A stretch of DNA of 64,000 nt from Tubulanus polymorphus. Taxonomy: Eukaryota > Animalia > Nemertea. Positions 1-64,000 of the stretch are shown here, one piece after another (positions within the stretch are counted from its first letter, which is position 1; each line of letters begins with the position of its first letter). The stretch is taken from contig NC_134026.1 in NCBI RefSeq assembly GCF_964204645.1, forward strand, positions 12,113,950-12,177,949, in the 5' to 3' direction. A program made the position numbers and the translations under genes. The notes beneath the pieces were generated by a model. The model was not told the DNA's origin. It was given only the letters and a program-made list of their open reading frames with translations, and made no database searches.

Positions 1-1589
1 GCAAAGAATAATCACATCCAATTTTATTTCATTAACCAATAAAAAAATCAAATCCAATTTTATTGAATTATTGTCACATGTTTTGTCAGTTTTATCTTCT
101 ATACAAAGCACAGCCTTCATGTTCTTGTAACTTCATTGGCTAGTAGGCTTTTTATCTGAATGCACATCCTTCTTCATATGTGGAAATTGCGATGAAGGAG
201 GACTTTGTTTGGTGACATACTGTAAACATGGTAAAAGAAATAAGAATATTATAGAGGGGGTGCCATTTTGAATTAATTGAAACAAAAATCCAAGGTGATC
301 AAATCTGCTACCAGATGTCACCTTACCAAGCCCATATGTGTTCCTATGGGCTTTGACAATTTTCATTGTATTGAAGAAGGTTTTTATGGGGGTAAAATTG
401 ACTGGGACAAATATGACCCCATGGATTCTCTTGGGATATACCTTTCTTAATCCAATAATATTGGGGCTCGAGTGGACCATGCAAGTATTCTTTCAGGGTT
501 CGAATTTCAGAATTTGCCATCCACAGCAAGATGCTTTCAGAAACGCTATGGATGGCGGAAGCGATCCACAGCAAGTCTAGCTCTCACCACAGCAAGTGCC
601 TATCTTGAAAACAATACCCGGTTAATTACGTATTCCATGAACATTGAAAAATAATTCTATATCAGAGTCAATGTTATTTGGTTACTTGACTTAAACATTT
701 AAATGTATATCAAATCAATTATAATATTGTCAACAATATTTGTAAAGATTAAACACTAAAAATGAAATCATTAGAGTTGGGTCAGTTCATAATGATATGT
801 GATTGAAATTGAATAATTGATCACTAAATTATTGAAAGAATTTATAACCTAGTTATATTCTAATAATCTATAATTTCTCAAAGATAGAATATTGCACTGT
901 GCATTACTATTAAATTATACTACTGAAGGAATGAATATTGGGCCTACATGTATTGGAAGTTTAAAAATTCAGATCAAAATTCATGTTAATAGCAGTTGTT
1001 TTTGTTAGGTGGCAGCACTGTACTGAAAAAGTTGTTGGTGCTAGCACAGGAATTTTGCAGCACCGGAACAGGAAGGTGGCAGCACCGTACGGCACACAGT
1101 TAAGGCATCAGCCGCTGTAACTTTCGATTTCATGTCAAAACTATTCAGAATTTTTACAGAATTTTGATTACAAAATCTGGTGTCATTGATTCAAATTGTC
1201 AATGGCATTTTAAAGAAATAAATAATAATTAATAGACGGCATTTTGAAGCCGTCGGTATAAAGGTACGTCAACGGCTATGTACTATTACATCGTCGGCAA
1301 AAGCCATTGATTGTCGTCGTGAAATTCAAACCCTGTCTTTGAAATTTTAATCAGAATAAAACCAACCGTTTTCCATAATTGTTCAAGGCCAAAACGTCAA
1401 TCTCAATTTGAAATAAGAAAAAATTGCACCCCAGATCTCAGATATTGGTCCTACTCGTATGTATATCACACACATGATTCATGATCGATGTTTCTTCACC
1501 TCCATTCACAGCTTCACCTCCATCCCCACCACCGCTAGCGGCACACCAATACATGTGGTAACTTATTGTTTTAGCAGTGATATTTAAGA

Positions 1590-2164
1590 ATATAATTACC
1601 TCAAGGGGGAGGATGTACCCTATTAATTTCGGGGGTCAAAGGTCATTGTCACTGAAGGTAATTCATGCGAAACCTAAACATAATTCAAGGAAAAGTATTG
1701 AAAACTGGACTGCTTTTTCATAATATGGTTACCTTATGGGGAGAATATACCCTAATAATTTTAGGGTTCAAGGCTCAAATGTCAAGGTCATTACAGGTGA
1801 TTTGCAGGAAACCTTATGAACACGCTATATGGAAGACTAATGTTATGTTTACTTGAGCTGCAGTATTTGCTGTGTTGTTTACACATTCTAAGACGATTTT
1901 GTTTTTTTTTGTACATTTACCTTTAACTCTATATTATTTACATTGTGCTAACTTTTGTAAGGAATGATTATACTAGTCTCCTCAACATTCTTGATAGCAT
2001 TATTATTCCATTTCCCTATTGACCCAGTCCCCATGCATTCCCTTATCTATAGTAAGGTTACCCCTGGGGTGCACTAATAATTTTTTGATACCGAAGATCA
2101 GAGTCTTCAGAGTCATTCCCTACTGGCTATCCTGGTGTACGAAGATACGTAAATTGCCTTGTTT
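1590..2164. mobile_element. Non-autonomous interspersed repeat (Helitron/Helentron-derived type) with internal subrepeats
   Basis: Contains 'ccctattaattt..gggtcaaaggtca' subunits and ends in 'aaattgccttgtt'. The same subunits and end recur at 6540-7264. Confidence 0.5.
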
Positions 2165-5100
2165 ATATGCCTAAAAACATAGTAAAAATAGTTAAACAGG
2201 AGTTTCTAAAATTACCAAACTGTTGGATCATGTAATTGACTATGGTATTGTGTAAGCATAAACCATCTGAATGGCTGGTGGTAATAACCGCCTCTACTGG
2301 GAAATGGTTTGACTAATTTAACCTTGGCCCTATGCCTGACATCAAAACAATGTCTGATCAAAGGGTAATCGATGGGCATCAATTTTTTTTATTTGCACGT
2401 GTCGATCGGTGACGGTATCAGAAACTGGAAACTTCTCATTCTCATAGGAGTTCATATTATGCTTGAATCCTCAAATTTCCACAGTGTTTAAGCCAGCTAC
2501 CTCCATAGGGAATAGTTGTAGATTTGTCAGGTTGTTTTTTATGATCAACTGTGTTGATCCCTAAAGAATGGTTCTGAGAGTTACTTTCTGTCAGCTCTTG
2601 GTGGCACAAATTGTAACCAATGGATATACATAACTGATATTTTGTCATTAGGGGGGAGATAGGTATTGGAATTGATATGGCAAGTTTCGTCCATCAGCTC
2701 TTAGCCGTTTGGAAGTGCTGGGAGAAAATGTGCAAAAACTTCACACTGAATTTTCCCCATTCTACTAATGGATGCTTGACCTTGTTTCCTGACATCACAG
2801 GGATAGCCCTTCAGAAGCGGATCACTTGGAAATCCCTCCAGAAGGGCTTTCCCATTGACATCATTATCAAGAACTGTTCTACCATGTACTTGTGACTCAT
2901 AGGGAAAACCCTATTACCATGTATTTTATCAAAGTTGAACGTGCTTACTACACAGTCTATGATGTTTTCATCTTTATCAGCTGTTTATAAGTCATTGCAA
3001 ATCCAAGAACAAATAGATTTTTAGTCTCAAAACTGAAATGTACTCTGTTGATCATACTAGACACATGGTCCTTTCTTTCTGAAATGATGTCGATGGTATT
3101 TATTTGGATTCAAAAATACTTGCACTAATTCTATGTTAAAAATCCTGTTCCATACCAGATTCATGAAGGAGTCATCTTCACCGATCAAGGGAGTCGAACC
3201 CACTAAGCCATAGTCCTTCCCTGAACCCCTTGACCTCACGAATTTTTGGAGTTGTTACTAGCCTATCAGAATCCGGTTGTACCAATCACAGCGCTTGTAA
3301 CAATTGACATTAAGCGTCTTTTGGAATTCTTGTAAATTTGTTAACTGAACCAATCAGTGATTTTACCGAACAAAGAAGTATTTTGCAAACGATATATGAC
3401 GTCATGTGCAACAGCACCGGTAATGAAATTACGCGTCGTGAGGCTAGGGGGCTGGTGGAAGCGAGTTTTGGGGAGCGATACCGGACCCCATGCAAGGGAG
3501 GATGTGAAGGAGTCAGAACCAAATGTTGCCAAATGTCTGCCCAAGAGTAGATGGAAGACTATGCGTTTCATGATTATGAAAACCTTTCTAAACACTCCAG
3601 ACTTTGCTATCAAAAATTACAAAAAAATCTCCTGAGACTGAACAATACTGGACGGTGGGCAATTTGGACCATATTTATTTACGCACTGTGGCTGTCATCA
3701 AAACATGATTTTTACATATCTCCCCAAAAAATTTTTCTCAACAAATGTACTTCAAAATGATGTTTCGTTTTTGAAATCCAACATGTACTCCATTTATACC
3801 TGTAATCATCTGTGGAGATAGGAGGTGAACTGTCATATACAGTATAATTTAGAATTTCATAAACAAGGCAACGTCACAGGGATTGCTTACGATTAACATT
3901 GATGTTTGCCCAGTCTGAAGCGAAAGAACAAAATGCTAGTAGCTTGTGTTTGCGACACATGCCACTGGTGACATAATTCTGGCTGATACATTGAATTTAT
4001 TGACTGGTATGTCGATGACAGCTAAAAACTAATGATTTTTAAAGTGGCCCGGGAGAAGAACATTGTCTGATGTCGCAAATTTTACCAGTACAAGCGTCGC
4101 GAGAGGTACTTCTTCACCTAAAAATCTCTTGCCTCTCACACCGCAACCTTGAACGTTGTTGCCTTATGTTTGAACCGTTTATCCTTCTGGCAAGTCACGG
4201 ATAGCAAATGAAAAAAGTGATCGATGATAGCAGCCGAAACTGTGGAACCTTCCGCCAGAATATTGTGTGTCATCAGGGGCAAAATGCTGATTCCTTCATT
4301 ACACTTAACAATAGCCTCTTTGTTGTAGTCATTGGCAACCTTATGTAAGATGTTCTGTTGAAAATCACTGACGTCAAATTCTGTGCCACTTCTCTTTGTT
4401 TCCTTAATCTCTTAATCTCTCCCGTAGTATTGGTATTTTAAATAAATTTAAAAGCAATAATACGAATCGAGAATCAGGCCAATAATTCTTCTTGCGATCA
4501 GGATAATATCAAAAGCTGCTTTTCTAGATCATACAGCCCCTATCTTCAAAGGTAGGTATCCTTACCTTACAAGCAATAACGAAGTTTCAATTGTGATTTT
4601 TCATATTAAAATTTAGGAATTCACTACTACCTAACTCATTTTCAAAGTATTTCTCATTGAATTCTGAATTTCACCATCATCGACTAGATTGACCAATTTA
4701 TAACGAATCGAAAGACATTTTCAGTTAGTGTCAGGTCCTTTAATTTGGAATAATTTGCTTCATTCACTGAAGATCATTGTATCAGTAACTTCATGGTCTT
4801 TAAACATGAAAATCAAGGGTAGCATGTAAATCTTATAAACCTTAAAAGGTTTCTTCATGTGTCCTTTTATCTCGAATTATTGTATTTTTATTTTTATTTT
4901 CATTACTTTTGTCCAATTATTGTAATCCGAAATCGAAAAATATATAATTTTTATTATTATTATTATTACTATTAATAATAAGAAAATTATGGCTTCTTTC
5001 AGCGAAACTTCATGGAGGTATGTTTCATTCTCCATCAGTTCATTTCGCAACCTTCTTAGGTACTATGGCACTTCTTTGCTACATAAAGGAATTATATGCA

Positions 5101-5759
5101 TCAATAACGTATCTGGCCTTTTTTGATCAACAAGAGCCTTTTCGAATAATTTAACTCGCAGAGCATCTACAAGAAGTCGTATGTCATCATTGATGTCTTG
5201 AACAAATCCTATTTTGTTACTTTGACCCATCAGTTCACACACGATCATTGGTGAAAGCCATGTGCAGCTCAAACTTAGGTAACTCATCTTTTGTTGCAAA
5301 CATTATCTTTTGTAAATAGAAGTATAATTCTGGCAGTGATTTACGGGTTGATTCCCAATGTAAAGTTGTTAACTGTTAGATTATAATCGTCTGATACGTT
5401 TACGCTCACAGATTCATCTTCGTTTTCACGGCTCGGAGTTTCATTCTCTGGAACACATTGCATGGCTAGGGAGAAGAACTAGATCTATCGATGTGATCTA
5501 TCTGTTGAAGGATCTGCCAGCCTAACTGTTTCAATATCTTCATCTCCCTAGGAAGTACATCTGCAGCTTCCTTTTCTGATGGTCTATAAGCCCGTTTCAG
5601 GGTAGAAGTGAGAGTACTCCACAGAAGTGCAATTTCCCTGCTCATTGTATTCAGATCTTTGCTTCTACTGAAAATAGATTTTTAGTGTAGCTTCCTAAAT
5701 TTCTGGAATTCTGTTCGATTTTTCATCTCTTTCTTTTACTCCGTGATTCCCTAATATTA

Positions 5760-6473
5760 GAATTATCGATACTGATATTTCCTTTGCCTCATCGGTGAGA
5801 TATTTAGGAGTTATCTTTGATTCCAACTTCTCATTTAAAGAACACATTTCGAGCCGTGGGAAGTCTGCTAATTTTCACATTCATATCATTGGTAAAATCT
5901 GTCAAAATCTCTATCTGTTGATGCCACAAGAATTTATGTGCAGGCACTCATCACAACCTGTCTTGTATTTTGTTCTGTTGTAACTCTGTTCTCGCTGAAT
6001 TACCTAAGTCCTCAATGAAACCCCTCCAGCGAGTACAGAACACCCGTCTAGTAAGTAAAACCTGAAAATATAAATCAATCAAACCTGTCCTTATGGGATT
6101 ACATTGGTTACCCATTGAACAAAGAATCAAGTACAAAATTCTCATTTTCATCTTCCAGTGCATACATAATTTGGCTCCTAAATATCTCTGTGACCTCATT
6201 CATATTCATGTCCCTTGCCATCCTCTACGTTCTTCTCCCTAGATACAATAGAAATTCTTTCGGTTCTCGAGCCTTTTCCATCAATGGCCCGACCCTGTGG
6301 AATCAGCTTCCAGGATACCTCCGGTCTATAACATCTTTGGAGATCTTCAGGAAGCAACTTAAAACATTTTCTCTTTAATGAGGCTTTTATATGAAGCGCT
6401 TTGGGCGGCTTTGTCATGAGCTGGATTTAGCGCTATATAAAACACGTCTTATTATTATTATTATTATTATTAT
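5760..6473 (+). pseudogene. 3' fragment of a CR1/L2-group LINE (ORF2 C-terminus) with (TTA)n tail
   Basis: Frameshifted peptides RYLGVIFDSNFSFKEHI, LHWLPIEQRIKYKIL and FGSRAFSINGPTLWNQLP..FRKQLKT. Ends in a TTA microsatellite at about 6450-6473. Confidence 0.8.
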
Positions 6474-6539
6474 TCGGTTGGAGAGGCTGTAATGATATGT
6501 TGGTATTTGTTAATGGTCTGAACTGAGCCATGTGCTGTT

Positions 6540-7264
6540 GTTGGTGCCTGGTTCCATTCTTCCTCCAACTGAGATTCCTGCAAAAAGTGGTTTTGGTCTG
6601 TTTGGAATCCGCCTCCTTCCATCCGTCCACATCTGCTTGTAAATGTGATTCAAGAAGAACTGTTGATAGCAGGACTATGATATTACATAGCAATATTACC
6701 CCTTGGGAGAGGATGTGCCCTATTGATTTTTTGGTCCAAGGATCAAAGGTCAAGGTCATTACGGGTCATTCATGAGAAACCTTGTGAACGCGATTTAAGA
6801 CAAACCATTGATAGCAGGAAAATTATATTACATAGTAATATTACCCCTTGGTAGAGAATGTGCCCTATTGATTTTGGGGTCCTTAGGTCAAGATCACTAG
6901 AGGTCATTTATGTGAAACCTTGTGAATGCGATTCAAGAGGAACCATTCATAGCAGGACAATGCCATATTATAGTTTGATTACCCCTAGGGAGAGGATGTG
7001 CCCTATTGATTTTGGTTCCAAAGGCCAAGGTCAGTAGAGGTCATTTGCACATAAATGCAATTCAAGAAGAACCACTGATAGCAGGACATAACTATTTCAA
7101 AGTATGATTTTACCCGGGTTGTGAATGTGCCATACTGATTTTGGAGTTCTAGGGTTGAAGGTCAAGGTTAAAAATTCTTAATCACTGAAAACTTTTGGAT
7201 GCCAAAGATCAGGGTCTTCATGGGTCGCGGGGGACGTAGAAACGTAGTATCAAATTGCCTTGTT
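6540..7264. mobile_element. Non-autonomous repeat of the same family as 1590-2164, with about four 135-150-bp tandem subrepeats
   Basis: Repeated 'gatagcagga...attacccc...gatgtgccctattgatttt...aaggtca' units and the shared terminal 'aaattgccttgtt'. Confidence 0.55.
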
Positions 7265-7387
7265 CAGTTTGATTGTGCGAGCAATTCCCTGAGAGCAGTT
7301 TTCTGCTGATAAAGCTCAAGCTGTGCGGAGATTTCAGCACATTCACTTTTCGATCCGGAAAGTTCTAGTCCCTCCAAGGATTCCATT

Positions 7388-8361
7388 TTTAGCTCTCGTG
7401 GAACGAGAGAGCTATTACGAGCGTGTTGGTATCGTGTTGTGTATGTTTACCGCGAACTAAAGCACACCATTTTTACAGTAATTGAATTATCGAAAGATCC
7501 GATAAATGGGGTTAAATCTGCTGCAAAAATACATCCGGCAATTTGTATTCAAGATTATTTCAGATTATATTGGGTTGAATGGGGATAGAAGTTGATATTG
7601 AAAAGATTTTTGAATAATGTTTTATTAATAATCATTCGGATAGATTTATTTTACAAGGTGAATTAAAATGCGGATGACTACATCACTCGGGTGTGAACGG
7701 GCACCTTGCACCAAGGGCCGGTACCGTAGTCGTCTTAAATTCCTTGTTTTTTGCTTGGAAAATCAGTGGGAGTCTTAAACTTCGAAAGGTTGGCAGACAA
7801 TGTCCTTGAAAGTCCTAATTTTTACAGTCAGACCGAAATTATCACCGAGTTGTATGACAGTGTGGCGTGTGTTTATTCATTTACTGCAGACGTATTGCGT
7901 AGCAGCTGTTGGCGTCTAGCCATACTACGCGAGGCAAGCGTGCGCTGGCAGATAACTAGTATCTCACACTGCACACACTACAGTGACATAGTGGCATAGG
8001 CTCATATTGATGCACGCGTTATTCATACAGTGAAATAAGTTTTTTTGAATGAAGTTTACTTTATCATAGATTTTCATTTAAGTTATTATCGGTCACATTA
8101 TTACTAAAAAGACTTTGAAAGTGATATACATTGGTCTGTCGATCTTTTTGTACTATAACCGGCCATAACAAATCGATCTTACGTATTTGTTCCTGCCTAC
8201 CACTGTCTTGAGGCGCCCAGTTCCACCGTAGTGTCCAGGGCAGTTGTGAAGCGAACAGATCTGCATAATTAAAAGAGTTAGAATGATCAATGTAATATGT
8301 TTTTATTGATATTATAAAAAAAACTGTGCCTCGAGAGCACAGGACATTTGGTCCTCTAGTT
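7388..8361 (+). mobile_element. ~1-kb Helentron-associated non-autonomous element (HINE-like), copy 1
   Basis: Near-identical to 21508-22506. Subterminal inverted repeat gctctcg(a/t)gg...cctcgagagc, 3' stem-loop aggac-atttg-gtcct followed by CTAG, T-rich flanks. Confidence 0.75.
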
Positions 8362-11092
8362 TATTGTATCAATCATTTTTTCTACATGCCCAGTGAGTAA
8401 GTTTAAATGAAAGGGGTGATTTCCACTGTGACATGTCGACGAGATCCCCAAACCGCTATCAGTGGCCACCAATTCTTCAATATATAATGACAGAAACTTG
8501 GAAAGTATCTCGCATTGTGTATCTGGCAGGTCTAGACGTTCAGTATCATTTGATTGCCCATTTATCATCTTGCAAAATCTAAAATAAAAATTGGTTGGTG
8601 CAAATAGTTTCATTCAGACATCTTGCTCATCACGAGCAAGATGTGGTCTTTGTCATCATTGTCCTTCTGCTTTTCTATCATTTGTGTGCCAATGGCCATT
8701 TTGTTCAGCATTGCTGTGAGGCTTTCAAGTCTACCTGTACATGATGTTGTTAAGTTGTTTGACGTTGATATTAAACCCACAATTCAATGACTTCTGGTAC
8801 TTATGTTACATTTGCAAGGAGACCAGCTGTGTGCGTAAAGAATTGAAAACTTTCAGGTGAACACGTTAATTCCTTTTTAAGGACGAACTTCACATCCTTT
8901 ATGAAATGGAATAGGCCCATGTGGATGACTGTTAGCTTTGTATAGTCACCCTGTACCTCAAGTCACTAGACTATAAACGACACCCAGCAACGGCATACTA
9001 TTCAAAACTACACATGCTGCAACTACAAATGTAAAGCTCATATCGCTGTTGATTTGAACAGCTGTGTTGTCGTGAATCTCCCTGAAACGCACAACGATAT
9101 CACCAAAGTAATTCTTATCAGTTTATAACATGATATTTTGAAGGAGCGCGACACATATCCGGGATATGTGGATCCACCAGGGCTACCACGTAAAAAGTAC
9201 AGATGTGCCTTATTTGTTTGGCCCTTTCATAGTTCGGTTGGGAGTTGCATGAACTAATCGTATCCGTTGGAATATGGCACTTATATGTATATGTACTTAT
9301 ACCATTGTTACCCACACTTGCCAGATGTTATTGGCCACGTTGTGGTAAGGTCCTCCAAATCTAAATTCCCAAATCCCCGATACCAACAACAAAATGCAAA
9401 ACGCAACACTGGAATAGAATATACAATATATATACAGTTTATTATTAATAAAGAAAATATTCAAATTCTCAATTAGAGAAAATTAAAATCAAATTACTCA
9501 ATTATATACTTCAAATTACCAAAATAAATCAAATACTTCGAATTTAAGAATTTAACATAAATTAGAAAAAAATAAAAATCTACCATATGATGAATCTCTT
9601 GATCTACCTTCCTAGCCGCTGACGAAATAGTTCGAAATTAATGACTCCAAATTTAGCTCCAATTGACGCAAAAACACACACGGACACAAAACACAGAAAC
9701 ACAGTCAGTTAGTCAGTTTTTATAAAACACTAAACAAATTCACACGTTGAAAAATATCGCTCCGAACGTATGCAAAATTACCACCACTCCTGTAGGTCCA
9801 ATCTCGCTAACAGTAATTGTTCACGAACAAAACGATCCAACAAAAAGAATTGAAAGAAACATTGATTTAGCAATAGTCCGCTCTCCAGTCGCACTTGATC
9901 CGTTCTAATATGGAAAAATGGGTCTGGTAACTACTGACGGGTAACCGTACAGTTATCAAAAATCCACGGATTAGTGATCCAATAGTGATTAAATTAAAAT
10001 ACGCTGGGTGTTAAGTCAACCCCCAGGAAAATGTCGTTCCAAATGATAAAGTTCGCTATCGATATAAATCACCTTCCGATGAACGTTCTACTCGAATCTG
10101 ATATTGGTACAAAAATACATCCACGATTCGATCAACCGTAACAAGTCGATCAGATTACTTAACTCGCCGCCTCAAATCCGAAATATTCTTCATCCAGCTA
10201 ATAGGTTCTATTACCAGGTCGGTAAAAGAATAACTTATGCGCTATGATTTTGAAAATTTATAATGTCCATTTCGGTCCACAAGTCGTGGAGCATAGACAA
10301 AAATTATAGAAAGGGATTCCAGAAGGTCTTTAGCTAAGATCCTTCTCCCTCAAAATCTCTAAAGCAAGTCCTCTTCCACCTAAGTTCTGTTGCATCCATG
10401 CACTCCTACTGGGATCCCCTGCAGGATGTCACATGACTAACCACAAAATCAAAAGTAAAACCTAACTTGAGATGTCTCAGCAATGAAAAATGGCTCAAAG
10501 TTATGATATAGATTATAATCATAATTTTAGAAAGATACCCATGAAATAACTCAACAGACTTAGCTCGAAAATCAAATAAAACGATTAAATAATTCCAATT
10601 CACTGCTGATCACTCAAGTTTACCCCCATACAGCCCATGTAAAGTTTTGAATTTTCTAGGAAAGTGTCAAATGAAAATGATGGATCACGATTGATAGAAC
10701 ACTATATCCGTGTTGACGCGATGTAGAGAGAATCCCGCAATGATGAGGAAAATGTAAATGAAAATGGAGATAGTAGTTTATTCAAGGTTTCGACTATCTC
10801 CTTATAGTCATCTTCAGGAAAATGATGGATTACTGAGTCCTGCAAGTATTTCCTTTTTGGTGAAAGGATAGTTCACCGGAACTTCAGTGCAAACTGCGGT
10901 TGCAGATTTACTCCAAGACATCCTGTGTGACCCCTTAAATAATAATAAACATAGTTACTACTGGTTACACCATGTTTTTGATGTGATCCAGCAGAAAATC
11001 CGATGATTTGTTTACATTTGACTACATTACCACGTGCGTTGGCAATGACGTCATCGAATGACGTATAACCGAGAACAAGAAACAGAAAGAAA

Positions 11093-11358
11093 ATGGCCGA
11101 CAAAAGAGAACGCAGTGATTATTCTTCTGACAATTCATCCTCATCTAGCGAAGTGAGCGAAAATATAAGCGAAAGAGAATTATCAGATGAAAGTGCAATA
11201 TCATCTGAAATTGAGGTGGGCGAAATGGTGCCCGATATGGAAGTTTTCAATGCTGCAGAGCCACTGTATTTGTACGAGCCCGATGCATCTGACGATGACG
11301 AAGATGGCGCTAGACCAGACATTAGTCCGGATAGAATCTATAGATTAGATGTTCATCG
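11093..11358 (+). pseudogene. Probable exon 1 of a Kolobok accessory (KolX / P2X7-C-terminus-like) gene
   Basis: Acidic Ser-rich N-terminus with PLYLYEP motif. Phase fits the Cys-rich exon at 19924, but the donor site is weak. Confidence 0.45.
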
Positions 11359-12301
11359 GTTCAATGAATATTCAGGGATTTCTATTGTTGTTAACAAAGT
11401 ATGGGGCGACACAATCTAAGGATAACGGTGGATTCGGTTATTAAATTCATCCGTCAACCAAGAGTAAAACATAAGGCTTTCTATAGTCTTAAATTTCTAA
11501 AACGTCTAAAACGGTAGTCAGAGTGTCAATCCTCCCTCAGTCTCCTGCAACACCACCATGACAGGAAATAACACAAACGAAATTAAACTCTATAATTGGT
11601 ATATATATTCCTAATTTTGTAATCTATATTACCGTATGATTTCGAAATCGGTTTTGTGGCGATCTTTCAAACTTCTGAGATCCTCTCACACACACGTTCC
11701 CATAGCTAGCTGCTTGCATACGAACACACACTCCCGTGTGCATGCCAGGCCTCATTGTGCCAGTCTGAGCTTACACATATACGCAGTACCGGTATATGTG
11801 TATTCGACCCAACCTGGATTAATCTCCAATCACAATACCAACAATTGAGGGATTGCCGGGTTTACACTATTCAAAAGCCAGTATTTCATGACACAGAGAT
11901 TGCTAGAAAGCCTACCCTTACATCTCATTCCAGACCAGAAATAATTAGATCCACCTTTCTTCCTTAACCCTTTTGGTTACCGGATGAGCTATTGCTTTTG
12001 TTCATTCACAATCCGGATTAGCATTTGCATATATTATAGGAATTGAGACATCATTTTTGAATTGATGTAGCTCATTTAATATAGGAGTTAGGGCCTTGGA
12101 CTAATTGAAAGTTATGTAGGAAACACCCAGGGCTTTCTAATGGTATCAACATTTTTTAATTTGATATATCATATTCTGAGATAAAATATCGATTTTTCAT
12201 GAAAATCAAGAGATTTTCGAGATTTTCAATGAATACCTCAGAAAAATTTATTTTTCATTGTTTTTTATGCTGAAATAAACACTATAATAAGAAATGAAGT
12301 C

Positions 12302-14050
12302 TTATTTACGTTTAATGGTGATAATTCTCCCTGTAGTATCTTTTGTAGTCTGAAACCGTGTGGTAGATCTCATGGCATGGAATATCACATAATGGAACAT
12401 GGGGCACACATGTCTTACATTGTTTCTGTGTTTGTTTACGGTATGCATAGTTTTGCCAGTTCTTATCGTACAAACTGCACACTCAGGTCTTCCATTAGTC
12501 TTCTCCAAAAAGTGGGCAAGACCATTCAGGCTCAGTGGGGGGTCAGCAACGCGGCGTCCGGGGGTGGATGATGAATGCTGATGGTTTTCCAGAAGTTCAT
12601 CACAAAGTTTGAGGCGGAATTCTCTTGCGGTTAGTCTCTTATTTGCATCTGGTTCCGAGACCTTATGTAAAACATAAGAATTGATAACTGCAGTAACAAG
12701 TAAATGGAAGAATACCTTCTTCCACCATTTGCACGATCGATGCAATAACATGAAATATGAATTGAACTGGTCAGACTTGTCAACGCCTCCCATATACGTG
12801 TTGTAGTTGTCGATCGCAGTGGGTTTGATCATCTCCCGATATACATTTTCCCCATTTCTTGCCCGAATTCTCTTGACAATAGTTGTAGATGCATCAACGC
12901 TGGACAGCAACCACACAGGGCGCTTGTCAAACCATCCAACCGCCAATATATTGGTGGTGTCGTTCCACATGAATAAGGGTGATTTCTCGATGAGAACGGC
13001 TTTCCGCGTATATTTTTTGAATATCTTCAATTCATCAGGGTTACCTTCCCGATTACATTTGACAGTTCCACAACAACCAATACCACGAGCTTTCAGATCT
13101 GCCAAAAGTTTATAGGATGTAAAGAAATTGTCACAAAATACGGCCTGTCCTGGAGATGCAATATCAGTGAGATCGGTAACAACTTGGTACCCAACATTAG
13201 GGGTATTTTCATCGCGCGCCCCTTTATATAGTTTCCAATTGTGTACAAAACCGGATTGTGAGCTTGCCATGACCCAACCTTTTAGGCCCCATTTTATGGG
13301 TTTACTTTTCAGATATTGTAACATGCTACTGCGGCCTTTGAATGCTACCATGCACTCATCGACTGAAACGTTTTTTTCCATGAATAACGCGGCCTGCCAG
13401 GCTGTTACTAATTCGTCTATAATACCAGTCACTTTGTAGGCTCGGTCATATCCAGGTTCCCCATGTTCAATTTGTAATTCATTATTCACTAAATGAAGAA
13501 ACCTCAATATTATCATGAAGCGATTACGCGTCATGATGGCTCTGAATCCCGGTTTTTCTTCCAACGGGTGTGTCGGCCAATGTTCTCGATACTGTCCTCT
13601 TCTATCATCTCCCATGAGTATAATGATACTGAAGAAAGCCTTCATTTCATTCACAGTGACATCTCTCCATTCATCAATAACAGATTGCTTTGCCTTATTT
13701 GAATTTTGATATTGAGAGAAATAACAGTTTGTTTCAGTTACAATCCTTTCAATCACTGCGTCCGGAAAGGTTTTTGAAAAGAAATCGACTGGATTCATAT
13801 CAGCAGGATTGAACTTTGGTTCACCTGGTAAAGGACAATTGTAGGGAGGTTGCCACAGATGCTGTTGTAAGTCTATTCCTTCTGTCCATGTTTCCCTAGG
13901 TATATTTGGACGATGCACCCAAACGCGCGGCACTCCACGTGCTACTACATCGCGTCCACGCTGACGCTGCTGTGCACAACCCCTGGGCCTGCCTCTTCTA
14001 ATAACTCCCCTGACAGGATTGGGAGGGGGATTGATAGGTGCTACGGTGCA
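12302..14050 (-). CDS. piggyBac transposase (PGBD4-like), main body
   Basis: DDD motifs VSVDECM, FCDNFFTS and YMGGVDKSD; KPIKWGLK; KWWKKVFF; frameshifted C-terminal Cys-rich domain (ECAVC). The frame stays open upstream of the annotated start to about 14050. Confidence 0.92.
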   Translation of the reverse strand, partial: CTVAPINPPPNPVRGVIRRGRPRGCAQQRQRGRDVVARGVPRVWVHRPNIPRETWTEGIDLQQHLWQPPYNCPLPGEPKFNPADMNPVDFFSKTFPDAVIERIVTETNCYFSQYQNSNKAKQSVIDEWRDVTVNEMKAFFSIIILMGDDRRGQYREHWPTHPLEEKPGFRAIMTRNRFMIILRFLHLVNNELQIEHGEPGYDRAYKVTGIIDELVTAWQAALFMEKNVSVDECMVAFKGRSSMLQYLKSKPIKWGLKGWVMASSQSGFVHNWKLYKGARDENTPNVGYQVVTDLTDIASPGQAVFCDNFFTSYKLLADLKARGIGCCGTVKCNREGNPDELKIFKKYTRKAVLIEKSPLFMWNDTTNILAVGWFDKRPVWLLSSVDASTTIVKRIRARNGENVYREMIKPTAIDNYNTYMGGVDKSDQFNSYFMLLHRSCKWWKKVFFHLLVTAVINSYVLHKVSEPDANKRLTAREFRLKLCDELLENHQHSSSTPGRRVADPPLSLNGLAHFLEKTNGRPECAVCTIRTGKTMHTVNKHRNNVRHVCPMFHYVIFHAMRSTTRFQTTKDTTGRIITIKRK

Positions 14051-14223
14051 CCTTTACTATACCTTACACACCAAATTTATAATTGTCTACTGTATTACAT
14101 CTCGCATGTCTGTTGGAACTACTTTTTCTGGATGTATGTTAATAAAGTGTTCGTCACATGTTACTAGAAAGATGGCGCATTTTTGAAAGATGGTTCATTT
14201 TTGTTTTATGTTCAGTGTGTTCA

Positions 14224-14638
14224 GTCTTAAACATTGCCGATATCGCCGTCGTTCGGTTTCAAGTAGGTGGCGCTGCAAGAGCTGTCTCCGCGTGTCTTAA
14301 ACATTGCCGATATCGCCGTCGTTCGGTTTTAAGTAGGTGGCGCTATCGTAAAGTTTTGTTTTATGGTCAGTGTGTTCAGTCTTAAACATTGCCGATATCG
14401 CCGTCGTTCGGTTTTAAGTAGGTGGCGCTGCAAGAGCTGTCTCCGCGTGTCTTAAACATTGCCGATATCGCCGTCGTTCGGTTTTAAGTAGGTGGCGCTG
14501 CAAGAGCTGTCTCCGCGTGTCTAAAACATTGCCGATATCGCCGTCGTTCGGTTTTAAGTAGGTGGCGCTGCAAGAGCTGTCTCCGCGTGTCTTAAACATT
14601 GCCGATATCGCCGTCGTTCGGTTTTAAGTAGGTGGCGC
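14224..14638. repeat. Subterminal tandem repeat, 70-bp unit, about 6 copies
   Basis: Unit gtcttaaacattgccgatatcgccgtcgttcggttttaagtaggtggcgctgcaagagctgtctccgcgt, with starts at 14449, 14519 and 14589. Confidence 0.95.
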
Positions 14639-14919
14639 CTGATTAGCTGTCGTCGAGGTCCTTCAATTGTTCGGTATAAACCTTCAGTAGTTAGACCATT
14701 GAACGAAACAAGATTTTAAAGAAATGTTTTGATAAGTATTGTTTCATTTATTTCGGGTATTTGATTAAAGCGAAAATCGATGATATATAACATGAAATAA
14801 GATATGAATACATACGATATATACAATGCGTTAAAAACAGTTCAGACGGATATTAATGATGTTCTATAGAATTTTATAGTGACAAGAGTTGCATACAATA
14901 ACAGAAATTAGAAATCAGT

Positions 14920-16908
14920 TCAGACGCGAGTACGTTGGTTAGGTTTAGCTACGTAGGTTTTAGTCATCAGCGATCTCATCATCTTCGGGTTTTCGTTTTT
15001 GTGCTGCAGCACCGAGATTATCCAGAAACGATTGGGTAGGAATTGCCAGCGAACGTAATATTCGATCGACGTTAGCGCGCGCCTCATGGTCGAGGGTGCG
15101 ATAATTGACCTTTCGGAAGATAAGGCTGACTCGACCACCGCGAGCCGGTTTTCTGTGCTCCAAAACACCCAATCCGATATCCTTCAATGGCGAAAATTCC
15201 GCCTGCACAGTTTCGCTGGGCATTCGCGTACGATTGACAATGTATTGAAAACGGTCACAGTTTCATTGTTTTGTAATTTCAGTAGATCGTCGATTTTTCG
15301 GACGAACACATCGTCCAAAGATTTGCACTCTACTTGACTCAACAATGTTGCAGCGTCGTTCGTTGCTTGCAAGACCATAGCCATTCATTGTAACTGTCCT
15401 TTGGCTTTGCTATGAACTGCCGAAAGATATGGATTTTTGTAGTGATTGGCCTCAAGAAAGTCCTGCGTTTTTGCCCAATTTTCTTTAATAATCTCCTTAG
15501 CATCGTCGTCGTATTCGTATACATGAAACCCTCCTACGTGGCTAGCGTGTACCGTATACAATAGGCTGAAACGAAAAAGGCAATACTGTAGTTAAAATAC
15601 AATGAATTAATGTACAATTGTAAAGTATGAAGTTTTGGAATTTATTTTATTTCTAACCGTTGCAAAGATGGAGTCTGAGCGTTGATATATCCAATGGAGT
15701 CCGGATCCCTAGGGAAAACAGGTTTAGGGAGAACCATCAAAAAGCGACTGTACAACCCGTCGTCCTTTGTGGTTCTTTCTTGGTCGAGCAACTTGCATGT
15801 GGCATCCGGATGTGACATGCCACAAATATTGAGCGTCGGATTCTCCACTAGTATAGTAACTATACAAAAGGAAAAACAATTAAGGGCTTTATGACACATG
15901 AACACATAATTTTTAACATTGTCGGAAATGGTGGTAAACAGTTTTTACCTAAGCAATTTTGTTTCTTCATTGAGGCCGGTCCATTGTATGCTGTGCAGTA
16001 GATACTGCGATCGTAGTCGGCGGCTGCGTTTGGTTTATAAAGACCGAGAGTGCCAGTCCACGTCGTCATCTCGTCCCATAGTTGAATCAAATTTGGGGTT
16101 GTCTGCATCACTTTAAGTAGCGATTCTACTGTAGTTGCTGCAATGAAAGTGTCATAGATTATAGTATGTGTGTTCAGGCGCGGATTCCGACGGTAGCACC
16201 GTAGGCACGTGCTACCGTCGCGAAAATGTCGTGCCTTTTTTTTAATGCCCAAATTAGAAAAGGGCACTTTTTACAAGACGAGGTAGATAATTTTAAACAA
16301 AAAGCACATAATTCTTCAAGATTTTGTCTTTATTACGTGGAAACTACATCTCAATGCAGTTAATTTGCTAGAAAGCACATCGTGTCAGGACTTTATTTGC
16401 TTGGAGATTGCAGCAAAAAGTAGATTTTCAAAATTTCAGAATGCCCATTTTATTTCAAATTGCCCTTTTTCTTTTGAAATGCACCTTTTTATGGATCCGC
16501 CCTGGTGTTCGTTGAAAGGTGCCTGTTGAAATAATTTTTACAATAAGGAAAAACGTAATTCAACTTACATTGATTGATATGTGAATCAGGTTTCATATCC
16601 GATACGGATTCGACTGAAACGACTGCTTCTCTAACTATATCCATAGCGCCGCTTTTATTTGTACCGGACGATCCGATAGCCATGCAAAACAAAATGTTTG
16701 GTTGCCAGTACGATTTAAAGGCATGTATTTGAGAACGATGCATGAAGTGCGCTGCAGCTGTAATCGTCGGCATTAAGATATATTCCAACGGAAAAGCACG
16801 AGTGTTTGAGTACTGTCTCAAGATGTCTATGGTCAAATTGTCGGCTACATCATCGGGCAGCGGCAACTGGTAACATGCGTCGACGCGGGGTGTATACTTC
16901 GACTCCAT
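14920..16908 (-). CDS. Spliced (about 4 exons) DUF3987/YfjI-like P-loop ATPase, probably frameshifted in the last exon
   Basis: Walker A IGSSGTNKS, Walker B LWDEM, NPTLNICGMSHP and DDGLYSRFL. GT-AG sites at 16568 (GTAAG), ~16139, ~15947, ~15861, ~15657 and ~15566. Confidence 0.72.
16175..16504. mobile_element. MITE inside intron 1 of the DUF3987-like gene
   Basis: Imperfect TIRs caggcgcggattcc...ggatccgccctg, with gtgtt on both flanks. Confidence 0.45.
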
Positions 16909-17408
16909 GATCAGTTTGTGTGAAGATATCGTTGCGAGAGTTAAGTATTAATACTTTTTGGAATCGATGCACGTGCATCAACGTATCGGTAAACAATTGC
17001 AGAAACAATGACAAATTAGGGTTTTAGTGCTAGTACTTAATTCGATTTGCTTGGGTCAAGATTCTAAACAGGCAACTTTGACAGGAAATAGTCACACCGA
17101 AATTAAAGTGGTAATTAGTAATTTAGGTAGGATTTTAAAACTAGTGGTTTTGATAATTACAGGCCCTGTACTAACGGCTGCAGCCCACTAACAAATGTGT
17201 TAATGCGTGGTATATTGAATACAAGCAATAAAGAAATCTAAATCAATGCATTGTTCAACGAAGCTGAACAAGTACTAGTGGTAATCATATTTCCACATTT
17301 GTTTGCGGTTAACCTGTTTACCGTTCATTGTTCCATAACACTTTGTTATCAAAGTTTGGCCAATAGAAATGAGCCGAAATGAAAGGTTATGAACGGTCGA
17401 ATTAAAAA

Positions 17409-18458
17409 TTGACTAATATGGAGTTTGGCTCTAGGCTCATTTTTGGAACTATAAACATGATTTCGCCAGAAAGTAAAAAATTGAAAAATGATGATAGTTG
17501 GACTTGTAGTTATGAGAGAGACGATAAGAAAAAAGTCATCACCTATAAAGAATTAATTGGAACAATCATGAATACAAGACGTGGAACTATTGACTGGTTA
17601 ATGGATCGTAATCTGATTGCAGCTTCACGTCAGTGTCCGGTTTGTAATGATGAAATGAAATTGTCATTGGACATCAGCAACAAATCTGCGAGTGAAGGAT
17701 GGCGGTGGAGTTGCCGAAAACGTGTTGATAGTGTGTTGCACCAACGGTTTAAGTCGGTTCGAGCCGACAGTTGGTTTTCTAAATCTAACTTAACGATCGC
17801 AGAGATATTAGAAATAACGTATTGGTTATCGCGCGGAGTACAACAGACCGTTATACAGACTGAAATGGGCTTATCCAGCAAAACAATTGTCGACTGGGCT
17901 AGTTTTCTCCGTGAAGTTTGCGAACTGGTTGTTTTTGACAATTGTAAAGCCATAGGCGGACCAGGAAAAGTAGTGGAAATCGATGAAAGCAAGTTCGGAA
18001 AACGGAAATTCAACCGAGGACGATGCGTCGATGGGCAATGGGTTTTCGGGGGCATTGAGAGAGGGAATAATAAGAATGTGTTTATGGTCAGTGTCGATAA
18101 ACGTGATAGCGATACCCTGATACCGATTATCGAAAAGTGGATACTGCCGGGAACAACAATCATGAGCGACTGCTGGAAAGCGTATTCCTGCCTAAACCAA
18201 CGCGGTTTCGAGCATTTGACCGTAAATCATAGTGTGACATTTGTTGATCCGGATACAAACGCGTGCACGAATCTCATAGAGAATCAGTGGCTACATGCTA
18301 AAAAGAATTTCCCGAAGTACGGCACAGTGAAAGGTCATTTTGATTCGTATCTTGGACATTATTTGTGGCGTTGTCGTGTTGGGGATGATGATCCGTTTTG
18401 TCGTTTTTTGGAGGACGTTTCTAAAATTTACAAATCAAACCGGATAAATGTACCATAG
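17409..18458 (+). CDS. Merlin/ISXO2-like DDE transposase (intact ORF)
   Basis: Zn ribbon CPVC...WSC, then VVEIDESKFG, GQWVFGGIER, IMSDCWKAY, HLTVNHS and TNLIENQW. Confidence 0.92.
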   Translation: MTNMEFGSRLIFGTINMISPESKKLKNDDSWTCSYERDDKKKVITYKELIGTIMNTRRGTIDWLMDRNLIAASRQCPVCNDEMKLSLDISNKSASEGWRWSCRKRVDSVLHQRFKSVRADSWFSKSNLTIAEILEITYWLSRGVQQTVIQTEMGLSSKTIVDWASFLREVCELVVFDNCKAIGGPGKVVEIDESKFGKRKFNRGRCVDGQWVFGGIERGNNKNVFMVSVDKRDSDTLIPIIEKWILPGTTIMSDCWKAYSCLNQRGFEHLTVNHSVTFVDPDTNACTNLIENQWLHAKKNFPKYGTVKGHFDSYLGHYLWRCRVGDDDPFCRFLEDVSKIYKSNRINVP

Positions 18459-19487
18459 GACAAGTGTCGGATTTTTAATCTGTAAAAGATTAATTGTAAT
18501 GAATATTTAATTGATATTTAATGAATTGTGGATCGAGAGTTGTAAATAAGTTGTTTTTTTATTATCCATTCCTATAATGAAGTGAATGATTGTAATATAA
18601 AGGTAGATTTTTATTAGATATGGTGAATTGTAGACCGAAATAAATTAAAGTGCTATCGTAGAAATATTGCAACTTCTTGCGTTTGTTAATTCGTTTCATA
18701 TTTTTGGAGGTCACATTTCCCGGCACTGGATGGAGAATGATGGATCTACGGCCACCAAGTGTCGGGGTTTTAGAATACACATGAAATACAAGAATCCCTC
18801 AATATTTATCCCTCCAGTCATATTCCCCCAAAAAACAAACCTTCCTTTTCCCTCTAAGTCCTCCAATTTAATGTTATTAATGAAAAAATTGAAAATAAAT
18901 GATTTATGATCGCGAACAGTTATTTTGATTAACAACTTAAGCATGTGAGCTAAATTCAAGTTCCACCTAACTCAATCTGACAGTATATTTTGTTATATTT
19001 AACAAAACCTTTAATCTAATTAATCCCCATTGTTTCCGAGCTCAAAGGATTTAATCATTCAATATATTAACGCATTGTTGAGCGCAGTTAATCTCTTTAA
19101 AACTAAAATGTTTTTCTCTAGACTATTTCACCACCGCGTCGAATATGTAGTAGAATTTGGGGCTATAATGCAAAAAGAAGAATTAAAATCGAGACAATAA
19201 ATAGAGTCAACAGAGAATAAACATATGTACTAGTGATTTATTTCCTTATTTGCTTACATAAAACCAAGTGGTAATCCTAAATATGCAATTAGTAACAAAG
19301 CCAACACACACACATATCAATAAATGGGATTCGACCTGTAAAGCTGAACGAATCACGGCGATATCGTAGTAAGTCTGTGCACCGAGCGGTGTATTGATAT
19401 GAGCCGATTCACTTCAAACTGTATTTGATATAAACCGAATCACTTCAAATGGTGAACCTACACGGCTGTGTAAGGTATAGTAAAGCC

Positions 19488-19573
19488 AAGCCTTCAGACT
19501 CGCTGCTGCTGTCTTCGCTGTCTGTATCAGCAAATATTTCATGTATTTCATCATCAGTTAGTCTACGTGACAT
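19488..19573 (-). pseudogene. N-terminal fragment of the piggyBac transposase
   Basis: MSRRLTDDEIHEIFADTDSEDSSSESEG is a typical acidic piggyBac N-terminus and runs directly into the Merlin TIR. Confidence 0.6.
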
Positions 19574-19923
19574 TTATAGCGTTCAAATAAAAGTTTTATG
19601 ACTGAAAATACACTCACTCAATCTACCTGAACGATCCTTTTTCGAAAAAAGTTGAATGTCGATTCAAACCAAAATTCCGAACAATTTTCTGAAGTAACAA
19701 GCTATTCCGCGATCAGAAATCGATCCGTCATAGTGTTCTGTACCGCTGGAGACTAGGCATTACTAAATTGAAAACTTGAAATAGCTGGCGAAACGAAACT
19801 AATGTAGCGGGTGGCGTGCTCACAAAATTGCGAGACTGGGTTGTGAATGAACGTTTCCGGTGCTCGCAAAATAGCGAGACCGGGATTTTAAGAGTTAATG
19901 GAATGTTTTAGTTCATTTTCCAG

Positions 19924-20344
19924 GTGTACATGCACCTATTGTCAGATTCTTACCACGGAACTGGAATGTGTGTGTTGCAGTGAGATAGATATTGTTGCAG
20001 GGAAAATTCGAGAACTCGAAGGATACGATTCCAGGGAATATAAATGCATTACCGACACTGAGGGATTTAAGGGGGTGTGTCTACATGTCTGGGTTCTTCA
20101 AACAGCCTGGAGTGGTTATAGAAATCAATACGGCAGAAGAGCATTTGAAGGGCAGAACAATGATAGATACAGACATATTGAGTATCGCCAGTTTGTTCGT
20201 TGGTGATGGGGATTCTGTGGACCTAAGATAAGGGTTATTTTGCCATCTTGTGTTGTTTCTTGCATCCGGGCACACTTTCCGAAAGACGGTGATGAAGAAT
20301 TCGCCATTTATAAAGGATTCAGACTGCCAAAACTGGACGACTAA
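19924..20344 (+). pseudogene. Cys-rich KolX / P2X7-C-terminus-like exon of a Kolobok element
   Basis: Acceptor ttttccag, then CTCTYC..ECVCCSEI..CIT..FKGVCL..YRQFVRW*WG..IRVILPSCVVSCIRAHFP, with one in-frame stop. Confidence 0.75.
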
Positions 20345-20459
20345 GTGAATTATGTGTGTAAATAATAATATAAGTATCTTTATTAAATAAAACGAACATA
20401 ATTATTTCAGGAATTACAGTTTTTCATTTATCGTTATATTTTTTTTTTTCAATTACAGT

Positions 20460-23400
20460 TTTTTAGTGGCTGTGTTGGTCCTGCGGATTGAGGCTTCGAT
20501 AGCATGATATCTGTTACTTTCTTCAAGTGAGACAAATACTTCTTCCTTGGTAACTTTCACTTTTCTAGAACTTAAATGAGGTGGAGGAGTACAGCAATCA
20601 CTCACTTTGAGTTCCTTGGTTGCAATCTTTATTGCTGTGATAATGCATTCATCGACATAACCTAAAAGATATTTGATGAATCCGCTTTCAATTATAGACA
20701 GGCTTCAATGATATGTTTATAAACAATTCAGATCAATGATCAAAGGGTTCCAATATGCATCCAATTGTGACCTACCTTATGTTGCTTTGGTCAATATTCT
20801 ACGAAGCGTGTGACCATCTTTGTTTTGGGTTCCTTCCCATCTCTAGTTTTAGCTTGAAGTCTGCCGCTATTCTCGTAGTAATGCAAGATTGCTCTGCACA
20901 TCCTAAAAATTAAATCATTTTTCATATTTTATGTGACAATATTATCTGAATATTTTATTTATTCTATATCGCCTGGTTTGAAATCATACAGATGTAGCAA
21001 GTTAAAATAAAAACTAGAAGATGGCAACACTAGCTAGTTGGATCCAAAACAAAGCCACGAAGGATTTATAAGTCTCAGGTTCATGTCCCACGGCACTTAA
21101 GGTTTATGGAAATTAAAGAAATATCACAGGATAAGAACCAATTTGTAAAGACGCTAATTTATGAGATGAGTGTGGAGTGTTTTTACAAGTTAAAGCTATT
21201 CACAGCTACTTATTACTAACCTGCTAAGCATTCCAATACATGAAAAGTGTATCATCTTAGGTGCAAAGTGGTTTAACACACTATGAAATGCTTCTACAGA
21301 GCTCGTCTGACCATACGATGACATATTTCCGATTTGATTCACTGTTCTGGTGTTTTTCATTATTTTCTTGAGCTCACTTGCGGCATATGTATCTAGAAAA
21401 ATGACGAAATATAATATGTACATGTAAAGTGCAACTAATCACCCATGTATCAAGTCATTAGCTTAGGAAGACATTAGGTTATCATCGATACCTGGTAATA
21501 TCCATTTTAAGCTCTCGAGGAACGAGAGAGCTATTACGAGCGTGTCGGTATGGTGTTGTGTGTGTTTACCGCGAACCAAAGCACACCATTTTTACTGTAA
21601 TTGAATTATCGAAAGATCCGATAAATGGGGTTAAATCCGCTGCAAAAATAGATCCGGCAATTTGTATTCAAGATTATTTCAGATTATATTGGGTTGAATG
21701 GAGATAGAAGTTGATATTGAAAAGATTTTTGAATAATGTTTTATTAATAATTCATTCGGATAGATTTATTTTACAAGGTGAATTGATATGCGGATGACTA
21801 ATGACTACATCACTCGGGTGTGAACGGGCACCTTGCACCAAGGGTCGGTACCGTAGCAGTCTTAAATTCCTTGTTTTTTGTTTGGAAAATCAGTGGGAGA
21901 CTTAAACTTCGAAAGGTTGGCAGACAATGTTCTTGAAAGTCCTAATTTTTACAGTCAGACCGAAATTATCACCGAGTTGTATGACAGTGTGGCGTGTGTT
22001 TATTCATTTACTGCAGACGTATTGCATAGCAGCTGTTGGCGTCTAGCCATACTACGCAAGGCAAGCGTGCGCTGGCAGATAACTAGTCTGGCAGATAACT
22101 AGTATCTCACACTGCACACACTACAGTGACATAGTGGCATAGGCTCATATTGATGCGCGCGTTGTGAATACGCGCGTATTTCATACAGTGAAATAAGTTT
22201 TTTGAATGAAGTTAACTTTATCATAGATTTTCATTTAAGTTATTATCGGTCACATTATTACTAAAAAGACTTTGAAAGTGATATACATTGGTCTGTCGAT
22301 CTTTTTGTACTATAACCGAACCGTATTTGTTCCTGCCTACCACTGTCTTGAGGCGCCCAGTTCCACCGTAGTGTCCAGGGTAAATGTGAAGCAACAGATC
22401 TGCATTATTAAAAGAGTAAGACTGATCAATGTAATATGTTTTCATTGATATTATAAAAAAAACTTTGCCTCGAGAGCACAGGCACAGGACCGTTGGTCCT
22501 CTAGTTTTTTCTTTCCATAATCTCCATGCATACAGTTTTCATGATTGTTTGAAATATGTTCCAAAAGGTTTCCCACTTTCGTTTTATATCTTCATGGTCC
22601 CCAGGTTTTGACGACATAGCGCACCAATACAGGTGAACTCGGATACTTTGAATCCAAGCTTAGATATCTTTGAGACCTTTCTTTTTACTTGGTTCCTCGA
22701 GTTTCTTAATCACTGTTGCAAAACATAATATTACACAGAAAATAAATGTCTATTGCTCTCATACCAGAATGAGTTAACACCAAGTGAAATTGATATTGAT
22801 TCAAAGTATAGCGGGATGTTATAACAGGATTTTGATTTGATAATTGACTTACCCTTCACACAATGCCAGGTATCAAAGTAATGAGATACTTTGCAGGTGT
22901 CTCGAGCCCACTTATACACTGAAGGGTGCATATCGCTTATGAAAGCTGTCATTTCGTACGTCTTCAATCAGACCTTCAATTTCCATCGCATTTGATGATG
23001 TTACCTCATTTGACTAAATGGATTATAAGATTATGTTCTCATCAGTAAGAAGTAATATTATTATAAGGGACTAAAATTTCAAATGATATACCACACCTGT
23101 ATCAGTTCTGACGAAATAATCTCATTACTTTTCAGGTCCGTTATCGAATATGAACAATATTTTGCAGAGTGTCCTGCGCAGTCACACCTAGCATCCCCCC
23201 AATGAGAAGTGCTGATCCTTTGAGGCTGTCGAGTAAAGACTGATGACTAGATTTTCAAACGGAGTACACTGCCTTCTGTACAAACTGTGCTTGGTGTCGA
23301 AACGCAGTTCTTGTACTTATGCCTTAGATACCTGCCAACCTATAAGCAGATAATCCAATAATGATAATTATCCATATTATAAAGCGATCAAAATGTAAAC

Positions 23401-23706
23401 CTTTTACTGAATGCTTGATTTTCTTTTTCTTACCTGAGCAGTAGTATAACTTTTGAGCTGACATTTTCAGTCAGCACTATCAGTGAACTTACTAACAGAC
23501 TGGTTATTACACATGGTTCACTTTGCCATTTGGTTTCATGGTGACACTGCTGACATTTCGTCTTCACGATGAGCTGGGTAGAAATAACTCTACGAAGGAC
23601 AGTGTTTTTCCCACGACACAAAATGCAAAACTTAAACTGTTCCAGCAATGCAGATTGGTCAACAATGAATTTGACCTCTTTTGTTATGACACTTCTGCTT
23701 CATCCC
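20460..23706 (-). pseudogene. Multi-exon Kolobok-type DDE transposase, degraded
   Basis: Motifs GDARCDCAGHSAKYCSYS, FISDMHPSV..HYFDTWH and QTSSVEAFHSVLNHFAPK in separate exons. Convergent with the KolX-like gene and interrupted by a HINE copy. Confidence 0.78.
21508..22506 (+). mobile_element. ~1-kb HINE-like element, copy 2
   Basis: Near-identical to 7388-8361 with small internal duplications. Inserted in the Kolobok transposase. Confidence 0.75.
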
Positions 23707-24523
23707 TGAAAAAAAATTATACTTATCATAGTTATGATATAAGTGTTGTAAAAAAACACCGTAGAAAATTTAAATCCTACCTGCCTTAAGGTCGCGTAAA
23801 ACTCGATAAACACTTCAAGCAAACACAGCGAACGATCTCCTTTCCCCCACAGCGAACGCTTAACGCTACTAGCCTATTTAGGCCTATGTATATGCGAAGG
23901 CCTAACATCCGGACAGATTGGTCGTAGGCCTATTGAATAACAACCCACCTAAATATCGTAAATTTTGTTTTGAAGTTCAATCCAATGAGTCCGTTAATAA
24001 ACGCAACAATTATACTGTGTTTGTTTGAGACAGTAAAGCTCAGCACCGGTAGGCCTAAAGCCGCGTCAAACTCGATAACACAAGCGACACAGCGAACGAT
24101 CCCTTTCCCCCACAGCGAATGCTTACTCCGAATGTCAAGTGTGAGTCCAGCATACGGAAAGGATTGTGTTATATACTTGTATTTAGTAAATTCCTTGTGC
24201 ATTTGACAATGATCGGTATGTACTGTAGGAAATATAGAGTATTGATGGTATTGATATAGAGGTTGAAGCCCGCGGCCGAATAAAGTAATATATTCTTTTA
24301 TTTTGATACCTCGTCGACATAACAGCTTTTCTCCGCTGTATCACTTCGGCGTGTTTCGTTTAGGCCTACGACTCCCCGGTATACTTATGATTATCTTAGT
24401 AAATACACGGTTAATTTGGTAAAGAAAAATAGGTATTGTTAAACTAACTGCTTGAAGTCCGCAACCAAATCACTGGTAGTAATAAATTAATTTGTACTCG
24501 ATTCGATTCTCATGATGAGGAGA

Positions 24524-26080
24524 AACTCGCAGCTGATCCCCGGAACGACGATGTAGTGACACACGTCGATTCGTCGATGTTTACGGCTCGACAATGCTTT
24601 TAAAATCAATCTAAAGTAGTAAATTTCCTGTATATCGGTAATATGATTTGATGAGGAAAATGGGCTATTGTTAAAATTAGTTTTTAAAAACCGCGACAGA
24701 CTGTGCAATCACTGGGTAATAAATTTGTTAATTTATGCTTGAATTGATAATCGACGTGACAAGAAACGTGCGGTAGATTTCGTAAAGACGACTTAGAAAA
24801 ACATGTCGGCTCTTTGAATGGGGCTCAATTTTCGCTGTTTACGGCCCGACAGTGCTTTTGTAACGTTGATTCTTCAAAATTCGCACGGAGTATTTGTAGA
24901 TCGAAGTGAGCTGAATGATATCAGACGGATTGTATCGGCAACAGCGGTAATGTAAAAAAGCCTATGTACTTTTGACAAAAAATGTGTGGAAAAAATAATA
25001 ATAATAATAATAATGATAATAAGAAACACGCGAATCTCAATAGGGTTTTCTGTGATGTAACAGAAAACCCTAAATATAGCTGCAAAGCAGCGATAACGGG
25101 TTTTCTGCACAGTCTAAGAATCCCGTTCAACGGTGGATTTCGACGAAGCATTTGATAAGGCACAACATCAGTCATTACTAAACAGGCTATTACGAAACAG
25201 TATCAATGATAGGTCGCCCAAATTGCTCAGCAGTTATCTCTGAACGAAAACTTGTAGCCGAAATCAACGGAACGCCTCATCTTGGAATAAGTCGATCAAA
25301 CTAGTGGAGTCACGCAAGGTAGTATCCTAAGTTGTCTTCTGTTTAATGTCCTGACAAATGACATACACAGTAATCCAACATACTCGCAGCTGATCCCCGG
25401 AACGACGATGTTGTGACACACGTCGATTTGTCGATGTTTACGGCTCGAAAGTGCTTTTAAAATCTAAAGTAGTAAATTTCCTGTGGATCGGTAATATGAT
25501 TTGATGAGGAAATTGGGCTATTGTTAAAATTAGTTTTTAAAAACCGCGACAGAATGTGCAATCTTTGGGTAATAAATTTGTTAATTTATGCTTGAATTGA
25601 TAATCGACGTGACAAGAAACGTGCGGTAGATTTCGTAAAGACGACTTAAAAAAACATGTCGGCTCTTTGAATGGGACTCAATTTTCGATGTTTACGGCCC
25701 GACAGTGCTTTTGTAGCGATGATTCTTCAAAATACGCACGGAGTATTTGTAGATCGAAGTGAGCTGAATGATATCAGACGGATTGTATCGGCAACAGTGG
25801 TAATGTAAAAAAGCCTATGTACTTTTGACAAAAAAGTGTGGAAAAAATAATAATAATAGTAATAAGAAACACGCGAATCTCAATAGGGTTTTCTGTGATG
25901 TAACAGAAAACCCTAATAATAAGAAACACGCGAATCTCAATAGGGTTTTCTGTAATGTAACAGAAAACCCTAATAATAAGAAACAGTCGAATCTCAATAG
26001 GGTTTTCTGTGAAGAAACAGAAAACCCTAATAATAATAATCACGCGAATCTCAATGGGGTTTTCTGTGAAGAAACAGAAA
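24524..26080. repeat. Two direct copies of a ~550-bp non-autonomous element end (24524-25070, 25382-26080); the second has about four 60-bp hairpin units
   Basis: Both start at actcgcagctgatccccggaacgacg and end in (AAT)n plus the hairpin agggttttctg..cagaaaaccct. Confidence 0.85.
25074..25381 (+). pseudogene. LINE reverse-transcriptase fragment
   Basis: VDFDEAFDKAQHQSLLNRL and GVTQGSILSCLLFNVLTND. Confidence 0.7.
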
Positions 26081-26094
26081 ATGTATAGTAATGT

Positions 26095-26645
26095 ATAATA
26101 GTAATGAAACCTAAAAGTTTGAGATACGTTTTCATAAAACTGTATCGACAGCTGTGAGCTTTGATAGTGGCAACCAAAACCTGGCAAGTGAGGATGGCAG
26201 GAGGTCCCATCATCACGCCATCTTGTTCTTTCCCTGCTTCTAGATCATAGGCTTTTTAGACATCGACAAAATGTGCCATGTGCCGATGGTGCTTCGCCAT
26301 CACAGCTCGCGCAGGTTTATTTTGCGCGAAGTAACAACTCGCGCAAATAGTCATTACGCGATCGCGTACCTACTTCGCGCAAATAGAGAAAACGGATCCA
26401 ATTTATAGCTCGACACCCAGTTTCATGAAAAAGTGTAAGCTATAATAGTAATGAAACCTAAAATTTTGAGATACGTTTTCATAAAACTGGATCGACAGCA
26501 GTGAGCTTTGATAGTGGCAACCAAAACCTGGCAAGTGAGGATGGCAGGAGGTCCCATCATCACGCCATCTTGTTCTTATCCCTGCTTCTAGATCATAGGC
26601 TTTTAGACATCGACAAAATGTGCCATGTGCCGATGGTGCTTCGCT
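26095..26645. repeat. ~205-bp direct duplication (26095-26298 and 26442-26645)
   Basis: taatagtaatgaaacctaaaa...gccgatggtgcttcgc occurs twice with few mismatches. Confidence 0.85.
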
Positions 26646-27169
26646 ATGGAAGGGGAAAGCCACCAAAAAATGGTTATATGTCATTCGATAATCAAAAGGT
26701 TTAAATAGATGATGAAAAAATACAAAAAGATAGTGAAAACATATAAAACGGTGATGAAAACATGAAAAAATGTCAAAAGGTGATAAAAGGTCAATTGATG
26801 GTATTTTATCATATTTTCGTATCTTATCACCTTTTCATCTTTTACCACCTTTTTATTATCTTTCAACGGTTGCCAATAGCAACTCGCGAGGTACATACTT
26901 CATCCAATACGGAATAGAGACCACTGTCTCATCTACAAATTCTGCGCAGGCGTATTTGTAATATTGACTACTGCACCATCTATATACGAGATGAAGTACA
27001 ATATAGTTTATTGAATTGGAATTGAATTGCTGAACGTATGCACGTATACGCTTAATTTTTGGCGTTTGCCGTCTCCTACTCTTATTGTATCATCAGGTAC
27101 TTTAACATTAATTTCCATGTAGGCCCAGGCTAACTACAAAAATGTACGAAGTACTATCATATTACTAAC

Positions 27170-27700
27170 TATACATATTACAAAGTCTATTCATTTGAAA
27201 TAACTCATTTTTCGGTGCAAGGTCTCTTCCTTCCAATTCGGACCAATGAGACCATCGCCATGTATTCCCCCTTTGACATCTCCTAGTAACTCCCCCCTCA
27301 AATACACTTCTATGACAAGGAATAATGCTTTCTGTGCATATAACATATCAGCAAAGTCTATTTATTTGAAATAATTCATTTTTTGTTGCAAGGTCTCTTC
27401 CTTCCAATTTGGAACAATTAGACCATCGCCATGTATTCCCCCTTCGACATCTCCTAGTAACTCCCCCCTCAAATACACTTCTATGACAAGGAATAGTGCT
27501 TTTTGTTTACATAGTAAAATTAAGGAAGTCTATTTGTTTATTTGTTTGAAATTATTCATTTTTTGGGTGAAGGTCTCTTCCTTCCAATTCGGGCCAATGA
27601 GACTCTTCCTTCCAATATGGAACAATGAGACCATCGCCACTACACCTTCCACATCTCCTACATACTTGTACCCTTGAATACTTCTATTGCAAGGGTGCCT
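27170..27700. repeat. Diverged tandem repeat, ~172-bp unit, about 3 copies
   Basis: aagtctatt...aaggtctcttccttccaatt recurs near 27182, 27353 and 27526. Confidence 0.8.
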
Positions 27701-29358
27701 TCGTTGTGTATAACTGTATTTAAGAAACTTTATTATAAGGCTACAGATCAGATATAAGCTACGTCATAACGGGTTGCAATGAATCACGATTACATGATAT
27801 AGACCGTGCTGTATGTAGAAACATGTATGTTCATAACTTAGAAAATGTTTGACATCCTAGATACAAAAGCAAGTTAAGAATCCATCTGAACAAGCAAGAA
27901 ATAAGTGAAGGCTGTTTCAATTTGCATATTAGCACATATTCAATCATTCAAAAAAGTAGGACCAAACATACGCCTTGACCCAAACTGATATATGATGAGC
28001 ACATTCAAACATTAAATAAGTTGGATCAAACATACGCCTATGAGTCGGTCAATTAGAGGAGAGAACTGGTCCAGCATCGTTACTCATTAAAATAATGATC
28101 TACGGGAATAGTACAATTTTTACATTCAATCATTTAATATTTCTTAGTCAGATGTTACAAAAATATCTTCATCTTTACATGCCATTTTCACTGTCTGTTT
28201 ATACAGTCAAACTTGGTTAAAATATGACTCTCTCGTCTCATATTGGACAAGCACACTACTTAATGCCAAAAGTTCATCTAAATACAAATCCCTTAAAGTA
28301 TGAACCCATTGACAATGTGGGACACCTGAATTATTCGAAATTTTCATAATGTAAGTAATGCCTGAAAATGCTTTTTAGGTAGGATTTTCCAAAAATCTTT
28401 CGTTCTTTGTGTTTTCTTATTATAGACGGTCAATGAAATACCAGAAATGTATGTCACTTTTTTGTAGGTCTCAAGATTTGGCATTAAAAAGTGGTTTGAC
28501 TAAACACTGTATTATATGAGAATTAACAAAGAAATCCATTCGAATACATGTACTAAAAGATAAATCATTGACATTGAAAAACAATATAAGACAGTCATTG
28601 CTTATAACTGGAATCTAACAGCACTTAAAAAAAATATTGCTAGATTAAGTGAATTTTGAGTTACAGTAACTTTTCATAGAGGAAACTGTAAGTAGAACTA
28701 GATGTCTAGGGAACTGCCTACTTGGGAAGGTCTATCTGGGACTAAGGACAGACAAAACTGACAAACCGATCAGATAGACACTGGGTGCCATTCATACTCA
28801 AGACAGTTCATTTATGAATGTAGAACAATTTTCATATACAACTTAGTCACAATTTTGAATTTAATGTAATTTAAGGAGGAGGTGCTGAGTCACCTTGACC
28901 TTGATGGACTTTATATATGCTGCATAGATGCATATTGGGTAGGTAAATCCACACAGCACCAATCCTGTCGTCCGTCTATCAATGGGGTGAGTACTAAATG
29001 CATTGATGTACATGCGGCTTGCGCAGTATTCTTTCTCTACACAACACAATAGACTCTGCCTAAACCAATGCCGGTCAATTCGGTAATTTGCTCAACTTTG
29101 TAGAATAATCTTAAGTTTTGCGCTACCAATTTCGTATCATCGTTACTTCAACAAATGACAAGCAGTTAGCCAGATACAGTCCTCTTTCTTCTTTATAACT
29201 TCTAGCAAAACCTAGAACGATATATGTAAATACATAGCCTAAATTCCAATGAATCTAATCTTTGTTCTAGCATTTTATAATCTAGCGTAATATGTTGTTA
29301 TAATAGCTCAATCGATGCGTTTAAAACTTTGCATCCTCAAATTTTTTTAAAGCAAGCA

Positions 29359-29535
29359 CAGTCGACTCCGCTTACCTCAGATCTCTTTGGAACCAGGATT
29401 TGCTGTCCGAGCTACATAATATTACAACGTTAGGAAGGCAAATTTGAATGGAATATGAAGCAAAGGGACCAAAATTTCGGCCCGAGATAAAAGAATTCGA
29501 GACTTCTACAGATCCAACATAGGTGGAGTCTACTG
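29359..29535. mobile_element. Tc1/mariner-type MITE
   Basis: Imperfect TIRs cagtcgactccgctta...taggtggagtctactg, followed by TA. Confidence 0.5.
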
Positions 29536-30764
29536 TATTTCACATTATATTGCAAATAAGCAAAACAAGGAAAATAGTTTCAGTATACTAAAAAAGATAG
29601 AAAATACCTCAGTATCAGGCTTTAACAGGTTTCTGCACAATTCCATCGAGCTTCGAATCTGAAGTGGAAATTAAAAAGTCTGAACATTTCAAGAGAAAAT
29701 AATACATGAAAATATCTTTAGATTACTAAGGTACCTATAACTGTTCACTTCAATAGCATCAAAGGAATTTAAATGACCCCGTACTTATTCCAGAGATAAC
29801 CAAGAAGATAATAAGAGATACATGTACATACCTGTGAATCTGAAAATGGTCCTTTCACATTTTGGTCGATACAACGGCAATTGGTGGTTCTCAACGACAC
29901 ATCTTACATTCTGAAATGTAATAAGAGACTGAGACTCAGTATTCCTGAACACACGAGTGCGAACTGATTTAAAATTCAACATATTTTTTCATAATGCGAC
30001 TATAGTATTGAGGTATTATAAAAGTACACAATTGCATGCAAGCATCATCATATCCTGCACTTGTAGATTATGAAAAATATGCCACTTCTAGGTCTCAGAA
30101 TACATTGAAAGGAGTTCTCTTTTTTTCTGTTCAATATTTAAAATTTGAATTATAATTAAATATTATTACCATCAAAACTTAATTTACGCACCTTACACAA
30201 CTTTCTGCTTAGAGTAACTGGCTGGCTATACCACGATTTACTATAATGAAAAGTAACAACACAGATGAGCATCAACAAAACATATCCAGGAATTTTAAAT
30301 TGGTCAAGGGCATCCATTCATTTACTAAGCGGGCTGTAAGTATAGGTTATAAACTGATTAATGATCTGTTTGGCATATACTGGCGTCGATGGCGATATAG
30401 CCAGACAGCTGAATTTCCCATACAGATCATTAATCGGTTTACGGCCATTTTATAAACCGAGGCAGACCATTTAAGACCAATAATGCATAAACCTGTTTGT
30501 GAAATACACCTAATCATGACTGTGACATTTCAATCGATTTACATACTTACTTGATTTATACTCGATAAAGAAAGTTCTTTGAAAATGATGACTAAAAACC
30601 ATGTAACAGACATTGTTATGAACTGTCTAAAAATCTAGTGTTTTGCATTAGGTTTCACGTCTCAGTCAAAGTCAAACAAACAATCAACCTGTTTCTGATA
30701 TTGCATTATTAATTCATTTAACGATTTTTGTAGTGCTCATAATATTTAAACTTAATCAACTTAC

Positions 30765-30981
30765 TCTAAAATATGTGTTGTACATATACCACACTTGTGA
30801 TCATCTGCTGTTTCCAAGTCACTTTTTGGGAGTGACTCTCCTAGGCAGGCGATGTGGTACCACTGCCAGCATTGCATACACTCGACCCATTCCTCCTGTG
30901 TAGGATTGCTGCAGCAACCTATAGCACCTGCCCCACAGATCTCTTTGCTGCCACCAAGAAATCCTGGGACAGTACAGACAG
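30765..30981 (-). CDS. Exon encoding a PHD-finger-like domain (host or transposon gene)
   Basis: AG acceptor and GTAAGT donor enclose the open frame EICGAGAIGCC..EEWVECMQCWQWYHIACLG..HKCGIC. Confidence 0.65.
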
Positions 30982-31342
30982 CTGGTATTATATGACCGAA
31001 ACTGGAAGATTTATATGGTTAGTCATCTTTGATTGTTTTCATTTATCCACTCACATCTAAACATAAACCAGTAGTTGTTAAGTGGTAGCATTATAATATC
31101 GATCCCATTGAACTATAGTACAATGCGAGTTCATTAAAAACCTACCGTTTTGATCCGGGTTTTGTTGGTACCCAACACACATTTATCACTTTTATTGGCA
31201 TTTGTATACCATATACTGCTTCTTTATATGGTTTATCAATTTCCTTCGCTCCTTGACAATGCTGCTGAATGGTTATTGCAAATGTACAGCAAGCAAGTTG
31301 AAAATGAATAAGAGCTGGAAAGACATGAATACTTCATCAGTA

Positions 31343-31516
31343 CAGTTGACCACGGTTATATTGTAGGCTTTTGTATCGTAGAAATGGTTATATCGTATTT
31401 TCTATTTTGTCCATATATTTCTATTCCTTCAGTGTTAACCCGGTATATATCGTACAGTGGTTATATTCTAGCAAAACTGCGACATTTTACTACAACAATA
31501 TAACCGTGGTCGACTG
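31343..31516. mobile_element. Tc1/mariner-type MITE with TA TSD
   Basis: TA-cagttgaccacggttatattg...caatataaccgtggtcgactg-TA. Confidence 0.75.
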
Positions 31517-31595
31517 TATATGCAGCAACATTTCTTAAAAGGGATATTCAGTAGGATCAAAAGTGCCTAAGAATCTATTCCAAAATTTCAATATC

Positions 31596-34378
31596 AACTA
31601 GGGATCCAGGGACACCACGCCCACTTGGGAAGTGCTTTGAAATGCTTAACAGAAAATGTCAATATTCAACGCCCCCTGGTGAACATATTAAGAATGCAAT
31701 GACCTTACAACTCATCACAATCATAGAACATGTCATGAGCTACAATTTTGCAATTGATTGTGGTTATAATATATGCCTGGGCACAATAAAATATGAAAAT
31801 AGTAAGTTATTCGGCTATTCAATGCCCCTGGTGACCATATTCGATGGATTCTTTTGAACACATCGTGATGCTCTGGATCTTGTTATCTAGACTATTGGAC
31901 AAATTTTATATACACAAGGTGAAAAACTTTGTTCGGTGTACACACAGAGAGACTCGCAGAGACAATTAGTTTGAGTAGCCTAATAGCAATAATGTGTTCA
32001 TAAGCTGGCTGCTTACCAATTATAATCAACAGTTACTTGCCAATCACTAACACTATCAATTTAAATCAATTAATTCGATATTTCTAAGATTAACTAGGGG
32101 TCCAGGGACACCATGCCCACTTGGAAAGTGGTTTCAAATGCTCAACAATCTGACAATTTCAATATTCAACACCGCCTGGTGACCATATACAAAAACCAAT
32201 GACCTTGAAACTCACCACAATCATAGAATATGTCACAAGCTACAATTTTGCAATTCATTGTGGTTACAAAATATGCCTGGGTACCAATAGAATATGAAAA
32301 TAGTTAGTTATTCGGATATACAATGCCCCCTGTTGACCATATACAAGAACAAATGACCTTGAAACTCATCACAATTATAGAACATGTCATGAGCTACAAT
32401 TTTGCAATTGATTGTGGTTACAAAATATGTCTGGGTACCAATAAATAGGAAAATACTAAGTTATTCGACTATTCAACGCCCCCTGGTGACCATATACAAA
32501 ACCAATGACCTTGAAACTCAAGACACAATCATACAACATGTCATAAGCTACAACTTTGCAATTGATTGTGGTTACAAAATATCCATAGGTGCCAATTTAA
32601 TTAGGCAAATTGTATATAATTCAATATTCAACTCTCCCTGGTGGCGAAAAAAACCCTGGGTAAACCCAATTCCACGTGAGGAGATGAATACTACGACAGT
32701 GATACTTTTTATCAAATATCAAGACTATAAGTCAAAACCTGTCGATAATTTCCTTTAAAAGCCTTTTTGTGAGGACTGATGACACTAAGATGGCCGCCGA
32801 TTGCGTCACGCTTGACCGATGAAAGAATCTGTTGATATGTATAAAGAGCCATTCTTAAGGTATAAGCATCGTGAATTTCAGCGAAAAATGTCAAACCATT
32901 TAGAGGCTACAGGTCTTGGAATTCAGAACAAAAATGTCCTTTTTGGGCACAAAAAAGGTCACAAGACGGCCATCTTGGGTCCGATCGACCCAATTTTTTT
33001 ATACTGGTGCACCATAGGGGGATACAAACACTTTTGAAAGATAATTGATCAAAGCGTTTTCAAAATTTCCCAAGAAAACTTCAGAAATGTGTAAAAAGTG
33101 CTGATTTTGGCGAACAACAATGGTTTCCAGTCGGCCATCTTGATTTTGATCGGGCCAGTTTTCGGGCAGAAGATCAGTTTGAACAATAAATGGTGTGCCA
33201 TAAAGAAATGATTTAAAATGACGTACACCATACAGTATTGCTGCTAGTTCTTTGCGTGTGGTATTATAGTTTAATTCTGCCTTGGTTAATTGTTTCGATA
33301 CATACGCAATTGGGTGCTCTTTTCCATCATCAGATATTTGACTCAAAACCTTACCACATGCTACATTACTAGCGTCACACTGCAGTACGAATGAATTGTC
33401 AAAATCAGGGAATTTGAGAATTGGATCCGATTGTAATGCTAATTTCAGAGTTTCGAACGATTTCTGACACTCATCCGACCATGTGAATTTTATATCCTTT
33501 TGTAACAATGATGTCAAAGGTTTTGCTATCGTGGCATAATCTTTTACAAATGACCTATAAAACCCAGTGAGCCCTAAAAATGTTACACATGTATCTACCC
33601 TAGACACATCTTCAGCCCAAAAACTGGCCCTGTCAGATTCAAGATGGCCGACTGGCAGCCATTGTTGTTCGCCAAAATCAGCACTTTTTACACATTTTTG
33701 AACTTTTTGAGGGGAATTTTGAAGACGCTTTGATCAATTACCTGGATCTTTTGGATATATGTGAATTCCCCCAGGGCACATCAGCATAACAAAAAATGGG
33801 TCGATCGGACTCAAGATGGCCGTCCTATGACCTTTTTAGTGCCAAAAATGTTAATTTTGGCCCAAATTCTGAGTCCTGTAGCTTCCTACTGGTTTATCAT
33901 TTCTCATTGCAATTTGTGATGGGTATTCTTTGGAAAGGGATGTTTTATACCTGAGACAGGTATTTTTCATCAGCCAATTATGACGCAATTGGCGGCCATC
34001 TTGGTGTCAGCAGTACTCGTTCGTAAGTGGGAAAAAGTTTGTCCACAAAATATTGATACCTAAGCGTATTTTGTTACCACAATCATTTAGAAAGTTGTAG
34101 CTCATAACGTGTTCTATGATTGTGGTGAGTTTCAAGGTCATTGGTTTTTGTATATGGCCACCAGGGGGCGTTGAATAATGCAATATCTTAGTATTTCTAT
34201 ATTATATTCGTATCAATGCTTATTTTGTAACCACAATCAATTGCAAAGTTGTAGCTCATGACATCATCTATGATTCTGGCAAGTTTTAAGGCCATTAGTT
34301 ATTCTATATGGTCACCAGGGGGCGTTGAATAGTAGAATAACTTAGTATTTCCTTATTATATTGGTACCTAGGCATATT
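31596..34378. repeat. Large imperfect palindrome of a non-autonomous repeat with ~130-bp subunits
   Basis: The left arm ending gggccagttttcgggcagaagat (33174) mirrors the right arm starting atcttcagcccaaaaactggccc (33608). Homology continues outward to 34378. Confidence 0.8.
33175..33607 (-). pseudogene. Ty3/Gypsy pol fragment (RT connection and RNase H)
   Basis: FLGLTGFYRSFV, FVLQCDAS, HPIAYVSKQL, ELNYNTTRKELAAI and FIVQTD. Confidence 0.9.
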
Positions 34379-34613
34379 AGTAATAGGGGTAATGGGCTTT
34401 CAGGCCAAAGGTCGAAGGGTCGAGCTCATAAAAAATGAAAAACATGAAAATAATAACAATTTCTACTTGAATTCGAGCGCGCGAGAATTATTTTTCATTT
34501 TTTATGAGTTTCACTCCTAATTCAAGTAGAAATTGTTATTATTTTCATGTTTTTCATTTTTAATGAACTCGACCATTCAACCTTTAATCTGAAAGCCCAT
34601 TACCCCTATTACT
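34379..34613. repeat. 235-bp hairpin with 95-bp arms made of Polinton-like termini
   Basis: Arms at 34379-34473 and 34519-34613. Starts AGTAATAGGGGTAATGGGCTTTCAG and ends CTGAAAGCCCATTACCCCTATTACT. Confidence 0.9.
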
Positions 34614-34733
34614 CTTAAAATATTCATATACATGAATAAAATATATATGAATAACATATAAATTGATAGATTATTCAATATAAAAGTGTGAGTGAAATAA
34701 TTCATATTTAAAACATTGAATATTTATATTTGA

Positions 34734-35378
34734 ATGAGTTTTAATAAAAGTTTTGTTATTAAAATGAAGAAAGAAGAAGAAGAACCCAACTTTAAAATCG
34801 AAATCAATGAAACCAATAAATCATCTTCACAGTTTTACATTAAAAATTATATTTCAGCAACAAATTTAGTGACCGCAAGGTATTATAAAATTGAAAATAT
34901 TACTGTAATTAATCAAATATTATCAAATGAAACATATTTGATTACTGAACTGATAGATACTTTTGATAATGGTGTTAAAAATCCTAAAGTATTCAATACA
35001 GTTTTAAATTTTAAAGGAACTTTAGATGAAAACATAATTAATATTCTTAAAACTCCTTTCAATGAAAGAAATGATGATATAATACTTTCAAAAGATTACA
35101 ATGATTTGATCAACTTAAGAATTGAAAAAAGACAATTATATTATTTCAATTTTGATAATAAACAAATTATCTATAACGAAAATTCATCAAATATTGGAAT
35201 TCAATGTGAATTAGATAATGAAAAATCATTTAAAGATATTGCAGTTCAATGTAATTTAGATGATGAATTTAGAAAATTCAATCCTAATGAAAAAGTGCAT
35301 TGTTATTGCGGAGGTAAATATTTAAAATCACATAAATCAAAGCATTATGAAACAATTAAACATAAAAACTGGCGTTAA
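34734..35378 (+). CDS. Hypothetical protein with a C-terminal C2H2-type zinc finger
   Basis: Intact, intronless, AT-rich 214-aa ORF ending EKVHCYCGGKYLKSHKSKHYETIKH. Confidence 0.65.
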   Translation: MSFNKSFVIKMKKEEEEPNFKIEINETNKSSSQFYIKNYISATNLVTARYYKIENITVINQILSNETYLITELIDTFDNGVKNPKVFNTVLNFKGTLDENIINILKTPFNERNDDIILSKDYNDLINLRIEKRQLYYFNFDNKQIIYNENSSNIGIQCELDNEKSFKDIAVQCNLDDEFRKFNPNEKVHCYCGGKYLKSHKSKHYETIKHKNWR

Positions 35379-35436
35379 GAGTAACAATTCTACATTATAA
35401 TTATTGAATTGAGTTAAATGATTTAAATATCTAATA

Positions 35437-36473
35437 GACTGTTAAAATGATAAATTGTTTGACAGTTAAAATGATAAATTGTTTGACAGTTGAAATGATA
35501 AATTGTTTGACAGTTAAAATGATAAATTGTTTGGCAGTTGAAATGATAAATTGTTTGACAGTTGAAATGATAAATTGTTTGACAGTTGAAATGATAAATT
35601 GTTTGACAGTTGAAATGATAAATTGTTTGACAGTTGAAATGATAAATTGTTTGACAGTTGAAATGATAAATTGTTTGACAGAGTGATAAATTGTTTGACA
35701 GTTAAAATTATAAATTGTTTGACAGTTGAAATGATAAATTGTTAGACAGTTGAAATGATAAATTGTTTGACAGTTGAAATGATAAATTGTTTGACAGTTG
35801 AAATGATAAATTGTTCGACTGTTGAAATGATAAGAGAGTTAAAATGATAAATTGTTTGACAGTTGAAATGATAAATTGTTTGACAGTTGAAATGATAAAT
35901 TGTTCGACTGTTGAAATGATAAATTGTTTGACAGTTGAAATGATAAATTGTTTGACAGTTGAAATGATAAATTGTTCGACTGTTGAAATGATAAGACAGT
36001 TAAAATGATAAATTGTTTGACAGTTAAAATGATAAATTGTTTGACAGTTGAAATGATAAATTGTTTGACAGTTGAAATGATAAATTGTTTGACAGTTGAA
36101 ATGATAAATTGTTTGACAGTTGAAATGCTAAATTGTTTGACAGTTGAAATGATAAATTGTTTGACAGTTGAAATGATAAGACAGCTGTAATGATAAATTG
36201 TTTGACAGTTAAAATGATAAATTGTTTGACAGTTGAAATGATAAATTGTTTGACAGTTGAAATGATAAATTGTTTGACAGTTGAAATGATAAATTGTTTG
36301 ACAGTTGAAATGATAAATTGTTTGACAGTTGAAATGATAAATTGTTTGACAGTTGAAATGATAAATTGTTTTACAGTTGAAATGATAAATTTTTAGACAG
36401 TTGAAATGATAAATTGTTTGACTGTTGAAATGTTAAATTGTTAGACTGTTGAAATGTTAAATTGTTTGGCTGT
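35437..36473. repeat. Minisatellite, 24-bp unit GACAGTTGAAATGATAAATTGTTT, about 43 copies
   Basis: Directly visible and highly homogeneous, with a few truncated units. Confidence 0.97.
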
Positions 36474-36592
36474 AAATTTAATTGTTATTTGATTTAATCA
36501 TTTAAAAGTTTAATATTTTTAAAATGATTATAAAATATTTAATTAAAAACTAGCAAATATTTTATAAACTGTTTAATTTTTCTCTTAAATAA

Positions 36593-36811
36593 ATGGATGG
36601 TTTCATCCCAACTGGGAAAAGTGATTTGAAACATTATTTAGTAGCAGGCGGATTAATATTGGCTGCGCTTTTCTTTTATTATGAAAATATCAGTAAGGAT
36701 TTGATTAATGAAAATATAAAATTGAGCAAGAAATTAAAGAAGTTAAATGGAAACAATCACAGAAAGGATAACAATACAAAAGTTAATGATTTAAATGATT
36801 TGGAGGATTAA
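36593..36811 (+). CDS. Small single-TM protein preceded by the Polinton-type start motif
   Basis: aatttttctcttaaaTAAATG start and hydrophobic segment LVAGGLILAALFFYY. Confidence 0.55.
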   Translation: MDGFIPTGKSDLKHYLVAGGLILAALFFYYENISKDLINENIKLSKKLKKLNGNNHRKDNNTKVNDLNDLED

Positions 36812-37699
36812 AACAGCATGTATTAATTTAATTTATTCTATATATTTTGACTATAAAAATGAGTGAAAATAAGGTATTAGAAATATAACATCTAATATAT
36901 AAAAATCAACAGAATATTAAATCAATTATTATGATTTCAGGTTTATTTTCATTCTCAGTTTATACTATAAAACAGTTGTTAGAATTCTATGATTGCTGTA
37001 AAATTAGATACACTGAATTAATAGAAAATATGAATTATATTTCAGATCGAATAAATAATATTAAATGCTGTGAAATATGTAATAAAAGATATAAAAATAA
37101 AAGAGTTTGAGAAATCACATGTATATTCATGAACTTGATGAAAAATTATATGAATCAAAATAAGAAATCGACTGTTAAATTAGCTGAAAATATAAAATAT
37201 ATTAGTTGAAATGTATGAAAATAAAAGTTAATAAAAAAGGGGGGTTGAGGTATCAATGTATTAGATACCCTATTAGATACCCTAATACCAGGTATTAAAT
37301 ACGTATCAAATACGTATTGATGGTATTAAATACATATTATGCTTTATTTCTGAAAATGAAGTAACAGAAGTAATTTATGTTTTAATTCATTCAAGTATGA
37401 TATTGTAAATTCTTTACATTTGACTAGGATAATACAAGAGTGATATTAGTTAGTTGGCTTATTCAATAAGAGAAACAATGAAATAATACAAGAGTGATAC
37501 TAACAGTTAAAGTTATTGAATTTCTTGTTAAATCTATTTGAATTCTAGTCAATTCTTGTTTGCCAATAGCGCGAATAGAAATCAAAACGATTTAAATAAA
37601 AAAACAATAAGTTAAATAAGTTAGTATTAGATAAAGTAACTAAGTAACTAAGAATTCTTCCAAAACCACATCAAAAGTGTAATCAACATCCTTCCTTCC

Positions 37700-37870
37700 C
37701 TTCTGCATCACGTTTTGGATTCGCTCTCCCTTTTAAAAACATAGGGAAAGCGGCTAGAGCTTTTGACTTTTTCCAACCCCCAAATTCTACCCGCTCTTCA
37801 AAATCTCGAATAAATCTATTGATATCCCCATCTGCATCACCTGAATAGGTGGTTTCGGCCCTAAATGTTT
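37700..37870 (-). pseudogene. LTR-retrotransposon gag fragment
   Basis: TYSGDADGDINRFIRDFEERVEFGGWKKSKALAAFPMFLKGRA resembles a Gypsy capsid N-terminus. Confidence 0.55.
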
Positions 37871-40800
37871 ATCTATCAGGCGATATCTCTAACTCAGAAA
37901 TTTGAGACTAGATTTGCATCAGTCTCGGTCCAAAATCGATTTGCTGGTGTTGATCTTTGCTCGCCTGGCCTTTCTCCGTTTCCATTAAAATACTGGTACA
38001 TTAATCTTTGTCCAATTAAGTTGACTTACTTGCTTGTTTTTTTGTGTTTTTCGTTTTAAAATTTCTTCCGTTTCTCCAAATTTGTTTTTGCCCGGGTTCT
38101 CCACCAAATGCTCGCCGCCTTATTTCAAAGTTCAAAATAAAACAAGCTCGACGACGATCTTCGGGATCTAAAATTTACAGCCGAGTTATCTTGTTGCCAG
38201 ATCCAAAACTAACAAACCGAAAGTTTTCGCGTGTGTGCTCTTTGTGAGATGACGCCCATTAAGAATTATTCATGGGACAGCTTTGTGCAGTCTTTGTCCC
38301 CGTACTGTAATTAAAAAGTGTGACTCATCATGTGACTCATCATCTCAAACACTGCAACCAAAACTAAAACTAAATCCAATGATTAATTTTTTATCACAAG
38401 TTCATTTCCACTTCTTCATTTTAAAAAAGCTCATAACTAAAAAAATTGCCGCCCTCCTCATGTCTAGAAAAGAGGTCTGGGTGATAAACAACGTATCAAC
38501 TTTGAAGGGCCTAAATTATTCAGGAAAATGATATGAAATGTCCAAGTATCGTGGATGAGACCATTACTGAATATTGTGAAGTTAAATTTCCCTCACCTCA
38601 CATTCTCTAACCTGTTGTCTGTTCGCATCTTCTACGGTTGACTGAAAATATGAGATATGCTGTCATCAAATTCTATTGATTAGTGTTCCAGGAGTAATAT
38701 CAACGCTAGAATTCATTTTTTCCATTTTACCTAAATCTTTTTTGGACTTATGTTTATAGTGGACATGAAGAAAATCCTATTTTTTTACAAAGTCTAATTA
38801 TTGAATTATGGTTGTCACTTATGATTCGATTTGCAAGCGGTTTTTGATGAAAAAAGTGTAGAATGTCACCAGAGAGTTAGAAAATTTCTTATTATTATTA
38901 GATAAAAGTTATAAAATTGAAAAATATCTTGAAACTATCAACTATATCAAGTGGGAAAGTCAAAATGCAGCATTTTCACGTTTGCCATCGGATAATATTA
39001 AAACTACTAGACTGTTCTACTTACCTTCATTACAGAAAAAAACTTTCTTTGCCGTCTTAGCCGTTTCTATGTGACCAGACGTGAGCACATAGAATTTATC
39101 TTGAGCGATTGACGAGTGTGATATAAATTGTGCTCTTCCTAATGAGGGAATTGCTGATCACTCTTTTCCCCCTTGGCGTACTCAATAAACTTCTTGAGCA
39201 GGCTAAAAAATGAAGCAATATATAAAGATGTTTCAATAGTTCGTGGTTTACCTTTGTCAGCCATATGATGTTGGCATTGAGCCAATTCAAGTAAAATCCC
39301 GGTACGTTTTTTTATGTGTGCATTTGTTTCATTGGTTCTCGGCTTAAACGACGTATAATCGATGCGATTGAAAACACGGCGAACCTCCGTCGATGACATG
39401 GTCAACTGAGTTAAAATCCTACGAAAAACTGTTTTTGGCGGGAAAATTTTTAGCTCTCGCGTATAAAGTGGCAATGACCTCGATTGGGGGGCGTCGTCTC
39501 TACGAGCGAATGGGATTGGCTGTTTTTGGGATATACGGGGAATTCCGTCGCTCCTAAAATAATTATGGGAAAGCCATAGAATGGCGTACGTTTCATTGGA
39601 CTAGGTGCCGTATACGTGCGAATTTCAAATGCTCATTGCTGGTGAGGATGTAATTATTTCACACATCCGCCATAGGTATTGTTTCATTTTACCGTAATAC
39701 CCGGTGATTGTTTTGATTGACATTGAAGTCTAAGCGAATATTCACTTACACGAGGCTTCCACGTGCGCGCGGAGTGCTACACGACACACACACAAACACA
39801 AGCTCGTACAGTACACTACTAAAGGTGATGCCGTTACGCGTGCACGTTTGACATGATAATAGGCTGAATAATCGTTGCAGAAGATGAGCGCTGTGTTTTC
39901 TGTTCGATAGAATTTGTAATAAATTGTAATTTCCTGTGACCTGAAAATACTAAGCAGCAAACTATAAGGTCTGTCGAGGTCTGAATATTGTAGTGGTTAA
40001 TTTCAGGATTTAAAACGATCTAATAGCCGATTTCTTCTGTACCGGTATTTTAGCTACCGCGGCCAACATTGGAAGAGGTTTCCAAGACCCAATTTTCAGC
40101 CACCCTCTGATATGTGACATCATCATATAAATTTTAGGCCATCCCAAATAATGATCTGTTTACCGTAACCCGACCGACCCGACATCAAAGGTACTCGGTA
40201 CCGAGTGAAAAATCTTTTTTTCTGGGATTCATTGAAATAAATTTTATTTTTGATGAACATCACTGCCGATGTATGAGCGACGTATGTTTGAATCCAAGTG
40301 TGCATCGTGTGAAAACATGCCTTGACATGTGGCCTAATTTAAGTTTTCCAGGAGACTGGCAGTGTTCCAATAAGCTGCCATTCATTCCGCTATTAGACAA
40401 ATTGCCCGTGCACAACGTAGATGATTTTTTGCGATATTGCTTCCATGCGAAAAAGGTGATAAATTTGTTTATTTTTTGCCCAAAAATTTTGCAAAAAAAT
40501 TTCTACCTACCTACCGACTCATCCTGAAAAGTTGAGTCGGTGTTACGGCAAACAGACAATTATTTTGGGATGGCCTTATTTGAATATTTTTTTCATATTG
40601 TGAAACATATTTTTCTGAAAATATAAAATAGTTTCCCTGCTGCGCCTCCCTGTACCCTACAAAATTTTGGACGTGGACCGTAACCAAATGTATATCTTTG
40701 GTCTTATGTGACTGCAAAATAATTATTTAAGAAAGATAAGATAAAATGTAATCTTGTAGAACTTTGAAGTCACGAATTAAAAAGATTTTTCAAGCAATGC

Positions 40801-42709
40801 CCTTACTCCAAACAACCTCTAGCTTTCAAGGTAAACCACACTTTGCCCATGGGCAATTTAATTATAGTTTTCACTAGAAATTCGTTCCCAACAGCTGATA
40901 CAGATTACACAGCGTTTTAACATTGCAATTGGTACAACAGGTTGGCTACAGAATAGGTGGAACGACTTTAAATACGGATTATATGTACAACTTAGACATT
41001 TAAAATTGAAATTTAAAGGGGATAACGTTATCGAAAAATGGGACCAATTCTATTTGCGGAGTAAACACTACGGTTAAGACAGGTTAGCCAAGGTTGACAA
41101 TATACGTGTAGATAGGATATTTATTCCTCTTGAAAAAAAATGATTCTCGATTATCAGAAAATTGGGCCCGTAGGGCCGGGCTGGCAACACAGTCGGGTTC
41201 ATGGAAGATTCACAGTAAACACGAGAAGGTTTAGAATATGTTATATAAACATATATCTGAATATCATTATATATCTCTATATATGTATTGATTGTACACG
41301 TGGGCGTTCAATTAGACGTCATATCTGTGCCAAGAATCAACGAAGAAAATGATATAGCATTCTCTTTGTTATTTGTGTTTTTGATTTAAAAGGATTCTTG
41401 AGAATCGGTATCTTGTGCGTATCGTATATAGGTATGATATGGCCGGGGGCGTTACTTCTTGCGGACAGGAAGGAGAAATATGGAGAATTTGAATTTGCGT
41501 CATATGTGTGATCAATTTAAGGAGCCTTAAAACTAACTTTCCTCTATCACAACGAGCTACCTAATGTTTGAAAGATAGGTGGTACACTTACATATATGTT
41601 CAGATGCGTCGATGGTGTCGGATTTCCACTCCATGGCACCCATAAGAAACCCCTTGAGTTTGTACTAATATATCTTTGATATGCACTTTCAAATGTCGAC
41701 AAAGCTGTTCATCAAAGAACAGATGAACAGGACCAGCTGACGTACGGATGGTCTTGTGTCCCTACTTGCTTCTTCCAGTAATCTTCAAGATATTTTACTA
41801 TAAATTAACTTTTCCTAACTCTTGAAATTAACTCTTGTTCTCAGTTACTGTAACAAAAATTGATTTTTAGCAAGAACAGTTGATAAATTTTACCTTAGTA
41901 CAAAACATATCATTGACCTTCAAAGATATCATAATGTGATCGACGGTAATATCTGCGATGGTCCAGCGCTGGACGGGTTTTGACACGAGACGGCGAAAAT
42001 CAGATAGTTTCGTATCGTACTGAACCGCTGCTGGTCCAGTAGCTCAGCCTTAATATCTCACCTGGTGTTAAAATGTTTTCTGGAAAATAAATACTAATAT
42101 TGAATCATATTAATTGGATCCTGCTATGCTTGTGACATCATGCGGGCTACAGTGAATACAACGTGCGCTGTACACATTGTCAGTGTAGGTTTAATCGGTC
42201 AGTTCAGTGCAGTAACCGGCAAGGTAAACAAGTCTACACTATTTTATCATATAATTCAAACAGGGACAACTAAAACTTTAAACACCATGTGTAGAGTGAG
42301 TCAAGTCACTCGTTTGACTTGTAGTTGAACTAATGCTGTATAGGGGTCGTGGGGGTTGATCACGGCTGCTTAAGAATAAAGCTCTATTGCATGGATTTCC
42401 GTCTTGTTTGCTAGATTGTAAGCGTCATACACCATGTATATCAATTGAAACAAGAGAATCGCGCTAGCTCAAGTAATATATCCCTGAAGTAGTATATCCC
42501 TGATAGTCCACCAGATTACCAATTACAAATTACGTTTAAGTAGTATTCCTATAGCCCACGAGATAAGTATTGAATTCAGCATGTAACCCCTATTGTGTCA
42601 TCACCAACGCCATCTACATGGGTGTCAGACGAACTACATGATGCATTCGATTCTGTCCCACACCGGCTACTTCTCCACAAAATCAAAGTATTAAGATGTA
42701 CATCACTTG

Positions 42710-43052
42710 AGTAATTAGGAAATGGCGTTTTCATACCAGAGGTCGAGAGGTCGAGACACCACTCATCACAGCTAGGCTCTAGTGAGATCGGACGATTGCT
42801 CTGTGATACACATATACAGTGAGTGCTCGTAACAACAACTGCGCGTGGATAGATCGATACAGTGAGTCGCTACTGAGAACGGTTATTAACGCGTGTGCTA
42901 TTACTGTAGTACAGTGACTGCGTGTCAGCGGTGCTGGGATAAATAGATGCTGTGAAGCTTGGGTGAGAACGGTTAATAGCGTGCTTGTTATATACAAGGG
43001 GAAGTAATCCCCACTCATCACCACAAGTAATTTTTTTTCCTTATAAATGGGA
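42710..43052 (+). repeat. Left TIR, containing a ~250-bp segment absent from the right TIR
   Basis: 42710-42769 and 43011-43052 match the reverse complement of 60030-60120. CCACTCATCAC is duplicated around the extra segment. Confidence 0.9.
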
Positions 43053-43433
43053 GATAGAAAAGCATTCTTAGCAACAATAAATAACAGAATAAAACCAGCA
43101 AAAAAAACAATTTGAAATAAAAAAGTTAGTTGATGTTACAAACGAAATTGAACATAAAATATTGAAATTAGAAAAGGTTAAAACTAAATATGGAGAGAAA
43201 TTGAACATAAAATATTGAAATTAGAAAAGGTTAAAACTAAATATGGAGAGAAAGTATCAGCTAATTTGAGCTACTGTAATGTTAGTACATCGCGAGAATT
43301 TAAAGTATTTTTACCTGATAAATGGGTTTCATTGAGTACAGAGGAATTAAAAGATTTAGAAGGATTTAAAATAATCTATCATGGAAAAAATGAAGATGGC
43401 CATCATGATTTAGAAATTATTGATTACATTTAA
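43047..43433 (+). pseudogene. Small protein (possible OB-fold ssDNA-binding), disrupted by a 53-bp tandem duplication
   Basis: TAAATG start and VKTKYGEKV..FKVFLP motif. Duplicated units start at 43144 and 43197. The fold assignment is inference. Confidence 0.5.
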
Positions 43434-43531
43434 AAAAATAAATTAATAAAAATAATGAATATCTAGAATCCGAAATGACTTATCTGGACAATTTAATTGC
43501 TCCGCATAGATAGACAAAAGTAGTGAGATAT

Positions 43532-43930
43532 TCAATTAATTAAAAAAAAATTATTTTTTTGCTTTTTTTCTAAAATATTAATCCATTTTTTTATTATCAA
43601 TTTTGGAATTTCAGAAGTATTTTCATTTTTGATAGCAGTTGTTTCAGAATTATTAATATCATGAATTTTATTTGATTTCTTATACCAATTACACCCAATC
43701 AAAATGAATACAATTACAAATCCAACTGTGAAATATAGACATTTATCAAATATTCTATTATTAGAAGGAGTAGAAATAACAATATTTTCACCATTTTTAT
43801 TAACATTTTTATTACTTATTTTTTCTTTTACAGCTTTTTTATATTCTTGTGATTTAATTCCTAATTGCCGAGACCATTCAATTTGTTTCTGTGATCTCGG
43901 TTTTTTCTTCACTTCTTCCACCTTGTTCAT
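43532..43930 (-). CDS. Hypothetical membrane protein
   Basis: TAAATG start, basic N-terminus and TM segment LYFTVGFVIVFILIG. Confidence 0.65.
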   Translation of the reverse strand: MNKVEEVKKKPRSQKQIEWSRQLGIKSQEYKKAVKEKISNKNVNKNGENIVISTPSNNRIFDKCLYFTVGFVIVFILIGCNWYKKSNKIHDINNSETTAIKNENTSEIPKLIIKKWINILEKKQKNNFFLIN

Positions 43931-44468
43931 TTATTATAGAAATATTTTTACTTTCAATATTTGAAAATGTTATAACTCCAGTTGATAATAATGTCATAAA
44001 TCCACCTAATTGAAATGATAAATATCCAATCCATTTATTTAATTCGGTCATAACTGAATAATCATTTTTTAAATCAGCATATAATCTATTTTCATCTTGA
44101 ATTGGCAGCATATAATTACATAATTTACTATAACCTTTTACTACATTTTCTGATATCGCGTCATTAATTCTAGCTGTTCTCGCGGTTTCATAAATCTTAA
44201 ATAATCTAATAATTTCATCTGATTTCATTGTATCTAATTCATTATAAGTTAAATTTTTACCGATAAAATTTTTACATTTTCCAGATGCTATTAATATTTC
44301 TAATTGATGTTTACAATAAAGATAATATTCATAATTATTATTTGTTGTAACATTATTTAAAGCACCATCGTTTGGAGTTAATTTTGTTTCTGTTATTCCT
44401 AAATCATCTAAAGTTTTTTCAATTGGAACATCACCATTTTTAGATTTTATTTTCTTTTCTCCTCCCAT
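43878..44468 (-). CDS. Hypothetical Polinton protein
   Basis: 196-aa ORF with T-run/TAAATG start. The 3' overlap with the next gene suggests a terminal frameshift. Confidence 0.65.
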   Translation of the reverse strand: MGGEKKIKSKNGDVPIEKTLDDLGITETKLTPNDGALNNVTTNNNYEYYLYCKHQLEILIASGKCKNFIGKNLTYNELDTMKSDEIIRLFKIYETARTARINDAISENVVKGYSKLCNYMLPIQDENRLYADLKNDYSVMTELNKWIGYLSFQLGGFMTLLSTGVITFSNIESKNISIINEQGGRSEEKTEITETN

Positions 44469-44675
44469 TTATATAACAAAAAAATCAGTTGTGATGTTGC
44501 AACTAGAATTTAACTAGAATGTAACTAAAAATCAACTAGATTAACAAACTAGTTGAATTATTATTGTTTTTATTTATTTCTTGTTAAATCTAGTTGATTT
44601 TTGTTCCAACTACCAATAACTAGAATTCAACTAGAATGTAACTAAAAATATACTAGATTAACAAGTTAGTTGAAT

Positions 44676-45252
44676 TTAAATAAATTCATAATTAAATGGG
44701 TGTTGTAATCTAAATAGTAATTTTGATCTTTTATTATTTTTCAATTTATCCATATATTCATTATGTAAATCATGTGGAATAATATCATTTTCCCCAAGTT
44801 CATTTTTCATCGATTTTCTATCTTTATTGTAGAATAAAACTAGAAATCTTATATTGTCCCTAATGTTATCCCGAAATGTCTACCAGAAAAAGCTAAATAA
44901 CATGACTCACTCTCTCTCTCACTGACTCAATTTTTGAATCATGTAAATTTGCACAATCATCTATAATGAATAATGTATTTGATCCTTTATAAATATCTAT
45001 TGCTATTTTGATACAATTATCTAAATTTTCTTTTACTGTTTTAGGATCTAATATAATAAATTTATTATTTCTAGTAATATTTCTATCATAAGTTTGATTA
45101 AATTCATATGTTGGACAAAATAATACTATATTATCAAAATAGTTTTTATAAACAGTTTCTAATAAATTTAATATAAAATAAGTTTTTCCACAATTTGTTA
45201 CGCCAGAAATTAACATATTATGAGGCTCAAATATAAATAATTCCTTATTCAT
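44676..45252 (-). pseudogene. A32/FtsK-like genome-packaging ATPase, disrupted
   Basis: Walker A ISGVTNCGKT and Walker B LFIIDD. The C-terminus IRDNIRFLVLFY...NYEFI* follows a lesion near 44890. Confidence 0.88.
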
Positions 45253-46380
45253 TTATATATTTTTAATTTTACTTGATAATATCCATTCATTGAATTTATC
45301 TGGCCATCCAACCCATTTTACTAAAGAATATTTTTTTCTTTTAATAGTTTTTGTTTTTAATACTTTTTCAATTTTATATTCTTGTTCTAAATTGTCAGTA
45401 GTTAAACTTAATTCTTCTTCGTAAAAGTAGCCATCAACTTCTTCACCACCTAAATCTTCTAATTTATAGACATATGGTTTTGTTGTTATTACCTTTTTTA
45501 TTTTATATATTTCCCTAGTAAAATTTCGATCGTATCCTTTGTCAAATATCTTTTTATACTTAGAAATTCTAACATTTTGACCAACTTTAAATTTAGGTTC
45601 ACCAAAATCATCTACAAGAAATGCTCCATTTAAATTATTTCAAACAATTTCAGCATTTTCAGGTTTTCTAGCATCAATAGGTTTCATTCCAATAGAAGAA
45701 TGATAAGAATTATTATATCCTTCTATCAATTTTGGTAAAACATCAATCCATTTAAAAGTATTATTTGCTGTAAAGTATTTCCACATTCTTGTTCTTAATG
45801 TTCTATTAAATCGTTCAACAACTGCTGCTTTTTATCCGATTTTGTTGAAAAATATTTAATATTATGATTATCTAAGAGTTCATGAACAAGTGAATTATCA
45901 AATTCTTTTCCATCATCAAATTTTATTTTTTCTGGTTTTATTTTATCATCCGAAAGAAATTTTCTTAAAACATTTGATGTTTGTGCAGCATCTTTTCTGT
46001 AAAGTGGGAAGCTCCATACATAACGACTAAAAATATCAATTATATTCAATATCCACCAATAATCATCATTATCTTTCTTAACATTTTTCGTATCAATTAA
46101 ATCTCCTTGCCACTGTTGATCTACATAACTTACCATAGTTTTACGAGTTTTATATTTTCTAACAATTTTTTTATGTGTTGTGTATGTTGGTTGTTCTAAC
46201 ATAAATTCATTTATATATTTATATTTAACTAAATCTTGTGGGATTATCTTATCTAATTTATCTTGTTTTACTTGACGCCATATATTTTTGGTAGAAGAAT
46301 AAGCAACCGAACTCTCAGGGTTGTAATATAAATTTCTTAAATATTGTTCTTTAGTATTAGGAGTTTTTTTTACCACCCAT
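45253..46380 (-). pseudogene. Retroviral-like (rve) integrase with C-terminal chromodomain, frameshifted
   Basis: QWQGDLID, IIDIFSRY, KFDDGKEF, AAVVERFNRT and chromodomain YKIEKVL..LVKWVGWPDKFNEWI. Frameshifts at about 46370 and 45830. Confidence 0.92.
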
Positions 46381-46410
46381 TTATATATCGTTAATTTTAA
46401 CTTTATATTT

Positions 46411-47652
46411 CTAATATTGAATACTATTTAATTGAGAATTTACAATATTTAATTGCGCGTCAGATATAATATAAATATGCATTTTAAAATTTAAGCTTCC
46501 TTTTTTCTTTTTCATGAATAATTGTATTCCGTCTTTAGTGTTCTGTAGTTTTTTCCCAGAACCATGTAATGAATTATCCTCTGTTGTTCTAAAATCTAAT
46601 CATAATGCATATTTATTGCCGGTATAATAATCAATTTGATTAATATTACAATTTTCAGATGATTTTACTTTTTCATTCATAAAATGTTTTCTAATTTCTG
46701 GCCATTGATCAATCATTCTCATTCCTTGACAAAATATTTCATTTGGTATTCCTTCGAAAGTTATTTCTACTTTTGTTATTTCAGGATTATAATAATTATC
46801 TACCTTTATTGCGCCATTAGAATATGTTGCAATGGTGAAAAATATTAATAAACTTTTAATAGATCTTCTTGGGAAGTTAATATTCTCATTAATTATTTCA
46901 TCATTTGCATTAATAGTTATAGTTTGAAATTTATCAATATAATCATATAATAATGAAAATGCTTGATTGTATTGAGTTTGAATTGTGTTAGCAATATTTT
47001 CATTAGTTACTGTGTTATATTCTAAACATATATTCGATAATTTATAACCCATATCTTTAACAACGCTAGATAATACAATTTCATTTACAAATATTATCTC
47101 AAATATAATATCTTCTTGAATTACATATTTATATAAAGGTGCATTATTATTTATCAATTCAAAGTCTAATGGAATTTTATATTTGCTTCCATAAATCTTT
47201 TTAATCAAATTATCTACGCCATTAGCTACTACTGCATTATTGGCTTCAGATCTTAATTTATTTTGGTTTTCCGATTGAATGCCTTGAAATATCATATTAT
47301 TTCTATTTTCTTTAGTTAACCATAAATCTTTATAATGCATAAATAAATTATAATCATCTAATGAGAAAACTGTTTCTGGACCAATCTTTATAGTTAATTT
47401 TTTAATCAAATATCTTCCAACATTATCAACAACATAATTATTATTATTACCAGTTACTTTTATATCGGCTGATAAATAAATACTATTTGGAACATAAAAA
47501 GTATTTTGTGTTAATCTAGGAATTCTAACATATAAAGTTTCATCGGGATTAATATTTGAAGGATTATGAGTAATTATATGATGTGATCTTTCTGCTTTAA
47601 TAGCATTAGATATTCTAGAAATCTTAGAAGGACTTATATAACTCCCACTCAT
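46411..47652 (-). pseudogene. Major capsid protein (double jelly-roll type) with one premature stop
   Basis: HNPSNINPDETLYVRIPRL and VVDNVGRYLIKKL. The frame continues past TGA at 46600 as LDFRTTEDNSLHGSG..HIYIISDAQLNI, giving about 413 aa. Confidence 0.8.
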
Positions 47653-47672
47653 TTATTTAACAAAAAAATTAA

Positions 47673-49116
47673 TTATTTATTTTTTATTATTTTTTCTTGA
47701 TATCTTTTTGATATCATATTCACTAACCCAAAAATAATAGCACTTACAAGTGTAATTAAAAATAAAATAATATGTTCAGCAGCAAAGTTAAGAATATTAC
47801 CTGCAGATTTCAATATAAAACCAACAATTGATGCAATAATTCCTGGTAAAGCTGCAGCAGATTTTTTAGATAGTTCCCATAAATATTTTGCTAATTTCTT
47901 TAAACCATCCTTAACTTTATATTTTATAGAATTATTATCATTCGGGGGTTTTTCCGGTTTATTGGGAGTAGGAGTAGATTTCAAAGAATTTGATATTGCT
48001 AAACCAATTGTTGTAAATAACATAGTTACAGCTGTTAGAATTGAAAGAATTGTTATTCCTTCTAATTTAAATAATAACTTTATTCTATCTTTTAATGATA
48101 TTTCAGAATTTGGTTTAATCAACAAATCTTTAAAAATAACTTAATAATCTATTAATATTATAATCATATGATTTTAATAATAATTAAATTTCTTCTTTCT
48201 GTACTTCTAAATTATCTTTTAAATTATTAATTTCTTTTTCTAATCGTAATTCTTTTTGCCTATATTCTATTTCATCAATTACTTGATGATCTAAATCAGA
48301 CTTTTATTGTTCTATTTCTTTATCTTTATCAGTTAATTCTTTTTCTAAAAATCTAATTTTAAAATCTCTTATGCTTCATTTCTTATACTAATAATTTCTC
48401 TAATTGCTTTATCAGAAATTATATTTAAATCTTCTAATTGTTGATCTGTTGCATCAATTAATCCATTCGGTAAAAGTTTTTCAATTGGAACTTTATTTGA
48501 TTTAAGTTTACTAGTTTTGGAAGTTATATTCTGTTCAGAAGTTGTTTCTGTTTCTGATTTCTTTTTGATTATTTCAAATAATTCATTAATTCTTTGTTTA
48601 AATACGTCTATATCATTACCAGTTAATTCTTGTTTTATAACAGCAGTTATTACATTACTATTGCTAATTCTTTTAATTCTATCTGGATCTAAATCACTCA
48701 AAGTTGATTTTGTTAATATTTTATTTTTATTATTTTTATAAGTGATATCAATATAATAATCACCTTTCAAATGATAATACCATTATTTTACCATTATCTA
48801 AAAATTTTAATTGATCTGCTAAAGGTCCAACGTCTTCATCATTTATGTTAAGTTTAGAATTTTCAATTATACGTTCTAATTTAGGTATTTTGTTTAAATT
48901 ATCTAAATCTTGTTTTACTAAATCTGGGTCTAAATTTTCAGGATTTAATTGTGATTCTGCATTTTTAATATAATCAGGCATATTCAAATTATTATTATAT
49001 TCTGGCTCATTACCGTCATTAAAACTTGTTTCACTAAAATCAGGCGGTTGTTCATCAGTTATGCCAGGTTCATCAAAATTATCCATTCCAATATCTTCTC
49101 CACCTTCTACATCCAT
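47673..49116 (-). pseudogene. Coiled-coil protein with hydrophobic/amphipathic C-terminus, split over several frames
   Basis: Single TAAATG start at 49116 and consecutive ORF pieces. C-terminus LFKLEGITILSIL...AAALPGIIASIVGFIL..FAAEH. Confidence 0.65.
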
Positions 49117-49132
49117 TTATATAATAAAAAAA

Positions 49133-49882
49133 TTAAAATTTAAAATATAATATTCCTCCTATAACAATTCCTATACAAGTTAAAGCTAATTTAGTATTTT
49201 CATGGGATTTATTATCATCATTTAGTTTAATTATTTCATGTTGAATATTATCAGTTTTTATATCTTCTGATGTATTGTAATCTTTTATTTTAGAATCATT
49301 ATTTAATTTAATATTATTAGTTTTAGTTTCTGTTGATTGAATGTGTTTTTTATTTTTTTCACCTTCCATTAATTTTGGAGCAGTAATAATCTTTTTATTT
49401 ATATCATTCAATCCAAATGAATTATTTATTGTTGCAGTTTTAATTAGATTATTGTAACCAATTATGTTTCCCATCTTTAATACTAAATCATTAGAAATAA
49501 TTAATAGATTAGGGCCTATACAATAATTTAATCTAATATGTGATTTATCTAAATAATTTTGATATCTTACAATGTTTTCTGGAATCGATCTATTTTTATC
49601 ATTATGAATTGAATCTTCAAATAATACTTTAAATTGTTTCTGCGCATCGAATGAGGTGTTATCATTTCCAATTATTGGTGATCTTGTTTCAACTTGCGCA
49701 CCTAAAATACATATCAAATAAGTTCTAATTGATTGATTTATTCTTTGTATTCCAGCTTTAGTAAAACCTTCACTATTTTCTAAAATGAAATTAACCCAAC
49801 CATTATTGTTTTGTTGTTGTATATTATTATAATATTTTGGTAATTCATTCCAATTTAGTGTTCTTATATCTGAATTTGTCAT
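49133..49882 (-). CDS. Hypothetical Polinton protein with C-terminal TM anchor, possibly one gene with 49882-50457
   Basis: 249-aa ORF with GFTKAGIQRINQSIRTY motif. Start overlaps the upstream stop (TAATG). Confidence 0.65.
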   Translation of the reverse strand: MTNSDIRTLNWNELPKYYNNIQQQNNNGWVNFILENSEGFTKAGIQRINQSIRTYLICILGAQVETRSPIIGNDNTSFDAQKQFKVLFEDSIHNDKNRSIPENIVRYQNYLDKSHIRLNYCIGPNLLIISNDLVLKMGNIIGYNNLIKTATINNSFGLNDINKKIITAPKLMEGEKNKKHIQSTETKTNNIKLNNDSKIKDYNTSEDIKTDNIQHEIIKLNDDNKSHENTKLALTCIGIVIGGILYFKF

Positions 49883-50457
49883 TATTTTTCAAATTCTTTA
49901 GTATATAATATTCCTAATCCACCCATTGTTCCAATTTTTGCTCTAAAATCTTTATTTGAATTAATATTAAATTCATTACATATTTTATAAAACTTAGAAA
50001 AATTAATATTATTATTTAGTTCTTTAAAATATTTTGAACCTGGTAAAGGACATTCTAATTCATCTAATATTAATTTTATTTGAAAATATGTATGAAATCT
50101 AAAAAGTGATAACATCAATGGTAAACTTGGTTTATTCAAATGATCATTCCAACTTATTCCACATCCTGTTGTTGCGCAATAAACAGCAAAATTTAATTGG
50201 TTCTGCCAATACTTCATATTAGATTTTAATAACCATTGTTTTGCCTCATTTAAATTTTTAAAATTAATTGTATACACATGAAATATATTTTCCATCTTTA
50301 CATGAAAATTATTACTTTCAGTAACATAAATATATAAATCAATTAATGAATTTAAAACTTCATTTCTATATGTAATATCTTTATTAAAATCTATTGCTGG
50401 AATATTATATTTAATTGATTTATTGTATTGGAAAGCTGTTGGAAAACTATCTACCAT
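49882..50457 (-). CDS. Hypothetical Polinton protein
   Basis: T-run/TAAATG start and motif WQNQLNFAVYCATTGCGIS..FRFHTYFQ. Confidence 0.65.
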   Translation of the reverse strand: MVDSFPTAFQYNKSIKYNIPAIDFNKDITYRNEVLNSLIDLYIYVTESNNFHVKMENIFHVYTINFKNLNEAKQWLLKSNMKYWQNQLNFAVYCATTGCGISWNDHLNKPSLPLMLSLFRFHTYFQIKLILDELECPLPGSKYFKELNNNINFSKFYKICNEFNINSNKDFRAKIGTMGGLGILYTKEFEK

Positions 50458-50472
50458 TTATATAATAAAAAA

Positions 50473-50891
50473 TTAATTCTTTTAATAATTTATCTTGTTC
50501 TTCAACTGTTATATGGCCATTTAAACTTATTATATAATCTAGTGTATTCTTTAATTTATTAATTTCTTTTATATTAGTTTTAATTTTTTCTTCATTACTT
50601 TTTATATTTAATTTTGAACTTATACCAGTTAAAACACTTGAACTTAATCCTAATACGCCAATTGATAAAGCTAAAGGTGTTAATGGACTGAATATTGCTA
50701 GAAATGTTATAACAGAACTAATTGTAACCGAACCACTAATAATAAAATAATATATAATTTTAGATTTTAAATATTTTTTCTTTTTAACTTTTAAATCATT
50801 TTCAAATTATAATATTTGTTTCTCTAAATATGTTTTTAATTTTATTTATATCATGAGGAATGATATCAATATTATCAACTTTATCTTCCAT
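50473..50891 (-). pseudogene. Small two-TM protein, frameshifted
   Basis: T-run/TAAATG start MEDKVDNID and hydrophobic IIYYFIISGSVTISSVITFLAIFSPLTPLALSIGVLGLSS. Confidence 0.5.
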
Positions 50892-50910
50892 TTATTTAGA
50901 AAAAAAATTA

Positions 50911-51334
50911 CTAATTAGTAAATTTATATGCTACAAATATAACAATAACTGTTCCACCTAAAATCCAAATTATTTCATATTTCTGTTGTTCTTTACTTGG
51001 GGTATAATAATCTGATAATTTAGGTTTGTATAGATGTAATTTTTCTTTATTGGTTACCGCGTTATATAAACTCATTGCATCATCGACTGATTGAAAATCT
51101 CTATGTGAAATCTTCTGATCATATAATTCCGCGTTAATATAATCCATATAGTTTTGTCTCTTTTCTCTATATTCTTCTGCAGCTTTATTATATTTTTTCT
51201 AATGCTAAGTTATGTCTTTTTTGTTCTGATAATGAACCATTTTTATCAATATGCTTAAATAAATAACCGCCACCAGTAAATGCTAAAGCGTTAACAATTG
51301 CCGATCCTATAATAGTTATAATTGCAGAAGCCAT
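50911..51334 (-). pseudogene. Small Polinton protein with hydrophobic N- and C-termini, frameshifted
   Basis: TAAATG start MASAIITIIGSAIVNALAFTGGGYLF..EQKRHNLALEK joins ORF 50911-51147. Confidence 0.6.
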
Positions 51335-51358
51335 TTATTTAGTAAAATAATTACGTAT

Positions 51359-51580
51359 TTATATGGGAGGAATATATTTTTGTTTTTCTAAATAATCAAT
51401 AGTTAAATTAGATAAAGTAACTGCAAATGTTAATTTTAAGATATCATTTATATCAAATCTATCAACATTAACACTTCGCATTTTAAATACTTTTTTTAAT
51501 ACCATTGAATAACCAACAGTTCCAACTGATAGTAATGCTCCATTATATAATCCAGTTATTATCCACTTATTATCACTCAT
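51359..51580 (-). CDS. Small hydrophobic Polinton protein
   Basis: T-run/TAAATG start; 73 aa ending DYLEKQKYIP. Confidence 0.65.
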   Translation of the reverse strand: MSDNKWIITGLYNGALLSVGTVGYSMVLKKVFKMRSVNVDRFDINDILKLTFAVTLSNLTIDYLEKQKYIPPI

Positions 51581-51937
51581 TTATTTATCAAAAAAATTAC
51601 TATCTTCAAAATATTTAGTTAACTTATTTATGATTATTTCAACATTTATTTCATTACTAGTTTCATTTGTATATATTTCAATTATTATTTTTTTAATATC
51701 AGCGATGATAAAATCTTCATCTAATTTATAAAATCTTAAAGATTCTCTAATTAAATTAGTAAACTTTTCTACATTTAAAGTTTCTTTATCTATTGTTGTT
51801 TCATACTCAAATGTTGTTTCATTAAAAAATGTAATATTTTTGATATGAGTTATTACATCATTAATGTTGAATTTCATTTCTTTCTCACGTTTCAAATCAA
51901 ATCCGAAACATATACTCGGTCCAACAGTTATATTCAT
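51581..51937 (-). CDS. Hypothetical protein
   Basis: T-run/TAAATG start. Its TAA stop abuts the next ATG. Confidence 0.6.
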   Translation of the reverse strand: MNITVGPSICFGFDLKREKEMKFNINDVITHIKNITFFNETTFEYETTIDKETLNVEKFTNLIRESLRFYKLDEDFIIADIKKIIIEIYTNETSNEINVEIIINKLTKYFEDSNFFDK

Positions 51938-51953
51938 TTATATAATGAAAAAA

Positions 51954-52709
51954 TTACTCTTTACATCTTTTAACTAATTCATAAATTACAGGAAAGTTAT
52001 TCAAATCAATTAAATATCCATTGTGATTTCTTATTTCTAATTTAAAATTATTAAATTGAGGAATACAAGGTTTAAAATCACATTCAGCTAAATTATAATT
52101 TATTTGCGTTCCAAATTGTTTAATATTTTTTAATGGTTAAATATTTAATATACTAGAATTACAAATTGTATCTTTAGTTGCTTCAAATGTTTTTGTTGGG
52201 TCAATTAAATTGCAATGAATATAAAAGTGTGTAAAAGGTATTATATTTGAGCTACCTTCTGCGTTTCCAGTAACAATACGCGATTTAATTCCTAACATTT
52301 TAGCTATTGGTTTGTTTACCATAAATTTATTTTGTTCATTGGCTAACTTTATTTTAATTTTATCAGAACTATCACTTTTTATAAATCTATTTGAAAATTT
52401 ATCTTCACTTTCAAGTTTTAATCGTGCTTTCCGATTAATTTCTTGGCCTAATGTTTCTAAATTATATAACCCTGGTTTTAAAAATAGATGAAACCATTTA
52501 TTTATATTTCCAATATGAATTAAAAAGTCTCTTTGTTCAAAAGTTTTAGCCGATATATTATAAAAAGAGTTACATAAACTTATATTAACTAATTTTAAAT
52601 CAACACAATTCTTAAATTCTCTATCTAATTGAACTAGTAAATTATGTGATTTATAATTTGTAAGTTATCTAGAATCAACAAATATTCTGTATTCTTTTAA
52701 TTCACCCAT
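51954..52709 (-). pseudogene. Probable minor capsid (penton) protein, frameshifted
   Basis: MGELKEYRIFVDS, SFYNI, LKPGLYN, FYIHCNLID and LEIRNHNGYLIDLNNFPVIYEL fit a single jelly-roll penton pattern. Confidence 0.65.
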
Positions 52710-52767
52710 TATTTATAACACAAAAAAATTACCTCTCATCACCACTGGTAATTTTTTTCCCTAATAA

Positions 52768-53815
52768 ATGGATGAGAAGATACCATGTGAAATTTGTGGT
52801 GAACTTCTAAGAAAAAATAATATGGCTCGACATATGAAAAAACATAATGAAAATTATAAACCCCCTAAACTAAACTGTCCAAAATGTAATAAATTATTCT
52901 CAAGAAATTATGTTAAAAAACATTCCGAGAAGTGTAAAATTAATGGCGCAACGGCTAATGTTGATAGTAATGAAAGTAATAGTAATTCTGTTGAAGTTGA
53001 ACCTGAAATTATTTGGAAAAGACCTTTCTTATTCTATGACAAGGATAATATGAAAGATCATTTCTGTGCCTTGTCAAATGAAATTTAGTCCTGAAAATAT
53101 AGAAGCTTGGGAGAATCATCAATTTCGTGAAGTACATATAGATAAAATTTCTAATAAATTTGAAGCAGAATTCAATGAAAGAAAAAATAGTTTATTAGAA
53201 AAAATAAAATATGAGAAAACGTTACCAGATAATAAAGAAACAGTTGAAAAGTTAGAAAAACAATATAATGAATTAACAAGAAAAACATATTATTGTAAAT
53301 ATTGTAAATTTATTATTACAACAAGTAATTCAAATCTACATAATAGAACAATAAAACATAAAGAAAACGTAAGAAAATACCAGGAGCTTAATGAAGATCT
53401 ATTACCAATAGATTATGAACACAAATGCCCACAATGTAATTATGCGACCTTAAGGCAAGAAGGTACTGTGTTATTTTGTAATGAATGTGGATGGCAAAAG
53501 AATTTATGGGGTGAAGAAAAAACTAGAGATTTTCTCATAGAACCTAAATCAGATTATCTAGATGAAATTTTTAAAATATTTTCTATAGAAGATCATACAC
53601 CAGAATATAAGCAATGGCTTGAAAAAATGAAAATAATAGAAAATAAAAATGGTGAAATAACTAAAAAAGATATTATAAAAACAATTATTCCATCAACATT
53701 TAACACAAAACAAAAGAAAATGTATTTATATTTATTATTTAACGATTATTATGAAAAACCTAAATTAACAGAAGAAGATATGGAAAATATAAAAAGAACA
53801 TTCAAACAAATATGA
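52768..53815 (+). CDS. Multi-zinc-finger protein (two overlapping ORFs, probably one frameshifted gene)
   Basis: CEIC..RHMKKH, CPKC..H..KC, CKYC..HNRTIKH and CPQC..CNEC. Extended start motif upstream. Confidence 0.7.
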
Positions 53816-54094
53816 ATGTATCATTTGGAAAATAGAATAACAGATTCAATTAATTATGAATTCTTTTTAAATAAGATTGTAAATTATTTAAACATCGATA
53901 TTATAATTCCATTTGACGAATTAACAAACAAAAAGAAACAAAGAGAGCGATATGAAATGTGGTACAAGATAGAAATTTATTTAAATGAGAAAAATGAAAT
54001 GGAAGAACCTAAACAAATTATACGAGAACAATTAAATGAAAATGAAGAAGCCAATAGTGATTTCGAGTATGATGATATTGATTTTCTGTTTTAA
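53816..54094 (+). CDS. Hypothetical acidic protein, possibly the C-terminus of the upstream gene
   Basis: 92-aa ORF in frame immediately after the TGA of 53066-53815. Confidence 0.45.
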   Translation: MYHLENRITDSINYEFFLNKIVNYLNIDIIIPFDELTNKKKQRERYEMWYKIEIYLNEKNEMEEPKQIIREQLNENEEANSDFEYDDIDFLF

Positions 54095-56584
54095 TGGCCA
54101 TAAGGTAATGTTTTTATACCATCATCTAAAATATGCCTTTTATCATCAAATGGATTCAAACTAGTTTTTTCAACTTCATTAATGTACATCTCGTGATCTT
54201 CTGATCTTAAACAATTCATTTTATGTTTCATTACAATTGAGTTATATAAACACTTTATATAATCTTGAAATTCTATATGTTTATCAACCACATGTTTTGT
54301 TATTCCTTTTAACTTTTTAGCTTCATGATCTTTTGTTCTGTAACTATACATTTTACTTCTTATCCCAACAAATTCAATCATCTCATCACCCCCTAATTCA
54401 TCTTTAAATTTACCAGGAATCTTTTTATTATCTTTGCTAAATAGTTCATGATCTTTGGGATAATTGCTAAAATCAAAATGATGTTTTAATGTTTTTAAGT
54501 CTTTTGTTATGTCATTTGTGTTGATTTTTAGTATGTAGGCATCCGTATTGAAGCAAATTAATGGAAATCCACAGTTGAATGTGCCATCTTCAGTTGATAA
54601 ATCATAAACATAATCTGATGGGTTATATATTTCAAATAAATCTTTAACTTCTTCAGTTAAATCTTTTTCTGTGTGGCTTAAATTAAAGCAATTTGGTTTA
54701 GATTTAATCAATCCAATATTCATATTGAAGCCTAATGAATTACATAATATATCTAACCCTGATATAGCAACTTTTCCTTTCTGTGCAAAGGTTATCTTTT
54801 TATCCTTTGTAAATTTTTTAGCACCATCTGCTGCGTAGAATCCAATGAAGAACCATTTTCTTAAATCATTTTTTGCATTTAATACATAATCTGGAACTAT
54901 CTTTTCTTTAGTTGAAGTATTACTTTTCACTATTGCATGAATATAGAATTCATCATTATATTTTATAGCAAAATCTTTAGGATTATTTACAAGTATTCTA
55001 TAAACTGCTGATGATTTCATAACATCCATGATTCTAAATGTTTTATGTGAATAAACTTCTTCACAGAATTTCTTAATTCTTTCTAATAATTTCAAGTCTT
55101 GATTGCATAAATACCAACAATATTTAATACCCCAAACATAATTATACACGCCTGCTGAACCATCACCCATGAAAAATCCTTTGATAAAATATTCTTTTTA
55201 TTCAGGTTTCAGGTTCTATATTATAAATATTATCAATTATTTCATCAAATGACATATGATTCATTCTTTGGAAAAATCTTTTATGTAATAATTCATCTCC
55301 AATTTTTATATCAGTTGGTTTTATTTCATCACCATTTCGTTTAATTAAACTATGATCTTCTGTAACATCTACAAACCCTAATTTAGTTCTAACTCTATAG
55401 ATTTTCTTATTTGTTTTATGCCTAATAATATTCTTTAATTTTTTCCATCCATTTCTTGTCCAAACATCCATTAAACCATTTATTTGTATTAATTCTTTTT
55501 CACCATATGAAATATAACATTCATTTTGTTTTGGAATTATTTCTGAAATTCTTCTTATCAATATTTTATTATTACATTTTAATAATATTGGGGTGTCAGC
55601 TGTAACAGAATCAAAATATAATATTTCAATATGCTTTTCCCCAAAAAGTGGTTGTAAAACATTATAATAAAAATCATGCATTAATAATTTTGATACTTCT
55701 AAAACAGTTGAACCAATGAATATAGGTTTATTAAATTTCATTGACGTTCTTTTTAATTTAACTTTAAATAATCTTCAAATCTTTTATTTCCTAAATGTCT
55801 AGGACTTGATTGTAAATGTCTTAATCTTTCAGAATTATTTACTAATTCAATATCATTTCTATTTCTAATGTTTTCACATGTTTCACCATAAAAACTATTA
55901 TACATTAATTTGAAGAAATCTTTTTCAAAATCTGTTTTTGATATGGTTCTCTGTTGAGTATTGAAATCTATATATTTTTCTAACCACTTCGATTGATTAA
56001 ATTCAATATATCTATGTACTTTCTTTAATTTCATTCCTTGTTTTAGATAAAATTTTAACATTCTATAATGAACAATATAATTGTACTTATTATTTTGAGT
56101 ATTAATTTTTCTGTAAAAACATGATCTTTCGGTTTTATTTTCTTCTGGTATTCACTAAATAACTATCATCTACGGTTAAATGTTCTGGGCAATAAGGTAA
56201 GTTTATTGTTTTAAACATTATATTTTTAGGATATTCTAAATCAACTACAAAGAAATAACCAATTGGTGCTTCATCTTTTAAACTCGCAATTGCGCTTTCC
56301 CAATCAGTTTTATCATCATTTTCAACTTCTGTTAATATAAAATTTTTATATGGTTGAGGTTGCATCATTGCCCAACCATATAAATTATTGGCGTCAATAT
56401 ATAATAATTTATATTCATCATTTGCTTTAAAATACCTATCTCCCATAACACCACTAATTCCACCTCTAATTGATTTTTCAAATTATAAAACCATATCTGG
56501 TTCTTTTAATAAATCTAATTTTACATTTGTATATTTTTAACCACATTGCCAGGTTAAACCAGGACTTGAATAACAATAACAAGG
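54091..56584 (-). pseudogene. pPolB C-terminal half (copy B), intein-containing and frameshifted
   Basis: YIDANNLYGWAM (motif A), KLMYNSFYGET (motif B), YFD|intein|TDA (motif C), GKFKDE, RSKMY, KLKGI and FDDKR..TLPYGH. Confidence 0.92.
54547..55609 (-). mobile_element. Intein with LAGLIDADG homing endonuclease in pPolB motif C (~354 aa, one frameshift near 55200)
   Basis: Block A SVTADTPILL, block B VDVTEDHSL, block C IKGFFMGDGS, block E FFIGFYAADG, block F YVYDLST, terminal ICFN followed by Thr+1. Confidence 0.93.
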
Positions 56585-57471
56585 GTTGAACCTATAAATA
56601 TTGGTTTATTAAATTTCATGGACGTTCTTTTTAATTTTACTGCTGTTAAATAATCTTCAAATCTTTTATTTCCTAAATGTCTAGGACTTGATTGTAAATG
56701 TCTTAATCTTTCAGAATTATTCACTAATTCAATATCATTTCTATTTCTAATATTTTCACATGTTTTACCATAAAAACTATTATTCATTAATTTGAAGAAA
56801 TCTTTTTCAAAATCTGTTTTTGATATTGTTCTCTGTTGAGTATTGAAATCTATATATTTTTCTAACCACTTCGATTGATTAAATTCAATATATCTATGTA
56901 CTTTCTTTAATTTCATTCCTTGTTTTAGATAAAATTTTAACATTCTATAATGAACAATATAATTGTATTTATTATTTTGAGTAAGTATTAATTTTTCTGT
57001 AAAAACATGATCTTTCGGTTTTACTTTCTTCTGGTATTCACTTAAATAACTATCATCTACAGTTAAATGTTCTGGGCAATAAGGTAAGTTTCTTGTTTTA
57101 AACTTTATATTTTCAGGATATTCTAAATCAACTACAAAGAAATAACCAATTGGTGCTTCATCTTTTAAACTCGCAATTGCGCTTTCCCAATCAGTTTTAT
57201 CACCATTTTCAACTTCTGTTAATATAAAATTTTTATATGGTTGAGGTTGCATCATTGCCCAACCATATAAATTATTGGTGTCAATATATAATAATTTATA
57301 TTCATCATTTGCTTTAAAATACCTATCTCCCATAACACCACTAATTCCACCTCTAATTGATTTTTCAAATAATAAAACCATATCTGGTTCTTTTAATAAA
57401 TCTAATTCTACATTTGTATATTTTAAACCACATTGCCAGGTTAAACCAGGACTAGAGTAGCAATAACAAGG
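55707..57471. repeat. Diverged ~880-bp tandem duplication within polB (55707-56584 and 56585-57471)
   Basis: The segment PCYCYSSPGL...KPIFIGST is encoded twice, with substitutions and small indels. Confidence 0.95.
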
Positions 57472-59481
57472 ATCAACATTAAAATGATTCAAATTAACTT
57501 CTCTAAATTTTTCAAATATGTCAGCCAATATCATAACATCTGATTTTAAATATAAATCAACTAATTCGCCATGATTTTTCATCTTAAAATGGTTCCAAAT
57601 ATTTAATGTTCTATCAAAAACTTCGTCTTTCACATACTCCTCTTTTAATTTATCATAAAATTGATCTTTTAATAATTCTGTTACATTAAAATCATCATGT
57701 GTTTTATAAAATGAATAAGGAATTGCGCCTTTATATCTCAATAATTTAAAATCTTGTTCATTTGGATAATAATATCGAGTTATAATAAAATCATTATCAA
57801 CTAAACTTTTTGATAAATTATCTAATGAACTTGCTAGAAATCTATAAGAATCTAAAAATCTAATACAACCAAATTGAAATGAAATATAATTTTCAGATGT
57901 TTTAGCTAATAGTTTAAAATCATATTTTCTTACATTTACACCATTCATAGCATTATATTCTTCTATTTCTTGATTAATTGCGCCCAATTTTCCCGATAAT
58001 TGTTTTATAAATAGATGGGTATCATATCCTGATAAATTATGAAATAATATTGGTACGAAATTTACTTTTTTAGCTTGTAAATTGCAATCTTCATGAGCAG
58101 CTCCACGATATTTTGAATTCAAATGATCATGATCTCTAACTCTTTTATCAAATGAATAAAAACGTTTTTCACAATAACAACAATGAGTTGCATAATTAAA
58201 ATCAATTTCATCTTCTTTTGTCATAACTATTCTTTTATTTTTGTTTAATAATTTTGTAAAATCACTTTCTAATTCAATCATTTTCTCACAAAAATCATTA
58301 ACTACATCTTCACCTCTAAAAGAAATATATTGACTTTCATATAATTCAGGATAATTTGATTTTATATAAATTCCATAAGCAGCAGCTCTTTGATGAACTT
58401 TTTTAATTGTATTTATAATTGGTGGGTCTTGTATTGTGTCTTCATTTAATTCATTTCCTTTATCCATTGATTTTAATAATTGCTTTTTGTTATAAATTTC
58501 TTTTCTATCTTGATCAGTTAATTCTTTATTCAACGATTCAAAATCCCCATAAATTACAAATGGAACAATATTTTTAAATTTATGATTAGTAAATTTCAAT
58601 TTATAATCTTTTTCTGTTGGCATTATTAATTTACAAAAATCTTTATTATCACATAATTCTTTATGTTTTAATAATGTATTCTCAGTCATAAATTTAGATA
58701 AACATTTTCTACATAGATAAATTTTACGATGATGATCACTTTCTGTTCTAAAGAATAAATCAATTTGTTTTAACCACATATAATGTTCATTTTCATCTTT
58801 TTTGTAATATAACAAATCTATAGCATTTTCATCATCATAATATTCTGTTAAATATAAAGCTTCCAAGGTATAATCTTTAATATTTTCACCTTTTGTCTTT
58901 GGTAATTGCATTAATTCGAATACATTTATTTTTAAATTATTAATTTTTTCTATTTTGGGTATCATTTTTATAGTTACTGGATATTGATCAATTTTATATA
59001 ATGTTTCATATTTCCGGTAATTTGTTATTCTAAAACTATGTGTAATATCTTCTGTTGGGTGTAAGCAACTAATAATTGACCATAGAAAACATTTATTATC
59101 TTCATTTTGAATATTTATTACTGCTTTTGTTGTAAATGGTAATTGAATATAAGATGATGCTTTAATATCCTTTTCTGTTGTAAAGTTTGAATCATTTTTA
59201 AACATTTTATTACTTTTTGATGTTTTATTCCTTTTTGTATTATAAACATTTAAATCTAAATATATAATTTCATTCAATGTTAAGCCAGAACCCTCAAAAT
59301 ATCTTTCTTCAATATGACGTTTAAATTCATTTAATATTTTTTCTAACTTCTCTTTTATTTGTGTTTTTGAAATTATTTCTTCAGAGAGTGTTTGAATATT
59401 ATAATTCATTTTTTCTTCTGACTTTATAAAACTTACTTTCCCAGAGATACTAATTTTTGGATATTCAACATCTGTTATCAA
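56554..59481 (-). CDS. Protein-primed family B DNA polymerase (copy A), truncated before motif C, with inserted endonuclease VII/HNH domain
   Basis: NEDNKCFLWS, ExoI YGDFES, CCYC..VRDHDH..YRGAAHEDCN, ExoII FHNLSGYD, ExoIII YLKSDV, motif A YIDTNNLYG and motif B KLMNNSFYGKT. Confidence 0.95.
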   Translation of the reverse strand: MITDVEYPKISISGKVSFIKSEEKMNYNIQTLSEEIISKTQIKEKLEKILNEFKRHIEERYFEGSGLTLNEIIYLDLNVYNTKRNKTSKSNKMFKNDSNFTTEKDIKASSYIQLPFTTKAVINIQNEDNKCFLWSIISCLHPTEDITHSFRITNYRKYETLYKIDQYPVTIKMIPKIEKINNLKINVFELMQLPKTKGENIKDYTLEALYLTEYYDDENAIDLLYYKKDENEHYMWLKQIDLFFRTESDHHRKIYLCRKCLSKFMTENTLLKHKELCDNKDFCKLIMPTEKDYKLKFTNHKFKNIVPFVIYGDFESLNKELTDQDRKEIYNKKQLLKSMDKGNELNEDTIQDPPIINTIKKVHQRAAAYGIYIKSNYPELYESQYISFRGEDVVNDFCEKMIELESDFTKLLNKNKRIVMTKEDEIDFNYATHCCYCEKRFYSFDKRVRDHDHLNSKYRGAAHEDCNLQAKKVNFVPILFHNLSGYDTHLFIKQLSGKLGAINQEIEEYNAMNGVNVRKYDFKLLAKTSENYISFQFGCIRFLDSYRFLASSLDNLSKSLVDNDFIITRYYYPNEQDFKLLRYKGAIPYSFYKTHDDFNVTELLKDQFYDKLKEEYVKDEVFDRTLNIWNHFKMKNHGELVDLYLKSDVMILADIFEKFREVNLNHFNVDPCYCYSSPGLTWQCGLKYTNVELDLLKEPDMVLLFEKSIRGGISGVMGDRYFKANDEYKLLYIDTNNLYGWAMMQPQPYKNFILTEVENGDKTDWESAIASLKDEAPIGYFFVVDLEYPENIKFKTRNLPYCPEHLTVDDSYLSEYQKKVKPKDHVFTEKLILTQNNKYNYIVHYRMLKFYLKQGMKLKKVHRYIEFNQSKWLEKYIDFNTQQRTISKTDFEKDFFKLMNNSFYGKTCENIRNRNDIELVNNSERLRHLQSSPRHLGNKRFEDYLTAVKLKRTSMKFNKPIFIGSTLVIVIQVLV

Positions 59482-59525
59482 ATCTAGTATTTTTTCTATT
59501 ATTTCATTAAATTTACTATAATCTT

Positions 59526-60035
59526 CTATTGTTGTACCTTTAAAAATCTAAATATAATAGCTGCAGGACCAATTTTACTATGTAATGTTTCTAAGATTTC
59601 AATTGTATCTTTTATTTCTAGTGAATCAATATAATTTCTAACATTTTCCATGTAAGGTTTATTTGAAATGGATTTAGTTTTTGAAGTTGATTCTTTTACT
59701 TGTTGAGGTTTATCATCAAAATAATCTATTCCTAAAACATTATTTCTCAAATTTTGATGGTGTTTTTCTGTTTCGAGATGTCTATTATAATTCCTTTTTG
59801 TTATAAATTCATCACAAACTTCACATTTTATTTCATTCACATTCATATTTTCTAATCGTTCTTTTCTTTCATTGGAATTTTCTGGAGTTTCAAAATCTAT
59901 TACATTTTTTATATGATTTGCAGTTTTTTCATGTCGTGTTTTATTAGATGTATCGATGTATTTTTTACAATATTGACAATAATATTGATTTTTATTGACA
60001 TTATTGTTTTCTAGTTGGTGTTCATTCTCCCCCAT
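59526..60035 (-). CDS. Two-zinc-finger ORF, probably the frameshifted N-terminus of pPolB
   Basis: CQYC..RHEKTANH and CEVC..RHLETEKH. Carries the only TAAATG start upstream of the pPolB ORF, which itself begins at TTG. Confidence 0.7.
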   Translation of the reverse strand: MGENEHQLENNNVNKNQYYCQYCKKYIDTSNKTRHEKTANHIKNVIDFETPENSNERKERLENMNVNEIKCEVCDEFITKRNYNRHLETEKHHQNLRNNVLGIDYFDDKPQQVKESTSKTKSISNKPYMENVRNYIDSLEIKDTIEILETLHSKIGPAAIIFRFLKVQQ

Positions 60036-60120
60036 TTATTAGGAAAAAAAATTACTTGTGGTGATGAGTGGTGTCTCGTCCTCTCGTCCTCTGGTATGAA
60101 AGCCACATATTCTAATTACT
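60030..60120 (-). repeat. Right TIR of the Polinton
   Basis: Reverse complement reads AGTAATTAGAATATGTGGCTTTCATACCAGAGGACGAGAGGACGAGACACCACTCATCACCACAAGTAATTTTTTTTCCTAATAAATGGG. Confidence 0.92.
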
Positions 60121-60139
60121 CTGATGATATACCGAATTC

Positions 60140-61310
60140 TTTTGACATAAGTCTATGATCGGTGCTGGTAGTTCATTGTTGATAAGCTGATATGCGTGTC
60201 TAAGTATTTCTAACTGGATCATGTCTTGGAATTTTAGAATTTTTAATTTGCGAAATATTGGATCTGTGGGGCTATTGTATGCTGATTTAGAAATAATTCG
60301 AACGGCTTTTTTCGAATCTGGACAGGTTTCTTTTTCAGATAAGAGGGCCCAATGAGATGAGTGAGTACGTAAAATGGCAATGGATATAACTGAAATAAAG
60401 TTGTCTTAAACAATATGTAGGTACTAAATGTTTAACAGAGTTAATTGAATAAATTTGACTAGCTATTTTGGTGCAGATTTTACTAATGTGTAAATTGAAA
60501 TCAAGAAACTCGTCTAAATGTAATCCAAGGAAGCATGTTGATGATACTAAATTAAGTTCCTTGTTGTCTACTTTATCGTATAATCTTGATTCTTAATATT
60601 TTTGAATATTTTTAATTCTATTTGGTTTAAAAAGAATTACTTTTGTTTTAGAAATGTTAACAGTTAAATTATTAGCAGTAAACCAATCTTGTAGTATATT
60701 CAAGTCATTTTCAATGGTTTGTATCAGATAATCAATTGAGCTTCCGCTAATATATACGGTCGTGTCGTCGGCGAATAAGATAGGTTTACATTTTTTCAGA
60801 CACATGTGCATATCGTTAATGTATACTAAAAACAGTAATGGTCCTAATACGGAACCTTGAGGTATACCGTAGTTAATGTGTGATATTTCAGATTGAATAC
60901 TGGAGAAGTTAACATACATTGAGCGCTTTTCTAGGTAACTTTTAAACCATGACAAAACATTTCCTCTTATACCATATACATATAATTTATGAATTAGATA
61001 TTCAATATTTAGGCAATCGAATGCTTTACTCAAATCAATAAATGCGGCTAGTGTAAAACAGTTAGATTCAAATGATTTTATTATATATCCTATTAGTTCC
61101 ATGCTAGCATGGCTGGTAGCATGGCCAGTTCTAAAACCATATTGACTTTTATATAAGATAGAGTACTTAATCAAATAGCCATATAATCGCTTATGTATTA
61201 TCTTTTCAAGAATTTTAGAGATGGTTGGCAATAGTGATATCGGTCGATAGTTTTCAAAGCTCCTTTTATCGTCTCTTTTATAGATAGGTGTTACACTGGC
61301 TATTTTAAAT
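60140..61310 (-). pseudogene. CR1/L2-group LINE reverse transcriptase fragment
   Basis: YRPISLLPTISKILEK, QYGFR, DLSKAFD, GIPQGSVLGP and LFADD. Confidence 0.92.
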
Positions 61311-62039
61311 GCATGTATAATTCTAATTATAGACTATCACTGTATCAAAACAATGTTACAGTAGAGTACTATTCATGCAGTCACAATGGCCCAGTTTCAG
61401 TAGGGTACAAGACTTGCACTTGATAGATCAGAAGTTCGAATCTCGCATAGTTACATATTTTGTTCACCTCCGATAGTTCCACGGGGAAGGTTTATATATG
61501 TTCCAACTAAATTCCATAGCTAATAGATCGAACAGTTTGATGTTCTGGCTTTAAAAATTCAGCCGTGGTTTCCACTTACTCACTACGTCAGCAAGCAGCT
61601 AGAATTTCAGTCAAATCAAACTATGCCAGATGATTTAAAATCTGACTCTGACTTTAAATCATTTGATACTGTAAATGCAAACAAATGAATGGATATTAAA
61701 TTCAGACCAAAAAAAACCAAGAAACCGAAAAACATTAAAATCCTGATCCGAATTGCCGGCTCGAAGTTTCTTCATATTATTAAATCATTCAGGAAGAGAA
61801 TGGGAAGACAATTAATTCATTAATATTAATTTTTATTAAACAATAAAAAACAAAATAAAATCACCAAATATTACAAATATATAAATCTGGAAAAATAAAC
61901 ACCGAAGAACTCAATTAATAACAAAGATAATTTCTCTAAACAATTTGACGTGAAATACAGACGGAGACAATGACAATTAAACAAAGCCTTGGGAAAAGAT
62001 TTAACTAGAATCGCAGTAGTTGAGTATTTAGGCAGTCAA

Positions 62040-63960
62040 GGTCAATAAATTTAGGCTAATTTTCATTCAACTCTCGCCTCATTAGAAGAAGCTTTTTCAA
62101 TCGGTCATAGCTACGAAGGTTTGTCTTGAAACCCATATTTTCGAGTTCAGATTTTATTCCAGCTACAGTGTCACACCCTCTGTGACAAGCACTGTACTTT
62201 CAATTTCGTCCGAAATTTTTGATTTCTTTCGTTTCGCCCGTTCAGCTTTTTCAGTGCACCAGTACTTTTCATTTCTCTTAACATAAGCTCTCTTATTACG
62301 GGCATGACCTTGACCGGCTAAATACTCAACTCATTTTATAACAATTAGGGCATCAGTTGGCCCATCCGCTCTGTTACACTTCTGGAGATGAATTCTCTTG
62401 AGAATATCATTAACCTTTTCAATGCCCTGGCCACTATAAGAACACAAAGAACTAAAATTGGATAACATATACGGCACATGATACAGCATGATATGCATAT
62501 AAGGAGTAATGTTGCTTTTCTTAAAACCTTTTCTTTTGGCTCCTAAATCTAAAAATGCTTCAATCCAAGTTTTAGCTCGGTCAAAAGCTGCTGTACAACT
62601 ACAAGACCGGGAATCAAAATAGCTAATGAGATTATGTAATTTCATGAAATCGCCCCATAACTTTAACATTGCTAATTTTGTATCTTCATGTACAACATCA
62701 CTTTCACTCTGCAGTAATAAAGGAAGCTGGGTCAACAGCTTTTTCATATCACCTCCTGTTAGGGATGACCATTCGACCTGTCCAAGACCTTTATTAGTTA
62801 CTGGGTCTCTCTTTTCCCAGATATTGAAGCATATACCACATTGTCTGATCAAAAAGCACAGTTTTTTCAACCTGGAACCGATAGGTGATTGACTTTCGCT
62901 ATTGATTCCATGAAACGTATCATGATCATCAGAATCCCGGACATCAGTTATAATGTTCCTTAACAAAATATCCCCTATTCTTAACAAAAGATGAAGTTCA
63001 TCAACGAGAATGTTTCTAGGTTCACTTTTGAAAATTGGAAGCTCCTGAAGGCCATTATTTAGGGCCAGTGCGTCTGGTGTCATATCCGAGTATGTTCTTT
63101 TCATAGGTGTTCTAGAATAGTTATCCCAGGGCTTAGAAACATCATTTAGATTTTCATTCCTAACACTGCACCAAGGACAGCACTGTGTGGCGGTGGATCC
63201 CTTTAGCCCACACAGAATTTGTAGAAACTTAAGATCAGAACCCAAAACAATGTGGACATAATATTTTTGGTCTCCAATAAGGATGAACCCAGAATCTATA
63301 ATACAGTTAATTTCATCAATCAAAGTTCTGAATCCACTTTTGATGAGGTCATACGACTCGCCTCCCTTTATGATACTAAAAACAGATGGGATGCCAGGTT
63401 TTGCGCCAGTATTCAAAATGGACATGGACAGATACTTTTGACATTTCACTGGGACACTTTTGACATTTTCGCTCCATCGCCGCCAATTTTCACTTTTACA
63501 CATGGTTGGTTTTTTCCACCAAGTTTAATCAACTCTATGAGTTGCATTTTGAAACTAATGTATGCACCAGGTTTGCCATTTTCACACCTTTGAATATCAA
63601 TGGTAAAATATTGACGACAATCAATTACCTGGGATTTAGGCCGTAAAGTATTTCCAGAGTACACACACAACTCATGATATGCTTCATCTGAAACATAAAA
63701 TGAGTCTAAGATATACAATAGATCTTTCACTTTATCTTTTTCGGATTCACACAGCTTTTCATAGCAAGAATACTTCCGAACAGCAAAATCAGATTGAGGA
63801 GAAACATTGATCACAACATTTTCTTTGTCATTACTTGAGATAAACTGCAAGCTTTCAGGTAATAGACCAAAAATTCTCTGCAAACCATAATGCTTTTTTA
63901 CTTTGTGAGGCTAACGTTTTCAATTTACGAGATTTTTGGTGACTACCTACTTCGTGGTAT
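62040..63960 (-). pseudogene. Transib/RAG1-like DDE transposase, frameshifted, 5' end outside the window
   Basis: VKIGGDG, SDLKFLQILCGL..CCPWC, DELHLLLRIGD, ITPYMHIMLYHVP and SGQGIEKVND. Confidence 0.75.
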
Positions 63961-64000
63961 TACTTTCCCAAATTAACTTTTGCTGGTGTTTGCATTATCG

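Follow-up and report, generated by a model that had tools for sequence, protein, structure and literature searches.

A decayed Polinton/Maverick element in the 64,000-nucleotide stretch of Tubulanus polymorphus DNA analysed here (the window) carries TAAAT(G/A) overlapping the start of all 15 of its genes. In its full form this is a fixed-spaced signal of about 23 bp, composed of TAA at -19, a run of 6-8 T, a spacer of 5-7 bp and TAAAT overlapping the ATG, which is likely a compact promoter of the poxvirus late type. We see about an even chance that a co-infecting cytoplasmic large DNA virus, probably a pox-like one, supplies the RNA polymerase that transcribes these genes in trans. Two additional features emerge from this analysis: a gene for a putative VLTF3-like late transcription factor and a polymerase intein that, by sequence comparison, is common to the element and giant-virus polymerases.

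The 17.4-kb element, delimited by inverted ends that begin AGTAATTAG, combines the Polinton hallmarks of a protein-primed PolB, an rve integrase, terminal inverted repeats (TIRs), a double jelly-roll capsid and an A32-like ATPase (Table 1), and probably falls into Maverick group 2 (bioRxiv 10.64898/2026.06.19.733378). Its GC content is 24%, as compared to 38% in the left flank. The TIR arms are alike at 85% and 95%, and the left arm is split by an insert of ~240 bp at 42770-43010, with the motif and an ATG at its inner end. Target-site duplications of Polintons/Mavericks measure about 6 bp; the 6-mers flanking this old copy, whose ends are inferred, are CACTTG and CTGATG, agreeing at 3/6 positions and not forming a clean duplication. 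Most genes are broken and this copy is dead. The family integrates, with many diverged copies among the reads of one organism, and only 145 of 4652 aligned reads are 99% alike.

Homologues span 93% of the element, the largest stretch lacking one being 355 nt, and no RNA polymerase gene was found by homologue coverage or Pfam, which bears out what the initial annotation had stated. Likewise, the 76 ORFs of relatives contain no pox RNA-polymerase subunit, and an adenovirus-like cysteine protease has no Pfam match in the window or close relatives; a remote one may be present among the several unassigned genes. The predicted model of a capsid homologue (P0007, 54% identical, pLDDT 85) aligns with a PBCV-1 capsid chain over 347 residues (Z 26.8, rmsd 3.4), and its fold resembles NCLDV and virophage capsids equally, at 10-15% identity; we did not assign the element to the virophage taxon Maveriviricetes. 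Capsid queries against the viral and prokaryote collections gave no match, nor did queries with the homologues P0102 and P0099 against the viral collection. The PolB has an N-terminal zinc finger, an endonuclease-VII-like insert (Endonuclease_7 is found in the kin L025/L026) and an internal duplication of ~880 bp.

Table 1. Features of the element and sites of the start-associated motif (window coordinates).
Feature	Position	Strand	Remark
Polinton/Maverick element, decayed	42710..60120	.	inverted ends and gene set; 24% GC
Left TIR	42710..43054	+	85% and 95% match to right end
Right TIR	60028..60120	-	ends in motif and polymerase ATG
Gene at left TIR	43047-43433	+	homologue L007:125, 55%
A32-like packaging ATPase, broken	44679..45252	-	Pox_A32 E 3.6e-7; 65-81% to relatives
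rve integrase, broken	45253..46380	-	PF00665 E 5e-11
Double jelly-roll major capsid protein, premature stop	46411..47652	-	73% to L007
Gene of 15th start	52709	-	homologous to L007:565, 44%
Zinc-finger and VLTF3-like late transcription factor gene (putative), three pieces	52768..54094	+	single protein in P0099
Protein-primed PolB, broken	54091..60035	-	PF03175 E 1e-18; P0102 aligns over 59523-54094
Intein with LAGLIDADG-type endonuclease, broken	54547..55609	-	at polymerase YxD/TD catalytic motif
T8 + 5 bp + TAAATG	43027..43049	+	in left TIR, before gene 43047-43433
A-rich, without T-run	43928..43950	-	overlaps upstream coding sequence
T7 + 6 bp + TAAATG	44466..44488	-	
A-rich	45250..45272	-	before A32-like ATPase; overlaps integrase end
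A-rich	46378..46400	-	before rve integrase
T7 + 6 bp + TAAATG	47650..47672	-	before major capsid gene
T7 + 6 bp + TAAATG	49114..49136	-	
T6 + 6 bp + TAAATG	50455..50477	-	
T8 + 5 bp + TAAATG	50889..50911	-	
T-run interrupted, + TAAATG	51332..51354	-	
T7 + 6 bp + TAAATG	51578..51600	-	TAA doubles as upstream stop
T6 + 7 bp + TAAATG	51935..51957	-	
15th site, T7 + 6 bp + TAAAT	52707..52732	-	ATG 3 nt beyond; divergent partner of 52768
T7 + 6 bp + TAAATG	52748..52770	+	within copy of inner TIR (52731-52778)
T8 + 5 bp + TAAATG	60033..60055	-	in right TIR, before polymerase
Same motif outside element	36573..36595	+	before 72-aa ORF in separate AT-rich island; rank 3/2552 ATGs

The initial annotation had listed TAAATG at 14 starts, all of which we recovered at their coordinates, and had overlooked a fifteenth (52709, minus strand) that carries TAAATAATG. 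Most starts are backed by N-terminal homology with relatives, 60035 being the polymerase start and 52768 that of the zinc-finger/VLTF3-like gene. A T-run upstream of most starts was confirmed at 10 of the 14 (absent at 43930, 45252, 46380 and 51334), or 11/15 with the added start, and its spacer to TAAAT measures 5-7 bp in 11/11 cases. The A-rich variants stand about 12 bp from TAAA; a two-class code of intermediate and late promoters was downgraded to a possibility because 2 of the 4 sites lacking a T-run overlap upstream coding sequence. Among five junctions checked, the TAA of TAAATG doubles as the preceding stop at 51580 (gap 0); at 49116 the preceding gene stops instead at the TAA in -19..-17. 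Only 2/15 starts have a TATA-like box (at -29 or -37). For comparison with the ASFV late initiator TA(+1)TA, TATA precedes AATG in 7/14, and TAAA fits the ASFV early initiator TA(+1)NA. Outside the element, the AT-rich island with the same motif gave no clear protein match, and Atlas matches of its ORF 34734-35378 were all under 0.9.

The composite signal and the position of TAAATG at starts are enriched, but TAAATG alone is not: the element has 51 copies, the 43.5 kb of flanking DNA 52 and dinucleotide-shuffled sequence 38+-6, so that we rejected the raw count as evidence. TAAATG is found at 14 of the 15 gene starts, whereas of the remaining 669 ATGs only 37 have it (Fisher p 4e-16), and T5+TAAATG occurs 11 times in the element versus 2.5+-1.5 (max 7) in 300 dinucleotide shuffles, 2.9+-1.7 (max 10) in 5-mer shuffles and 0 in the 43.5 kb of flanks. 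TAA at -19 accompanies 11/14 gene-start TAAATG and 1/37 other TAAATG sites in the element (p 9e-8). A matrix trained on relatives places the 14 sites within the top 15 of 2552 ATGs.

The signal extends to other Polintons, as the initial annotation had proposed to check: of the 56 ORFs on 12 related contigs (de-duplicated), 43 have TAAATG at the start, against a background of 6%, compared with 0 of 10 ORF starts in a sister lineage of similar GC. The motif-bearing contigs include some of 36-44% GC. Where relatives lack TAAATG at the start, TAAAT is nonetheless kept at 4/13 starts (background 3.5%, p 8e-4). The motif is nearly intact among lineages with capsids about 50% identical, GC of 20-44% and many open frames, and was therefore under selection throughout that history.

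Assignment of the VLTF3-like factor relies on its homologue P0100, 35% identical, which scores 0.95 for Pox_VLTF3 in Atlas with 27/30 matches to VLTF3, and whose predicted model matches VLTF3 models in Foldseek (E 2.5e-4 and 7.7e-4). The direct Pfam match of the element's own region (PF04947, E 0.0066) lies below the cut-off, and a Foldseek search of the VLTF3-like model against the PDB gave no match at E<=0.001. Querying with the VLTF3-like protein yielded 0/1474 candidates in a word-index search and 3 in a full scan. VLTF3 has already been reported in some Polintons, as described in PMC11131425. Seven RNA-primed PolBs carry inteins at the same motif with 28-39% identity to this one, and one of these PolBs has an 84% relative encoded on a giant-virus MAG contig. 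The two intein-sharing PolBs that we examined are Pol-delta-like, their best 60 PDB matches including neither a pox nor an asfar polymerase; on the single giant-virus contig inspected, TAAATG stands at 0/8 starts. PMC11161782 attributes endonuclease inserts of Polinton pPolB to invading inteins.

If a helper polymerase transcribes the element, the T-rich block at -19..-10 would be the core and TAAAT the initiator; transcription would begin in AAA and acquire a poly(A) leader by slippage, and the template T at -3 would consequently never reach the mRNA. The VLTF3-like protein may help bring the helper polymerase to these promoters. All genes, including polymerase and integrase, would switch on together at the helper's late phase, as in mavirus, and integrated copies would be silent between infections. 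This transcription in trans is supported by the signal on 15/15 genes, the constant spacing and the clade-wide conservation, as well as by the VLTF3-like gene, the giant-virus-type intein and a deoxynucleoside kinase in the relatives L001 and L007. Also in its favour are the match to the vaccinia late-promoter layout, the retention of TAAAT where the ATG is displaced, the T at -3, the closely spaced divergent ATGs, the scarcity of AG and of TATA-like boxes ahead of the starts, and the precedent of Polinton-like viruses in entomopoxvirus occlusion bodies. Should it apply, we would give a pox-like helper about two thirds of the weight and another NCLDV one third. What counts against it is that the two intein-sharing PolBs examined are Pol-delta-like, that VLTF3 is kept by polymerase-less mriyaviruses and that no helper was found: each of two exact-pattern scans of the viral collection returned 2 contigs, which do not bear the motif regularly (max 3/12 starts) and were judged to be chance. 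Convergence is also possible because the motif is short and AT-rich. A broader proposal, that a whole clade of animal-integrated Polintons are poxvirus virophages whose own VLTF3 steers the helper polymerase to a pox late initiator on every gene, is tentative, and we hold it to be possible rather than probable. Host defence is unsupported and lies outside our claim.

Among the alternatives, a role in translation only, either as an AT-biased context around the start or by coupling of stop and start (TAA-ATG) on polycistronic RNA, would suit the TAA that terminates the preceding gene at 51580 and at several L007 junctions, and also the missing enrichment of TAAATG itself. We nevertheless consider it highly improbable, since the signal stands at terminal repeats and divergent starts with nothing ending upstream, TAAAT is kept when the ATG shifts, a fixed block occupies -19..-10, the composite is missing from the 43.5 kb of flank, and TAAATG is missing from the sister-lineage starts. 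Divergent ATGs in four relatives are only 19, 24, 28 and 30 nt apart. The Kozak rule calls for a purine at -3, and the T found there in 14/14 starts is the opposite. The initial annotation's view of a poxvirus post-replicative-type transcription signal is supported by how the motif behaves, unlike its suggestion that the T-run is a terminator. A TAAT with a T-run behind it looks like the branch point and pyrimidine tract of cis- or trans-splicing, and a T-run could end an upstream transcript: over half of ASFV mRNAs end at U7, and T5 is found at 5/14 convergent 3' ends versus a 15% background (marginal p 0.049). RNA processing is still very unlikely given that no AG lies within the last 15 nt before the ATG at any of the 15 starts and that T7 is found at 0/14 convergent ends, while T-runs occur at 7/12 divergent starts and in both terminal repeats. 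Being located where no gene ends, the T-run is better read as the T-rich core of a late promoter.

An improbable relic scenario, in which the lineage was once helper-dependent and integrated copies are now fossils or spread otherwise with the motif unused, agrees with the broken genes, the 85-95% likeness of the repeats and the few reads that are 99% alike; the near-intact motif across diverged lineages with many open frames speaks against it. The main alternative, less probable than a helper polymerase, is helper-free expression, in which the VLTF3-like zinc-finger protein that the element itself encodes would draw host RNA polymerase II to the compact promoters in the nucleus, the pox likeness stemming from a captured factor-promoter pair or from convergence. 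Beta- and gamma-herpesviruses use their own initiation factors. The element encodes such a VLTF3-like factor, its family integrates as many diverged copies, the motif scans found no helper, and mriyaviruses, thought to be nuclear, keep VLTF2/VLTF3 without an RNA polymerase (PMC11253617). However, the same signal stands before the gene for the factor itself as well as before those for polymerase and integrase, so that no separate early promoter would start the cycle, and a start inside TAAAT leaves a leader of ~2 nt unless slippage, described for viral polymerases, adds As.

The signal addresses the question of how animal Polintons, of which no virion is recorded so far in the sources consulted, are transcribed and whether any need a helper virus; as a clade-wide 23-bp pox-type sequence it makes transcription amenable to reporter and 5'-end assays, and it offers a signature by which helper-dependent Polintons could be told from autonomous ones. 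If a helper polymerase is indeed used, an unrecognised pox-like virus is predicted in this host. If the clade consists of poxvirus virophages, integrated elements would record, as fossils, that an undescribed poxvirus-like lineage infects the host, and waking elements could blunt poxvirus-like infections. If expression is instead helper-free, a VLTF3-driven private promoter for host Pol II would provide a handle on the role of VLTF3 in polymerase-less viruses.

The element shares with Polintons/Mavericks (Polintoviricetes; adintoviruses, PMC8502044) the pPolB, rve integrase, A32-like ATPase, double jelly-roll capsid, inverted ends, ~17-kb size and integrated, multi-copy state. Unlike described Polintons it has one fixed-spaced pox-type signal on every gene; no protease was detected at the Pfam level. 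The word 'promoter' is absent from the main texts of PMC8502044, PMC11131425 and bioRxiv 10.64898/2026.06.19.733378, and we found no report of a pox-type promoter in Polintons in the literature searched, which mostly excludes subscription papers and whose supplements may mention promoters. Poxvirus-associated Polinton-like viruses are already published: Barth et al. 2024 (PMC11296320) describe them in entomopoxvirus occlusion bodies, with one lineage that belongs, as a divergent branch, to the Maverick group-2 capsid clade, and the elements AHEV_PLV1/2 and CBEV_PLV1 are, like ours, of Polinton type and proposed to parasitise poxviruses. Compared by description only, their evidence is co-packaging and gene sharing, and ours is the promoter; the main text of that paper nowhere uses 'promoter', 'TAAAT' or 'transcription'.

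Vaccinia late and intermediate promoters, as outlined in PMC5294985, PMC12917281 and PMC6211774, show the same layout, with a T-containing core, a 5-7-bp spacer and TAAAT followed by G/A over the start codon, the late arrangement being that of PMC5294985; the element's A-rich variants resemble the intermediate promoters in their distance of about 12 bp to TAAA. Unlike in vaccinia, the predicted promoter lies on an integrated element without an RNA polymerase, on all genes and with an extra conserved TAA at -19. Yeast pGKL1/2, in the description of PMC6211774, are likewise pPolB elements with a TAAAN initiator, which there gives 5' poly(A) leaders; unlike our element, they encode an RNA polymerase and a capping enzyme of their own, use ATNTGA as upstream element and lack a capsid. 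One helper-type promoter on all or most genes, including those for replication, is also described for mavirus/CroV, Sputnik/mimivirus and Gezel-14T/PgV (PMC6723459; bioRxiv 10.1101/2022.07.28.501842), mavirus having its helper's late promoter on all genes (PMC6723459). Mavirus, Sputnik and Gezel-14T belong to protist systems in which dependence on Imitervirales helpers is proven, whereas the element described here combines a pox-type motif with a probable animal host and a presumed dependence.

Between 43 and 60 kb the GC content of the window drops from ca. 38% to 24%, and this AT-rich stretch is a Polinton/Maverick with Pfam matches to an A32-like ATPase, to an rve integrase and to a DNA polymerase B of the protein-primed kind (pPolB). 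A homologue of its capsid protein (P0007, 54% identical), modelled from a 40-row alignment, folds into a double jelly roll (pLDDT 85) that superimposes on a PBCV-1 capsid chain with Z 26.8 and rmsd 3.4 over 347 aligned positions. Polintons are nearly always found in animals (bioRxiv 10.64898/2026.06.19.733378), which, together with flanks that contain nothing but transposon debris, makes an animal host probable. The 6-mers flanking the element match at only three of six positions, and frameshifts or stops break most genes. Since relatives have uninterrupted ORFs to which the genes align over their whole length, they lack introns, as the initial annotation had stated for this AT-rich element. 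Its claim that no RNA polymerase is encoded also stands: homologues span 93% of the element, and with no uncovered gap longer than 355 nt there is no space for such a gene. From a single DNA run for this organism (1.93 Gb), 4652 reads fell on positions 51900-53300 at a depth of about 90-670-fold, of which only 145 were 99% alike, indicating a multi-copy, diverged family. In run X7, 321 reads depart from the window sequence at 52710, so many sister copies differ upstream of the minus-strand gene starting at 52709.

Features of the element and its flanks (window positions)
Feature	Position	Description
Polinton/Maverick unit	42710-60120	17.4 kb; bounded by inverted arms starting AGTAATTAG
Insert splitting the left terminal repeat	42770-43010	~240 bp, repeated 10-mer on both sides; resembles a small mobile element that made a target duplication of its own
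Direct repeat	44501-44559 and 44618-44676	59 bp, 92%; in the element's sole long intergenic stretch
Internal copy of inner terminal repeat	52731-52778	Two-way promoter between starts 52709 (-) and 52768 (+)
VLTF3-like gene	52768-54094	Three ORFs, one gene in the homologous protein P0099
Intein with homing endonuclease	54547-55609	At the catalytic motif of the protein-primed polymerase
Tandem duplication in polymerase gene	55707-56584 and 56585-57471	~880 bp, 96% identical
Miniature inverted-repeat element	34379-34613	235 bp, 93% arms, both ends start with AGTAAT as in the Polinton; may be a non-autonomous derivative
Second AT-rich island	34620-37600	23% GC; 24-nt units arrayed over ~1 kb; ORF of 214 aa with a zinc-finger-like motif at its end; one perfect promoter-motif copy at 36593; may be what is left of a further element that used this signal
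Transposon debris	12302-13798, 17418-18458, 32999-33733, 60593-61102, 62331-63503	PF13843 transposase, ISXO2-like transposase, LTR-type and LINE-type reverse transcriptase pieces; also a 390-aa ORF without assignment

No host genes were recognised in the flanks of the element. TAAATG is present at all 14 gene starts for which it had been reported, while the accompanying run of six to eight Ts was found at ten of these but not at the other four. When the starts are aligned on the ATG, an upstream block emerges with T at -19 (13/14), A at -18 (12/14), A at -17 (14/14) and T at each position from -16 to -10 (10-13 of 14), followed by A at -4 (14/14) and TAAATG; the spacing of the signal is fixed relative to the ATG. 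A 15th start, 52709 (-), has T7, 6 bp and a retained TAAAT, with the ATG 3 nt further on, and the internal repeat copy beside it forms a near-symmetric two-way promoter shared with the gene at 52768 (+). The hexamer TAAATG alone is not enriched (the element has 51 copies, 43.5 kb of flank have 52, and shuffles give 38±6), but its position is: it marks 14 of the 15 gene starts and only 37 among the 669 remaining ATGs (p 4e-16). So is the T5+TAAATG composite, which occurs 11 times in the element, compared to means of 2.1-2.9 (maximum 10) for four shuffle sets of 300 each; the flanks, with the AT-rich island left out, have 0.

Relatives were collected by a capsid alignment that gave 23 metagenome loci, from which short decayed matches (L019-L023) were excluded; their ORFs were set mechanically (first ATG after a stop, at least 100 aa). 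Across the 15 close loci, TAA directly precedes the ATG in 52 of 66 ORFs (background 6%), or 43 of 56 without the near-duplicates L006, L009 and L012, and loci of 36-44% GC are among them. Three further loci (L015, L016, L018) carry the signal at 0 of 10 starts (p 5e-6), and L015, alone of these in the tree, falls outside the 99/99 clade of the window and the motif-bearing loci. When all 2552 ATGs of the window were scored with a matrix built from 43 relative sites, the 14 claimed sites took 14 of the 15 highest ranks, and the remaining one went to 36593 in the separate AT-rich island. This ranking is not fully independent, as the training set includes orthologues of window sites. Polymerase kin are mixed, with TAAATG at 7/7 starts of L025 (a distant 9-kb element, polymerase 32% identical), 0/9 of L024 at similar distance and 0/1 of L026; the signal may reach beyond this capsid clade or be patchy. 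Of 98 ORFs listed for relatives, 76 were searched and none matched an RNA polymerase subunit; the remainder consisted of pieces of capsid genes, a kinase that had been scanned before and a few ORFs that overlap others. Two relatives encode a deoxynucleoside kinase, a gene typical of large DNA viruses (L007:10340-10981 and L001:2898-3380, E about 1e-31). Two capsid homologues (P0043 and P0046, about 50%) carry a Bartonella assembly name, probably through host-derived contamination.

Judged by sequence, the signal resembles a promoter rather than a translation or splice signal. TAAAT is retained despite a shifted ATG in 4 of 13 exceptions among relatives (background 3.5%, p 8e-4); several of the other nine are fragments from the interior of cut or broken genes. 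Every TAAATG start has T at -3, opposite to the purine of the Kozak rule. This T would be harmless if RNA started inside the AAA and acquired an A leader by slippage, a process described both in vaccinia and in the linear elements of yeast (PMC6211774). No AG occurs within the last 15 nt before the ATG at any of the 15 starts, and a TATA-like word is found at -29 or -37 in two. The signal recurs in both terminal repeats and at divergent gene pairs, six true examples of which have ATG-to-ATG distances of 19, 24, 28, 30, 64 and 72 nt. The proposed role of the T-run as a general transcription terminator had to be abandoned: among 14 convergent 3' ends, two of them from probably spurious ORFs, T7 occurs at none, TTTTTNT at one and T5 at five (p 0.049, whole-locus background), and T5 is common at starts, both divergent (7/12) and tandem (10/30; background 4.6%).

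We consider that transcription of the element in trans by a cytoplasmic, probably pox-like helper virus has about an even chance of being correct. The VLTF3-like gene of the element supports this reading, and so does an intein found in both the element and giant-virus-type polymerases, which suggests past co-infection. Nine longer proteins match the intein: two pPolBs (P0102, P0103) and seven RNA-primed PolBs of giant-virus type, whose inteins sit at the same motif and show 28-39% identity. A giant-virus MAG contig carries an 84% relative of one of these seven. The two intein-sharing PolBs examined are Pol-delta-like rather than pox-like, and that contig has TAAATG at 0/8 starts. Motif scans of the viral collection found no helper virus. 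An NCLDV-like contig (L030, with RNA polymerase and ribonucleotide reductase genes recognised by eye) was rejected as a candidate, its 3/12 TAAATG starts being too weak.

The lack of a helper in these scans is compatible with a private promoter to which the element's own VLTF3-like factor brings host Pol II. P0100, a homologue of this factor (35% identical, E 3e-32), scores 0.95 to Pox_VLTF3 clusters (27/30 matches), and its moderate-confidence model (pLDDT 66, 4-row alignment) matches VLTF3 of Tetraselmis virus 1 (E 2.5e-4) and cowpox (E 7.7e-4); the direct Pfam VLTF3 score is weak, with E 0.0066 on one ORF piece and none on the read-through. VLTF3 has already been reported in some Polintons (PMC11131425, PMC8502044). 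Because mriyaviruses, which lack RNA polymerase and are presumably nuclear, keep VLTF3 (PMC11253617), helper-free transcription stays alive, although we regard it as rather unlikely.

The promoter-like signal of pox type is real: it marks each gene of this Polinton and runs throughout its clade. The vaccinia late promoter consists of a T-containing core, 5-7 bp and TAAAT(G/A) (PMC5294985), and the T-run sites of the element share this 5-7 bp spacer in 11/11 cases. Its A-rich sites, two of which overlap coding sequence, resemble vaccinia intermediate promoters with an AT-rich core 12 bp from TAAA (PMC12917281). The initial description of a poxvirus-like motif before nearly every gene holds, with TAAAT at 15/15 starts. 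ASFV uses TA(+1)TA late and TA(+1)NA early initiators, with many mRNAs ending at U7 (PMC7163114), and the early form fits TAAA, making an asfar-like reader possible. The invariant TAAAT points to poxviruses instead. Polinton-like viruses from entomopoxvirus occlusion bodies have been proposed as the first poxvirus hyperparasites (PMC11296320), in a report whose main text contains no occurrence of "promoter", "TAAAT" or "transcription"; we found no literature report of TAAAT-type promoters in Polintons. With a single signal ahead of every gene, even those for replication, the element shares the pattern of mavirus (PMC6723459) and Gezel-14T (bioRxiv 10.1101/2022.07.28.501842).

Follow-up and report, generated by a model that had tools for sequence, protein, structure and literature searches.

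Does the DNA polymerase gene of a virus-like element in what appears to be an animal genome contain a protein-splicing element, and, if so, where did that element come from and does it move between copies? We examined this question in a stretch of 64,000 nt labelled Tubulanus polymorphus (the window), for which a reading made from the DNA letters alone (hereafter the sequence-only reading) had proposed a homing-endonuclease intein in the active site of a Polinton protein-primed polymerase (pPolB). The explanation that we hold with good, though not complete, confidence is that the insert is a canonical LAGLIDADG intein in polymerase motif C, that it belongs to a clade resident in Polintons and likely drawn from giant-virus polymerases, that it is predicted to splice and to home, and that it likely resides in an animal genome.

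The motif C insert is a class 1 LAGLIDADG intein

The intein runs from 55609 to 54547 on the minus strand of the window (1,063 nt) and includes a LAGLIDADG endonuclease domain; the coordinates proposed from the sequence alone proved exact. The polymerase reading ...EILYFD stops at 55610, the intein begins with SVTADTPILL at 55609 and closes with GFPLICFN at 54547, and the polymerase then continues with TDAYILK, which puts the insertion point between the Asp and Thr of pPolB motif C (YFD/TDA, the slash marking the junction). Because the closest intein-less polymerases read EIMYFD/TDSYILK at their empty motif C, the insert is precise. The earlier assignment to the pol-c site holds as far as the D/TD position in motif C is concerned, but the letters here are YFD/TDA and not YGD/TDS. 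The reading frame of the intein is broken once, at 55198-55204, and the translation used below (P0001, 354 residues) bridges this break with X only. The parts of the intein are:

54547..55609, minus strand: intein, 1,063 nt (354 steps, two X at the break); DNA reads skip exactly 1,063 nt, and motifs and fold agree
55274..55609, minus strand: N-terminal splicing (Hint) region with Ser1 and block B T83-x-x-H86; TIGR01445 above cutoff, beta strands in the model
55198..55204, minus strand: frame break in the linker ahead of the endonuclease, a lesion of the window copy; seen in translation, reads differ
54673..55197, minus strand: two-motif LAGLIDADG endonuclease domain with D149, K236 and D261; PF14528 above cutoff, I-DmoI and PI-type folds
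54547..54672, minus strand: C-terminal splicing region with block F D336, tail NCGFPLICFN, penultimate Phe and terminal Asn; assigned by residues

Every motif named in the sequence-only reading (Ser1, TxxH, two LAGLIDADG motifs, terminal Asn, Thr+1 and a penultimate residue other than His) was found in the translation, where the residues are S1, T83-x-x-H86, GFFMGDG (D149), K236, GFYAADG (D261), YVYDL (D336), F353, N354 and Thr+1; the class 1 residue list (Ser/Cys1, TxxH, block F Asp, Asn, Ser/Thr/Cys+1) is that of the accessible part of PMC7765530. Profile searches, which the same reading had suggested, placed both the N-terminal intein region (TIGR01445 intein_Nterm, 31.7 bits versus a cutoff of 24.5) and the endonuclease (LAGLIDADG_3, 26.6 bits versus 22.5) above their cutoffs, while Pfam Intein_splicing stayed under its cutoff for the window piece (17.6 versus 35.8) and exceeded it in the relative P0003 (37.7). 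An AlphaFold model from a 48-row alignment reached a pLDDT of 91.8 and a pTM of 0.91, and its best Foldseek matches were all intein homing endonucleases (PI-PkoII, E 2.8e-17; TliVMA, TM 0.66; PhoVMA; PI-PfuI; PI-SceI). The insert has the Hint fold and, nested in it, a two-motif LAGLIDADG domain with its two acidic residues. The agreement of motifs and profiles is well beyond chance, and the window insert is a canonical class 1 LAGLIDADG intein.

A penultimate His is frequent in class 1 inteins and is not obligatory. The window intein has Phe in this position and also lacks the block F His; across the 234 units of the intein family the penultimate residue is His in 116, Lys in 88, Ser in 9 and Phe in 9, and both histidines are likewise missing from open-frame relatives such as P0006. 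Judging from these relatives, their loss is probably tolerated for splicing. An unbroken frame from intein to extein, absent in the window copy, is present in P0002, P0003, P0006, P0014 and P0015.

Other accounts of the insert could be rejected: homologs and reads from a second study rule out an assembly artefact or chance, the occurrence of the joined form in DNA reads and the Hint fold encoded by the insert rule out an RNA intron, and the internal insertion, the endonuclease and the empty alleles rule out a Hedgehog or BIL-type Hint domain.

The carrier is a decayed Polinton

Polintons (Mavericks) are recognised by AG...CT terminal inverted repeats and a 6-bp target-site duplication. The element that carries the intein occupies 42710-60120 (17,411 bp), with AGT...ACT ends and inverted repeats of ~95 bp, and contains the following features:

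42710..43054, no strand: left terminal inverted repeat (begins AGT), ~95 bp, split by a 251-bp insert
44679..45252, minus strand: A32-type packaging ATPase, fragmented (PF04665, 3.6e-7)
45253..46427, minus strand: rve integrase with C-terminal chromodomain, fragmented (PF00665, 1.5e-10; PF00385, 6.4e-5)
46411..47652, minus strand: double jelly-roll major capsid protein, broken close to its end (weak PF16903; Atlas capsid clusters, 0.97)
54091..54546, minus strand: pPolB C-extein, from Thr+1 (TDAYILK); 78% identity to the intein-less P0296
55610..59990, minus strand: pPolB N-extein in several frames, with an EndoVII-like insert (tblastn; PF03175, 1.4e-18; weak PF02945)
55707..57471, no strand: ~887-bp tandem duplication, 96% identical, within the pPolB gene
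60026..60120, no strand: right terminal inverted repeat (finishes ACT)

The element is a Polinton, as it encodes a packaging ATPase, an rve integrase with a chromodomain, a double jelly-roll capsid protein and a pPolB; with the inverted repeats, these genes bear out the carrier that had been claimed. We found no matching 6-bp target-site duplication, the sequences beside the 42710 and 60120 ends being different, and no Pfam match to a maturation protease among the element ORFs scanned. The window copy is dead, since the intein frame is broken, the pPolB gene has additional frame changes besides the 887-bp duplication, and several other genes are fragmented; the copy may in addition be rearranged. 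The 251-bp insert in the left terminal repeat is bordered by a short duplicated stretch of that repeat.

A single intein clade occurs in two classes of Polinton polymerase

A search of longer proteins gave 320 matches in 2,938 candidates. Among the best 120 of these, which were listed, 12, the top 7 included, were pPolBs with an intein at the same site (41-62% identity), and most of the other listed relatives were RNA-primed PolBs at ~28-41% identity. A representative library yielded 2,116 matches at E 0.001, 150 of them listed. We cut 234 complete intein units out of 294 proteins and built trees under LG+G4, without a mixture model, from 227 of 235 rows (8 near-identical rows dropped) and then from subsamples of 55 and 53. 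The pPolB inteins were monophyletic in every tree, with 13 of 227 rows (100), 11 of 55 (100/99) and 9 of 53 (100/100), and both endonuclease Asp residues are conserved in all 13.

These 13 inteins span two polymerase classes. P0006 belongs to the other pPolB class, with a strong PF03175 match and, as judged by eye, a VSR-like motif; its extein is ~30% identical to those of the other carriers, and its intein is 49% identical to that of the window and nested with it at 98/94. From these sequences, we infer that the intein jumped between Polinton pPolB classes at least once. Within the class of the window polymerase, the intein tree mostly tracks the C-extein tree, and the carrier C-exteins are ~40-60% identical; the sequences point to a single, old acquisition of the intein by Polintons. 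No relatives of P0002 were found in GTDB genomes, and when viral and metagenome contigs were scanned with P0001, full-length identity did not exceed 41% in the matches listed, none of which reached the level seen in Polintons. The carrier P0013, on a 2.5-kb contig assigned to the MAG of a bacterial symbiont, probably represents host contamination.

The clade nests among giant-virus pol-c inteins

The sequence-only reading had called for a tree with giant-virus and archaeal pol-c inteins, and this tree places the pPolB clade within the giant-virus radiation and apart from the archaeal sequences. With six archaeal pol-c inteins from GTDB as the outgroup, the clade lies in a group of 33 rows (94/97), most of which are pol-c inteins of giant-virus type. 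The six archaeal inteins form a distant separate clade (100/100), which rules out a classical archaeal donor. By its splicing domain, the pPolB clade belongs with a subfamily whose members have the tail N[CTS]G[FYTS]PL[IL] in common (98). All 13 pPolB rows end in this tail, as do 19 others (which were grouped by it), and the other 195 rows lack it. By its endonuclease domain, the clade groups with P0017 and P0252 (94), a sister group that recurs in one whole-intein tree (97/94). As the endonuclease and splicing domains join different sisters, the intein may be a mosaic; the sister group differs between domains and between trees, and the 53-row tree favours no particular sister. Members of the PLI-tail subfamily lie on giant-virus MAG contigs, and the genome that holds one of them, L011, is classed as Imitervirales IM_01 (PMC8575486 supplement); the giant-virus genomes classified from a paper number three only, and most "PolBc" rows are metagenomic proteins. 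On these tree positions, the pPolB intein clade is likely derived from giant-virus polymerases.

The same subfamily reaches beyond giant viruses. T4-like phage PolBs carry a PLI-tail-subfamily pol-c intein in P0018, P0020 and P0172 (PHROG 262 and phage records) and in P0021 (tree), and, judged on sequence, T4-like phages may conceivably have been intermediates of the transfer. The wider intein family also occurs in two archaeal PolBs of Asgard type: L038, whose record bears the label Promethearchaeota, and the sister sequence L040.

Homing demands that both DNAs share a compartment, and together with the nesting of the pPolB clade in the giant-virus pol-c radiation this would suit direct transfer of the intein from a giant virus infecting the same cell, which would mark such Polintons as helper-virus satellites. 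Some PLVs are described as parasites of giant viruses (accessible part of PMC11161782), and an association of PLVs with entomopoxviruses has been reported (PMC11296320). We nevertheless regard this reading as doubtful. Among the matches listed, the closest giant-virus inteins show at most ~41% BLAST identity, against 62-72% within Polintons, and an acquisition that was single and old, given carrier exteins only ~40-60% identical, would say little about present dependence. Moreover, T4-like bacteriophages, impossible satellites of a eukaryotic virus, hold the same subfamily; because both they and the Asgard archaea carry the family in their PolBs, intein transfers happen without a helper-satellite relationship, and the pPolB intein is weak evidence for a helper virus. 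Of the transfer from an NCLDV PolB to a pPolB that had been proposed earlier, the nesting in giant-virus inteins stands and the single hop into the window element does not, the clade being old, patchy and crossed between classes. As for the helper-virus support drawn from it, the finding is compatible with such a relationship but is no test of one. We prefer the reading of an old, Polinton-resident clade likely derived from giant-virus polymerases, the intein being a record of past contact of Polintons with giant-virus-type DNA.

Several observations concern the wider family. The presence of one intein subfamily in T4-like phage and giant-virus PolBs implies transfer between bacterial and eukaryotic viruses. 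The pol-c inteins of the two archaeal-type PolBs (L038:6001-7008 and L040:6001-7008, 336 aa) group with the giant-virus radiation, not with the classical archaeal inteins. The family also occupies non-polymerase sites (P0009, P0190, P0277, P0279, P0289 and P0047), including topoisomerase II-like junctions (DQD/TDG, DAD/TDG) that resemble the acidic pol-c junction.

The flanks suggest a likely animal host

Two features on the right of the element bear on the host:

60112..61333, minus strand: LINE-type reverse transcriptase remnant, adjoining the right end (RVT_1, 4e-33)
62331..63524, minus strand: 397-aa flank ORF whose named relatives are animal (3 matches in all)

The sequences on either side of the element are the remains of eukaryotic transposons (piggyBac, ISXO2-type, Gypsy RNase H and LINE reverse transcriptase). 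The 62331-63524 ORF matches sequences from Tubulanus polymorphus (48%) and Mytilus edulis (40%) and one further unlabelled sequence, and the Atlas clusters of the piggyBac ORF are eukaryotic, mainly arthropod. Resting on these transposon-like flanks, an animal host is very probable, and the multicopy presence in two studies together with the decayed state suggests that the Polinton family resides in the germline. The animal-germline claim of the sequence-only reading draws support from the nemertean and mussel best matches in the flank and is weakened by the lack of a host gene: none was found in 121 short flank ORFs, which gave only DUF3987 and PHD fragments. A scan of the window for host markers returned 0 tRNAs and 0 Rfam matches, and the Atlas neighbours of the capsid protein are labelled viral, not animal.

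It is improbable that the window came from a protist, a symbiont or a contaminant, in which case inteins would be extended to Polintons and not to animal genomes. The missing host gene would allow for such a source, as would the intein-bearing viral-like polymerases on algal and labyrinthulid nuclear scaffolds described in the accessible part of PMC10710043. The only named relatives of the flank ORF are, however, nemertean and mussel, the piggyBac ORF has mainly arthropod company, and a second study under the same species label covers the family deeply in its whole-genome reads. An animal genome remains our preferred setting.

The flanks hold further structures. The left-flank transposase ORFs are long and open (piggyBac, 583 aa, 12302-14053; ISXO2-type, 350 aa, 17406-18458). 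At 31572-34613, a Gypsy RNase H fragment is enclosed by a long, imperfect, foldback-like inverted repeat that contains 154-bp subrepeats. A second AT-rich island at 34734-36600 (GC 0.26) includes a 214-aa ORF with a terminal zinc-finger-like motif and a 24-bp tandem array, and is possibly the remnant of another Polinton-like element.

Carrier and empty copies coexist

A survey of intein-plus and intein-minus copies, also proposed in the sequence-only reading, found both, in DNA reads and among pPolBs. The copies of the window family were surveyed by DNA reads from a whole-genome run (X6, ~12% read) that belongs to another study but bears the same species label. In this run, 21 reads span the site with precisely 1,063 nt missing, and another 43 lack the intein but show a few different letters there, so that carrying and precisely empty copies are both present in DNA reads of a same-labelled organism. 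The depth within the intein is 0.54 of that in the flanks, which is a rough carrier share only, because the flanks also draw more distant families. Nearly all reads across the 55198-55204 break differ from the window, and the frame break therefore looks private to the window copy. Across 40 listed read rows (162 further rows lie outside this test), 11 of 18 listed variable intein sites are third codon positions (p 0.014). A marine-metagenome run (X5) contributed only short scraps and no evidence.

Among the pPolBs, 118 newly listed close relatives comprised 84 with an empty site, 34 that could not be scored and 0 carriers; P0002 and P0003 were the only carriers among 120 listed close polymerases, or 2 of the 86 that could be scored. 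On the C-extein tree, 12 carriers in 45 rows need 9 changes, a number as low as in ~60 of 500 shuffles. Carriage is patchy on the polymerase tree and no more clustered than in the shuffles.

Cluster 2, a related family whose polymerases are nearly identical and of which 15 of 136 members were listed (7 carriers, 5 empty copies and 3 fragments that were left out), has contigs of up to 1 Mb, may span several genomes, and offers a closer comparison, with exteins 94-99.7% identical. Carriers and empty copies among the listed members are set apart by 11 near-fixed differences, every one of them within -6 to +104 of a total of 1,191 residues; random placement gave an equally tight cluster in 0 of 200,000 draws. 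The empty copies differ right at the site (YFD/TDA, YTD/CDS, YGD/TDA). In a second pair, the carrier P0142 and the empty copy P0145 are 99.7% identical outside the intein. The pattern is one that homing is predicted to leave and would fit co-conversion and the survival of cleavage-resistant sites; ordinary recombination with a carrier family could also have produced the clustered differences.

Although the intein tree mostly tracks the C-extein tree in the class of the window and trees do not separate gain from loss, we consider it very unlikely that the intein has been handed down solely by vertical descent as an old passenger, with repeated losses and an endonuclease that has stopped homing, given the catalytic Asp conserved in 13 of 13 inteins, the concentration of cluster 2 differences at the site, the crossing to P0006 and the many precise losses that 2 carriers among 86 scorable listed polymerases would need.

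A model for splicing and homing

We propose that an unbroken copy would make its polymerase as an intein-containing precursor, inactive until spliced. By the class 1 chemistry set out in the accessible part of PMC7765530 (N-O shift, +1 attack, Asn cyclisation), Ser1 would undergo the N-O shift, aided by the block B Thr and His, Thr+1 would then attack, and cyclisation of Asn354 would rejoin the YxD-TD catalytic motif. In related Polinton copies without the intein, the endonuclease is predicted to cleave the motif C codons, and repair from carrier copies would bring in the intein and some flank. This could take place from one chromosomal copy to another or while the element replicates outside the chromosome. 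According to the trees, the clade would have entered Polintons once, long ago, and thereafter would have descended with the polymerase, with loss and regain among close families and at least one jump to the other pPolB class. We lean, by a small measure, towards the broader proposal that a giant-virus-derived intein acts as a protein-splicing gene drive in animal germlines, homing among Polintons and leaving conversion tracts and escape variants as it moves between classes and hosts. As carriers and empty copies of a multicopy family occur in one organism, homing, co-conversion and target-site escape become measurable from ordinary assemblies. The clade also offers new splicing domains and meganucleases that, from their sequences, have likely worked in animal cells.

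Relation to known systems

The closest known counterparts are the pol-c inteins of giant-virus PolBs, described in the accessible part of PMC5784728 for the RNA-primed PolBs of Phycodnaviridae, Iridoviridae and Mimiviridae. The window intein shares with them the D/TD site in motif C, the size class, Ser1, Asn and Thr+1, the two LAGLIDADG motifs and its nesting in the tree, but the Polinton extein is protein-primed and only ~20-30% identical near the site, and its carrier is a multicopy integrating element. The Hint and LAGLIDADG fold is common to archaeal pol-c and solved DOD inteins (PI-PkoII, TliVMA, PI-PfuI, PI-SceI); archaeal pol-c loci have the YGD/TDS site in common, and the six archaeal inteins are a distant clade.

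Endonuclease domains within pPolBs have been seen before, as HNH and VSR inserts in Polintons (PMC10748475, accessible part), and the window pPolB itself has a weak EndoVII match. As far as the accessible parts of PMC10748475 and PMC11161782 go, the HNH, EndoVII and VSR inserts are described without a Hint domain or splice junctions; PMC11161782 only speculates that they stem from intein invasions, and "HINT" and "LAGLIDADG" are absent from PMC10748475. Unlike these inserts, the window insert is an entire intein placed within the catalytic motif, and alleles without it exist. Cases in Klebsormidium, Tetrabaena and a labyrinthulid (PMC10710043, accessible part) resemble ours in that a polymerase intein has entered the nuclear genome of a eukaryote with a virus; those hosts are non-animal, and the Polinton carriers form a dispersed family in which both alleles occur. 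The main text of PMC10710043 does not mention polinton, Maverick, animal or metazoa.

The sequence-only reading had left the question of novelty to a literature check. We found no Hint-type intein in a protein-primed polymerase and no already described Polinton intein clade in our searches of an open-access library, although supplements and Repbase notes could mention one. The word "intein" is absent from the main text of PMC8502044, PMC13215967 and PMC11131425; the accessible parts of PMC12220804 and PMC3671162 mention inteins in general terms only, and those of two reviews (PMC5784728, PMC8529194) hold metazoan genomes to be without inteins. Within this literature, a Hint-type intein in protein-primed polymerases, forming a mobile clade in Polintons and likely in animals, is new. 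If the host is an animal, the statement that there are no metazoan inteins fails for endogenous virus-like elements, not for host genes.

With respect to the element itself, the window copy has in common with Polintons or Mavericks (adintoviruses; PMC8502044, accessible part) a pPolB, an rve integrase, an ATPase, a double jelly-roll capsid protein, inverted repeats and a length of 17.4 kb, but our searches of it turned up neither a target duplication nor a protease. Between 44457 and 60060 of the window, a ~29-nt AT-rich motif (CCATTTATWTA...AAAAAAATTA, plus strand) stands at the starts of many of the Polinton genes, and it is probably an element-specific promoter or start signal.
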